From Candidatus Iainarchaeum sp. (GTDB lineage Archaea > Iainarchaeota > Iainarchaeia > Iainarchaeales > VGJJ01), in assembly GCA_030688545.1 (NCBI GenBank), contig JAUYHT010000002.1, positions 386,566 to 418,565 of the forward strand: a DNA stretch of 32,000 nucleotides, read 5' to 3'. Shown one piece after another: positions 1 through 32,000 of the stretch. The position numbers were made by a program, and so were the translations under genes. The first letter of the stretch is position 1, and each line of letters opens with the position of its first letter. The notes beneath the pieces are model-generated. The model did not search any database. It had not been told where the DNA came from and saw nothing but the letters and a program-made list of their open reading frames with translations.

Positions 1-125
1 ATGTGGACGTCGAAGGCTTTTAGGACACCACGGAATTGAAGATTGCCCTTGAGCTCAACTAACACGTTTTTACCGATGCTCTCGTTCAGCAGGTCGAAGG
101 GTCTGGATGGGGTTTGATTGGCCAT
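1..125 (-). CDS. Sm-like (LSm/SmAP) RNA-binding protein, N-terminal part; the gene runs off the left edge
   Basis: Absent from the ORF track because there is no stop in the window. Reverse-strand ATG at 125-123 with GGAGG about 10 nt upstream. My translation, MANQTPSRPFDLLNESIGKNVLVELKGNLQFRGVLKAFDVH, fits the Sm1 motif pattern (P-x-D-L-L ... V-x-L-K-G ... G-x-L-x-x-F-D-x-H). Confidence 0.7.
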   Translation of the reverse strand, partial: MANQTPSRPFDLLNESIGKNVLVELKGNLQFRGVLKAFDVH

Positions 126-350
126 GGTACTATTCCTCCAAGAAAAGAATGGTTGATAGGAGACTGGATGACCAAAACTACTTAAATAAACACCCATGGG
201 GGGGATTTTCACCACTATTTCAATGACTTCCTCCCCACCCTAAAGGGTGGGGTATCCAACAAATAGAAAACGCCACCTGCGCGCGAGATCGCTCGCCAAA
301 CAATGGGCGACGAATGGCGCCCTAAAGGGCGAGGAATCCATCTTTTTCCC

Positions 351-384
351 CGGGCTTTTTTCTAAAAAGCCCGATTGAAAAAAA
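351..384 (-). terminator. Putative terminator after minD: T7 run followed by a perfect 10-bp hairpin
   Basis: On the minus strand a TTTTTTT run (plus-strand A-run 378-384) starts 2 nt after the minD TAG stop. It is followed by the inverted repeat CGGGCTTTTT (351-360) / AAAAAGCCCG (364-373) with a 3-nt loop. Oligo-T runs are the usual archaeal termination signal. Confidence 0.45.
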
Positions 385-386
385 GC

Positions 387-2618
387 CTATACTTTCATCT
401 CTTCCACGCCACTGCCCTTCTTTCCCCCGAAGAGACGGGAGAAGAAAGAGGCGATGGATGCCAGAATCCCTTGGCGTGGGGTAGGATGGGAGTCCCCGTG
501 AATGGGTAAACCCGCGAGTCGGGCAGCGAGCTTCTGAACTTCAATGCATGATTTGGCCTGGGGGTTGCGGAGGATGACGGGCACCACTTTATCCTTGATG
601 AAGGAGTGACGCATCTCCACATCATACGGGATGACCGCGTAAACCGGGAGCTCGAGCATGCGAGAGACTTCATCTTTGGAAATTTCCCCCTTCTCGAAAT
701 GCACCATGTTGAGGACAATGCCAAGGGGCTTGCTGCCCAGGCGCTGGGCGACAATCTTGGTTTTCAAAACGTCCGCGATGGATGGGGAATCGGGAGTCGC
801 GATGAGCAAACATTCATCCGTGGCCGCGATGGACGCCAGAACGGATTTCTCGATGCCAGCGGGGCCGTCGAGGATAACAAAATCGTATTTATGCTGGATG
901 GACTTGATGATGGAGGAAAGCCTGTCCGCGTCGACGCGGCGATAGTTCTCAAGAGATAATCCAGAAGGAATAAGTTTCAGGCCGGCCGGACCATCGTACA
1001 ACGCATCCTGCACCCCCGCTTCCCCGAGGAGGACATCATGCAGAGTGATGGGAGAGGACTGCATCCCCAGCAACAAGGAAAGGTTGGCCATGGCGATATC
1101 CGCGTCAACCAAACAAACGGAGACTCCGCGCTGGGCGAGCGCGATGCCCAAGTTGGCGGCGATGGAGGTATTGGAACATAGGATTCCCGTGGCATGGGCG
1201 AAATGCCCGCCATAATCCGTTATCTGGAAATCATACACATAGGGATGATCGTAGGGAATTCGTTTTACCTCTTCCACGCGGCGAAATTCAACATTATCAT
1301 TCAGCATTTGCTCCAGCCAGGACAGGAGGGGGTGCTGAACCATCAAACGACGATACACTTCCAAATACCGTCGGACAGCCCCTTTGGAAAGGGCATAATA
1401 TTCCCACTCGTATTCGTACACCATCTGCTTGGTGCAACCCAATTCCTTTCCGATCTGTAGACCCGTGTACCCGGCATCCATGCGAATTTGCTTTAGGAGT
1501 TTTCCCACAGGGTACACATCAATATTCGTGTTCTCAACCGCTGGACTCTGAAGCTGATCAAGGAGGCGGAATGCTTTCCTTTTTCCCGTGAATCCAATGT
1601 AATCCGAATATCGTTGGGCATTAGCCCCTGTAATGTAAATACGCCAATAGGGTTGTTTGGAGGCCATTCTCCCATTGGTGGCCATTTTATAGGTCAATTT
1701 TATCTGGGAAGAGATTCCGAAACGCGTGCGCAAAATCGAGGCCACCTGGAATGCCAATTTCTTCGATTTGGTATCCAGTTCGATTTCCCGTCGATTGATG
1801 TTCACCGTCCCATCCGTATCAAAAAGACCCCTTAGGAAGGCGGCAATGGATGGGTTTTGGGAATGGAATAGAGCGGTTGGCACCTCCTTCTCCCCGGCCA
1901 AGGCTATTTTTACCCCATACTTCATGAAAAGATCGCGAATGGTTTTCTTTTTGTACTGGCTGAAAACATGCAGCCCACGATCCATATTTTCATGGATTTC
2001 CCCAAAAACATCTTTGTATGCGTTCCGAATGTTATCCGCCAAGTCTCCGGGCTCGGCACAGATGGAAATACGGTTCGCCTCCATATGCCCATCCCCGATA
2101 ACGTATCCCAACCACGTAGCAATAGGGATAGGAACACCCTCAGCATTCTCCTGATCATAAACGCCCTTGTGCAACACCAAATAATCTTTCGCTGGGATAA
2201 TCGCGTCGGCCCGGATTTTCTGCAAACGACCAGACCGCATCACAATGAAATGGTGTTCGGGCGTGACGGAAACACTCCCTGCCGCACAGGAAACGGTGAG
2301 CAACTCCTTGGGAGCTGGCTTACGCATCAAATGAACGGGTTTATCCTGGAAATGCACGACCTTCTGGTTCTCCTCCGAAAACAAAAAAGCGTGAAGCTGC
2401 AAATCGCCTGGCGAATCGAGGACCTCAAACACTTCTTCCAAACCATCAACAGTTTTCACGATGGCTTTCTTCACGGCTAATGGGTTCTGGGCGATGAGGG
2501 AATCGATGTACGGGCCGATTTGAATGATATCCCCATTCGCCAATGAGATGAACTCATCCTTATGAAGGCTCTTCCCCACGCCGCCCTTCCCCGAAACAAT
2601 AGTGATACTGCGACCCAT
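387..2618 (-). CDS. minD: MinD/ParA-family ATPase interrupted by a 467-aa intein (extein is 16 + 260 aa)
   Basis: The N-terminus SGKGGVGK (deviant Walker A with signature Lys) resumes as TSIAANLGIALAQRGVSVCLVDADIAMANLSLLLG. It also has DFVILDGPAGIE (Walker B region) and a C-terminal amphipathic segment, GILASIASFFSRLFGGKK, that resembles a MinD membrane-targeting helix. Confidence 0.9.
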   Translation of the reverse strand: MGRSITIVSGKGGVGKSLHKDEFISLANGDIIQIGPYIDSLIAQNPLAVKKAIVKTVDGLEEVFEVLDSPGDLQLHAFLFSEENQKVVHFQDKPVHLMRKPAPKELLTVSCAAGSVSVTPEHHFIVMRSGRLQKIRADAIIPAKDYLVLHKGVYDQENAEGVPIPIATWLGYVIGDGHMEANRISICAEPGDLADNIRNAYKDVFGEIHENMDRGLHVFSQYKKKTIRDLFMKYGVKIALAGEKEVPTALFHSQNPSIAAFLRGLFDTDGTVNINRREIELDTKSKKLAFQVASILRTRFGISSQIKLTYKMATNGRMASKQPYWRIYITGANAQRYSDYIGFTGKRKAFRLLDQLQSPAVENTNIDVYPVGKLLKQIRMDAGYTGLQIGKELGCTKQMVYEYEWEYYALSKGAVRRYLEVYRRLMVQHPLLSWLEQMLNDNVEFRRVEEVKRIPYDHPYVYDFQITDYGGHFAHATGILCSNTSIAANLGIALAQRGVSVCLVDADIAMANLSLLLGMQSSPITLHDVLLGEAGVQDALYDGPAGLKLIPSGLSLENYRRVDADRLSSIIKSIQHKYDFVILDGPAGIEKSVLASIAATDECLLIATPDSPSIADVLKTKIVAQRLGSKPLGIVLNMVHFEKGEISKDEVSRMLELPVYAVIPYDVEMRHSFIKDKVVPVILRNPQAKSCIEVQKLAARLAGLPIHGDSHPTPRQGILASIASFFSRLFGGKKGSGVEEMKV
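1170..2570 (-). mobile_element. Intein with LAGLIDADG homing endonuclease, inserted in the MinD Walker A loop (GKGGVGK | intein | TSIAANL)
   Basis: Junction codons were checked on the DNA: Asn codon at 1170-1172 and Thr(+1) at 1167-1169. Block A-like start SLHKDEFI (Ser1), block B TPEHH, LAGLIDADG motifs LGYVIGDGHM and LRGLFDTDGTV, C-terminal block VYDFQITDYGGHFAHATGILCSN followed by T. Confidence 0.85.
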
Positions 2619-2725
2619 GGATGCTCACTCAATAGGATGTAGAAAGGGTTTAGGCATTTAAAGGAACGCGTGGGTCCCCGCTAAAATAAGAACGCAGGGG
2701 TGGATTGGGGAAATAAAAGCCCTCG

Positions 2726-3724
2726 CTAATAGAAAGGCCTTTTGGCAAATAACCCTTTTTCTTTGATGAATTTGGACAGGGACATAGCCCTTGCCTGCCG
2801 CTCGAGAGCAAACAAGTCATCCGCTGCTTCGAATGGATCTTTCTTCTGGGTTTTGGGATTTAGCATACCACAAACTAGAACGGCCAGCATTTTTTCAGGT
2901 GTGAGGTGAAGGGGATATCGGTATACTGTTTCACCAAGGGTGCCGCTGTAATAGGATATTCGATGGATGCATTTGTTTATCTGTCCCCGCAAATCGGGCG
3001 AAGTGGTGCGACGGGTGTAGAGGTATAACAATTGGCGCGCCGATTCGGGGGTGCCAATCTTTCCTAAAGTGTGAAGAACTTGGAAACGAGAACGTGGGAA
3101 AAGATGAAGACACCGGAACAAGGTGGCACGCGTTGTTTCATCGGAGAATCGTTCCAGTCGCTCAATCGCCAATTCCCTATTCGCCAGAGTGGGGTCGTGC
3201 AGTGACACGAACCGGAGCAGATCGCGGGTGAGGGGATGATCTATCATGCTGACGCGCATGAGCGCCCGATACCGGATGGAATGAATAGGATCTCGGAGGG
3301 CCGCATAGGCTAAATATGGAAACGATTTGCTTGGATGAGGCACTCCTTTCAAGAATAGCCAGCTCCCGAAAAGGTCCGTTGATCGTGGGGCACTTTCCAT
3401 TTCCTCCCGACCCATCTCAACAATTGCCTCTATGCGGAGACCACGTTTTTCTTGGGAATCCAGACTGCGCACAAATTGTTCGATAAAACGAAGATCTCTC
3501 CCGGGAGGGAGCTGGGCCTTGCCAGCATAGGCCGGGACATTCATGAACATCCGCCGCCAGAGCCGGTCGTACCACTGTATCAACAACCGACGGCGCTCAG
3601 GAGGAGTGGAATCCGGTAATCTGGATTTGAGAGCTCGAGCACGGGAACGCAATGTTTTCCGCCCGCGTGGATGAGAAGCCGGCATGGAGAGAAGATCGGC
3701 TCCTCCCATAAAAGGATTGCTCAA
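2726..3724 (-). CDS. Hypothetical protein with HEAT/PBS-lyase-like helical repeats
   Basis: 332-aa ORF whose start overlaps the upstream ORF's stop by 4 nt. Repeated helical units such as DPIHSIRYRALMRVSMI, DPTLANRELAIERLERF and FQVLHTLGKIGTPESARQLL resemble HEAT_2-type repeats. This is a motif-level call only. Confidence 0.55.
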   Translation of the reverse strand: MSNPFMGGADLLSMPASHPRGRKTLRSRARALKSRLPDSTPPERRRLLIQWYDRLWRRMFMNVPAYAGKAQLPPGRDLRFIEQFVRSLDSQEKRGLRIEAIVEMGREEMESAPRSTDLFGSWLFLKGVPHPSKSFPYLAYAALRDPIHSIRYRALMRVSMIDHPLTRDLLRFVSLHDPTLANRELAIERLERFSDETTRATLFRCLHLFPRSRFQVLHTLGKIGTPESARQLLYLYTRRTTSPDLRGQINKCIHRISYYSGTLGETVYRYPLHLTPEKMLAVLVCGMLNPKTQKKDPFEAADDLFALERQARAMSLSKFIKEKGLFAKRPFY

Positions 3725-4182
3725 TCCCCATGCGCCTTGAGAAAGGATTCGATTTCCCTGGCGAGGACCCTGAGCTCGACGGTGGTCAGATCGGAGGTGG
3801 CGCGGACGATGTAGACCTTTTCCTGGTGGGGGAAAACCATGAACCAGCGGTCTTTCTCTTTCACGAGGATGGTTTCAGATTCGGGGAGCTCGGATTTGAC
3901 ATAGTTGAACATGGATGAACCGATGATGGCCTCTGAGAAATCATTTTCATCCGTGGAGATGACGATGCTCCCATTGGGAGAACAGATGCAAATGGAATCC
4001 ACCAAATGTTTTTTCTTCATGGACTGCATGAGTTCCTGGAGGGAGGAGGTATTCAATTCATAGCGGTGGCGGGAAAGAAAATTCTTGAGGAGATGCATCT
4101 GGTCACGCGGTACTTTGTGGTCATCCACATCCAAAACCTTGCGGGTGATGTTGTCCAACAATCCCCTCATTTTGCCAAACAT
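3721..4182 (-). CDS. Roadblock/LC7 (MglB-like) domain protein, putative
   Basis: The core LQELMQSMKKKHLVDSICICSPNGSIVISTDEND...IIGSSMF...ILVKEKDRWFMVFPHQEKVYIVRATSDLTTVELRVLAREIESFL follows the alpha-beta-beta-alpha-beta-beta-beta-alpha spacing typical of Roadblock/LC7. No search was run. Confidence 0.5.
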   Translation of the reverse strand: MFGKMRGLLDNITRKVLDVDDHKVPRDQMHLLKNFLSRHRYELNTSSLQELMQSMKKKHLVDSICICSPNGSIVISTDENDFSEAIIGSSMFNYVKSELPESETILVKEKDRWFMVFPHQEKVYIVRATSDLTTVELRVLAREIESFLKAHGD

Positions 4183-4214
4183 ACAGGAAGAGGGACCGCT
4201 ATCAATACAAAAAC

Positions 4215-4709
4215 CTATCTTCCTATACCCGCCAGCCCGAATTTCTTGAAAAGAGACTCCTTGGACTGGGATTCCTCGGGGCGGGTCCCCTGGAGCACGG
4301 TTCGGATGAGCTGAGGGTCAAATGGCTTGATGAAAGGAGAAAACTGGCCCTTGGATAAGGGTTTGGATAACGCGAGCTTGCCATTGAAAGCCATGACTAA
4401 GTCAACCTGCTGCAAGGATAAGGAAACGATGTCGATGACGGTGTGTTCGGCGGCCATGGCGTTGAAGACATGAGGAAGGGATTCTGACCCATAAAGAATT
4501 TTGGAGACACCATGGTATTCAAACACCCCCCCCATGCCCTGGCCGACGCGGAAGAGGAGGGCTCCTTCGTCTACGCCTATTTCGGATAGGGTGGAGAGGA
4601 TAAGGTAGCCGGAAAAGGTGTCACGTGCCAGGATATCCAACTCCTTTTTGGCATCGAACTGGCGGGATGACTGGCCCTGGGCCTTGAAAACACCCGTGGG
4701 GAGGTTCAT
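4215..4709 (-). CDS. Hypothetical protein, first gene of the minD cluster
   Basis: 164-aa ORF with protein-like composition. The pattern GYLILSTLSEIGVDEGALLFRVGQGMGGVFEYHG recalls DUF4388/DUF2226-type domains that accompany Roadblock proteins in archaea, but I cannot confirm this by eye. Confidence 0.5.
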   Translation of the reverse strand: MNLPTGVFKAQGQSSRQFDAKKELDILARDTFSGYLILSTLSEIGVDEGALLFRVGQGMGGVFEYHGVSKILYGSESLPHVFNAMAAEHTVIDIVSLSLQQVDLVMAFNGKLALSKPLSKGQFSPFIKPFDPQLIRTVLQGTRPEESQSKESLFKKFGLAGIGR

Positions 4710-4784
4710 GGAAGCAAAATGGGTGGGGAGTTATTAAGGGTGGGGGAATGGTGCCATGTCGTGGGAGCGGCGGTACCATCGCGC

Positions 4785-4792
4785 TTTAAAAA
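4785..4792 (+). promoter_or_regulatory. Putative TATA box for aIF5A
   Basis: TTTAAAAA lies about 35 nt upstream of the ATG at 4827. A purine-rich SD-like GGAAGAGGAAAGG lies between them. Confidence 0.35.
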
Positions 4793-4826
4793 AAGACCCT
4801 CATCGTGATTGGGAAGAGGAAAGGAA

Positions 4827-5231
4827 ATGAGCGAAATCAAATTCACCCCTGTTGGTCAACTCCGGGAAGGGGGCTACGTGCTGATCGACGGGAACGTGTG
4901 CCAGATTAAGTCCATGGAGAAGAGCAAGCCGGGAAAGCACGGATCGGCGAAAGCGCGGATATCCGCGATGGGATTATTCGACAACCAGAAAAGGAATCTC
5001 ATGGCCCCCGTGCATGCGGATGCGGAAGTGCCAATAGTTGAGCGTGGAAATGCCCAGGTTATTGCGGTGGTGGGAGGACAATTGCAGATCATGGATATGG
5101 AATCGTATGAGATGACCAATGTTCCCAAATCCACTGAACTGAAAGACCTCAAAGCCGGGGATGAAGTGGAATACTTGAAATACGACAAGAACTTCAAGAT
5201 CCTTCGCAAGCGGGGCGAGACGCAAGGATAA
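4827..5231 (+). CDS. eif5a: Translation initiation factor 5A (aIF5A)
   Basis: Hypusine-loop motif SKPGKHGSAKARI and OB-fold C-terminal half. I prefer the ATG at 4827 (MSEIKF) over the track's TTG at 4809. Confidence 0.9.
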   Translation: MSEIKFTPVGQLREGGYVLIDGNVCQIKSMEKSKPGKHGSAKARISAMGLFDNQKRNLMAPVHADAEVPIVERGNAQVIAVVGGQLQIMDMESYEMTNVPKSTELKDLKAGDEVEYLKYDKNFKILRKRGETQG

Positions 5232-5306
5232 AGAAAACATCCGCCCGAAAAAAATTCTATCTTTTCTCCAAGGGATTGGCCAGGAGCCCTCCAGAAGCCT
5301 TGAACC

Positions 5307-5314
5307 TATATAAA
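5307..5314 (+). promoter_or_regulatory. Canonical TATA box (TATATAAA); the spacing implies a leaderless or near-leaderless mRNA for the surface protein
   Basis: TATATAAA ends 23 nt before the ATG at 5338. Archaeal transcription start sites lie roughly 25 nt downstream of the TATA box. Confidence 0.45.
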
Positions 5315-5337
5315 GAGGCAGTCCTTTCTCGGGGAGT

Positions 5338-7011
5338 ATGCGCACCGCATGGAAAGCTGGGCTGATTCTCTTATTCGCCGTCGCGATGATGCAAACGGCA
5401 CATGCGGATTTGGTTTGTGGAACGAACGTTTTGCCAAATTCGGTGATTGTCCTAAAGTTATCCAGCAGCACAAACGCCCATGCCGAGCTGCCCACTCAAA
5501 ACAATTATTCGGTAAACATCTATTGCCATGAAACAAGCGGCGTGACTTTATTTAATGACGGTTCAAACAACCCGGTCACGCTGTTGAAATTATCATCCAA
5601 CACCAATGCCCATGGGGAGGAGCCGGACCTCACGAATTATCCTTTTTCTGTACAATTAGGGCACAATGGACCAGCGGGGTCTACTATTGTAGTTAATGTG
5701 GCGGATGCCACCCAAGGACAGAGCTGTGCATCTATACCAGGTGGACTTATCTACACAGAAGTGGTTAGACTATCACGATCAACCAATGCCCATTTACAAG
5801 CACCAAATTTTGTGGGTTCGAGTCCTTATGATATTATCATTTGTGCGGCTTATAATTCTGGAGGATCCTTCGTAGCAGGGGACATAATAGAAACCACCAT
5901 CCCCTCCTCTACTATATTTCCAACTGGCCTCGAGGTAAATCAAACAGGGGATGTAACGATCCGAACCGATAACTTGGTCGATAACATATCAGAATATACC
6001 CGAGTGGCGACGCTTCAGATTGTGGCAATCTGTGATTTGACCGATTCAAAATGTCAGAATCTAAATAACGGACGTGCCGATTATAGTTTAACTAAAACTG
6101 AAATTGAAAATTTATTTAGTGGAAATTCATCTTCGATTATTGGCAATAGCATCCACCTAATCGAGTATTCAGAACCATCTGGTAGTTTAACCTATGACCC
6201 AATCTATACCGCCTATTCAACCTTTTTATCCAATAATTACCCTTTAGCGAGTTATGAAAAATTGAATCAGCTTGATGGCACTCCGGCAGTATCTTGGAAT
6301 TATACGGTCGATCCAAGACCAACAGCATTGAATTTAGTGGTTGGTCAATCGTATCGAGTAATCGCATTCAATTATTTGGCTGAATATGACCACACATCCC
6401 CACTCTTTAATGAAATTGAGGGTTGGCGATACCGGATCGATAATGCGTTCACATTCGATTTTGATGTCGTCCCCCCCAGCGGAGGCGGCAGTGTGGTCGG
6501 AAGCGGGGGCGACATTTACATCCTGAAGGATATTGCGTTCCCGAACCTGTTTAGGGGGAATAATATTGATATTGAAATCACGGCGGAAAACCTGAAGTTT
6601 GGGGATCCCAATTATCCAAGTGTTGAAAACGCCGAGGTCCAGATATATATCCGTGACTCGAAAGGGGCGGGAATCCAATCGTACCAGCCGCTAACGCAAT
6701 CTATCACATTCGATAACCAGGTTGAAACGTTTACGTTCACACTAGAACAAGTGAGTGTACCGCCTGCACCGGTTTTCGCATTGGGAGAAACGCACACGGC
6801 GTACGTGGCTATAACACCTTATCAGGATAGGGATCCTACTCCCCCGGATTACAGTGAGACCCTTCACTTGAACAACACGGGGTTCAGGACGTTCGCGGTG
6901 GTGCAGGCCCCGCAGGCGGTGAGTGTGCCGGACGCCCCATGGTGGATTAATATGGTGGTGTTGGGGATGGTGTTGGGATTCTTGTTTTTGGGAATGCGGA
7001 AGAGGAAATAG
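5338..7011 (+). CDS. Secreted, C-terminally membrane-anchored surface protein with three LS-x-x-TNAH repeat modules
   Basis: N-terminal signal peptide MRTAWKAGLILLFAVAMMQTAHA. C-terminal TM segment plus basic tail, WWINMVVLGMVLGFLFLGMRKRK. Three repeats: VLKLSSSTNAHAE, LLKLSSNTNAHGE and VVRLSRSTNAHLQ. The middle region is rich in N, S and T. Confidence 0.85.
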   Translation: MRTAWKAGLILLFAVAMMQTAHADLVCGTNVLPNSVIVLKLSSSTNAHAELPTQNNYSVNIYCHETSGVTLFNDGSNNPVTLLKLSSNTNAHGEEPDLTNYPFSVQLGHNGPAGSTIVVNVADATQGQSCASIPGGLIYTEVVRLSRSTNAHLQAPNFVGSSPYDIIICAAYNSGGSFVAGDIIETTIPSSTIFPTGLEVNQTGDVTIRTDNLVDNISEYTRVATLQIVAICDLTDSKCQNLNNGRADYSLTKTEIENLFSGNSSSIIGNSIHLIEYSEPSGSLTYDPIYTAYSTFLSNNYPLASYEKLNQLDGTPAVSWNYTVDPRPTALNLVVGQSYRVIAFNYLAEYDHTSPLFNEIEGWRYRIDNAFTFDFDVVPPSGGGSVVGSGGDIYILKDIAFPNLFRGNNIDIEITAENLKFGDPNYPSVENAEVQIYIRDSKGAGIQSYQPLTQSITFDNQVETFTFTLEQVSVPPAPVFALGETHTAYVAITPYQDRDPTPPDYSETLHLNNTGFRTFAVVQAPQAVSVPDAPWWINMVVLGMVLGFLFLGMRKRK

Positions 7012-7015
7012 GTAT

Positions 7016-8542
7016 CTAGGTGGCCGGGAGCTCTTTCTTGGCGAACATGACGGGTCCTTTGATTATGGGTTTGTTTTTCAGGTCGAGGGGGGTTTGAAGG
7101 GAGGAAAAGGAGGGTGGGGGAAAACCAAATTGGGTGGAGATGGCGGAAGAGGATAGGGGAAGGATGGGAGTAATCAGGATGGCGATGCGGCGCAGCAACT
7201 CCACTTCCGTGGCGAGGAGGGATTCCACCTCAGAACGCTTTCCCTCTTTCATCTTTTTCCAGGGTTCCTGCGTGGCGATGGATTGGTTGCCCAATGTCAC
7301 GAGTTTCCAGGTGTGAACGAGGGCCGATTGAAGATCATGGGCGAGGTAGGATTGGTAGGCGGCGGCCGAATGAGTGGTGGATTCCGCGAGAATAGAGGGG
7401 TCCAAGGGGGCAGGAGGAATAGTACTATGGCAATATTTCTCGAGCATGGATAGGACGCGATAAACGAGATTTCCCAGGCCGTCAGCCAGGTCGCTATTGG
7501 CGCGGGCGAGGAGGTTTTTCTCCGAAAAAGACAGGTCATTTCCAATGGGAGTTTCGCGGAGGAAATAATAGCGGATGGCCTCGATGCCATACCGGGAAAT
7601 AAGAAGTTGGGGGTCGATAAAATTACCAATGGATTTGGACAGCTTTTGACCCTTTTCATCATTTATGAAGCCGTGGACCAATATTTGCTTGGGTAAAGGA
7701 AGCCCTGCGGAGAGGAGCATGGCCGGCCATAAGAGGGAGTGGAAACGGTTGACATCCATGCCAATCACATGAATGTCAGCCGGCCAGAATGCTTCATATT
7801 CATCATTGGGGTAGCCGGTGACGGTGAGATAATTCACGAGGGCATCGGACCAAACATATATGGTGTGAGACTCGTCGAAGGGGAGGGGAATCCCCCATTC
7901 CACGGATTTGCGGGAGAAGGAAATATCTTTCAACCCTTGTTTCATGAATTGATCCATCTCGTGTTTGCGGAAGGAGGGAATGATGTTTGAAGGGAATTGG
8001 GCATACCACTCCTGGAGGGCTTGTTGATAGGCGCTCCAGCGGAAGAAATAGGATTCTTCCTTCACTTTTTTAACCGGTTTTCCGCAATGGGGATTGGGAC
8101 AAACAGTGACACCGTCTATTTTGAGCAGATCCTTTTCAGTCCAAAAAGTCTCGTCGGAGACACAGTACCAGCCCTCATAATCGCCCTTGTAGAGGTCACC
8201 TTTATCATAAAGGATTTGAATGAAATGCTGGGCCGCGTGGATGTGGTTTTCATCCGTGGTGCGGATAAATGTATCGTAGGAAATGAGAGCGGCGTCCAGA
8301 ATGGATTTGAAACGGGTGGCCATCTCGTCCACGAATTGGTTGGGGGGTTTCCCCGCGGCGCGGGCATATTCTAAAATTTTCTCTCCATGATCATCGGTGC
8401 CCACCGAGAACAACACCTTTTCCCCATTCAACCGATGCACGCGCGCAAGAACATCCGCGAGGGTCTTTTCATAGAGATGGCCCAGGTGGAGATTGGCATT
8501 GGGATAATCGATGGCGCAGGAGATGAAGAAACCCTTGGGCAT
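7016..8542 (-). CDS. metG: Methionyl-tRNA synthetase (short form, no C-terminal appended domain)
   Basis: Class I signatures: HLGH in YPNANLHLGHLYE and KMSKS-type KLSKSIGN. MetRS-like body including WYCVSDETFW. Confidence 0.93.
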   Translation of the reverse strand: MPKGFFISCAIDYPNANLHLGHLYEKTLADVLARVHRLNGEKVLFSVGTDDHGEKILEYARAAGKPPNQFVDEMATRFKSILDAALISYDTFIRTTDENHIHAAQHFIQILYDKGDLYKGDYEGWYCVSDETFWTEKDLLKIDGVTVCPNPHCGKPVKKVKEESYFFRWSAYQQALQEWYAQFPSNIIPSFRKHEMDQFMKQGLKDISFSRKSVEWGIPLPFDESHTIYVWSDALVNYLTVTGYPNDEYEAFWPADIHVIGMDVNRFHSLLWPAMLLSAGLPLPKQILVHGFINDEKGQKLSKSIGNFIDPQLLISRYGIEAIRYYFLRETPIGNDLSFSEKNLLARANSDLADGLGNLVYRVLSMLEKYCHSTIPPAPLDPSILAESTTHSAAAYQSYLAHDLQSALVHTWKLVTLGNQSIATQEPWKKMKEGKRSEVESLLATEVELLRRIAILITPILPLSSSAISTQFGFPPPSFSSLQTPLDLKNKPIIKGPVMFAKKELPAT

Positions 8543-8633
8543 ATGAAGGAAGGAAGGGAAAAAAGGAGTTAAAAGGGTATTACGAAGAGATGAGGGGGAG
8601 GATGGGAGTGCGGGATTGAAGACCTATTCACGT

Positions 8634-8966
8634 CTACTTTCTGCCCTTGGGCTTGGACTTTTTGGAAAGAAGCCCCAGCTCCTGCTGCATGTCCTCCACC
8701 GAATACTGGGATTTATAGCCGTGGCGGACCAGGTATTGCTCCATCTCCCAAATGGAAATATGGGCGTCCATGGCGGCCTGGCTCATGGTCAGCTTCCCCG
8801 CCTTATACCATTCGGCGGCCTTTCGGCGCAAATAGGCCTTGTACCCTTCTTCCAAAAGCATCCGAATGGCGGTCGACCGATCCACTTTTTCTGTTTTCCC
8901 CATATCATCTATTTTGGCAAGCATGTCCTTTTCGACACGGATACCAATGGCCTGACTTCCGTTCAT
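8634..8966 (-). CDS. Ribbon-helix-helix (CopG-like) N-terminus fused to a UPF0175-like domain
   Basis: IGIRVEKDMLAKIDDMGKTEKVDRSTAIRMLLEEG fits a strand-helix-helix pattern. The C-terminal part, KLTMSQAAMDAHISIWEMEQYLVRHG, resembles the UPF0175 family. GGGAGG lies 6 nt upstream of the ATG. Confidence 0.65.
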   Translation of the reverse strand: MNGSQAIGIRVEKDMLAKIDDMGKTEKVDRSTAIRMLLEEGYKAYLRRKAAEWYKAGKLTMSQAAMDAHISIWEMEQYLVRHGYKSQYSVEDMQQELGLLSKKSKPKGRK

Positions 8967-9282
8967 GCGTTTACCTCCCGGATGTTTTTATCCAATACAT
9001 GGGATTTGAAGGTTTTTAACCCCAATTAAGAGGTTTAATTTCTTATTTCCGAGACATGGTCTGGTTCTTCTGAATAGTTTCGCGTCGAGCATGTGAAGGG
9101 TTTGGCAGGAGGAAGGGGAAGGGAAAGAGGAGGGAAAAGCGGAGATAGGTTTGGATTTTATCACGGGGGCAGCGGGAGGGGGTTTGCAATCAGAACTGGG
9201 TTGGGTTAAGTAGGTGGGTGGTGTGGAAGGGTAACTCCTTCTACGTGCTCCCTATGCTACGGCGGTGCACCGGACAAAGCAC

Positions 9283-9289
9283 TATATTA
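9283..9289 (+). promoter_or_regulatory. Putative TATA box for mcm
   Basis: TATATTA lies about 32 nt upstream of the ATG at 9321. Confidence 0.35.
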
Positions 9290-9320
9290 CTGGTACGGCT
9301 AATTAGGATTGTGAGCGCCA

Positions 9321-12300
9321 ATGGAAAGAGAATCCTTCAAAGAGGGCCAGCGGGATGGCTATTCCAAGCCGGATGAGGAGATGGGAGTCGCCCCCTATGT
9401 GGGAAAGGGAGAGGCCAATCCTTTCATCCCCAAGCTCGAGGAATTCTTTTCCACCCACTACAAGAAGCAAATCGAGGATCTGGTGAGGGAATACCCCCAA
9501 AAACGGTCGCTGGTGATTGATTTCAAGGATTTGGAGGAATTCGACTTCCAGCTGGCGGACGAACTCATCGACCACCCGGATTTGGTGCTGGAAGCCGCGC
9601 GTCTGGCCGCCCAAAAGATAGATGTGCCCGCGCTGGAAATAGAGGTTTTCGCTCCCAATGTGCGCGTGCGGAGCCTGCCCCGGGATAGGATGCCCTTGGT
9701 GAAGGATATTTCGGCGCGCCATTTGGGAAAACTCATCACCCTGGAAGGGGTCATCCGGCAGCTCACGGATGTGCTGCCCAAATTGAAGACCGCGACCTGG
9801 AGTTGTAAGCGATGCTCTAATACGTATGTCATCGAGCAGGATGGGCACCAGTTGAGAAAACCTAATTTGTGCACGTGCAAGCACCGGGATTTCGAATTGG
9901 TGCCCGACCAGAGCACGTTTGTGGATTATCAAAAGATTCAGATCCAGGAACCATTAGAGTTGCTCAAGGGGAGCGAGCAAGCGGTGAATCTGGATGTGTA
10001 TATCCAAGATGATTTCGTGAACAAGGTGGCCCCGGGAGACCGCACGCAAATCACGGGGATTTTACGTTTATATCCCCCCAACAAGGAGAAGAAAGCGGTG
10101 TATGGGAGGTATTTGGAAGCCATCCACCTCGAGGAAACCGAGAAGGAGTTCGAGGAAGTGAATGTCGCGGACGAGGATGTGGAGGCCATCAAGGCGCTGG
10201 CGCAAAACCCGCGAATATATGGGCTGCTATCGGAAAGCATTGCCCCCACCATCTATGGGCATGAGATCGTGAAGGAATCCATATCCTTGCAATTGTTCGG
10301 GGGAGTGAAAAAACTGTTGCCGGGAGAGATGACCATTCGGGGAAATATTCATGTATTATTGGTGGGAGACCCGGGCACGGGGAAATCCCAACTCCTGCAG
10401 GCCACGGATAGAATAGCCCCCAAATCGGTGTATGTGAGTGGGAAAACAAGCTCGGGCGTAGGCCTTACCGCGTCAGCTGTTAAAGATGATTTTGGGGAAG
10501 GGGGATGGACGCTCAAGGCGGGAGCGCTCGTACTGGCCTCCGGGGGCATGGTAATGGTGGACGAATTTGATAAGATGGAGTGCCTAACCGGAGACACGCT
10601 TGTTTGCACCCAGAATGGAGAATTGAAACCCATTCAAACGATTTTTGAAGAGGCCAAAAAGGAAGGAAGAATCGAAAAAAATGAAAACGGAACAAGCATA
10701 CGCGATATTCAGAATCGATATGTACTATCAATGGATGAAAACCTGAAAATAGTCAAACGAAAAATGCTCGCGGCCCATGAATACCCCCATCAGGGAAGAA
10801 TTTTGGAAATACGACTCCAAAGTGGAGAAAAAATAAAAACCACCCCCAATCACCCTTTTTTTAGTACGACTGAAAAGGAGGTTAAAACCATTAAAGCCGG
10901 AAAATTGAAAGAAGGAGATTTTATCCTCGTTCCTGCCCGCTTGCCTAATGAAGAAGCAAGAGAATTCAATGAAAAACAATCACGCCTGTATGGGTATTTG
11001 GCTGGAGACGGAAATGTAACGTATAATCCGCCAGAAAATTATATGGTTCGATTCACCAACAAGGATGCAGAATTGCTGGATGACTTTAGTGTTTGTTGCG
11101 AAAGTATATTCGAGAAACCCACTATTTATCCCAGCGAAATTCGAGAGGGAGGTCTAATGTGCACACGGGCAAACGGACAAGCGTATGTTGATTTCATTGC
11201 AAAACATGCTCCCGGGCTCATGGAAAAATTTGACCAAAAATACACTCCATCGAATATTTACCACTCCACCCAAAACACCGCCCATTACCTTCGGGGAATA
11301 TTCGATTCAGAAGGGAATGTGGATACCCGCCACCAACAGGTTGGCTTTGCTTCCACCAGTGAGCGACTAACAATGGAAGTCAAGGCATTGCTGTTAAAAC
11401 ACGGAATAGTATCCCAAATACAGCACAAAGCATCCAAAGAAAAAAGAAGAGCTTCGTACGTTCTTCGAATCACCGATCATGACTCGCTTACACTTTTTTC
11501 CCAAAAAATTGGGTTTACCAGCAATAAAAAACAAAAAAAACTCAACACATTCATTCAACCAAAAAAAGAAAGAAGCGTTATCAATGTTATTCCAAACGCA
11601 GGAAGCCTACTCAAGGATATTCGAATGGATTTAGGATTACTGCAAAAAGAATGCGGGATAAACAAGGTCACCTACAACAATTTTGAAAATGAAACCTCAA
11701 ACATTAGCATCAAAAAAGCCCAAAAAATACTAGAAACATTCACGAGTTTAGCATTCAACAAGAACATTTCCAAGGAAACAAGGAAAAAAATAGAATACTT
11801 TGAAAAACTGGTTCATGGGGATGTCCGATGGAGAAAGATCCGAAAAATAAAAGAGGTTACACCCATCACGCCTAACCACCTAAGCTACCAACGCACGCAC
11901 CAATTAAACCAATATCTAGCCGAAATCGGAATGAAAAAAATCGTTCAAAAAAGAATGAAAGAAGCCATCCCGGCACTCATTCGAGAACTCGAAAAGAAAA
12001 AAGAAAATATCCGAGAAATGGTGAAAAATGATATCCAAACGTGGAACGAAGCGAAAAAAGCCATTGAAAATAAAGCGATTGTCCAAAAAAATATGGCAAA
12101 CGAATTGGGAGTAAACCAATCGACCCTGACACGATGGTTAAATCAGACCACCACCGCCCCCCCTCACGCGCTCCAGAAAACAACCGAAAAAATAAAAAGA
12201 AAACTATTGGAAAAAAAGGAAAAAATAGCACAAATAGAACAACTTTTAAACGAAACGATAGCCGAACCCACCACTCACATATACGATCTCACCATAGAGG

Positions 12301-13238
12301 GAAGCCATAATTTCATTGCAAATAATATCATTGTGCACAACTCAGAAGATCGGAGCTCCATGCACGAAGCGATGGAACAGGGACGGATTAGTGTGGCCAA
12401 AGCCGGGCTGGTGACCCGGTTTAAGACGGACACAAGCGTGCTCGCGGCCGCCAATCCCAAGCTGTCTCGGTTCGATCCATTCAAACCTTTCTTCGAACAA
12501 ATCGACTTGCCCTCCTCCCTCATCTCACGATTCGACCTGTTCTTTATGATTAGGGATACATTGAACAAGGAACGCGACGCTGCGATTACCCAACACATCT
12601 TATCCACCCATCAGGCGGGAGAACAAATGATGCAGATGCAGCGGAGTGGGAAGAAGATGGATGTGGAATGGCAAAAAGCACTCGAGAAGAAAGTGACGCC
12701 TATCATCGATACTGAGATGCTGAGAAAATACATCTCGTACGCCCGACAGAATGTGTTCCCGGTGCTCAGCCCGGAAGCCGTGCTGGTAATCCAGGATTTC
12801 TATGTTGGATTGAGGGACCAAGGAAGGCAGCAAGGAAGCTATTCGGCGACGGCACGGCAGTTGGAAGGACTGGTGCGGTTAGCTGAAGCAAGCGCCCGCG
12901 TCCGATTGAGTGACGTGGTGGAGAAAGAGGACGCGGATAGGAGCACCCGGTTGGTGCGGGCGTCATTGGAGGATGTGGTGCGAGATCCCGAGACGGGACG
13001 GATTGACATTGATATCGTGACGAGTGGGCAGACACAGAGCTCACGTGACCACATGAGAACGATCCTTGACATTATCCGGAGCAAGGGGAAGGAGATGGAG
13101 AAGGTGCCCATCCAGGATGTTATTGCGGAATCCATCGAAAGGGGTATTGATGAAGAGAAGGTGCGGGAACTCATCACCAAGCTCAAGCGGAGCGGAGAAA
13201 TTTACGAACCCTCCCATGGGTATCTCAAGGGCGCGTGA
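9321..13238 (+). CDS. mcm: MCM replicative helicase interrupted by a 587-aa intein
   Basis: Zinc motif CKRC...CTCKH, Walker A GDPGTGKSQLL, Walker B VDEFDKME, then after the intein SEDRSSMHEAMEQGRISVAKAG, followed by an arginine-finger region SRFDLFF and a C-terminal winged-helix-like tail. Confidence 0.95.
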   Translation: MERESFKEGQRDGYSKPDEEMGVAPYVGKGEANPFIPKLEEFFSTHYKKQIEDLVREYPQKRSLVIDFKDLEEFDFQLADELIDHPDLVLEAARLAAQKIDVPALEIEVFAPNVRVRSLPRDRMPLVKDISARHLGKLITLEGVIRQLTDVLPKLKTATWSCKRCSNTYVIEQDGHQLRKPNLCTCKHRDFELVPDQSTFVDYQKIQIQEPLELLKGSEQAVNLDVYIQDDFVNKVAPGDRTQITGILRLYPPNKEKKAVYGRYLEAIHLEETEKEFEEVNVADEDVEAIKALAQNPRIYGLLSESIAPTIYGHEIVKESISLQLFGGVKKLLPGEMTIRGNIHVLLVGDPGTGKSQLLQATDRIAPKSVYVSGKTSSGVGLTASAVKDDFGEGGWTLKAGALVLASGGMVMVDEFDKMECLTGDTLVCTQNGELKPIQTIFEEAKKEGRIEKNENGTSIRDIQNRYVLSMDENLKIVKRKMLAAHEYPHQGRILEIRLQSGEKIKTTPNHPFFSTTEKEVKTIKAGKLKEGDFILVPARLPNEEAREFNEKQSRLYGYLAGDGNVTYNPPENYMVRFTNKDAELLDDFSVCCESIFEKPTIYPSEIREGGLMCTRANGQAYVDFIAKHAPGLMEKFDQKYTPSNIYHSTQNTAHYLRGIFDSEGNVDTRHQQVGFASTSERLTMEVKALLLKHGIVSQIQHKASKEKRRASYVLRITDHDSLTLFSQKIGFTSNKKQKKLNTFIQPKKERSVINVIPNAGSLLKDIRMDLGLLQKECGINKVTYNNFENETSNISIKKAQKILETFTSLAFNKNISKETRKKIEYFEKLVHGDVRWRKIRKIKEVTPITPNHLSYQRTHQLNQYLAEIGMKKIVQKRMKEAIPALIRELEKKKENIREMVKNDIQTWNEAKKAIENKAIVQKNMANELGVNQSTLTRWLNQTTTAPPHALQKTTEKIKRKLLEKKEKIAQIEQLLNETIAEPTTHIYDLTIEGSHNFIANNIIVHNSEDRSSMHEAMEQGRISVAKAGLVTRFKTDTSVLAAANPKLSRFDPFKPFFEQIDLPSSLISRFDLFFMIRDTLNKERDAAITQHILSTHQAGEQMMQMQRSGKKMDVEWQKALEKKVTPIIDTEMLRKYISYARQNVFPVLSPEAVLVIQDFYVGLRDQGRQQGSYSATARQLEGLVRLAEASARVRLSDVVEKEDADRSTRLVRASLEDVVRDPETGRIDIDIVTSGQTQSSRDHMRTILDIIRSKGKEMEKVPIQDVIAESIERGIDEEKVRELITKLKRSGEIYEPSHGYLKGA
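10581..12341 (+). mobile_element. Intein with LAGLIDADG endonuclease and extra HTH/Lys-rich region, inserted immediately after the MCM Walker B motif
   Basis: Codons checked on the DNA: TGC (Cys1) at 10581, CAC-AAC (His-Asn) at 12336-12341, Ser(+1) at 12342. Blocks CLTGDTLV, TTPNHPF, LYGYLAGDGNV, LRGIFDSEGNV and IYDLTIEGSHNFIANNIIVHN. HTH-like segment MANELGVNQSTLTRWL. Confidence 0.9.
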
Positions 13239-13274
13239 GAACGCATAAAAAGAATGACTGGGTGAAGGGAACCT

Positions 13275-13541
13275 ATGTCCCCTCCCCCGAGACAATGGAG
13301 AAAAGCCACTAATAGGGAAAAAGCCTCTCCTAAGAAGCGATTGATGGGAGAATATGCAGTCGCCAAATGGTTGGCGAAATCCCTGAACTTCCATTTTGGT
13401 CAAAGGCGGGGGGATTTTTTGCGCGAGAGGATGGGGGAAACGAGGAGATATCTGGCGGAACTCAACCGCGAGCGGAAGGCGGCCGGGAAAAATCCCCTCA
13501 CGATTGAGGAATTGATTCACATCATCCGGGAGAGCCAATAG
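13275..13541 (+). CDS. Hypothetical small basic protein
   Basis: 88-aa ORF, co-directional with its neighbours. The competing minus-strand ORF (13041-13550) overlaps the mcm 3' end and is Pro/Ser-rich. No recognisable motif. Confidence 0.35.
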   Translation: MSPPPRQWRKATNREKASPKKRLMGEYAVAKWLAKSLNFHFGQRRGDFLRERMGETRRYLAELNRERKAAGKNPLTIEELIHIIRESQ

Positions 13542-13542
13542 A

Positions 13543-14028
13543 ATGCCCATCCGATCATTTTTTCACGTAGTGAAGAAGGCGATGCAGGCCCGGCGCGTGC
13601 GGAAGAAGGCCATGAGCCCAATATCTGATAAACGGTTGTACCGGTTGATGATGCGCGAATTCGGGAATATGCATCAAGCGATAAAAAAGAACCGAAGAGG
13701 GAATGAGCATCCCATCCAGACGTATGCGCGCATCCAGGCGATGAAACAGCACTGGGCGCTCCGAAGAGCATACGCGGCCGCACACGTATATGGGTATGAG
13801 ACGCGGAAAGCCCTCCTTGGGGGGGATGGGAAACCACGTGGAATCAAGGATTTGATTCCCATTATTGGAGAAAGACGGGCCGAGGCATTCACGCAGACGT
13901 TCAGGGAAAGCATGGCCATCGGCGGGGGAATGGAAGAGCGGGCGTTTGTTGAGGACGCGGAGAATCAGGCCCGGAATGAGGAAATATTGCCGGGCTCTTC
14001 CCCATTCAGGCGGAAACGCGCGGCATAG
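13543..14028 (+). CDS. Hypothetical basic protein
   Basis: 161-aa ORF starting 1 nt after the previous stop. Rich in R and K. The competing 182-aa minus-strand ORF looks less protein-like and would overlap the next gene. Confidence 0.4.
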   Translation: MPIRSFFHVVKKAMQARRVRKKAMSPISDKRLYRLMMREFGNMHQAIKKNRRGNEHPIQTYARIQAMKQHWALRRAYAAAHVYGYETRKALLGGDGKPRGIKDLIPIIGERRAEAFTQTFRESMAIGGGMEERAFVEDAENQARNEEILPGSSPFRRKRAA

Positions 14029-14032
14029 ATTT

Positions 14033-14896
14033 ATGAGCGGTTCCGGGGATAGTGGAGAGAGCATGGATAAACCGCTATTGGCCCAGTTGGCGATATATTT
14101 CATAGTCGTACAGGCTTTGGGGCTGTATGTGGGTTATTCCCTTATTCAGGCGGACCTGGAACCGGTTATTTTCTCTCCGGACCCAGATGACCCTGTGAAT
14201 TCGGTGGGGCTACTGGCCTACATCCTGGTGGGAACCCTATTCATCCTGCTGGCCATCAAATTTCTTCCAGATAGACTGTTATATTGGGTGTTCAAGGGGA
14301 TAGAGAGCCTCGCGCTATTCTTCACCGGATTCATTGTTCTGCAGGCCTTTATTCCTGAAGAGGCCGCGCTACTCGGAGCGGTTGGATTGATTATGATACG
14401 GGTGTTTCTTCCCCACATCCTGGTATGGCGAAACATCTCATCCATGGTGGCCACCATTGGAGCGGGGGCCGTGATTGGCATATCCATCGGGGTGTGGCCG
14501 GTGATCATTTTTCTCATCGCATTGGGAATATATGATTACATCGCCGTGTTCAAGACCAAGCACATGGTGACGATGGCCAAGGCGGTGGCCAAGAAGAATC
14601 TGAGCTTTACTATTGCCATGCCCACGAAAGACCATCAATTCGAATTGGGAACGGGGGATTTTGTGATGCCCCTCATCTTTGGAGTGAGCGTGCTGGGGGA
14701 TAGCCTTTCCAAAGGGATTCCCTGGCCGGGCGCGGCCATACCCTCCATCGCCATCCTCCTCGCCTCTTTAGCGGGGTTGGCCATCACCCTGGATTATGGA
14801 AGTGGACGCATCGGGAAAGCCCTGCCCGCATTACCATTGCAAGTGGCGCTCATGGTAATCATGTACGGCCTGCTCGTGGCGGGCGGGGTGGTGTGA
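14033..14896 (+). CDS. Presenilin/signal-peptide-peptidase-like intramembrane aspartyl protease (GxGD type, A22 family)
   Basis: Multi-TM protein with the catalytic pair YD (LGIYDYIAVF) and GxGD (LGTGDFVMPL), plus the PAL motif (KALPALPLQ). The start is trimmed to the ATG at 14033 (alternative 14063) because the track's 13865 start overlaps the upstream ORF. Confidence 0.8.
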   Translation: MSGSGDSGESMDKPLLAQLAIYFIVVQALGLYVGYSLIQADLEPVIFSPDPDDPVNSVGLLAYILVGTLFILLAIKFLPDRLLYWVFKGIESLALFFTGFIVLQAFIPEEAALLGAVGLIMIRVFLPHILVWRNISSMVATIGAGAVIGISIGVWPVIIFLIALGIYDYIAVFKTKHMVTMAKAVAKKNLSFTIAMPTKDHQFELGTGDFVMPLIFGVSVLGDSLSKGIPWPGAAIPSIAILLASLAGLAITLDYGSGRIGKALPALPLQVALMVIMYGLLVAGGVV

Positions 14897-14902
14897 CATC
14901 GT

Positions 14903-15400
14903 ATGCGACGGAATGGGGTGCGATTCGGATTGTCACCCGTGACATGGCCCGCAACCCCATTGGAAGGGGAATGGGTGTTCATGCATGGGGATATTATAGA
15001 ATGCCGCGAGGGGAATGGGGAGGTTCGTGTGCGTGCGAAGGATGAGAAGGGGGAGTGGGAGGGCTATTGCCCCGCGGATAGGGGAATGAATGTTCCCAGG
15101 GAAAAAGGGAAATACGTACGCACCTATGGAAAAATAGTGGCGCAACCGGATGGGGGAATGAAAGTGGCCAGCCAGTGGATCAAGGAAATTGAGGAAAGGG
15201 AATGGGGGTATTGCGTGGAAGAGAGCCAAAAGGAATGGATACGGCTCCTGGAAAAACACCCGGAATTGGATACAATAAGGCCGTTCGTGTTGGAAAGGGT
15301 CGCACCCAAAATGGGGATGGAAAAGAAATCCCCTATCAAAGAGGAAGACGCTGAATTCGTGGCCGCGAGCGAATTCACCGTGGAACGGCATTTTGTGTGA
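14903..15400 (+). CDS. Hypothetical protein
   Basis: 165-aa ORF with an acidic, W-rich, protein-like composition. An internal start at MHGDIIE is possible. No motif that I can name with confidence. Confidence 0.5.
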   Translation: MRRNGVRFGLSPVTWPATPLEGEWVFMHGDIIECREGNGEVRVRAKDEKGEWEGYCPADRGMNVPREKGKYVRTYGKIVAQPDGGMKVASQWIKEIEEREWGYCVEESQKEWIRLLEKHPELDTIRPFVLERVAPKMGMEKKSPIKEEDAEFVAASEFTVERHFV

Positions 15401-15457
15401 AGGGTTGGCGCGGAAAACGGGCTGGCATTTTAAAAGGGTTTTTCGGGGGAATGGGGT

Positions 15458-15868
15458 ATGGACCCTTATGGAAAACTATTAGACCGCATGTACGCCAATC
15501 TCCCCAAACGGGACGCGGGGACGGAGCGGTTCGAATTCCCACGGGTGGAGAGTTTTATCCAGGGACCTAAAACGTACGTGAAGAATTTTCTCCAGCTACT
15601 TAAAATCATGCGACGCGAGGACCCGCGGGACATATTGAAATTCCTCACCAAAGAGAGCGCCTCGCCCGCTCAGGTGGAGGGGGATCGGTTGGTGTTCTCC
15701 GGAAAATTCGGGGAGAAACAGATTAATGGGTGGTTCAAGCGGTTTCTGGATGAATTTGTTTTGTGCAAAGTGTGTGGGAAACCCGACACGCACTATGTTG
15801 AACATAATGGCGTGCGCCAATTGAAATGTGAAGCATGTGGGGCCATCTCACCCATTCGACGGGGATGA
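15458..15868 (+). CDS. eif2b: Translation initiation factor 2 subunit beta (aIF2beta)
   Basis: ERFEFPRVESFIQGPKTYVKNF, ILKFLTKE and the C-terminal C4 zinc ribbon CKVCGKPDT...LKCEACGA are characteristic of the family. Confidence 0.9.
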   Translation: MDPYGKLLDRMYANLPKRDAGTERFEFPRVESFIQGPKTYVKNFLQLLKIMRREDPRDILKFLTKESASPAQVEGDRLVFSGKFGEKQINGWFKRFLDEFVLCKVCGKPDTHYVEHNGVRQLKCEACGAISPIRRG

Positions 15869-15893
15869 TGGAGTGGGAAGAAAAGAATTCGCC

Positions 15894-16178
15894 ATGAAGG
15901 AACATGTGTCCCCGGAGGGAAGCGTGCTCGGAGTGGCGGATATCGAGCTTGTTGGAAAAGTATTCACGGAAGGAAAATTCCGCCTCCATGTGAGTGAACG
16001 GTTTTATTTTGGAGAAAAAGTGGATAAACACGAATTGGTGGAAAAAGTGAACGCATTCTCAAACATCAACCTCGTGGGGGATCGATGCTTGCGGGTGGTG
16101 AAAGAATTAGGATGGGTGGGGGAAAAGGGTATTTTGCGCATCGCGGGAGTACCCCATGCACATGTCTATAAACTGTAA
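15894..16178 (+). CDS. DUF424-like small protein
   Basis: Start trimmed to the ATG at 15894. LGVADIELVGKVFTEGKFRLHVSERFYFGEKV...NLVGDRCL...ILRIAGVPHAHVYKL resembles the archaeal DUF424 pattern. Called from memory only. Confidence 0.5.
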   Translation: MKEHVSPEGSVLGVADIELVGKVFTEGKFRLHVSERFYFGEKVDKHELVEKVNAFSNINLVGDRCLRVVKELGWVGEKGILRIAGVPHAHVYKL

Positions 16179-16211
16179 GTCAGAGAATATGAAGGAAAGG
16201 AGAACCAACCC

Positions 16212-16532
16212 ATGAGACCACGGCCAGCCAATACGACCCCTGAAGGGGAAGTCCGTTTGAGGTTGCCGTATCGAGAACACGGGGAAATGTTTGCCATCGT
16301 CATGAAACTTCACGGGGGCGACCAGATCATGGCATCCTGCGAGGATGGAAAAGATAGGATGTGCCGCATCCCGGGAAAACTCAAGAAAAAGGTCTGGATG
16401 CGGGAAGGGGATGTCATCATCATCCGGCTCTGGGACTTCCAACCCATCAAGGCGGATGTCGTCTGGCGGTTTTTACCCATCCAGACCGAAAAGCTCCGGC
16501 GCCTGGGGCATCTTGAGAAGCTTCCGGTGTGA
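16212..16532 (+). CDS. eif1a: Translation initiation factor 1A (aIF1A)
   Basis: S1-like OB motif: GEMFAIVMKLHGGDQIMASCEDGKDRMCRIPGKLKKKVWMREGDVIIIRLWDF. Confidence 0.9.
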   Translation: MRPRPANTTPEGEVRLRLPYREHGEMFAIVMKLHGGDQIMASCEDGKDRMCRIPGKLKKKVWMREGDVIIIRLWDFQPIKADVVWRFLPIQTEKLRRLGHLEKLPV

Positions 16533-16572
16533 GGAAAAAAGGTTTAAGGGGCGACCATCACCATTGGATGAT

Positions 16573-17355
16573 ATGATGGATAAGCATCGCCGGAAAGCGT
16601 TCCATATCTTCAAATTATTCTCGGAAGAGCGCCTGGAAAAGACATTCGCCAAGGTGTTTGATCAGAACACCATCCACGTGCTGCACACCCTCGCCTCTCA
16701 AGGGCATATCGATCATGTCGAGTTCACCATTTCCACGGGAAAAGAAGCCCACGTATTCCGAGCTGTAGATAAAGGGGGGAATTACCGGGCGGTCAAGATA
16801 TACAAGATTGAAACCAGCGACTTCAATAATATGCAGGATTATTTACGATTCGATAAACGATTCGCCAACGTGAAGAATGAGAAGCGGAGCATCGTGTTTG
16901 CATGGACGCAAAAGGAGTTCTCGTCCCTACGAAAGTTGCGTGAGGCCGGGGTGAATGTCCCCATGCCCCTGGTGGCTAAGGATAATGTGCTAGTGATGGA
17001 ATTCATAGGGACAGATGGGGGAGCGAGCCCGATGCTAAAGGATGCACGCATAAGGGACCTGGAAAAATTTTACAAAGGACTGGTGGGGAACATCGCCAAG
17101 ATGCTCGCGGCAAAAATGATTCACGGGGACTTGAGCGACTACAATATTCTCGTGAAAGACGACATACCCATCATTATTGATTGTGGCCAAACCTTCCCAA
17201 CCACCCACCCGAACGCCAAACACTTTTATGAACGGGACCTCAAGAACCTACTGAAAGTAATCCATCGGTTGGGAAAGAAGGATTTGACGTATGACGAATT
17301 CTATGGGGATGTGAAACGGGAGAAGGAAAAACTTTCAGGGTGGGGGAAGGGGTAA
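16573..17355 (+). CDS. rio1: RIO-type serine/threonine protein kinase
   Basis: Start trimmed to the ATG at 16573, after the aIF1A stop. STGKEAHVFRA (nucleotide loop), AVKIYK (catalytic Lys), IHGDLSDYNILV (catalytic loop) and IIDCGQ (metal-binding loop). Confidence 0.9.
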   Translation: MMDKHRRKAFHIFKLFSEERLEKTFAKVFDQNTIHVLHTLASQGHIDHVEFTISTGKEAHVFRAVDKGGNYRAVKIYKIETSDFNNMQDYLRFDKRFANVKNEKRSIVFAWTQKEFSSLRKLREAGVNVPMPLVAKDNVLVMEFIGTDGGASPMLKDARIRDLEKFYKGLVGNIAKMLAAKMIHGDLSDYNILVKDDIPIIIDCGQTFPTTHPNAKHFYERDLKNLLKVIHRLGKKDLTYDEFYGDVKREKEKLSGWGKG

Positions 17356-17534
17356 GTGAATGGGCAATTATGTATAAATATACTACGTACGCTCCGTGAC
17401 TTTGTAAAGATCCAACCGGAAAAAAACCGCTCATTTGACTTATTATTTTGCTGGTCCCGGACACAATGCTTATAGCCATTTAGCCCTTATTCTTCCTATA
17501 GCGCCCGGAAAAGACGCTCTGATCCCCCCCTCCC

Positions 17535-18065
17535 ATGCTCGATGAATTCATGATCCCCAAGGAACGGATCGCCGTCCTTATCGGCCCTAATGGGCAAACC
17601 AAGAAAGAAATCGAGCAGCGCACCCACTGCCGAATGGGAATAGACAGCAAATCCGGGGACATTTCAATCGAAGGGGAGGACGCCTCCCACGTCCTCACCG
17701 CGGGAAACGTGGTCAAGGCTATTGGACGCGGTTTTTCCCCCCCGCATGCCTTCCGCCTATTCGAGGAAGACCATTACTTCGAGATCATCTACCTTCCTGA
17801 TTTGCTAGGGAAAGACTGGAAAACCCTCCAATCCAAAAAGGGCCGCATCATTGGGAAAGAAGGGATCATCCGAAAGAAGATCGAACAGGACACCCACACC
17901 CTCATCTCGGTGTATGGGAAGACCATTTCCATCATCGGGAAACCCGATGCCCTAGCCCGAGCCGTGCAGGCTGTTACGATGCTGGTCAAAGGAGCGGAGC
18001 ACGCCACTGTATTAAATTACTTACGCCAATCACTCACAGCGCCCGAGGAGTTCGAATTCAGGTGA
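17535..18065 (+). CDS. KH-domain RNA-binding protein (archaeal Dim2/Pno1-like)
   Basis: Two KH-like units: IAVLIGPNGQTKKEIEQRT and RIIGKEGIIRKKIEQDT. Position after the Rio kinase matches the usual archaeal gene order. Confidence 0.85.
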   Translation: MLDEFMIPKERIAVLIGPNGQTKKEIEQRTHCRMGIDSKSGDISIEGEDASHVLTAGNVVKAIGRGFSPPHAFRLFEEDHYFEIIYLPDLLGKDWKTLQSKKGRIIGKEGIIRKKIEQDTHTLISVYGKTISIIGKPDALARAVQAVTMLVKGAEHATVLNYLRQSLTAPEEFEFR

Positions 18066-19780
18066 AACCCAAAATTATGCCCGACGAAAAAACACTGACC
18101 CGAATCGCCAATCCCACCGCGGATGACCTGGCGAAGGAATTCCGCGAGCATTCCGTGGCGGAATTCTTCAAGAAGAACAAGCAAATGCTCGGGTTAAGTG
18201 GCAAGACGAAAGCACTCACCACCATCATTCATGAATACATCACCAACTCCCTGGACGCGTGCGAGAATGCCAACATCCTGCCTGAAATCGAGGTTCATAT
18301 CAAGGAGCTGGAGGCCGAACACTATGAGGTTACGGTGGCCGACAACGGCCCTGGGTTGACACGCGAAACAGTGGGAAAAGCATTCGGCCAATTGCTCGCA
18401 GGAACCAAATTCCATCGCCTCATGCAGATGCGTGGACAACAAGGGATAGGCGCCAGCGGCGCCACCATGCTCTCCCAGATGACGACAGGAAAAGAGATCC
18501 ATGTCATCACCGGAAATGATAAGGAAGTTATTTCCTGCGACCTGTCCATCGACGCCAAATACAACCAACCCAAAGTCCACAACATCAAGATTCTTACTCG
18601 AAAATTCCGCGGCACCATCGTGAAGGCGGAATTCAAGGAAATGAAATACGTAAACAACGAACAAGGCCCCCTCGAATACGTGCGACGCACCGCCATTGCC
18701 AACCCCCACGCCAAACTAACCTTTACCGACCCATCCGGACAAACCATCGCATTCGAACGCACCGCCAAAACCATTCCTGACAAACCAGAGGAAGTCAAGC
18801 CCCACCCTCGCGGGGTGACAGTGGACGAACTGCTCAACCTCGCCAAATACACCCAAGCCAGACGCACCAATAGCTTTCTCAAAATCGAATTAGATAGAAT
18901 GGGGGATACCGCAGTCAAAGAAGTGGGGGAAAAGGTATCTTTCGACCTGAACAAGGACCCCCACGCCCTTTCATGGAGGGAGATCGAGGAAATGGTGAAA
19001 GCATTCAAAGACATTACCTTCATCGCCCCCCGCACCGATGCCTTACGCCCTATCGGGGAAGAGCAGATCAAGAGAAGCCTCCAAACGATTGTGGAGCCTG
19101 AATTTTTGTCCGTGGTGACACGGAAACCCCAAGTGTCAGAGGGCGGATATCCTTTCCAGGTGGAAGTTTCAGTCTGTTATGGGGGTAAGGCCGGCCGCCG
19201 GGTGGGGGATGAGATGCGCATCGAGATCATGCGCTTTGCCAACCGCGCCCCGCTCCTGTTCGACACGGGGGGTTGTGGCATCACGGAGGCGGTGAAAACC
19301 GTGGAGTGGAAACGCTATGGCATCAGAGACTCGGAAACCGCTCCCCTAACGGTATTCGTGAACCTCATTTCCGTCCACATCCCCTACACGGGAGCGGGGA
19401 AGCAAGCCATTTCCAACGACGAAGAGATCGTGGAAGAAATCCGATTGGCCCTCATGGAATCGGGACGGAAGACTGCCCGCTATATCATCAGCAAAGAACA
19501 CGAACGCCTCAAACAAGAGAAGAAACGCATCTACATGAAATACGCCATCGAAGTGGCCATCGGATTAGGAGAACTCATAGAAAAAGATCCCAAACCCATC
19601 GAGCACAAACTATTGGAAACCGTCGCCAAACGCCTGAAACTGGATGAACAACAAGAAAAGAAGATGGAAGCCCAGACCGATGAGGATTTAGAAAAGGAAC
19701 TGGAACGCTTGAACAAAGAAGATAAGAAAAAAGGCAAGGCGAAGAAGCCGGCCGAAAATGAGGAAGGCGGTGAGGAATAA
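18062..19780 (+). CDS. top6B: DNA topoisomerase VI subunit B
   Basis: GHKL/Bergerat-fold motifs HEYITNSLDA, VADNGPGL and GQQGIGASG. The track's GTG start at 18062 overlaps the KH gene stop by 4 nt; the alternative ATG is at 18077. Highly charged C-terminal tail. Confidence 0.95.
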   Translation: MKPKIMPDEKTLTRIANPTADDLAKEFREHSVAEFFKKNKQMLGLSGKTKALTTIIHEYITNSLDACENANILPEIEVHIKELEAEHYEVTVADNGPGLTRETVGKAFGQLLAGTKFHRLMQMRGQQGIGASGATMLSQMTTGKEIHVITGNDKEVISCDLSIDAKYNQPKVHNIKILTRKFRGTIVKAEFKEMKYVNNEQGPLEYVRRTAIANPHAKLTFTDPSGQTIAFERTAKTIPDKPEEVKPHPRGVTVDELLNLAKYTQARRTNSFLKIELDRMGDTAVKEVGEKVSFDLNKDPHALSWREIEEMVKAFKDITFIAPRTDALRPIGEEQIKRSLQTIVEPEFLSVVTRKPQVSEGGYPFQVEVSVCYGGKAGRRVGDEMRIEIMRFANRAPLLFDTGGCGITEAVKTVEWKRYGIRDSETAPLTVFVNLISVHIPYTGAGKQAISNDEEIVEEIRLALMESGRKTARYIISKEHERLKQEKKRIYMKYAIEVAIGLGELIEKDPKPIEHKLLETVAKRLKLDEQQEKKMEAQTDEDLEKELERLNKEDKKKGKAKKPAENEEGGEE

Positions 19781-20883
19781 TGGTCGACACCAAGACAAAA
19801 GACAAGGAAGTCATCAAGAAACTCGAGGGATTGGGTGAACAAGTCTATAAGCAGATCAACCAAGGCGCCAATCCCACGGTGGCACTGCCCGTGCGCTCCC
19901 TCGGAAATATTTTCTTCGACCAGAAATCCCGCACCATCAAATTGGGAGACAAGATGTCCGAACGCCAATTCCTCAACATCGCCCACACCCGGAAATTCAT
20001 GCAGACCATGCTCGTGGCGAACGAAATCAAGAAAGTCATCCATGAAAACGCGACTGTTTCCATCCGTGACCTCTATTACGCGCTCAAGCACACCATCGAA
20101 GGAACTAATGAAAATACTTTCGAGAATCAGGATGAGAGCGATCCTCTGATCGAGGACCTGGAAGCCTCGCTCAACCTGCTCCGCGAAGAGTTGCATCTTG
20201 CGGCCTCCGCCAAGGGCATCATCTCCGGGCCCATGGTCGTGAAGGATGGTAACGATACAATAGACCTCACGCGAATGGGGAGTGGAGGATGGAGCGTCCC
20301 ATCTAATGTGGAGGAGGACCGCATTGAGATCAAGAAGATGGAGGCGGATTATGTCCTGTTCATTGAAAAGGACGCCGTGTGGCGGCGCTTCAACGAAGAT
20401 AAGTTCTGGAAGAAAAACAACTGCATCATCATCACCGGAAGAGGGCAAGCGGCTCGGGGGGAAAGAAGACTCGTCCAGCGCCTCAACAAGGAACACAAAC
20501 TCCCCATCTACGCGCTCATGGATGCCGACCCGTGGGGGATGTACATCTATTCTGTGATAAAACAGGGAAGCATCTCCCTCTCCTACTCGGAAGAAAAGCT
20601 CGCCACCCCAGATACCAAATACATCGGCCTGACGGTGGGGGATGTGGAGACATTCAAAATCCCAAAAGAAGTCACTATCAAGCTGAACCAATTGGACATT
20701 AAGCGGTTGAATGAATTACAATCGTATGAATGGTTCAAGCACAAGAAATGGCAGGCCGAATTCGACTTGATGAAGCAGAAAAACATCAAGATGGAACTCG
20801 AGGCCCTCTCCAAGAAAGGCATCCGCTTCATCACCGAAACGTATTTGCCTCAGAAAATCAAGGAAGAAGACTTTTTGCCGTGA
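19780..20883 (+). CDS. top6A: DNA topoisomerase VI subunit A (Spo11 family)
   Basis: TAATG overlap with top6B. Catalytic-Tyr region SIRDLYYAL and Toprim motif ALMDADPWGMYIY. Confidence 0.95.
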   Translation: MVDTKTKDKEVIKKLEGLGEQVYKQINQGANPTVALPVRSLGNIFFDQKSRTIKLGDKMSERQFLNIAHTRKFMQTMLVANEIKKVIHENATVSIRDLYYALKHTIEGTNENTFENQDESDPLIEDLEASLNLLREELHLAASAKGIISGPMVVKDGNDTIDLTRMGSGGWSVPSNVEEDRIEIKKMEADYVLFIEKDAVWRRFNEDKFWKKNNCIIITGRGQAARGERRLVQRLNKEHKLPIYALMDADPWGMYIYSVIKQGSISLSYSEEKLATPDTKYIGLTVGDVETFKIPKEVTIKLNQLDIKRLNELQSYEWFKHKKWQAEFDLMKQKNIKMELEALSKKGIRFITETYLPQKIKEEDFLP

Positions 20884-21060
20884 TCCGCCGTGGAAAATGG
20901 TTCTGATTTCCAGATCTCTTTGGACGAAAAGCCTAGGTTACAAGGGACAAGGACTGAAAGCCATTTTTGAATTATATTCCCAAAAAAAAATCTTTTGGTC
21001 CAACCACTTCTAAAATGTTCAAATAACAACCTTTTTAATCGCGGATTTCTTGCAAAATGC

Positions 21061-22431
21061 ATGCCCCCTGCACTGGAATCCGCTTTTTCCGCCAGACGCA
21101 TCGCGGTCATTGGCGCTTCCCGGAACCCGGGTAAAATAGGGTATGTGGTGCTCGAGAATTTTGTTAAGGGCGGATTCTCTGGGAAGATTTTCCCCGTTAA
21201 TCCCCACGCGGAGAAAATCCTGGACCTGAAAACCTATTCCTCTATATTGAAGGTCCCTGGACGCGTGGATTTGGCGATCATTACCGTCCCCGCCGCACTC
21301 GTACCAAAAGTATTAGAAGAATGCGGCCGGAAGAAAGCGGGGAGTATTGTCATCATTTCTGCCGGTTTTTCTGAAATAGGAAATATGGAACTGACCACGC
21401 AGGTAGAAAAGGTGATGGAAAAGTACCCCCGCATGCCGGTCATCGGACCCAACTGCTTGGGGATTTTGGATACGCGCTCACACGTGGACACGCTGTTCCT
21501 CCCCCGCTACCGATTAGGAAGACCTAAACCCGGGGTCATCTCATTCATCTCCCAATCCGGGGCACTGGGAAGCGCCGTGCTGGATTGGGCGGGAAACAAG
21601 GAGTATGGCATCAACAAATTCGTTTCCTATGGAAACGCCATGGACGTGGATGAGGCGGAGCTCATCGAATATTTGGCGCAGGACGACACTACGAAAGTCA
21701 TATGCGTCTATTTGGAAGGCGTCCGAAATGGGAAGAAATTCTTCCATACGGCCCAAAAACTTTCAAAGAAAAAACCTGTGATCGTCATCAAAGGAGGGAT
21801 GAGCGTGGCGGGAGGAAAAGCCACGGCGTCGCACACCGGGAGCCTTGCAGGGAGTGGAAAAGTATTTGAGGCCGTGGTGGACCAGACAGGGTTGATTCCC
21901 GCACGGACGATGCAGGAAGTGTTTGATTTTGCCCGCACGATTGCCAGTGAACCTCTTCCCAAGGGGAACCGGGTCCAAATAATTACCAATGGGGGTGGGT
22001 ATGGGGTGTTGGCCACGGATGCCCTGGAAGACACTGGACTGGCCCTCGCAACCATGCGGGAAAAGAATCGAAAACCCATCATCGCCGTGTCTCCCTCCTA
22101 CGCGGTAATACGGAATCCCATGGACCTGACGGGAGACGCGGACAACCACCGCTTTCTTGTTGCGGTGGAGAACACGCTCAACGATCCTAATGTGGACAGC
22201 CTCATCCTCATCATGCTCTTCCAGGTCCCCACCCTCGATTCGGACATCATCGAGGGGTTGAGTGAACTATTGACCAAGCGTAAAAAACCGGTGCTCCTGC
22301 TCAGCGCGGGAGGAGAATTTGCCCAGATGCATATGAAACTATTGGAAAAAGAAGGCGTGAACACATTTGATGATCCCCATCAGGCGGCCCGGGCCCTGCA
22401 AGCGCTGACCAGATATGCCGAGAAAAAATAA
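21061..22431 (+). CDS. Acetyl-CoA synthetase (ADP-forming) alpha-like / CoA-binding succinyl-CoA-synthetase-fold protein
   Basis: RIAVIGASRNPGKIGY (CoA-binding Rossmann fold), IISAGFSE, GPNCLGI, and the ASHTGSLAG phosphohistidine loop. Start trimmed to the ATG at 21061. No ATP-grasp beta subunit is adjacent. Confidence 0.8.
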   Translation: MPPALESAFSARRIAVIGASRNPGKIGYVVLENFVKGGFSGKIFPVNPHAEKILDLKTYSSILKVPGRVDLAIITVPAALVPKVLEECGRKKAGSIVIISAGFSEIGNMELTTQVEKVMEKYPRMPVIGPNCLGILDTRSHVDTLFLPRYRLGRPKPGVISFISQSGALGSAVLDWAGNKEYGINKFVSYGNAMDVDEAELIEYLAQDDTTKVICVYLEGVRNGKKFFHTAQKLSKKKPVIVIKGGMSVAGGKATASHTGSLAGSGKVFEAVVDQTGLIPARTMQEVFDFARTIASEPLPKGNRVQIITNGGGYGVLATDALEDTGLALATMREKNRKPIIAVSPSYAVIRNPMDLTGDADNHRFLVAVENTLNDPNVDSLILIMLFQVPTLDSDIIEGLSELLTKRKKPVLLLSAGGEFAQMHMKLLEKEGVNTFDDPHQAARALQALTRYAEKK

Positions 22432-22436
22432 GCTGT

Positions 22437-23765
22437 TCAGGATAACCGCTGTTGCGGCTCCACTATTTTTGAAGGAAGAATAGGAGCGTTTCCTGGATCT
22501 GGCGCCTGGATAAGTTCCCCTTGTTCCAATTGCGCGACAATCCGCTCGAGGTTCTGCTTGTCCTCCAGGAGTTCGAACAACGTCTTCACGTCCATTCTGT
22601 CCTTGGCATTGGTCTGGTTCACGTTCTGCTCCAACAGTCCTAATCCCATTTGAGCGATGCTGCGCTTGGACGCATGCAAAGCGCGCAACTCCTCCACCTT
22701 GAAAACGAAAGGGGAGCCATTAAACCGCTTCGCGGGGGAGAAAAGGGCTTTCCCGGAGAATTCGAGCAGCACCTTCCCCAGATCCACATCTGCCTGGGAA
22801 TAGCCTTTAGCCAGGGTGCCCTTCAATTTGATTCTGTATAAGGGCAACAACCCCACGTGGGACGTCAGGTCTTTGGAAATTATCTCCCGGCAACGCTTTA
22901 GGATATTCTCGGGCCGGGCATCCTTGAACTTAAGGCAATGATAATAGAGTTTTCGCTGTTCGGGGAGGCGATGAAAAACCAATTCCCGGGTGCGGGTGTC
23001 ATAGAGGTACCATCCCTTCTCCTTCTGCCCCTCCAACCGTTTCATTTGAGTAAACACCGTGGATCCTGGAATGATCAAGCGTTTCCCCCCCCATTCCGTG
23101 AGGGAGGTCCAATGCAAATGCCCGTTAACGAGAAGATCGAAGCCCGAGGGAAGATCTTCCAATCCGATGGTGGCGACCATATCATCCTTGGAAGGAAGGA
23201 ATTCCTTGATGGACTGGTGGAGGACGAGGAGATTGGGCATGCCCGCTTTTGGTTGGGGGTTATATAGTTTCAGGGCTTCAAGGGCGCGCTTCTCGGGAAT
23301 ACCTGGCATACCATGAATGGCCACTTTTTCTGTTTCCCCACCAGGACCTTTTTTTTCCACCTCCACATGGGACGCGTGCAAACACACAAGGAAATTTCCG
23401 GTGTGCAACACATGCAACGCATTCGTGAGTCCCTTGGCACGGTATTCGTGCGTGCCCGCGATGGCGATGACGGGAATTCCCTGGAAAGAAAAAGCATTGG
23501 CATCCCCCTCCCGGGGAAAATGGGTGATGGAAATATTTTCAGGGGAAGGGGCCCGCTGGAGAATTCTGAAAAGGGTGAAACACTCATCCCATACCTCCTG
23601 CTCGGGAATCTTGTGGTCGAAAAGGTCCCCGGGGTGAAGGATCACATCCGGCTTCTCTTGGATGATGCCCTCCACGGCCTGCCTGAAACCCGCGAACGCA
23701 TCCTCCCCCCGGGAGGTTCCGCGGGCATACCCCAAATGGGTGTCGGAAACGATGGCGATGCGCAT
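22437..23765 (-). CDS. mre11: Mre11/SbcD-family DNA repair nuclease (metallophosphoesterase)
   Basis: Phosphoesterase motifs in order: IVSDTHLG, PGDLFDH, IAGTHE, LVLHQ and NGHLH. The likely start is MRIAIV at 23765; the track start is 23789. Confidence 0.85.
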   Translation of the reverse strand: MRIAIVSDTHLGYARGTSRGEDAFAGFRQAVEGIIQEKPDVILHPGDLFDHKIPEQEVWDECFTLFRILQRAPSPENISITHFPREGDANAFSFQGIPVIAIAGTHEYRAKGLTNALHVLHTGNFLVCLHASHVEVEKKGPGGETEKVAIHGMPGIPEKRALEALKLYNPQPKAGMPNLLVLHQSIKEFLPSKDDMVATIGLEDLPSGFDLLVNGHLHWTSLTEWGGKRLIIPGSTVFTQMKRLEGQKEKGWYLYDTRTRELVFHRLPEQRKLYYHCLKFKDARPENILKRCREIISKDLTSHVGLLPLYRIKLKGTLAKGYSQADVDLGKVLLEFSGKALFSPAKRFNGSPFVFKVEELRALHASKRSIAQMGLGLLEQNVNQTNAKDRMDVKTLFELLEDKQNLERIVAQLEQGELIQAPDPGNAPILPSKIVEPQQRLS

Positions 23766-23904
23766 GGAAAGAATAGGACTCAAAACCATTTAAGAGTTGA
23801 CCTAGGAGATTGGCTATATGGGGATTTAAGTGTGAAATAGGATACGCCAGAATCTTAACTTGCCAATACTGGCAGACGCACCCCTCCTGCGAAAGACGAG
23901 CAGA

Positions 23905-24654
23905 CTACTTCTTTCCTCGGATGAAACAAAACGTAAGAGTAGATTCAATTTCATTTTGATCCGAATGAAATGTCATTTTGTATTTCTCGCGATACCATTC
24001 AGGTAGATTCATGCAAATGGAAATAATCTCGTCTTTTTGTTTTGCGGATGCCTGTTTTGATTCACAAAAACCGCTCAGCCATTTTTTGTGCAGCTTTCCG
24101 ACACGCTGCTCGGTAACAATTATTCCGAATTGCTCGAATAAAGCACGTATCAGTTCATGGGACGGGAAAAGAGGATGGTGAGGCTCAGTCACACGAACGA
24201 TACTAGCAACAAATTCACGCTCGTTTTCGAATACAGCCCCCTCGATTACAAGCATTTTTCCACCAGTTTTCAATACGCGATGCATCTCACGAAAAGCCTT
24301 ATCGGGATTGACAAAATTTTGTAAAAGATTTCGACAGAGTACAAGATCAAATGATTTATCTAAAAATGGAAGATTTTCCCCATCTCCAACAACCAATTTG
24401 AACGATGGATGTGTCCTTTTGCATTCTGCTATCATTTCCTTTGAAATATCAACCCCCGTTAAATTTTTTATTTTAAGAAAATTCTCAAAATCTCCCTTTC
24501 CGATTCCAACGTCCAATGCAACTTCGTCTCCTGAAATATTTGCAAACTCAATAAGTTCAGTGTTGAATTCAATGTTTTTAACCCAAACTTTGCTATCCCA
24601 CGTCTTCGCAATTCGATCATAGGTGCGCTGAGTTTCCTCTTTTATCATAAACAA
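23905..24654 (-). CDS. Class I SAM-dependent methyltransferase (Methyltransf_11-like)
   Basis: Motif I VALDVGIGKGDF, post-I GVDISKEM, and LVLCRNLLQNF. The DNA is noticeably AT-rich compared with its neighbours. Confidence 0.8.
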   Translation of the reverse strand: MFMIKEETQRTYDRIAKTWDSKVWVKNIEFNTELIEFANISGDEVALDVGIGKGDFENFLKIKNLTGVDISKEMIAECKRTHPSFKLVVGDGENLPFLDKSFDLVLCRNLLQNFVNPDKAFREMHRVLKTGGKMLVIEGAVFENEREFVASIVRVTEPHHPLFPSHELIRALFEQFGIIVTEQRVGKLHKKWLSGFCESKQASAKQKDEIISICMNLPEWYREKYKMTFHSDQNEIESTLTFCFIRGKK

Positions 24655-24693
24655 TAAATGGCTAAATGCTATAAAAAAGATCAGGATAGATGG

Positions 24694-25377
24694 TTAGTAC
24701 CCTTTCCCGTGGGCGCGAGTAATATACCGGTTTTCGACCAGCCAGGGGGGAAGGTCTTTTACACTGGGAATGAGATGCTGAGGGTTCAAGCCGTGTTTGG
24801 TGAACATGGCTTTCGAATGGAAACCGGAGAGCACCCCGCAGAAATCGATGTTGTTTCCCCGCGCCGCGAAATAATCCACCGTGAGATCCCCCACATATAG
24901 TACTTCGTGCTTCCGAATCCTCTCTTTCTTCAATTCGAACAGCACCTCATCGAAAACCCGCGCGTCGGGCTTCTTGAAGCGCGTGCTCTGCTCGCCGAAA
25001 ACGAAGAGGAAATTTTTGGGGTTCAACGCGGTATGAGAAATGCGTTCCCACAATTGGTCCGTGGGCTTGTTGGAAAGAATGGCCGTTTCAATGTGGTGCT
25101 CGCGGAGAAAATTAAGCGTATCCAAGGCGCCCGGGATGAGGGGATAACGGGTTCCCTTCCTAATCTCATGGTATTTGGCAATGAAGGCGTTCACGTCGTA
25201 ATGGGGAAATAATGCCACCACCATCGTGTGCCAGGGCTTTCCCCAATACCGGAGGAACATGTTGAAAGAGGGCTTGGGCAGCCCTAACGCACGGGCGGTG
25301 CGGCAGTGGTTCTGGAAGGATACCATCCCGCTTTTTACCAGCGTATCGTCGAAATCGAATATGACCGCCTTGAGCAT
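24694..25377 (-). CDS. HAD-superfamily hydrolase (phosphatase-like)
   Basis: Motif I VIFDFDDTLV (DxDxT), motif II ILSNK, and motif III/IV K...YVGDLTVDY. Confidence 0.85.
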   Translation of the reverse strand: MLKAVIFDFDDTLVKSGMVSFQNHCRTARALGLPKPSFNMFLRYWGKPWHTMVVALFPHYDVNAFIAKYHEIRKGTRYPLIPGALDTLNFLREHHIETAILSNKPTDQLWERISHTALNPKNFLFVFGEQSTRFKKPDARVFDEVLFELKKERIRKHEVLYVGDLTVDYFAARGNNIDFCGVLSGFHSKAMFTKHGLNPQHLIPSVKDLPPWLVENRYITRAHGKGY

Positions 25378-25503
25378 GCTCCAGGCAGGTACAAGGGCAT
25401 TAAAACCCTTTTCGGGATAAATTCCCTTGAAATAGGCCTACCGCGGGATTGACGAAAGGAAATCCATCAAGGTGGGCCGTCGCCCTCAAGGGGCGAAACC
25501 CTT

Positions 25504-25574
25504 GCGGGGGTGGCAGAACGGTTATGCGCCGGCCTGCAGAGCCGGAAAACCGAGTTCAACTCTCGGCCCCCGCT
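25504..25574 (+). tRNA. tRNA-Cys (anticodon GCA), no encoded CCA
   Basis: Hand-folded cloverleaf. Acceptor GCGGGGG/CCCCCGC. D arm GCA-loop-TGC with GG in the loop. Anticodon stem CCGGC/GCCGG with loop CTGCAGA. Four-nt variable loop. T arm CCGAG-TTCAACT-CTCGG. Discriminator U73, the known tRNA-Cys identity base. Confidence 0.85.
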
Positions 25575-25762
25575 TAGGGTTCCACGTTAAAACGCGGTGA
25601 AAATAGTCGAAAACCGCGCTTCAACTGGGAATCAGAATAACGGTCCCCGCTTCGAGTTACGAGTTAAAGTGCGGTAAAATAAAGTAAGAACACCGCACTT
25701 CAACACGGAATTCAAATAGCGGCTCCCGCTTGGGTCTTCGCGTTGAAGCGCGCACCAACTGG
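25564..25762 (+). repeat. About 2.7 tandem copies of a roughly 78-bp unit, each starting with a copy of the tRNA-Cys 3' end
   Basis: CGGCCCCCGCTT (25564-25575, tRNA 3' end), CGGTCCCCGCTT (25641-25652) and CGGCTCCCGCTT (25720-25731), spaced 77 and 79 bp apart. Units 1 and 2 carry hairpins CGCGGT/ACCGCG (25593-25598 / 25613-25618) and GTGCGGT/ACCGCAC (25669-25675 / 25692-25698), each followed by CTTCAAC. Units 2 and 3 match at 38 of 55 positions in my ungapped hand alignment. Confidence 0.65.
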
Positions 25763-25770
25763 ATTTAAAG
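25763..25770 (+). promoter_or_regulatory. Putative TATA box for the integrase
   Basis: ATTTAAAG lies about 31 nt upstream of the ATG at 25801, immediately after the last repeat unit. Confidence 0.35.
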
Positions 25771-25800
25771 AACTTGGAAAAGCCAAGGTGCGTGATCCAC

Positions 25801-27084
25801 ATGGAAGACCATTTGTACAAGCGTCCACATAGTTTCGAGCTGCTTCGATCTCGAATTTGGCCAGATGAATTCCCATACAATGGGGCCAGTTACCGAGAAC
25901 GACGTGTATATACTTTGACACCCGCGAATCGGCTACTCCTTCGCCGCTATCTTGTCAATCTGGAAAACCAGAACTATGGACTTAACCGCAAGTACCGTCT
26001 CATCGAGATTATGGCAGTTTTAGGAGAAATGTTTTGTAGAGACTTCGAGTCCGCAACGAAAGATGACATACAAGGCCAAGAAGGGTTAGTGTCCAAGATT
26101 ATGCACAAATGGACCAATGACACTACAAAAGAGATGTATATCCAAGGCCTAAAACAATTTTACAAATGGTTCGGACAAACCACGGAGTACCCTGAAGTAG
26201 TGAAAGGAATTAAATTTCAAAAAAAGAAAGGAAAGAAGTTGCTCGATATTCCAACCGAGGAAAAAATAGCCGAATTAATTCAAGCTGCTGGAAATCCGAT
26301 GCACAAGGCAATGATTTCAACTATCTATAGTTCAGCTGGAAGAATAGGTGAAATCGCACGGCTGCAAGTCAAGGATGTAATATTCCAGGATGATGAAGCA
26401 GTGATCCATATTCTGCATAGTAAAACAGAGGAGCGGCAGGTTCTGCTCGTAGACTCAACCGTTCAACTTCTTCGCGAAGCATTACTCTATCATCCCCATC
26501 GGGACAAAGAAGACTTTCAAGATAGACTACTTTTTGTAAGCGTGGCACCATCTTCATATGGTAAGCCGTTTGGATATGCGGCTATTGTAAAAATACTTAA
26601 GCAATGTGCTGAGAAAGTCCGCATCAAAGGATTGCATCCTCATTTGTTACGCCATGCGAGAGCCACCCATTTAATTCAACGAGGACTAAATGAAATGCAG
26701 CTGAAGGTAGTTCTGGGCCATTCTTATTCCAGTCGCGCAACGGCAGTTTATCTCCACCTTAGTGGAAAAGATACCTATGATGCAATTCGAACAGTAAATG
26801 GAAAAAAGAGAATCACAGAAGAAAAACAAAATCCATTACTTGGAAAAAAATGCGATATCTGTGCAACCAACAATACCTTCGAAGACAAAGTGTGTCGAAA
26901 ATGTCAGCGGCCTCTTGGCGTCCTGGAGAGAATGGAATACAAAGATCAAATGAAAACATTGCAGGAACATATTTTGCAAATGGAGCAGCTAAATAATGAA
27001 AGAATGAGCAAGATGGAGAAAGCATACGATATGTTGCTTCAGGCCATTCTAAAACAAAGGGAGGCAACGATCCATCAGGTGTAA
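25801..27084 (+). CDS. int: Tyrosine recombinase/integrase with C-terminal zinc-ribbon and coiled-coil extension
   Basis: Catalytic residues in order: AGRIGEIARL (Arg I), HPHLLRHARATH (His-x-x-Arg), LGHS (His/Trp position) and AVYLHL (nucleophilic Tyr). C-terminal CDIC-x10-CRKC, then a heptad-like tail. Start trimmed from the TTG at 25774 to the ATG at 25801. Confidence 0.9.
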   Translation: MEDHLYKRPHSFELLRSRIWPDEFPYNGASYRERRVYTLTPANRLLLRRYLVNLENQNYGLNRKYRLIEIMAVLGEMFCRDFESATKDDIQGQEGLVSKIMHKWTNDTTKEMYIQGLKQFYKWFGQTTEYPEVVKGIKFQKKKGKKLLDIPTEEKIAELIQAAGNPMHKAMISTIYSSAGRIGEIARLQVKDVIFQDDEAVIHILHSKTEERQVLLVDSTVQLLREALLYHPHRDKEDFQDRLLFVSVAPSSYGKPFGYAAIVKILKQCAEKVRIKGLHPHLLRHARATHLIQRGLNEMQLKVVLGHSYSSRATAVYLHLSGKDTYDAIRTVNGKKRITEEKQNPLLGKKCDICATNNTFEDKVCRKCQRPLGVLERMEYKDQMKTLQEHILQMEQLNNERMSKMEKAYDMLLQAILKQREATIHQV

Positions 27085-27374
27085 TCGCTATAGCAACGGT
27101 ATGAAGAATTACATCCTTTGAGGATGGTACAACTGTATTCATCCCCATTCTTGCATGCAATATCACAGGCCGGAATTATCTTTCGGTCTTCGCAAAAGAA
27201 AACACATTCATTTACATCGTTTTTTTCCACACAATTATTGTACTTTCTTTCAACATATCCACCGCTCCAGACAGCTAAAATAATGAAAAGTAGAACCACC
27301 CCAATCGCAGCCCACCACATCCATGAAAGCGAGTGGAGTTTCTTTTTCTGCAGGTCTTTTTTATCTTGAGCCAT
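27075..27374 (-). CDS. Small single-pass membrane protein with a Cys-rich ectodomain
   Basis: Basic N-terminus, TM segment WMWWAAIGVVLLFIILAVW, then 8 Cys in about 55 aa (NCVEKNDVNECVFFCEDRKIIPACDIACKNGDEYSCTILKGC...RC). Convergent with the integrase, overlapping its 3' end by 10 nt. Confidence 0.5.
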   Translation of the reverse strand: MAQDKKDLQKKKLHSLSWMWWAAIGVVLLFIILAVWSGGYVERKYNNCVEKNDVNECVFFCEDRKIIPACDIACKNGDEYSCTILKGCNSSYRCYSDYT

Positions 27375-27511
27375 AATCTCAACCTATAGATTGAGAATTA
27401 ACCGTCAATCCGTTAAAACCTTTACGGCGGACTGACCTCCCTCCTCCTAAAGCTTCTTTATTACAAGTAGTATCAGGTATCGCTTTGGTCAGGTTAACCT
27501 CGGGGGTTGGT

Positions 27512-27706
27512 ATGAAGTGCGCACTATCGCCAGCGGTACAGGAGTGGATCAGGACTGCAATAGAAATGGGATGGGCTGATCCACATGACTCAATCAGCGA
27601 TCCATATTCAAATGACTCTATAATTTCACGCCGGGATAAGAATTATCGGGAAGTTTATTCGTTAAGTTTGGTCCGCCAAAAACAACAGATGAAAGAATTT
27701 CATTGA
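27512..27706 (+). CDS. Possible small RHH-like protein
   Basis: ATG at 27512 with GGGGGT upstream and a TATA-like CTTTATTA at 27456-27463. The N-terminus KCALSPAVQEWIRTAIEMGW has a strand-helix pattern. The 3' third overlaps the convergent wHTH gene, so the true extent is doubtful. Confidence 0.3.
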   Translation: MKCALSPAVQEWIRTAIEMGWADPHDSISDPYSNDSIISRRDKNYREVYSLSLVRQKQQMKEFH

Positions 27707-28244
27707 TAGAGGATAAGTTTTGAATTTCCCTTTCGATTTTTTTTACGACATCTTCGAGTTTTGTTTTCCCTTCAGCTGCTTGAACTCGAAATGATTCACG
27801 CAAAGTTTGGCGTGTTTTGTAATTCATTATAAGGTTGGTCGAGAATGACAAAAATGCGCGTTCCAAATTTTCAACTCGAAGTTTTGGTAGTTGTTTTTCA
27901 ATGTACCAATCAAATTCGTTTGTAAAAGATTTGTTGGACAAAAATTGATCCTTATCTTTTTCTTTAAGTGGCCGATTAGCATCAACCCATTTTAAGTAAA
28001 AGCTCAAAATTCCCCTCATATTTGGTGTGTATTTTTTTATTCGTTTATCTTCTTCTCGGGACTCAATGACAATAAGATCTTCGTCTCCGAGTATTTTTAC
28101 ATAGACCCAAACATTTTGTTCTTTTTCTGAAATAGCCTCCGTAATCTGCGCAACGCTGTCTTTTCCTTCGATAATTTTTTGGAGTGTGCGAAAAATAACT
28201 GTCGAAGTTAGTGGATAGTATGTTTGATTGGATTCACTTGGCAT
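27618..28244 (-). CDS. Winged-helix DNA-binding protein, candidate element repressor/regulator
   Basis: The N-terminal VIFRTLQKIIEGKDSVAQITEAISEKEQNVWVYVKILGDEDLIVIESREEDKRIKKYTPN fits an ArsR/TrmB-like wHTH layout. Divergent from the plus-strand small-gene operon. Start trimmed to the ATG at 28244. Confidence 0.55.
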   Translation of the reverse strand: MPSESNQTYYPLTSTVIFRTLQKIIEGKDSVAQITEAISEKEQNVWVYVKILGDEDLIVIESREEDKRIKKYTPNMRGILSFYLKWVDANRPLKEKDKDQFLSNKSFTNEFDWYIEKQLPKLRVENLERAFLSFSTNLIMNYKTRQTLRESFRVQAAEGKTKLEDVVKKIEREIQNLSSINEILSSVVFGGPNLTNKLPDNSYPGVKL

Positions 28245-28454
28245 CGATAGCAATGAATAAGTCAAGGCTTTAAACTACCTATTGTTTTTCCCGCGAAAAA
28301 ATGAATTATGTTCGTTGAAATATCGACGACGGCGGAATGGCCCCCCTCTCTGAACGCCCATTTAAACTCAAATACATTATGCTCTGCATAAGGTGATTTG
28401 TGTGTATACTTACCCAGTGCATACCAAAGCAACAGCAGAGAGGGAGGAAGATCA

Positions 28455-28604
28455 GTGAGTGTTATTCTCTCTCCAGAGGTCGCTGAGAGCCTATTGCTCG
28501 CATACGAAGCGGGCGGGTGGAGACCAAAGACCCCTGAGGAAGAATCGCTTCTTGACCAAGCCAAAAGACAATCGGAGGCAAATCGCGTGCAAATAAAAAT
28601 GTGA
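28455..28604 (+). CDS. Possible small RHH-like protein
   Basis: In-frame GTG at 28455 preceded by GGGAGGAAG. VSVILSPEVAESLLLAYEAGGW has a strand-helix pattern. An 8-bp hairpin (28608-28628) follows the stop. Confidence 0.35.
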   Translation: MSVILSPEVAESLLLAYEAGGWRPKTPEEESLLDQAKRQSEANRVQIKM

Positions 28605-28679
28605 CCAAAGGGGAAAGCCCTTCCCCTTCAGCCGATTTGAGTCGCTCGTTCCAAAACAATACAACCCAAGGTGAAATCG

Positions 28680-28898
28680 ATGAAGGATTCAACCAATAAA
28701 AAACCCATTCACGAGATAACCGTCCTTTCCTGGAAAAACAGACAATCTACAAGATTGCCAATACCAACCCGATTTTTACGAAAAAATTTCCCAGAGCTCG
28801 GGCGCCAATCTCAGAAAGGAATTCTCATTGCTTCTCGAACTTCTGATGGGAAGCCTGAAATTCGTTTTGTTTGCACGGAGGCGACTGTCTGCCAATAG
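28680..28898 (+). CDS. Possible AbrB/SpoVT-like small DNA-binding protein
   Basis: STRLPIPTRFLRKNFPELG...GILIASRTSDGKPEIRFV resembles the swapped-hairpin 'itIPkeir' signature. ATG at 28680. Confidence 0.35.
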   Translation: MKDSTNKKPIHEITVLSWKNRQSTRLPIPTRFLRKNFPELGRQSQKGILIASRTSDGKPEIRFVCTEATVCQ

Positions 28899-28918
28899 CA
28901 GGTCGAAAATGATTCCTC

Positions 28919-29089
28919 ATGCGACGAATATTCCGAAAAAATCCGCTCATGGACTTAATGGCAAAACAAGATCCAGAAGGATTCAGGGAAGCAGTTCAAA
29001 AAGCCGCCGCTGAAGTCGCGAAAGAATTCCAAGAACATAATGCAAAACTGAAAGCAAAAGCCGAAGAACAGCGAGAAGGGGGTGTATGA
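28919..29089 (+). CDS. Unlisted 56-aa helical, charged ORF
   Basis: Below the ORF-track size cutoff. My translation is MRRIFRKNPLMDLMAKQDPEGFREAVQKAAAEVAKEFQEHNAKLKAKAEEQREGGV. It looks more protein-like than the listed overlapping ORF at 28828-29013, and its stop overlaps the next ORF's start region. Confidence 0.35.
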   Translation: MRRIFRKNPLMDLMAKQDPEGFREAVQKAAAEVAKEFQEHNAKLKAKAEEQREGGV

Positions 29090-29444
29090 AGTGACCAACC
29101 CTAAAGATATTCAATACTATTCAGCAATGGAAAAAGAGCTGCGACACTCCCAAGTTGAGAAAGCATACAAACTACTTGAGCATGACTGCATCGAATACGA
29201 TCATGTTCGAAAACGATTCATCTGCAAACCAATTAGGGGATACAATTCCACCACTTACATTTTCGAACGTATTCCAAAAAAGATTCCTATCGGGGAAAGC
29301 TCGATTTCTCACGAGTGTAACTGTCAAGGGTATCAAACCAAAAAACGGAAAGGAGAAACGCCGTTTTGCAGCCATCTCTTAGCGCTTCATTACTGGTTTA
29401 ACCAGCGAAACAAATCGAAAGGCTGGGGGAAGTACCGCCAATGA
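29082..29444 (+). CDS. SWIM-type zinc-finger protein
   Basis: CNCQGYQTKKRKGETPFCSHLLALH matches the CxC-x(n)-CxH SWIM signature. The start is uncertain: GTG at 29082 or ATG at 29127. Confidence 0.6.
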   Translation: MYEVTNPKDIQYYSAMEKELRHSQVEKAYKLLEHDCIEYDHVRKRFICKPIRGYNSTTYIFERIPKKIPIGESSISHECNCQGYQTKKRKGETPFCSHLLALHYWFNQRNKSKGWGKYRQ

Positions 29445-29545
29445 ACCCAGGCATTACATGCTACGATTGCAACGGGACTGGAATGAACCCCTTCTCTACT
29501 CGTCCAGAGAATTGCCCAACGTGCAAGGGAACGGGACTACTATGA
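29441..29545 (+). CDS. Unlisted 34-aa mini-protein with two CxxCxGxG (DnaJ-type zinc-finger) motifs
   Basis: My translation is MNPGITCYDCNGTGMNPFSTRPENCPTCKGTGLL. Its ATG overlaps the upstream TGA (ATGA at 29441-29444) and its TGA overlaps the next ATG (ATGA at 29542-29545). Confidence 0.45.
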   Translation: MNPGITCYDCNGTGMNPFSTRPENCPTCKGTGLL

Positions 29546-30177
29546 ATGACCCCCGCCATTCCGGAAGAAACTTCTTAGATTGTGGAGAAGGAAAAAGAAT
29601 AGAGGACACACTATTCACGAAGCAGAAACTTCTTACATTATCCAATGAAGTGAATAGTGAAGGCGACTCCCACAATGGAAGAAGAAACTTACTGAATTGT
29701 AGCGAAGTAGATATTCAAACATTGGAAAAGCTCTTACAGTATCCCCGAAAAAAAGCTGCACAACTCCGCAAAATCAGGGAGTTATGTCTGGCTAACGAAC
29801 GATTGTTTCTCAACGTACTGCAAAAGGAATTGGATATTCCATCGAAAAATTGGATATGTGGACTCATGCGTGAAGCAGCTCACGTGTTTGGCTTTCACTA
29901 TTATCCAGGAAATAAAAGCTTCCAAACCAACATCATGCGCATCGCGCCCCAAGATAGAGTAGGACATTCGGTCGTAGAAGTCTACGAGTCCTTTTCCTAT
30001 CACGGAGCAGGGGATACGCGCACGCTTCAATCCGTAAAAAATCAATTCCAATTATCGGACGAAGAGTTAGTCTCATTCGTTCAGCGAATCCAAAACGTTT
30101 CAGTTGGAGGATATCATCTTCGTCTGACCGGAAAATTGAACCAAAAATTGACTGAAAGGAGACTCTACAAAGCATGA
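29542..30177 (+). CDS. Hypothetical protein (211 aa)
   Basis: In frame with the track ORF 29458-30177. I prefer the start at the ATGA junction at 29542 (MNDPRHSG). Internal duplicated motif SGRNFLDCGEG / NGRRNLLNCSEV. Confidence 0.55.
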   Translation: MNDPRHSGRNFLDCGEGKRIEDTLFTKQKLLTLSNEVNSEGDSHNGRRNLLNCSEVDIQTLEKLLQYPRKKAAQLRKIRELCLANERLFLNVLQKELDIPSKNWICGLMREAAHVFGFHYYPGNKSFQTNIMRIAPQDRVGHSVVEVYESFSYHGAGDTRTLQSVKNQFQLSDEELVSFVQRIQNVSVGGYHLRLTGKLNQKLTERRLYKA

Positions 30178-30383
30178 TGTACCCATTCCGATGCACCAGC
30201 AAAAGTTGCAATATCATTGTCTTCATATCATCCTTGACCCCGCTCATACCAATGTGCCCATCCTGCCAAATGCACCCCATTGAATCAATATACTTAGTCG
30301 AGTGTGCCAAAACGGAAGAAATGAAAACAGAAATTTCTCCAGACAGATCTGTGACTCAACCAATGGAGGCTATCACTCCATGA
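30174..30383 (+). CDS. Small zinc-ribbon protein
   Basis: CTSKSC ... CPSC cysteine pairs. ATGA overlap with the upstream gene at 30174-30177. Confidence 0.5.
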   Translation: MMYPFRCTSKSCNIIVFISSLTPLIPMCPSCQMHPIESIYLVECAKTEEMKTEISPDRSVTQPMEAITP

Positions 30384-30598
30384 AAACCAAAACACAAATA
30401 ATCACCAAAACAGGAGGGACAATCAATTGGACAAACGAGGAGACATTAGAAATATCCTATGAAAAAGTTGAAACGATTCTCTCAGCGGCGATAAATCACT
30501 CCACTAAAATGGTGGTCATTCCCGCTCCTGGAAAAAAAGTCTGGATCCCCCTCGAACACATTGCCAGCATTTGGGTAGAGGAGACAAACGATGCGTAA
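30380..30598 (+). CDS. Hypothetical small protein (72 aa)
   Basis: ATGA overlap at 30380-30383. Start trimmed from the track ORF 30302-30598. Confidence 0.45.
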   Translation: MKTKTQIITKTGGTINWTNEETLEISYEKVETILSAAINHSTKMVVIPAPGKKVWIPLEHIASIWVEETNDA

Positions 30599-31118
30599 CA
30601 CTCTCAAAGAAATACCCGGCGGAACCATACGGGGCGAAACAAGCATGGCATACGCCGCCTTCCAAAAATACCGCGATATGGAAGAGAGGTCACTCCGCCA
30701 ACTGGCACAAACCCTATCAGAAAAGGAAGGGGGCAATACCGGGGCAAAACAGGGGCAGTTAGAGGTATGGAGCACACGATACAAATGGGTTAAACGCTGC
30801 CAAGAATGGGATGAATACCAAGACGCCATCCTCCGTCAAACCCACCTCAAGGAAATAGCACAGATGTCTAAACGCCAGGCCGAAGCGGCAAAGAGACTCC
30901 AAGAAAAGGGCTTACAAAAGATTGAGAAAACAAAGCCAGCAAAAATGAGCTTCGGAGATGCAACCCGCGCAGTGGTAGAGGGGGCAAAACTGGAACGATT
31001 GGCTCGCGGAGAATCCCAGTCCATTCAAGATAATCGAGTGGAGGTCGTTTTTACTATTGAAGAAGAGGGAGGTAAAACAGATGCTCACGACGACCCGTCC
31101 GAAAAAGATAACGATTAA
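30591..31118 (+). CDS. Putative terminase small subunit (HTH protein immediately upstream of TerL)
   Basis: RSLRQLAQTL...LEVWSTRYKWVKRCQEWD follows the HTH plus W-x-x-R-x-x-x-WD pattern common in small terminases. Coiled-coil middle and acidic tail. Its position immediately 5' of, and overlapping, TerL supports the call. Confidence 0.5.
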   Translation: MRNTLKEIPGGTIRGETSMAYAAFQKYRDMEERSLRQLAQTLSEKEGGNTGAKQGQLEVWSTRYKWVKRCQEWDEYQDAILRQTHLKEIAQMSKRQAEAAKRLQEKGLQKIEKTKPAKMSFGDATRAVVEGAKLERLARGESQSIQDNRVEVVFTIEEEGGKTDAHDDPSEKDND

Positions 31119-32000
31119 CTATCGACCCCTCCCAAAGCAAAAAGCATTTCATCAAGCACAAAACAAATTTACTGGATACATTGGCGGTTTGGGGTCTGGC
31201 AAAACCTATGCGGGAGCCATGAAAGCTATCAGCTTCATGCTGTCTCACCAGGGTTCACAAGGTATGATTGCAGCCCCCAATTATCCTATGCTGCGAAAGT
31301 CGACCATGCCAACCTTTTTCGAAATTCTGCCCCCAGAGCTCATCAAGAACTATCACAAAACATACCATGAATTAGAACTCATCAATGGTGCCAAAACCTT
31401 TTTTGTCTCCACGGAAAAACCTGACCACTTGCGCGGACCAAATCTTTCCTGGTGGTGGTACGACGAAGCATCAAGTGGATCACGAACATCATTCGATGTC
31501 TTAGTCGGCCGACTTCGTGTGGGGAAAGCAAAGGCATGGGTAACGGGGACTCCAAAAGGATTCAACTGGGTCTACGAACGTTTTGCCGATCCAATAAAAA
31601 AACTCCAAGACACTTTTCTTATTGCAAGCTCTTCCAGAGAAAACACCTACTTGCCTTCTGATTACGTTCCAATGTTGGAAAGAACCTACACCGGAGCGTT
31701 TGCAAAACAAGAAATTGAAGGAGAGTTCGTGGGATTTGAAGGATTAGTATATCCCGACTTCTCCTACGAGGCCCATTGCCGCCCGGAATTTCCAATCGAA
31801 AAACGAGGACTGCCCGCCTACGTGGGAGTGGATTTTGGATACACCAATCCCAGCGCCCTAATCCTCGTTACTGTCGACTCGGACGACCGCATATGGATCT
31901 GGGAAGAATTTTATCAATCGGGAGTATTTGTCGAAGAGTTGATTAAGCAGATTAAAACGTGGCAGTCTCAAGGATTCAATATTCATTCATGCTTTTGTGA
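31081..32000 (+). CDS. terL: Terminase large subunit (TerL), N-terminal ~306 aa; open at the window end
   Basis: Absent from the ORF track because there is no stop in the window. My translation is MLTTTRPKKITINYRPLPKQKAFHQAQNKFTGYIGGLGSGKTYAG...LSWWWYDEAS...WVTGTPKG...YVGVDFGYTNPSALILV. This gives Walker A GSGKT, Walker B hhhhDE, coupling motif TGTP, and the start of the RNase H-like nuclease domain (VDFG). Confidence 0.88.
   Translation, partial: MLTTTRPKKITINYRPLPKQKAFHQAQNKFTGYIGGLGSGKTYAGAMKAISFMLSHQGSQGMIAAPNYPMLRKSTMPTFFEILPPELIKNYHKTYHELELINGAKTFFVSTEKPDHLRGPNLSWWWYDEASSGSRTSFDVLVGRLRVGKAKAWVTGTPKGFNWVYERFADPIKKLQDTFLIASSSRENTYLPSDYVPMLERTYTGAFAKQEIEGEFVGFEGLVYPDFSYEAHCRPEFPIEKRGLPAYVGVDFGYTNPSALILVTVDSDDRIWIWEEFYQSGVFVEELIKQIKTWQSQGFNIHSCFC

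Follow-up and report, generated by a model that had tools for sequence, protein, structure and literature searches.

The tRNA-Cys locus and the insertion junction

The window analysed here comprises 32,000 nt, its end coinciding with the end of a 418,565-bp contig whose MAG carries the label Candidatus Diapherotrites (DPANN). The host taxonomy follows the submitter labels of two MAGs, and the source MAG was not found in the GTDB representative set. Host genes of the kind that the original prediction described as eukaryote-like (MCM, Topo VI, aIF2-beta, and RIO) are normal for any archaeon. At 25504..25574, the plus strand displays an intact tRNA-Cys(GCA) gene (ARAGORN; Rfam RF00005, 61.1 bits, E=1e-11) placed directly before a tyrosine integrase gene, the arrangement of a tRNA-integrated element; as predicted, the integrase is intact and begins within 230 nt, its ATG codon (25801) lying 226 nt past the tRNA end. 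The GC content changes from 0.501 in the host DNA (1-25503) to 0.434 in the element (25575-32000), a value below the lowest observed in host windows of the element's length (0.474), with host GC dipping locally to 0.40, e.g., in the MCM intein. The spot counts behind the predicted sharp drop in composition are reproduced exactly (0.60 for 23401-23460, 0.267 for 27901-27960); the change itself is modest.

The comparison of independent assemblies pins the junction to the base. In two other assemblies, the NCBI MAG GCA_034375545.1 and the Logan assembly of run SRR26726065, the host DNA is 99.4-99.8% identical to the window up to 25576 and parts from it exactly at 25577, two bases after the end of the tRNA-Cys, continuing as TAACTTACAG... 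where the window continues as GGGTTCCACG.... The divergence of near-identical host DNA at this very position identifies 25576|25577 as the insertion boundary, the flank at the tRNA 3' end thus differing between otherwise identical host genomes. The alternative flank is short (17-27 nt only) and related to the first hairpin of the window, so these two assemblies could represent either an empty site or a site occupied by another resident element. In addition, the independent k=31 Logan assembly of run SRR13727534 contains a host contig (L169) that stops at 25576 and an element contig (L082) that begins at 25547, the two overlapping by 30 nt (k-1) and forming a graph branch at the junction; the shared segment (25547..25576, plus strand) has the junction as its right edge. 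The 3' end of the tRNA-Cys is the left attachment site (attL). No contig spanning host and element was found among the other assemblies retrieved (Logan k=31 and the second MAG), all of which break at 25576. Of the two NCBI MAGs with the same flanking genes, only one has a record of the integrase protein. A second copy of the att core (attR) was found neither further in the window nor in the IMG/VR and JGI metagenome contigs searched.

Between the tRNA and the integrase, the plus strand comprises three tandem units of ~78 nt each (25564..25773, repeat family D1), starting at 25564, 25641, and 25720. Each unit begins with CGGYYCCCGCTT, which is either the 3' end of the tRNA or a copy of it, with three matches observed against 0.02 expected. 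Units 1 and 2 run on into a long imperfect palindrome (hairpin z=-1.8 and z=-4.9, respectively) and, as read from the sequence, differ by one compensatory change from C-G to T-A. This arrangement suggests an attachment-site arm upstream of the integrase gene.

The integrase, the regulator region, and the middle genes

The integrase (427 aa; 25801..27084, plus strand, with an alternative TTG start at 25774; NCBI MDP2666400.1) matches Pfam Phage_integrase PF00589 (E=4.9e-23) and phrog_1 (E=5.7e-30), and the complete catalytic set of a tyrosine recombinase, R, K, H-x-x-R, H, and Y, aligns with that of XerA from P. abyssi (4a8e). The architecture comprises a XerA-like catalytic domain followed by a C-terminal CxxC...CxxC zinc-ribbon, for which the profile match is weak (E=0.007), and a coiled-coil tail. 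The protein is related to the host housekeeping XerA but is ~140 aa longer than XerA, displaying an N-terminal extension in addition to the C-terminal zinc-ribbon and coiled-coil tail, and its score against the NCBIfam model XerA_Arch (NF040815; archaeal chromosome dimer resolvase), 119.8 bits, falls under the curated 220-bit equivalog cut-off. Archaeal integrases of the 'pNOB8-type' (XerA, XerC/D-type) keep the int gene intact upon integration, whereas SSV-type integration splits it; the element resembles the former, with an intact int gene adjoining the attachment site. A word-indexed search returned five relatives only. The integrase family appears to target tRNA genes: one relative with 48% identity is located 65 nt past an intron-bearing tRNA-Ser, and two with 35% identity adjoin a tRNA-Gly-like gene on contigs that are archaeal by their genes for RNA polymerase and ribosomal proteins. 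Members of this family are also found in a non-viral-looking element, L083, with a methyltransferase, HNH, and PD-(D/E)XK as cargo.

Convergent with the integrase gene, the minus strand encodes a 99-aa protein (27075..27374) that combines a single transmembrane helix with a Cys-rich tail, is also called as a gene on L082, and has no family match among Pfam and PHROG profiles; a role in lysogenic conversion or exclusion would be only a guess. A second minus-strand gene, 27618..28244, likewise called on L082, encodes a 208-aa protein on the integrase side of a divergent region, a position that makes it a candidate lysogeny regulator; it shows no HMM match, and its single-sequence AlphaFold model (pLDDT 36) is unusable. 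The divergent intergenic region itself (28245..28454) reads as containing TTTAAA-type TATA-like boxes on both strands and may constitute a genetic switch. On its other side, a plus-strand ORF of 49 aa (28455..28604), preceded by a GGGAGG ribosome-binding site, displays an RHH-like strand-helix-helix-like pattern; it has no HMM match and is absent from the gene calls on L082. The divergent layout originally described is present, with the wHTH and RHH labels attached to it finding no support in the HMM libraries.

The plus strand continues with three small ORFs (28680..29444), at 28680-28898 (72 aa), 28919-29089 (56 aa), and 29082-29444 (120 aa), the last carrying a SWIM-like CxCx14CxH motif. 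These are followed by a 211-aa protein (29542..30177, plus strand) that comprises a predicted coiled coil and tandem winged-helix domains, and that is probably DNA-binding. This family is rare, with 11 homologues among 1.84 billion representatives; the AlphaFold model, based on a nine-sequence alignment, reaches a pLDDT of 76.8, and Foldseek relates it to tandem-WH proteins, namely Stn1, ESCRT-II, and RepE, every TM-score being <0.35. Two overlapping small plus-strand ORFs complete the series (30174..30598), at 30174-30383 (69 aa), with zinc-ribbon-like Cys pairs (CxxxxC...CxxC), and 30380-30598 (72 aa). The small ORFs in both groups have no family matches among Pfam, PHROG, and NCBIfam profiles, and the same profiles reveal no recognisable replication gene in the 2 kb from the switch to the small terminase subunit (TerS). 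The middle genes are near-orphans, with almost no homologues. The description of this stretch as coupled small zinc-finger ORFs holds for the coupling, given the ATGA overlaps at 30174 and 30380 and the overlaps of 8 nt at 30591 and 38 nt at 31081; the zinc-finger label receives no HMM support, Cys motifs being confined to two small ORFs, 29082-29444 and 30174-30383. Across the 6.4 kb, every ORF is intact, and the genes are packed closely enough for starts and stops to overlap.

The terminase and its nearest relatives

The operon leads into a TerS gene and a large terminase subunit (TerL) gene, a pair recognised in the original prediction and now borne out by profile-HMM searches. TerS (175 aa; 30591..31118, plus strand) matches the annotated TerS family phrog_6299 (E=3.5e-20), with no match among Pfam and NCBIfam models; this homology and its place immediately upstream of TerL, the start of which it overlaps by 38 nt, identify it as a small subunit. 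TerL (31081..32000, plus strand) is represented by residues 1-306 of ~412, matching phrog_2 (E=1.8e-45) and Pfam Terminase_3 and Terminase_6N. The fragment takes in the whole ATPase domain and reaches into the beginning of the nuclease domain; its truncation stems from the contig end and not from a mutation, the 'partial' NCBI protein stopping at the identical residue. The motifs quoted in the original prediction all lie in the reading frame, GSGKT (31192-31206), WWWYDEA (31450-31470), TGTPKG (31543-31560), and VDFGYT (31828-31845), providing the Walker A, Walker B, and coupling motifs and the first nuclease Asp motif. TerL thus has the make-up expected in a Caudoviricetes-type (head-tailed) virus genome, an ATPase domain and an RNase-H-like nuclease domain, the contig covering only the first motif of the latter.

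The best NCBIfam match of TerL is the PBSX family TIGR01547 (E=1e-20); the fragment scores 74.5 bits and a full-length relative 78.5 bits, both below the curated cut-off of 105. The best PDB matches are the TerL structures of Thermus phage G20c/P74-26 (5oe8 and 4zni). Genomic relatives at 35-45% identity reside mostly in prophage-like loci of Ktedonobacterales/Chloroflexota, with a few in archaeal MAGs. IMG/VR contigs reach at most 45% identity and GenBank viruses ~30% or less, the best of the latter being Caudoviricetes sp. vir519 (host Methanofastidiosa) and the haloarchaeal virus HJTV-4. The closest terminase found is located on L001, a 35.2-kb metagenomic contig (SRR29333099_1509110), with 61% identity for TerS and 64% for TerL. 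Downstream of the terminase, L001 encodes (i) a portal fusion (phrog_18178, E=2.5e-50), (ii) a neck protein (phrog_5), and (iii) a major head protein (phrog_24667, E=3.6e-37). A second contig, L172 (JGI Ga0394675_035998), displays a TerL with 56% identity and a portal that shares 73% identity with the L001 portal, both contigs having in common the order TerL, ~100-aa gene, and portal. Compared to the element, L001 contains two additional small genes separating TerS and TerL, and L172 a different TerS and an upstream DNA methyltransferase; none of the middle genes of the window was found in either contig. Run SRR13727534 also contains a second variant, 95% identical at the DNA level, with a TerS 87% identical; the differences fall mainly in the TerS N-terminal region and keep the frame, which gives the appearance of a selected population, not of decay.

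Nature of the element and significance for DPANN viruses

Tyrosine-recombinase integration at tRNA 3' ends and terminase-driven packaging are textbook processes. The segment 25577-32000 is likely to be the left arm of the genome of a temperate virus, head-tailed and of the Caudoviricetes type, integrated in the 3' end of the tRNA-Cys(GCA) gene of a Diapherotrites-labelled DPANN archaeon. The left arm of a tailed-virus-type element at tRNA-Cys, as originally proposed, accords with the junction at 25577 and with the portal, neck, and capsid genes adjoining the closest TerS/TerL. The XerA-like integrase would have recombined the attachment site of the element, comprising a copy of the tRNA 3' end and two further diverged copies, with the 3' end of the host tRNA-Cys, leaving the tRNA intact and the junction 2 nt past it (25576|25577). 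The layout suggests a lysogeny switch in which the minus-strand 208-aa gene would oppose the plus-strand operon across the 210-bp divergent region. By homology, TerS, reached through the operon of overlapping small genes, would recognise the viral DNA, which the TerL ATPase-nuclease would then package into an HK97-type capsid bearing a portal. The 6.4 kb contains neither virion-structure nor lysis genes and no right-hand attachment site, the contig ending inside TerL. Genes for the portal, capsid, and tail would be expected just past the contig end, following the gene order of L001 and L172, the structural genes of L001 being indirect evidence for them; no other assembly on record carries the part beyond TerL residue 306.

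Known here from its left arm alone, the element may be a complete provirus, a remnant, or a satellite. A virus-derived element lacking autonomy, whether a decayed remnant, a domesticated packaging element (PBSX-/GTA-like), or a capsid-forming helper-dependent satellite, is unlikely but deserves the most weight among the alternatives. The very short early region (small ORFs spanning ~2 kb, none recognisable as a replication gene), the PBSX family as top NCBIfam match of TerL, albeit below its cut-off, the sequence end at TerL residue 306, and the integrase family shared with the non-viral-looking L083 all point in this direction, whereas the intact and tightly packed ORFs throughout the 6.4 kb, the retention of all integrase catalytic residues, and the structural genes after the terminase in L001 (portal, neck, and capsid) and L172 (portal) argue against it.

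That the window instead joins host DNA to a free, unintegrated viral genome, through an assembler join in the sequence that the host tRNA-Cys shares with the viral attachment site, is very unlikely. The other retrieved assemblies break at 25576, none placing host and element on one contig, and the MAG contig stops only 6.4 kb into the element, as such a join would allow; yet the 418-kb MAG contig crosses the junction, and an assembler, by our inference, usually ends its contigs at an unresolved repeat instead of bridging it. Moreover, even in that case, a virus with at least 30 nt identical to the host tRNA-Cys 3' end beside its int gene would still be temperate and infect this host, and only the term "integrated" would need changing. 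A non-viral integrative island with captured terminase genes, although compatible with the non-viral cargo accompanying integrase relatives (L083), is highly improbable, given that TerS and TerL close a co-directional operon as adjacent, overlapping genes in the canonical order and are conserved as a pair beside structural genes in L001.

As an integrated tailed virus, the element adds a new, distant member to a provirus class that is already well known. Head-tailed proviruses have been reported before in DPANN/Nanoarchaeota hosts (PMC11705971; PMC12647753; Wu et al. 2024, Nat Microbiol, cited through PMC13573593). In PMC11705971, complete archaeal proviruses were defined by an integrase, a tRNA, and direct repeats as markers, along with the major capsid protein. 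The element resembles archaeal Caudoviricetes proviruses at tRNA genes in combining a tRNA, a tyrosine integrase, and TerS/TerL in a compositionally distinct block, but differs in being represented by the left arm only, in its distant TerL, and in middle genes almost without homologues. A limited literature check returned no paper on a provirus in a Diapherotrites-labelled host. Judged by the TerL distances, an undescribed archaeal virus group, as originally proposed, is plausible, family rank being beyond what a terminase and an integrase can decide. More tentatively, and with the balance against it, the element could stand for a family-level lineage of temperate tailed viruses infecting Diapherotrites (Iainarchaeota-type DPANN), of which it would be the first member sampled, and in which the three diverging tandem copies of tRNA end and palindrome would serve as a multi-site platform for the zinc-ribbon integrase or record past captures of host tRNAs.

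The element leaves the thinking on how such elements work unchanged, and its practical value is that of a lead for targeted reassembly; the divergent TerS/TerL pair and the integrase could seed searches for the remainder of the virus group. To our knowledge, few viruses are tied to specific hosts in DPANN lineages, and the tRNA-Cys attachment site provides a direct virus-host link for a Diapherotrites-labelled DPANN archaeon.

Insertion site and integrase

The element, which occupies the right part of the window from 25577, is probably one end, the left arm, of the genome of a temperate tailed virus that integrated at tRNA-Cys. The original prediction of a provirus arm at this gene is supported by (i) the anatomy of the element, (ii) its insertion boundary, (iii) the compositional difference from the host DNA, and (iv) the viral context of its nearest terminase relatives. 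The tRNA-Cys(GCA) gene (25504-25574, plus strand) is the only tRNA detected by ARAGORN in the window, and Rfam agrees with the predicted identity (61.1 bits) and discloses no other RNA there. It is followed by a tyrosine integrase ORF at 25774-27084, matching Pfam Phage_integrase (E=4.9e-23) and phrog_1 (E=5.7e-30), with the start placed at the ATG at 25801 by both NCBI and an independent gene call, giving a protein of 427 aa. Every catalytic residue (R, K, H-x-x-R, H, and Y) is preserved in an alignment to Pyrococcus XerA (4a8e), and the integrase is intact, as had been proposed.

From the tRNA 3' end to the start region of the integrase run three tandem units of 77-79 nt (25564-25773), each headed by the 12-mer of the tRNA 3' end or by a diverged version. 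Three occurrences of the 12-mer CGGYYCCCGCTT were counted, one within the tRNA 3' end at 25564 and the others at 25641 and 25720, against a chance expectation of 0.02. Units 1 and 2 run on into a long imperfect palindrome, the fold of unit 2 having a z of -4.9, and a reading of the two sequences discloses at least one compensatory C-G to T-A change between them; the third unit extends into the start region of the integrase. This 200-bp tandem block would represent an arm of the element's attachment site, the additional units of which may serve to bind the integrase or may be left over from past tRNA captures. The window contains no second copy of the core, the sequence shared by the tRNA 3' end and the attachment site, and a search for the exact GAGTTCAACTCTCGGCCCCCGCTT as attP/attB core returned no match in IMG/VR or JGI metagenome contigs.

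Only five relatives of the integrase were found in a word-indexed search. One of them, with 54% identity, is aligned through the C-terminal tail to the last residues and is encoded in an element (L083, 1-11589) inserted beside a protein-coding gene and comprising DNA methyltransferase, HNH, PD-(D/E)XK, and TrmB-like genes, with no virion genes. The similar motif TTCGCGTTGAATCGCCGACCAA precedes this integrase; the upstream region also shares TTCGCGTTGAA.CGC..ACCAA with the window, and the 12-mer of unit 2 is present, as its reverse complement, on the same contig. A second relative, of 48% identity, lies 65 nt past a tRNA-Ser(TGA) gene with a 124-nt intron (L165, 1516-1725), and a third, of 35% identity, adjoins a putative tRNA-Gly(TCC) at about 9827-9938 of contig L166, whose fold is seen only once insertions of 28 nt and 14 nt are taken out by hand; this integrase is found on archaeal contigs, which terminate at it. 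Both tRNA genes, described as intron-bearing, are missed by the standard settings of ARAGORN.

Past the catalytic tyrosine, the C-terminus of the integrase (26830-27084) displays a CxxC...CxxC zinc-ribbon, with weak Pfam matches (E=0.007), and a coiled-coil tail. The integrase scores below the curated cut-off of its nearest named family, XerA_Arch, as does TerL below that of PBSX, so that both are divergent relatives of these families, not members. The host's own XerA was considered as an identity for the integrase and rejected on account of this score, the extra domains, and the location within a variable low-GC block.

Gene content of the left arm

Beyond the integrase, the element comprises (i) a membrane-anchored, Cys-rich protein of 99 aa encoded convergently with it, (ii) a 208-aa gene on the minus strand, (iii) a divergent region of 210 bp with TATA-like boxes, which would act as a switch, and (iv) a plus-strand run formed by a 49-aa RHH-like ORF, ORFs of 72, 56, 120, 211, 69, and 72 aa, TerS, and TerL. 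Stops and starts overlap in several ORFs of this run, which confirms the gene overlaps anticipated among the small ORFs. The labels 'wHTH', 'RHH', and 'zinc-finger' given to the small genes rest on visual reading and find no backing in any HMM library, the middle genes having no significant match in Pfam, PHROGs, or NCBIfam.

About ten homologues of the 211-aa protein were found among 1.84 billion representative proteins, and a Pfam run on these few sequences was uninformative. The AlphaFold model built from the homologue alignment is confident (pLDDT 76.8) and comprises a coiled coil and two winged-helix domains, and Foldseek retrieves tandem winged-helix proteins, including Stn1, ESCRT-II, and RepE, all with TM-scores below 0.35, values at which no function can be assigned; we would call it a DNA-binding protein and nothing more specific. 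Its N-terminal part (29542-29800; residues 6-87 of the longer, 239-aa ORF) matches a 1680-aa metagenomic protein, P0137, at 17 separate places, a pattern suggestive of a short repeated motif. For a 215-aa ORF, AlphaFold run on the single sequence gave an unusable model (pLDDT 36).

The run ends with the terminase genes. The TerS-like gene of the original prediction (30591-31118) matches phrog_6299 (E=3.5e-20), and TerL, starting at the ATG at 31081 behind the ribosome-binding site GAGGGAGG and extending to the window end, matches phrog_2 (E=1.8e-45) and Pfam Terminase_3/6N. All four TerL motifs quoted in that prediction were located, at 31192, 31450, 31543, and 31828. TerS and TerL would together package the viral DNA. 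A search with the TerL fragment retrieved an NCBI entry of 306 aa with 100% identity, annotated as 'partial', encoded on a 418,565-bp contig of a MAG labelled Candidatus Diapherotrites archaeon, and ending on the final residues of the window. The window end is therefore the contig end, and the truncation of TerL is due to the assembly and not to a mutation. Exact look-ups with TerS, the partial TerL, and the 211-aa protein returned no other contig continuing rightwards, and the full-length TerL of the element is absent among the TerL search matches.

The early region is very short and the left arm contains no recognizable replication gene, a content that would suit a defective, domesticated, or satellite-type element, an explanation that we regard as unlikely. 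Against a dead relic stands a co-occurring variant, a 1015-bp contig from run SRR13727534 (L164) that is 95% identical to 30533-31547. Its TerS protein is 87% identical, with the differences concentrated in the N-terminal region, a candidate for the DNA-recognition part. The contig diverges strongly at about 30590-30780; over TerL and the TerS C-terminus it is nearly the same as the window. The co-existence of variants also explains the fragmentation of the assembly at this place.

Insertion junction and host side

The HAD hydrolase gene located just left of the tRNA retrieved three contigs, which were aligned to the window. One of them, from SRR13727534, is 100% identical to 14694-25576 and stops at 25576; the sole contig retrieved with the integrase, from the same run (3.3 kb), is 100% identical to 25547-28886. 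They have exactly 30 nt in common, equal to k-1 in a k=31 graph, indicating that the assembly graph branches immediately 3' of 25576. The remaining two contigs, from GCA_034375545.1 and SRR26726065, follow the host side at 99.4-99.8% identity across the entire tRNA; past ...CCCCCGCTTA their sequence is TAACTTACAGTTGAAACGCGG and that of the window is GGGTTCCACGTTAAAACGCGG. The DNA to the right of 25576, two bases beyond the tRNA, therefore differs among otherwise near-identical genomes, as expected of an insertion boundary. The alternative flank is of 17-27 nt only and is similar to the first hairpin of the window, so that it could correspond to an empty site or to another resident element; it also resembles a fourth variant of the tandem unit of about 78 nt.

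None of the independent contigs retrieved spans host and element, and the joining of a free virus to the host through the shared core during assembly would be an artefact to consider. This explanation is improbable and, if true, would still leave a temperate virus of the same host.

The host genes at 1-25500 include an intein-bearing MCM, Topo VI A and B, aIF2-beta, RIO kinase, MetRS, and a Mre11-like phosphoesterase. Described earlier as eukaryote-like core genes, these are ordinary archaeal information-processing genes. Several host proteins are identical in two separate NCBI MAGs, both labelled Diapherotrites by the submitters, and the integrase protein is recorded in only one of the two. 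An Asgard host was discarded on the basis of the NCBI records and the generic archaeal nature of the 'eukaryote-like' genes. A literature search with the run and assembly accessions returned no mention.

The GC content is 0.501 at 1-25503 vs 0.434 at 25575-32000, with 0.474 as the lowest value in a host window of equal size. The two spot counts behind the predicted sharp drop are exact; the overall change is modest, and host DNA also dips locally to 0.40 elsewhere. This dip, at 11-12.5 kb, matches the position of the MCM intein. LAGLIDADG homing-endonuclease inteins are present in two host genes, MCM (9321-13238, plus strand) and a ParA/MinD-type ATPase (387-2618, minus strand), the MCM insert comprising an intein and an HTH_3 segment within the P-loop domain.

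Terminase relatives and known proviruses

The closest TerS/TerL pair (61% and 64% identity) is encoded in a 35.2-kb metagenomic contig, L001, which displays 3' of the terminase (i) a 1224-aa portal-MuF-methyltransferase fusion (phrog_18178, E=2.5e-50), (ii) a HylP-like protein, (iii) a neck protein (phrog_5), and (iv) a major head protein (phrog_24667, E=3.6e-37). The fusion, encoded at 2931-6605, comprises portal, MuF-like head-morphogenesis, and SAM-methyltransferase domains, and the major head protein gene lies downstream of the neck gene. In the JGI contig L172 (TerL, 56% identity), TerL is directly followed by the same small gene as in L001 and then by a portal that shares 73% identity with its L001 counterpart. 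These contexts indicate that the terminase clade belongs to real head-tailed genomes. A non-viral island holding captured terminase genes is very improbable. By analogy with both contigs, the next large gene past 32000 would be expected to encode the portal; we infer, above all, that structural genes would lie to the right of TerL.

Other relatives of TerL are more distant, with at most 45% identity in GTDB genomes, mostly of Ktedonobacterales and a few archaeal MAGs, and at most 45% for all IMG/VR contigs, the best match there being at 45%. Among GenBank viruses the identity is about 30% or less, the best matches being a Methanofastidiosa-associated Caudoviricetes genome and the haloarchaeal virus HJTV-4. 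GTDB species representatives queried with P0002 alone, a full-length TerL relative, gave no match, and the source MAG was not among the representatives matched with the TerL alignment.

Boundaries formed by a tRNA gene, an integrase, and direct repeats are well known from archaeal tailed proviruses, including those of Woesearchaeales/Nanoarchaeota hosts (PMC11705971); several families of DPANN-associated viruses have received names (Wu et al. 2024, as cited in PMC13573593), and reports from acid mine drainage sediments include DPANN prophages (PMC12647753). The element has in common with such proviruses TerL, TerS, the tRNA-integrase pair, the insertion boundary, and the catalytic residues, and shares the way of working of published archaeal and DPANN tailed proviruses. 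The assembly lacks at least half of the element, whose biology is conventional; its sequence is distant from known viruses, and the link of a virus to a Diapherotrites-labelled host is useful.

Follow-up and report, generated by a model that had tools for sequence, protein, structure and literature searches.

The tRNA-Cys gene and the provirus beside it

The window, by which we mean the whole 32,000-nucleotide stretch of DNA that was analyzed, comes from a metagenome-assembled genome of Candidatus Diapherotrites (DPANN archaea) and contains an intact tRNA-Cys(GCA) gene with housekeeping genes to its left, encoding a HAD hydrolase, a methyltransferase, a metallophosphoesterase, topoisomerase VI, eIF1A and MCM. 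To the right of the tRNA gene the GC content drops from ~0.52 to 0.40-0.46, and three short units lie between the tRNA and an integrase gene, with genes for a small and a large terminase further on (Table 1). The integrase, the two terminases and the drop in GC content together argue that the tRNA gene is followed by a head-tailed provirus. For two provirus ORFs, exact-protein look-ups returned no record; the integrase protein has an exact match in NCBI, a Ca. Diapherotrites integrase.

Table 1. Features of the tRNA-Cys locus in window coordinates; mini-element, att and promoter assignments are predictions from sequence
Feature	Coordinates	Strand	Details
tRNA-Cys(GCA), intact	25504..25574	+	ARAGORN; Rfam RF00005, 61.1 bits; aligned with six orthologous tRNA-Cys genes
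Core 1, CGGCCCCCGCTT	25564..25575	+	the final 11 tRNA nt and one T; att core at the left of mini-element 1
Mini-element 1, left arm	25576..25598	+	10-nt spacer AGGGTTCCAC and motif GTTAAAACGCGGT; geometry as in L010, L030, L009 and L003
Mini-element 1, interior	25599..25612	+	14 nt, A-rich; relatives have ~1 kb of cargo at the same place
Mini-element 1, right arm	25613..25640	+	inverted motif ACCGCGCTTCAAC and 15-nt spacer TGGGAATCAGAATAA; geometry as in the right ends of L010, L030 and L006
Core 2, CGGTCCCCGCTT	25641..25652	+	core shared by mini-element 1 (attR) and mini-element 2 (attL)
Mini-element 2, left arm	25653..25675	+	spacer CGAGTTACGA and motif GTTAAAGTGCGGT; closest to the L009 arm
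Mini-element 2, interior	25676..25691	+	16 nt
Mini-element 2, right arm	25692..25719	+	ACCGCACTTCAAC and 15-nt spacer ACGGAATTCAAATAG
Core 3, CGGCTCCCGCTT	25720..25731	+	core shared by mini-element 2 (attR) and the provirus (attL)
Provirus attL arm and int promoter region	25732..25770	+	spacer GGGTCTTCGC, motif GTTGAAGCGCGCA, CCAACTGG, TATA-like ATTTAAAG
Xer-like tyrosine integrase, intact	25801..27084	+	427 aa; Pfam PF00589, 4.9e-23; PHROG integrase
Provirus body	27085..32000	.	small ORFs with no family hit; continues past position 32000, attR beyond the window
Small terminase	30591-31118		phrog_6299
Large terminase	from ~31100, runs off the window end		phrog_2, Terminase_3, Terminase_6N

The integrase has extensions of ~100 aa at both ends, the C-terminal one holding a zinc-ribbon-like stretch. 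Its best family match is XerA (NCBIfam NF040815), with 119.8 bits under a cutoff of 220, and the integron integrase models also stay below their cutoffs (TIGR02249, 48.6 bits against 265; PRK15417, 25 against 435). By these profile scores, the predicted enzyme is Xer-like and is neither XerA nor an integron integrase. Its ORF starts 70 nt past the third core. The earlier note had placed a TATA-like box immediately after the array; this box is present, at a position corrected to 25763-25770, 31 nt upstream of the int ATG at 25801, and the region around it presumably serves as the int promoter. Integration of the SSV (self-partitioning) type was considered and rejected, given that the int ORF is intact over 427 aa with a full catalytic domain and that the core lies upstream of the ORF.

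Among Logan contigs, the window integrase was found in one only (L005, 3.3 kb), which equals window positions 25547-28886 base for base; the metagenome-assembled genome (MAG) and this contig may share the same reads. Since the k-mers of the units are distinct in this match, the array is no chimera of alternative strains.

Three units between the tRNA and the integrase

According to the earlier note, a segment made of the final 11 nt of the tRNA and one T recurs twice, 77 and 79 bp further on, and an exact-match scan of the 32 kb agrees: the only exact plus-strand matches to the 12-mer CGGYYCCCGCTT are the three cores, at those spacings. The source of the core is the 3' acceptor strand of tRNA-Cys(GCA), and all three copies have at most one mismatch to the tRNA 3' end, as looked for in the direct repeats of an att core. 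The description of the array as a triplicated tRNA-Cys 3' end holds for the cores but goes too far for the units, in which only ~12 nt are shared with the tRNA and the remainder appears to be element DNA.

The plan of the units is fixed: core, 10 nt, GTTRAARYGCGGT, interior, ACCGCRCTTCAAC, 15 nt and then the next core. Units 1 and 2 each hold GTTAAARYGCGGT together with its inverted partner ACCGCRCTTCAAC, in arms of 21-25 nt around an A-rich interior of 14-16 nt. The hairpin that had been put at 6-7 bp is consequently much longer, its arms of ~21-25 nt taking in GTTAAA..GCGGT and the complement ACCGC..CTTCAAC. CTTCAAC had been read as an echo of the tRNA T-loop; it is instead the reverse complement of the GTTGAAG arm motif. 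A degraded T-arm before cores 2 and 3 was ruled out too, as the 15 nt before the second core of two related elements (L010 and L030, below) are not tRNA-like. What T-loop resemblance there is before cores 2 and 3 is weak (5-7 of 11 positions) and is better explained by an inner half-site for binding.

Unit 3 consists of core 3, 10 nt and GTTGAAGCGCGCACCAAC, followed by the TATA-like box. The loop and the second arm that this unit was said to have lost are indeed absent, but nothing need have been lost, as the unit corresponds to the attL arm of the provirus. From its sequence and position, unit 3 is the predicted attL junction of the head-tailed provirus.

Likeness between the units extends beyond the core, as the earlier note had claimed, and it withstood comparison with dinucleotide-shuffled controls. 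The local alignment of units 1 and 2 scored 56, against 14.7 +/- 2.6 for the shuffles (z 15.6), and none of 2000 shuffles reached that score. The same held for units 1 and 3 (z 6.3; 0 of 2000), and 20 of 2000 shuffles reached the score of units 2 and 3 (z 3.3). Over their full length, units 1 and 2 match each other best (~72%), which leaves a small probability that one mini-element was duplicated and then diverged. Tandem Repeats Finder did not call the array, even at a score of 30, owing to indels and to a likeness of no more than 63-73% between copies; detection required seed-extension and alignment.

Because the arms are mutually inverted, the attachment site obtained by rejoining right arm, core and left arm is a palindrome centered on the core. 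In silico, this rejoined site is a 63 bp imperfect palindrome with its dyad on core position 4, in which 20-22 of 31 positions are complementary for unit 1, unit 2 and the L010 element. A tyrosine recombinase that works around a short central stretch would be expected to use such a layout.

Occupied, empty and polymorphic sites in related genomes

We scanned metagenomes with the pattern core-N10-GTTRAARYGCG, which recovered two groundwater contigs, L009 and L010, from one related species. In L010, from a Diapherotrites relative, Metallophos and HAD genes lie upstream of tRNA-Cys, the same as in the window. Its tRNA-Cys site is occupied by an integrase-less element of 1070 bp, which carries a 74-aa ORF and a queuosine-precursor transporter gene in the order tRNA core, 10 nt, GTTGAAACGCGG, two genes, CCGCGCTTCAAC, 15 nt, second exact core and host genes. 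A second integrase-less element, of 1344 bp, was reached through a HAD homolog in a Diapherotrites MAG (L030), where a gene for an HTH protein lies between two CGGCTCCCGCTT cores. In both elements exact 12-nt cores stand on both sides, and the motif is absent from the host flank past the second core. The end geometry is the same throughout: all seven left ends (window units 1 to 3, L003, L009, L010 and L030) read core, 10 nt, GTTRAARYGCGGT, and all five right ends (window units 1 and 2, L010, L030 and L006) read motif, 15 nt, core. Since the plan of units 1 and 2 is the one that bounds the 1.07 kb and 1.34 kb elements, these units are complete left-end plus right-end shells. On this comparison, units 1 and 2 are best described as putative integrase-less elements reduced to their left and right arms, with interiors of 14 and 16 nt, and their "hairpin" arises because terminal inverted repeats sit back to back.

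Sites lacking the units were found in five relatives, one of them a clean empty site. In the latter (L025/L026/L029), tRNA-Cys is followed after 55 nt by a convergent GGR-like gene, with neither the motif nor a second core; units, motif and second core are likewise all absent from L031 and L032. These relatives bear on the possibility that the units belong to the host, as sequence conserved 3' of its tRNA-Cys gene. The GTTRAARYGCGG motif does follow tRNA-Cys in L003, L009, L010 and L030, as this would predict; it is missing, though, from the element-free relatives and from the flank past the second core in L010 and L030, and it also accompanies int at a tRNA-Ser gene in L007. We therefore give a host origin next to no credence. 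The earlier note had named a comparison with element-free genomes as one that could overturn its claim, and the claim came through it.

The site also varies among close relatives. L002 and L003 encode a HAD protein identical to that of the window, yet have a left arm directly 3' of the tRNA that differs from the window's, the alternative arm joined to the tRNA being ATAACTTACAGTTGAAACGCGG. The left arms of L009 and L010 likewise differ within one sample, and three assemblies (L001, L004 and L027) end exactly at the core. A scan of genome collections with the tRNA 3' end returned one related MAG contig, L004, which terminates at the tRNA. As judged from these assemblies, the tRNA-Cys site appears to be polymorphic within populations. 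A different insertion, of 1.4 kb, starts exactly after the core in L024/L028, without arms or a second core.

Exact motif matches within the window were confined to the tRNA-Cys locus. In the 294 kb of DNA retrieved for comparison, the composite patterns fell at the expected junctions, and other matches occurred only in loci that had been found by a search with a similar pattern. Searches of IMG/VR with four DNA patterns and one integrase query gave chance matches only, none with extended arms: one was in a coding region (L011) and others were mostly GC-rich (L016-L023). A metagenome match in GC-rich coding DNA (L008) was also set aside as chance.

The inverted arms of units 1 and 2 could in principle act as structured RNA or as a DNA cruciform that regulates int or the 3' processing or termination of the tRNA; the earlier note had listed a structured regulatory element upstream of int among its options. 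The unit 2 arms are 80% complementary, and the hairpin is far more stable than its shuffles both as DNA (-12.2 kcal/mol, z -5.1) and as RNA (-20.8 kcal/mol, z -6.7); the RNA fold of unit 1 has a z of -3.0, and one position covaries between the arms, C/G in unit 1 and T/A in unit 2. Unit 3 has no significant fold, however (z about -0.5), and in an Rfam scan of the window only the tRNA reached the gathering score. As the empty sites show, the tRNA can do without such an element. Moreover, the corresponding arms are 1.0-1.3 kb apart in L010 and L030, so local pairing is not the conserved feature. A regulatory structure is thus unsupported by the comparison, and we regard it as very improbable. 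The unit 2 hairpin is better described as a pair of terminal inverted repeats, in a unit with zero coding capacity.

The two closest relatives of the integrase clarify how its own junction is built. In L007 the int gene (43% identical) follows tRNA-Ser, with the motif again beginning 11 nt past the discriminator base. In L006 the int gene (54% identical) adjoins a right-type junction (core, 15 nt, motif inverted); its flank holds a GGR-like gene that is 62% identical to the L025 copy, a GGR-like gene being what borders the tRNA-Cys site in relatives. An alignment shows the attL arm conserved upstream of int in both, and a block of TTTCGCGTTGAAKCGC..ACCAA plus a TATA-like box precedes int in the window, L006 and L007. 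More distant relatives (35-37% identity; L012-L015) have no adjoining tRNA and no motif, indicating that the arm motif is confined to the closest integrase relatives.

These loci also speak to a further suggestion of the earlier note, that the units are arm-type sites for the integrase or an excisionase. At the level of the motif this is compatible with what we see. In its stronger form, the three units would be one functional binding array in the viral attP, carried by the free virus and controlling integration, excision or int expression. The arm motif is kept upstream of int in three int-bearing elements, abutting the TATA-like box, and the motifs show the repetition and palindromic symmetry often found in sites that bind proteins. 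A dedicated provirus array nevertheless fails on the related int-bearing elements, L006 and L007, which have a single junction each. In addition, such units form both ends of the integrase-less L010 and L030 elements, where a provirus is absent, and in the window every unit has its own core copy, the copies matching tRNA variants of other species. A multi-unit attP array is, in our estimation, unlikely.

The core variants were traced by aligning seven orthologous tRNA-Cys genes. Their natural 3' ends read CGGCC in the window and four others, CGGTC in the L025 species and CGGCT in the L030 species, the last with a compensating G6-to-A change in tRNA-Cys. Window cores 2 and 3 are exactly the CGGTC.. 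and CGGCT.. variants: the L025 species has core 2 as its own tRNA-Cys 3' end, the L030 species has core 3, and core 2 also equals the core of L006. Random decay of a displaced tRNA fragment would rarely hit these two variants. That cores 2 and 3 equal tRNA ends of other species instead fits elements that import their own core version from other hosts.

The arms point the same way. The unit 1 left arm and the L030 left arm are identical at 27 of 28 positions, while third-codon positions of the HAD gene are just 39% identical between the window and L030 genomes and the spacer between HAD and the tRNA cannot be aligned. Synonymous sites between the two hosts are thus nearly saturated, and the near-identity of the arms despite such divergence argues for horizontal spread. 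For unit 2, ~13 of the 17 positions made up by the interior and the last T of the left arm (25675) resemble the left interior of L010, as compared by eye.

A purely local origin has to be weighed against these observations, namely that slippage or unequal crossing-over tandemly duplicated the provirus attL region and that the copies then diverged, with no independent insertions. The full-length alignment of units 1 and 2 (z 15.6) and the regular periodicity of 77 and 79 bp are what duplication would produce, and among the genomes compared the tandem stack of two mini-elements is known from this genome only. Against it, unit 1 is closer in its left arm to the element of a distant species than unit 1 is to unit 2, at ~72%, and unit 2 resembles L009 in its left arm and L010 in its interior. 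Both core variants are natural tRNA-Cys ends elsewhere, the same end geometry bounds the gene-carrying 1.07 kb and 1.34 kb elements, and the likeness of units 2 and 3 is weak (z 3.3). Local duplication therefore seems to us an improbable source of the array.

Probable stacked insertions and their relation to known systems

The reading that we favor, and consider likely, is that the array reflects three successive site-specific insertions at the tRNA-Cys 3' end by one integrative-element family. The conserved geometry, the empty sites, the core variants and the near-identical arms argue for separate insertions and for horizontal spread. The first of the earlier note's three options, stacked att remnants, was essentially right, and the empty relatives agree with it, except that units 1 and 2 are not remnants of junctions but complete shells of elements that measure 1.07-1.34 kb in relatives. 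Random decay alone does not account for two independent reductions that end at nearly equal minimal sizes (77 and 79 bp).

Under the favored reading, insertions of the family at one 12-nt core would have left the tRNA followed by mini-element 1, then mini-element 2 and then the provirus. The integrase would recognize the core region and the GTTRAARYGCGGT arms, which are very probably its binding sites. The int-proximal arm at 25742-25759 would overlap the putative int promoter and might double as an operator or promoter element, through which the integrase may regulate its own expression. DNA looping sets limits on tyrosine recombinases, so that a distance of 77-79 bp between cores would be too short for them to excise efficiently; the mini-elements would for this reason be unable to excise alone. 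They would leave only with the provirus, when recombination takes core 1 or core 2 over core 3, amounting to mobilization in cis.

The genomes of DPANN archaea are tiny, and both their mobile elements and their ways of gaining genes are poorly known. The analysis presents tRNA-Cys as a hot spot for one site-specific element family, polymorphic within populations and common to several species, that would span a full head-tailed provirus, 1 kb single-gene cassettes and 77 bp empty shells. Its geometry, constant at 10 nt from core to left arm and 15 nt from right arm to core, provides a testable recombination site for an uncharacterized Xer-like archaeal integrase. For annotation, "tRNA-fragment arrays" beside integrases can represent complete miniature elements and not tRNA debris.

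More speculatively, the integrase-less units may be active hitchhiking cassettes that are moved by viral Xer-like integrases in trans or in cis, an idea that we hold tentatively. Each cassette might then comprise inverted integrase-binding arms and the 12-nt tRNA-Cys core around zero, one or two genes, such as a preQ0/queuosine-precursor transporter or an HTH regulator, although we would not rank this content as probable. It is conceivable, if doubtful, that these cassettes stack at tRNA-Cys and pass between Diapherotrites species with proviruses, in a virus-driven and integron-like manner. If the cassettes can be mobilized, they would offer a symbiont a route to gain transporters and regulators; if this reading is true as a whole, it would describe a platform for gene cassettes, integron-like and driven by viruses, in DPANN archaea with reduced genomes.

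The locus has the marks used to recognize integrative elements, a tyrosine recombinase gene at one end and an unoccupied site in relatives (L025/L026/L029). The closest known concept appears to be the bacterial cis-mobilizable element (CIME) with tandem accretion, of which the locus would be a miniature archaeal counterpart by analogy. According to a review (PMC5704250), CIMEs have lost integration and transfer genes and kept attL and attR, and tandem accretion proceeds by successive site-specific integration. Such elements stand in tandem with an integrase-bearing one of equal site specificity at a tRNA gene 3' end, ICESt1/ICESt3 of Streptococcus thermophilus being the bacterial example. Units 1 and 2 similarly keep both arms and both cores and have no integrase, the L010 and L030 elements being integrase-less as well, and the provirus attL (core 3 and its arm) uses the same att site directly after mini-element 2. 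The partner here, in contrast, is a head-tailed provirus with terminases and not an ICE or IME, and conjugation or mobilization genes are absent. The present case further differs in its DPANN archaeal host, its inverted-repeat att arms and its two gene-less elements of 77-79 bp, whose mobilization is a prediction.

Tandem integration of archaeal viruses and plasmids at one tRNA locus and loss of the integrase gene after integration are known, according to a review of archaeal tyrosine recombinases (PMC8371274). The cases described there are kb-sized and come from Thermococcales, Methanococcales, Sulfolobales and Thaumarchaeota, unlike the 77-79 bp shells of the window; the term "DPANN" is absent from that review, and a search of it turned up no miniature two-arm shells.

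The mini-elements resemble MITEs in being short and gene-less with terminal inverted repeats, and presumably in being internal-deletion derivatives that need an enzyme in trans. They differ in that the flanking repeat is a fixed 12-nt tRNA-Cys core and not a variable target-site duplication, that the probable enzyme is a tyrosine recombinase and not a transposase, and that the copies are not dispersed. Integrons and CALINs share with the locus a tyrosine recombinase gene beside tandem small units with imperfect palindromic sites, and units that hold no gene or one or two, with cargo that differs between genomes. The integrase of the window is not IntI, however; it belongs to a provirus, its sites are tied to a tRNA 3' end, and single-stranded recombination of the attC type finds no support here. 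With XerA/dif the locus has in common a palindromic rejoined site around a short center, comparable to the dif inverted repeats that flank a spacer (PMC8371274); it departs from that system in the integrase score (119.8 against 220), in targeting a tRNA gene and in the outer GTTRAARYGCGGT motifs, which extend beyond a dif-sized site. What sets the locus apart from these known systems is the combination of a DPANN host, a viral partner, inverted-repeat arms, reduction to less than 80 bp and parallel 1 kb single-gene versions whose cargo differs between species.

Insertions and their cargo at tRNA-Cys

Because the integrase-less element at the tRNA-Cys locus of the Diapherotrites relative L010 holds a queuosine-precursor transporter gene, a mobile cassette inserted in a tRNA gene may have as its cargo a function that salvages a precursor for tRNA modification, in an archaeon whose genome is reduced. 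The protein encoded by a second such element, in the relative L030, is 325 aa long and contains two domains of the HTH_AsnC type or of HTH_24.

The insertion on contigs L024 and L028 is of a different kind from these arm-bounded elements, although it occupies the same point, since neither the inverted-repeat arm motif nor a second copy of the 12-nt tRNA-Cys 3' core is present in it. Its genes comprise an HD-domain gene and one with a faint match to Anp1 (PF03452), and the host is a strain of a species in which the empty site, with tRNA-Cys followed by host flank, occurs as well.

Features at the tRNA-Cys site of related contigs and elsewhere in the window
Feature	Location	Remarks
Integrase-less element, 1.07 kb	L010 2422-3479	At tRNA-Cys; carries queuosine-precursor (preQ0/preQ1) transporter gene (Vut_1 family, TIGR00697)
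Integrase-less element, 1.34 kb	L030 4561-5843	Minus strand relative to locus; end geometry as in L010 element
Insertion, 1.4 kb	L024 4333-5800; L028 1-66	Begins exactly after tRNA-Cys core
Small-protein and PIN-domain pair	L010 3494-4098; L030 3608-4196; L032 6945-7751	
MCM helicase gene	Window 9321-13238	Split by intein with LAGLIDADG homing-endonuclease domain
ParA/Mrp-like P-loop ATPase gene	Window 387-2618	Minus strand; intein with LAGLIDADG domain
Small terminase	Window 30591-31118	Provirus
Large terminase		Provirus; continues beyond window end

Flanks of the integration site

In three related species the tRNA-Cys integration site adjoins a gene pair, encoding a small protein and a PIN-domain protein, that is probably a toxin-antitoxin module. 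The empty-site flank of contig L025 (5735-5789, host sequence after tRNA-Cys in minus-strand reading) contains GTTGATGCGAGCGCGCAC 22 nt past the core. Its likeness to the arm motif GTTGAAGCGCGCAC is loose, but the spacing is wrong and 4 nt are inserted; the likeness could reflect chance or a very old remnant. The core is also the exact contig end in three independent assemblies (L001, L004 and L027), which would be an expected de Bruijn graph effect of population heterogeneity or of repeated cores.

Inteins and provirus

Two genes of the window, for an MCM helicase and a P-loop ATPase, carry inteins, and the one in the MCM gene falls on the low-GC stretch (0.40) at 11-12 kb. To the right of tRNA-Cys, this Ca. 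Diapherotrites genome holds a head-tailed provirus (window 27085-32000), in which the majority of the ORFs from int to the terminases have no family match. Documentation of proviruses in this DPANN lineage is poor.
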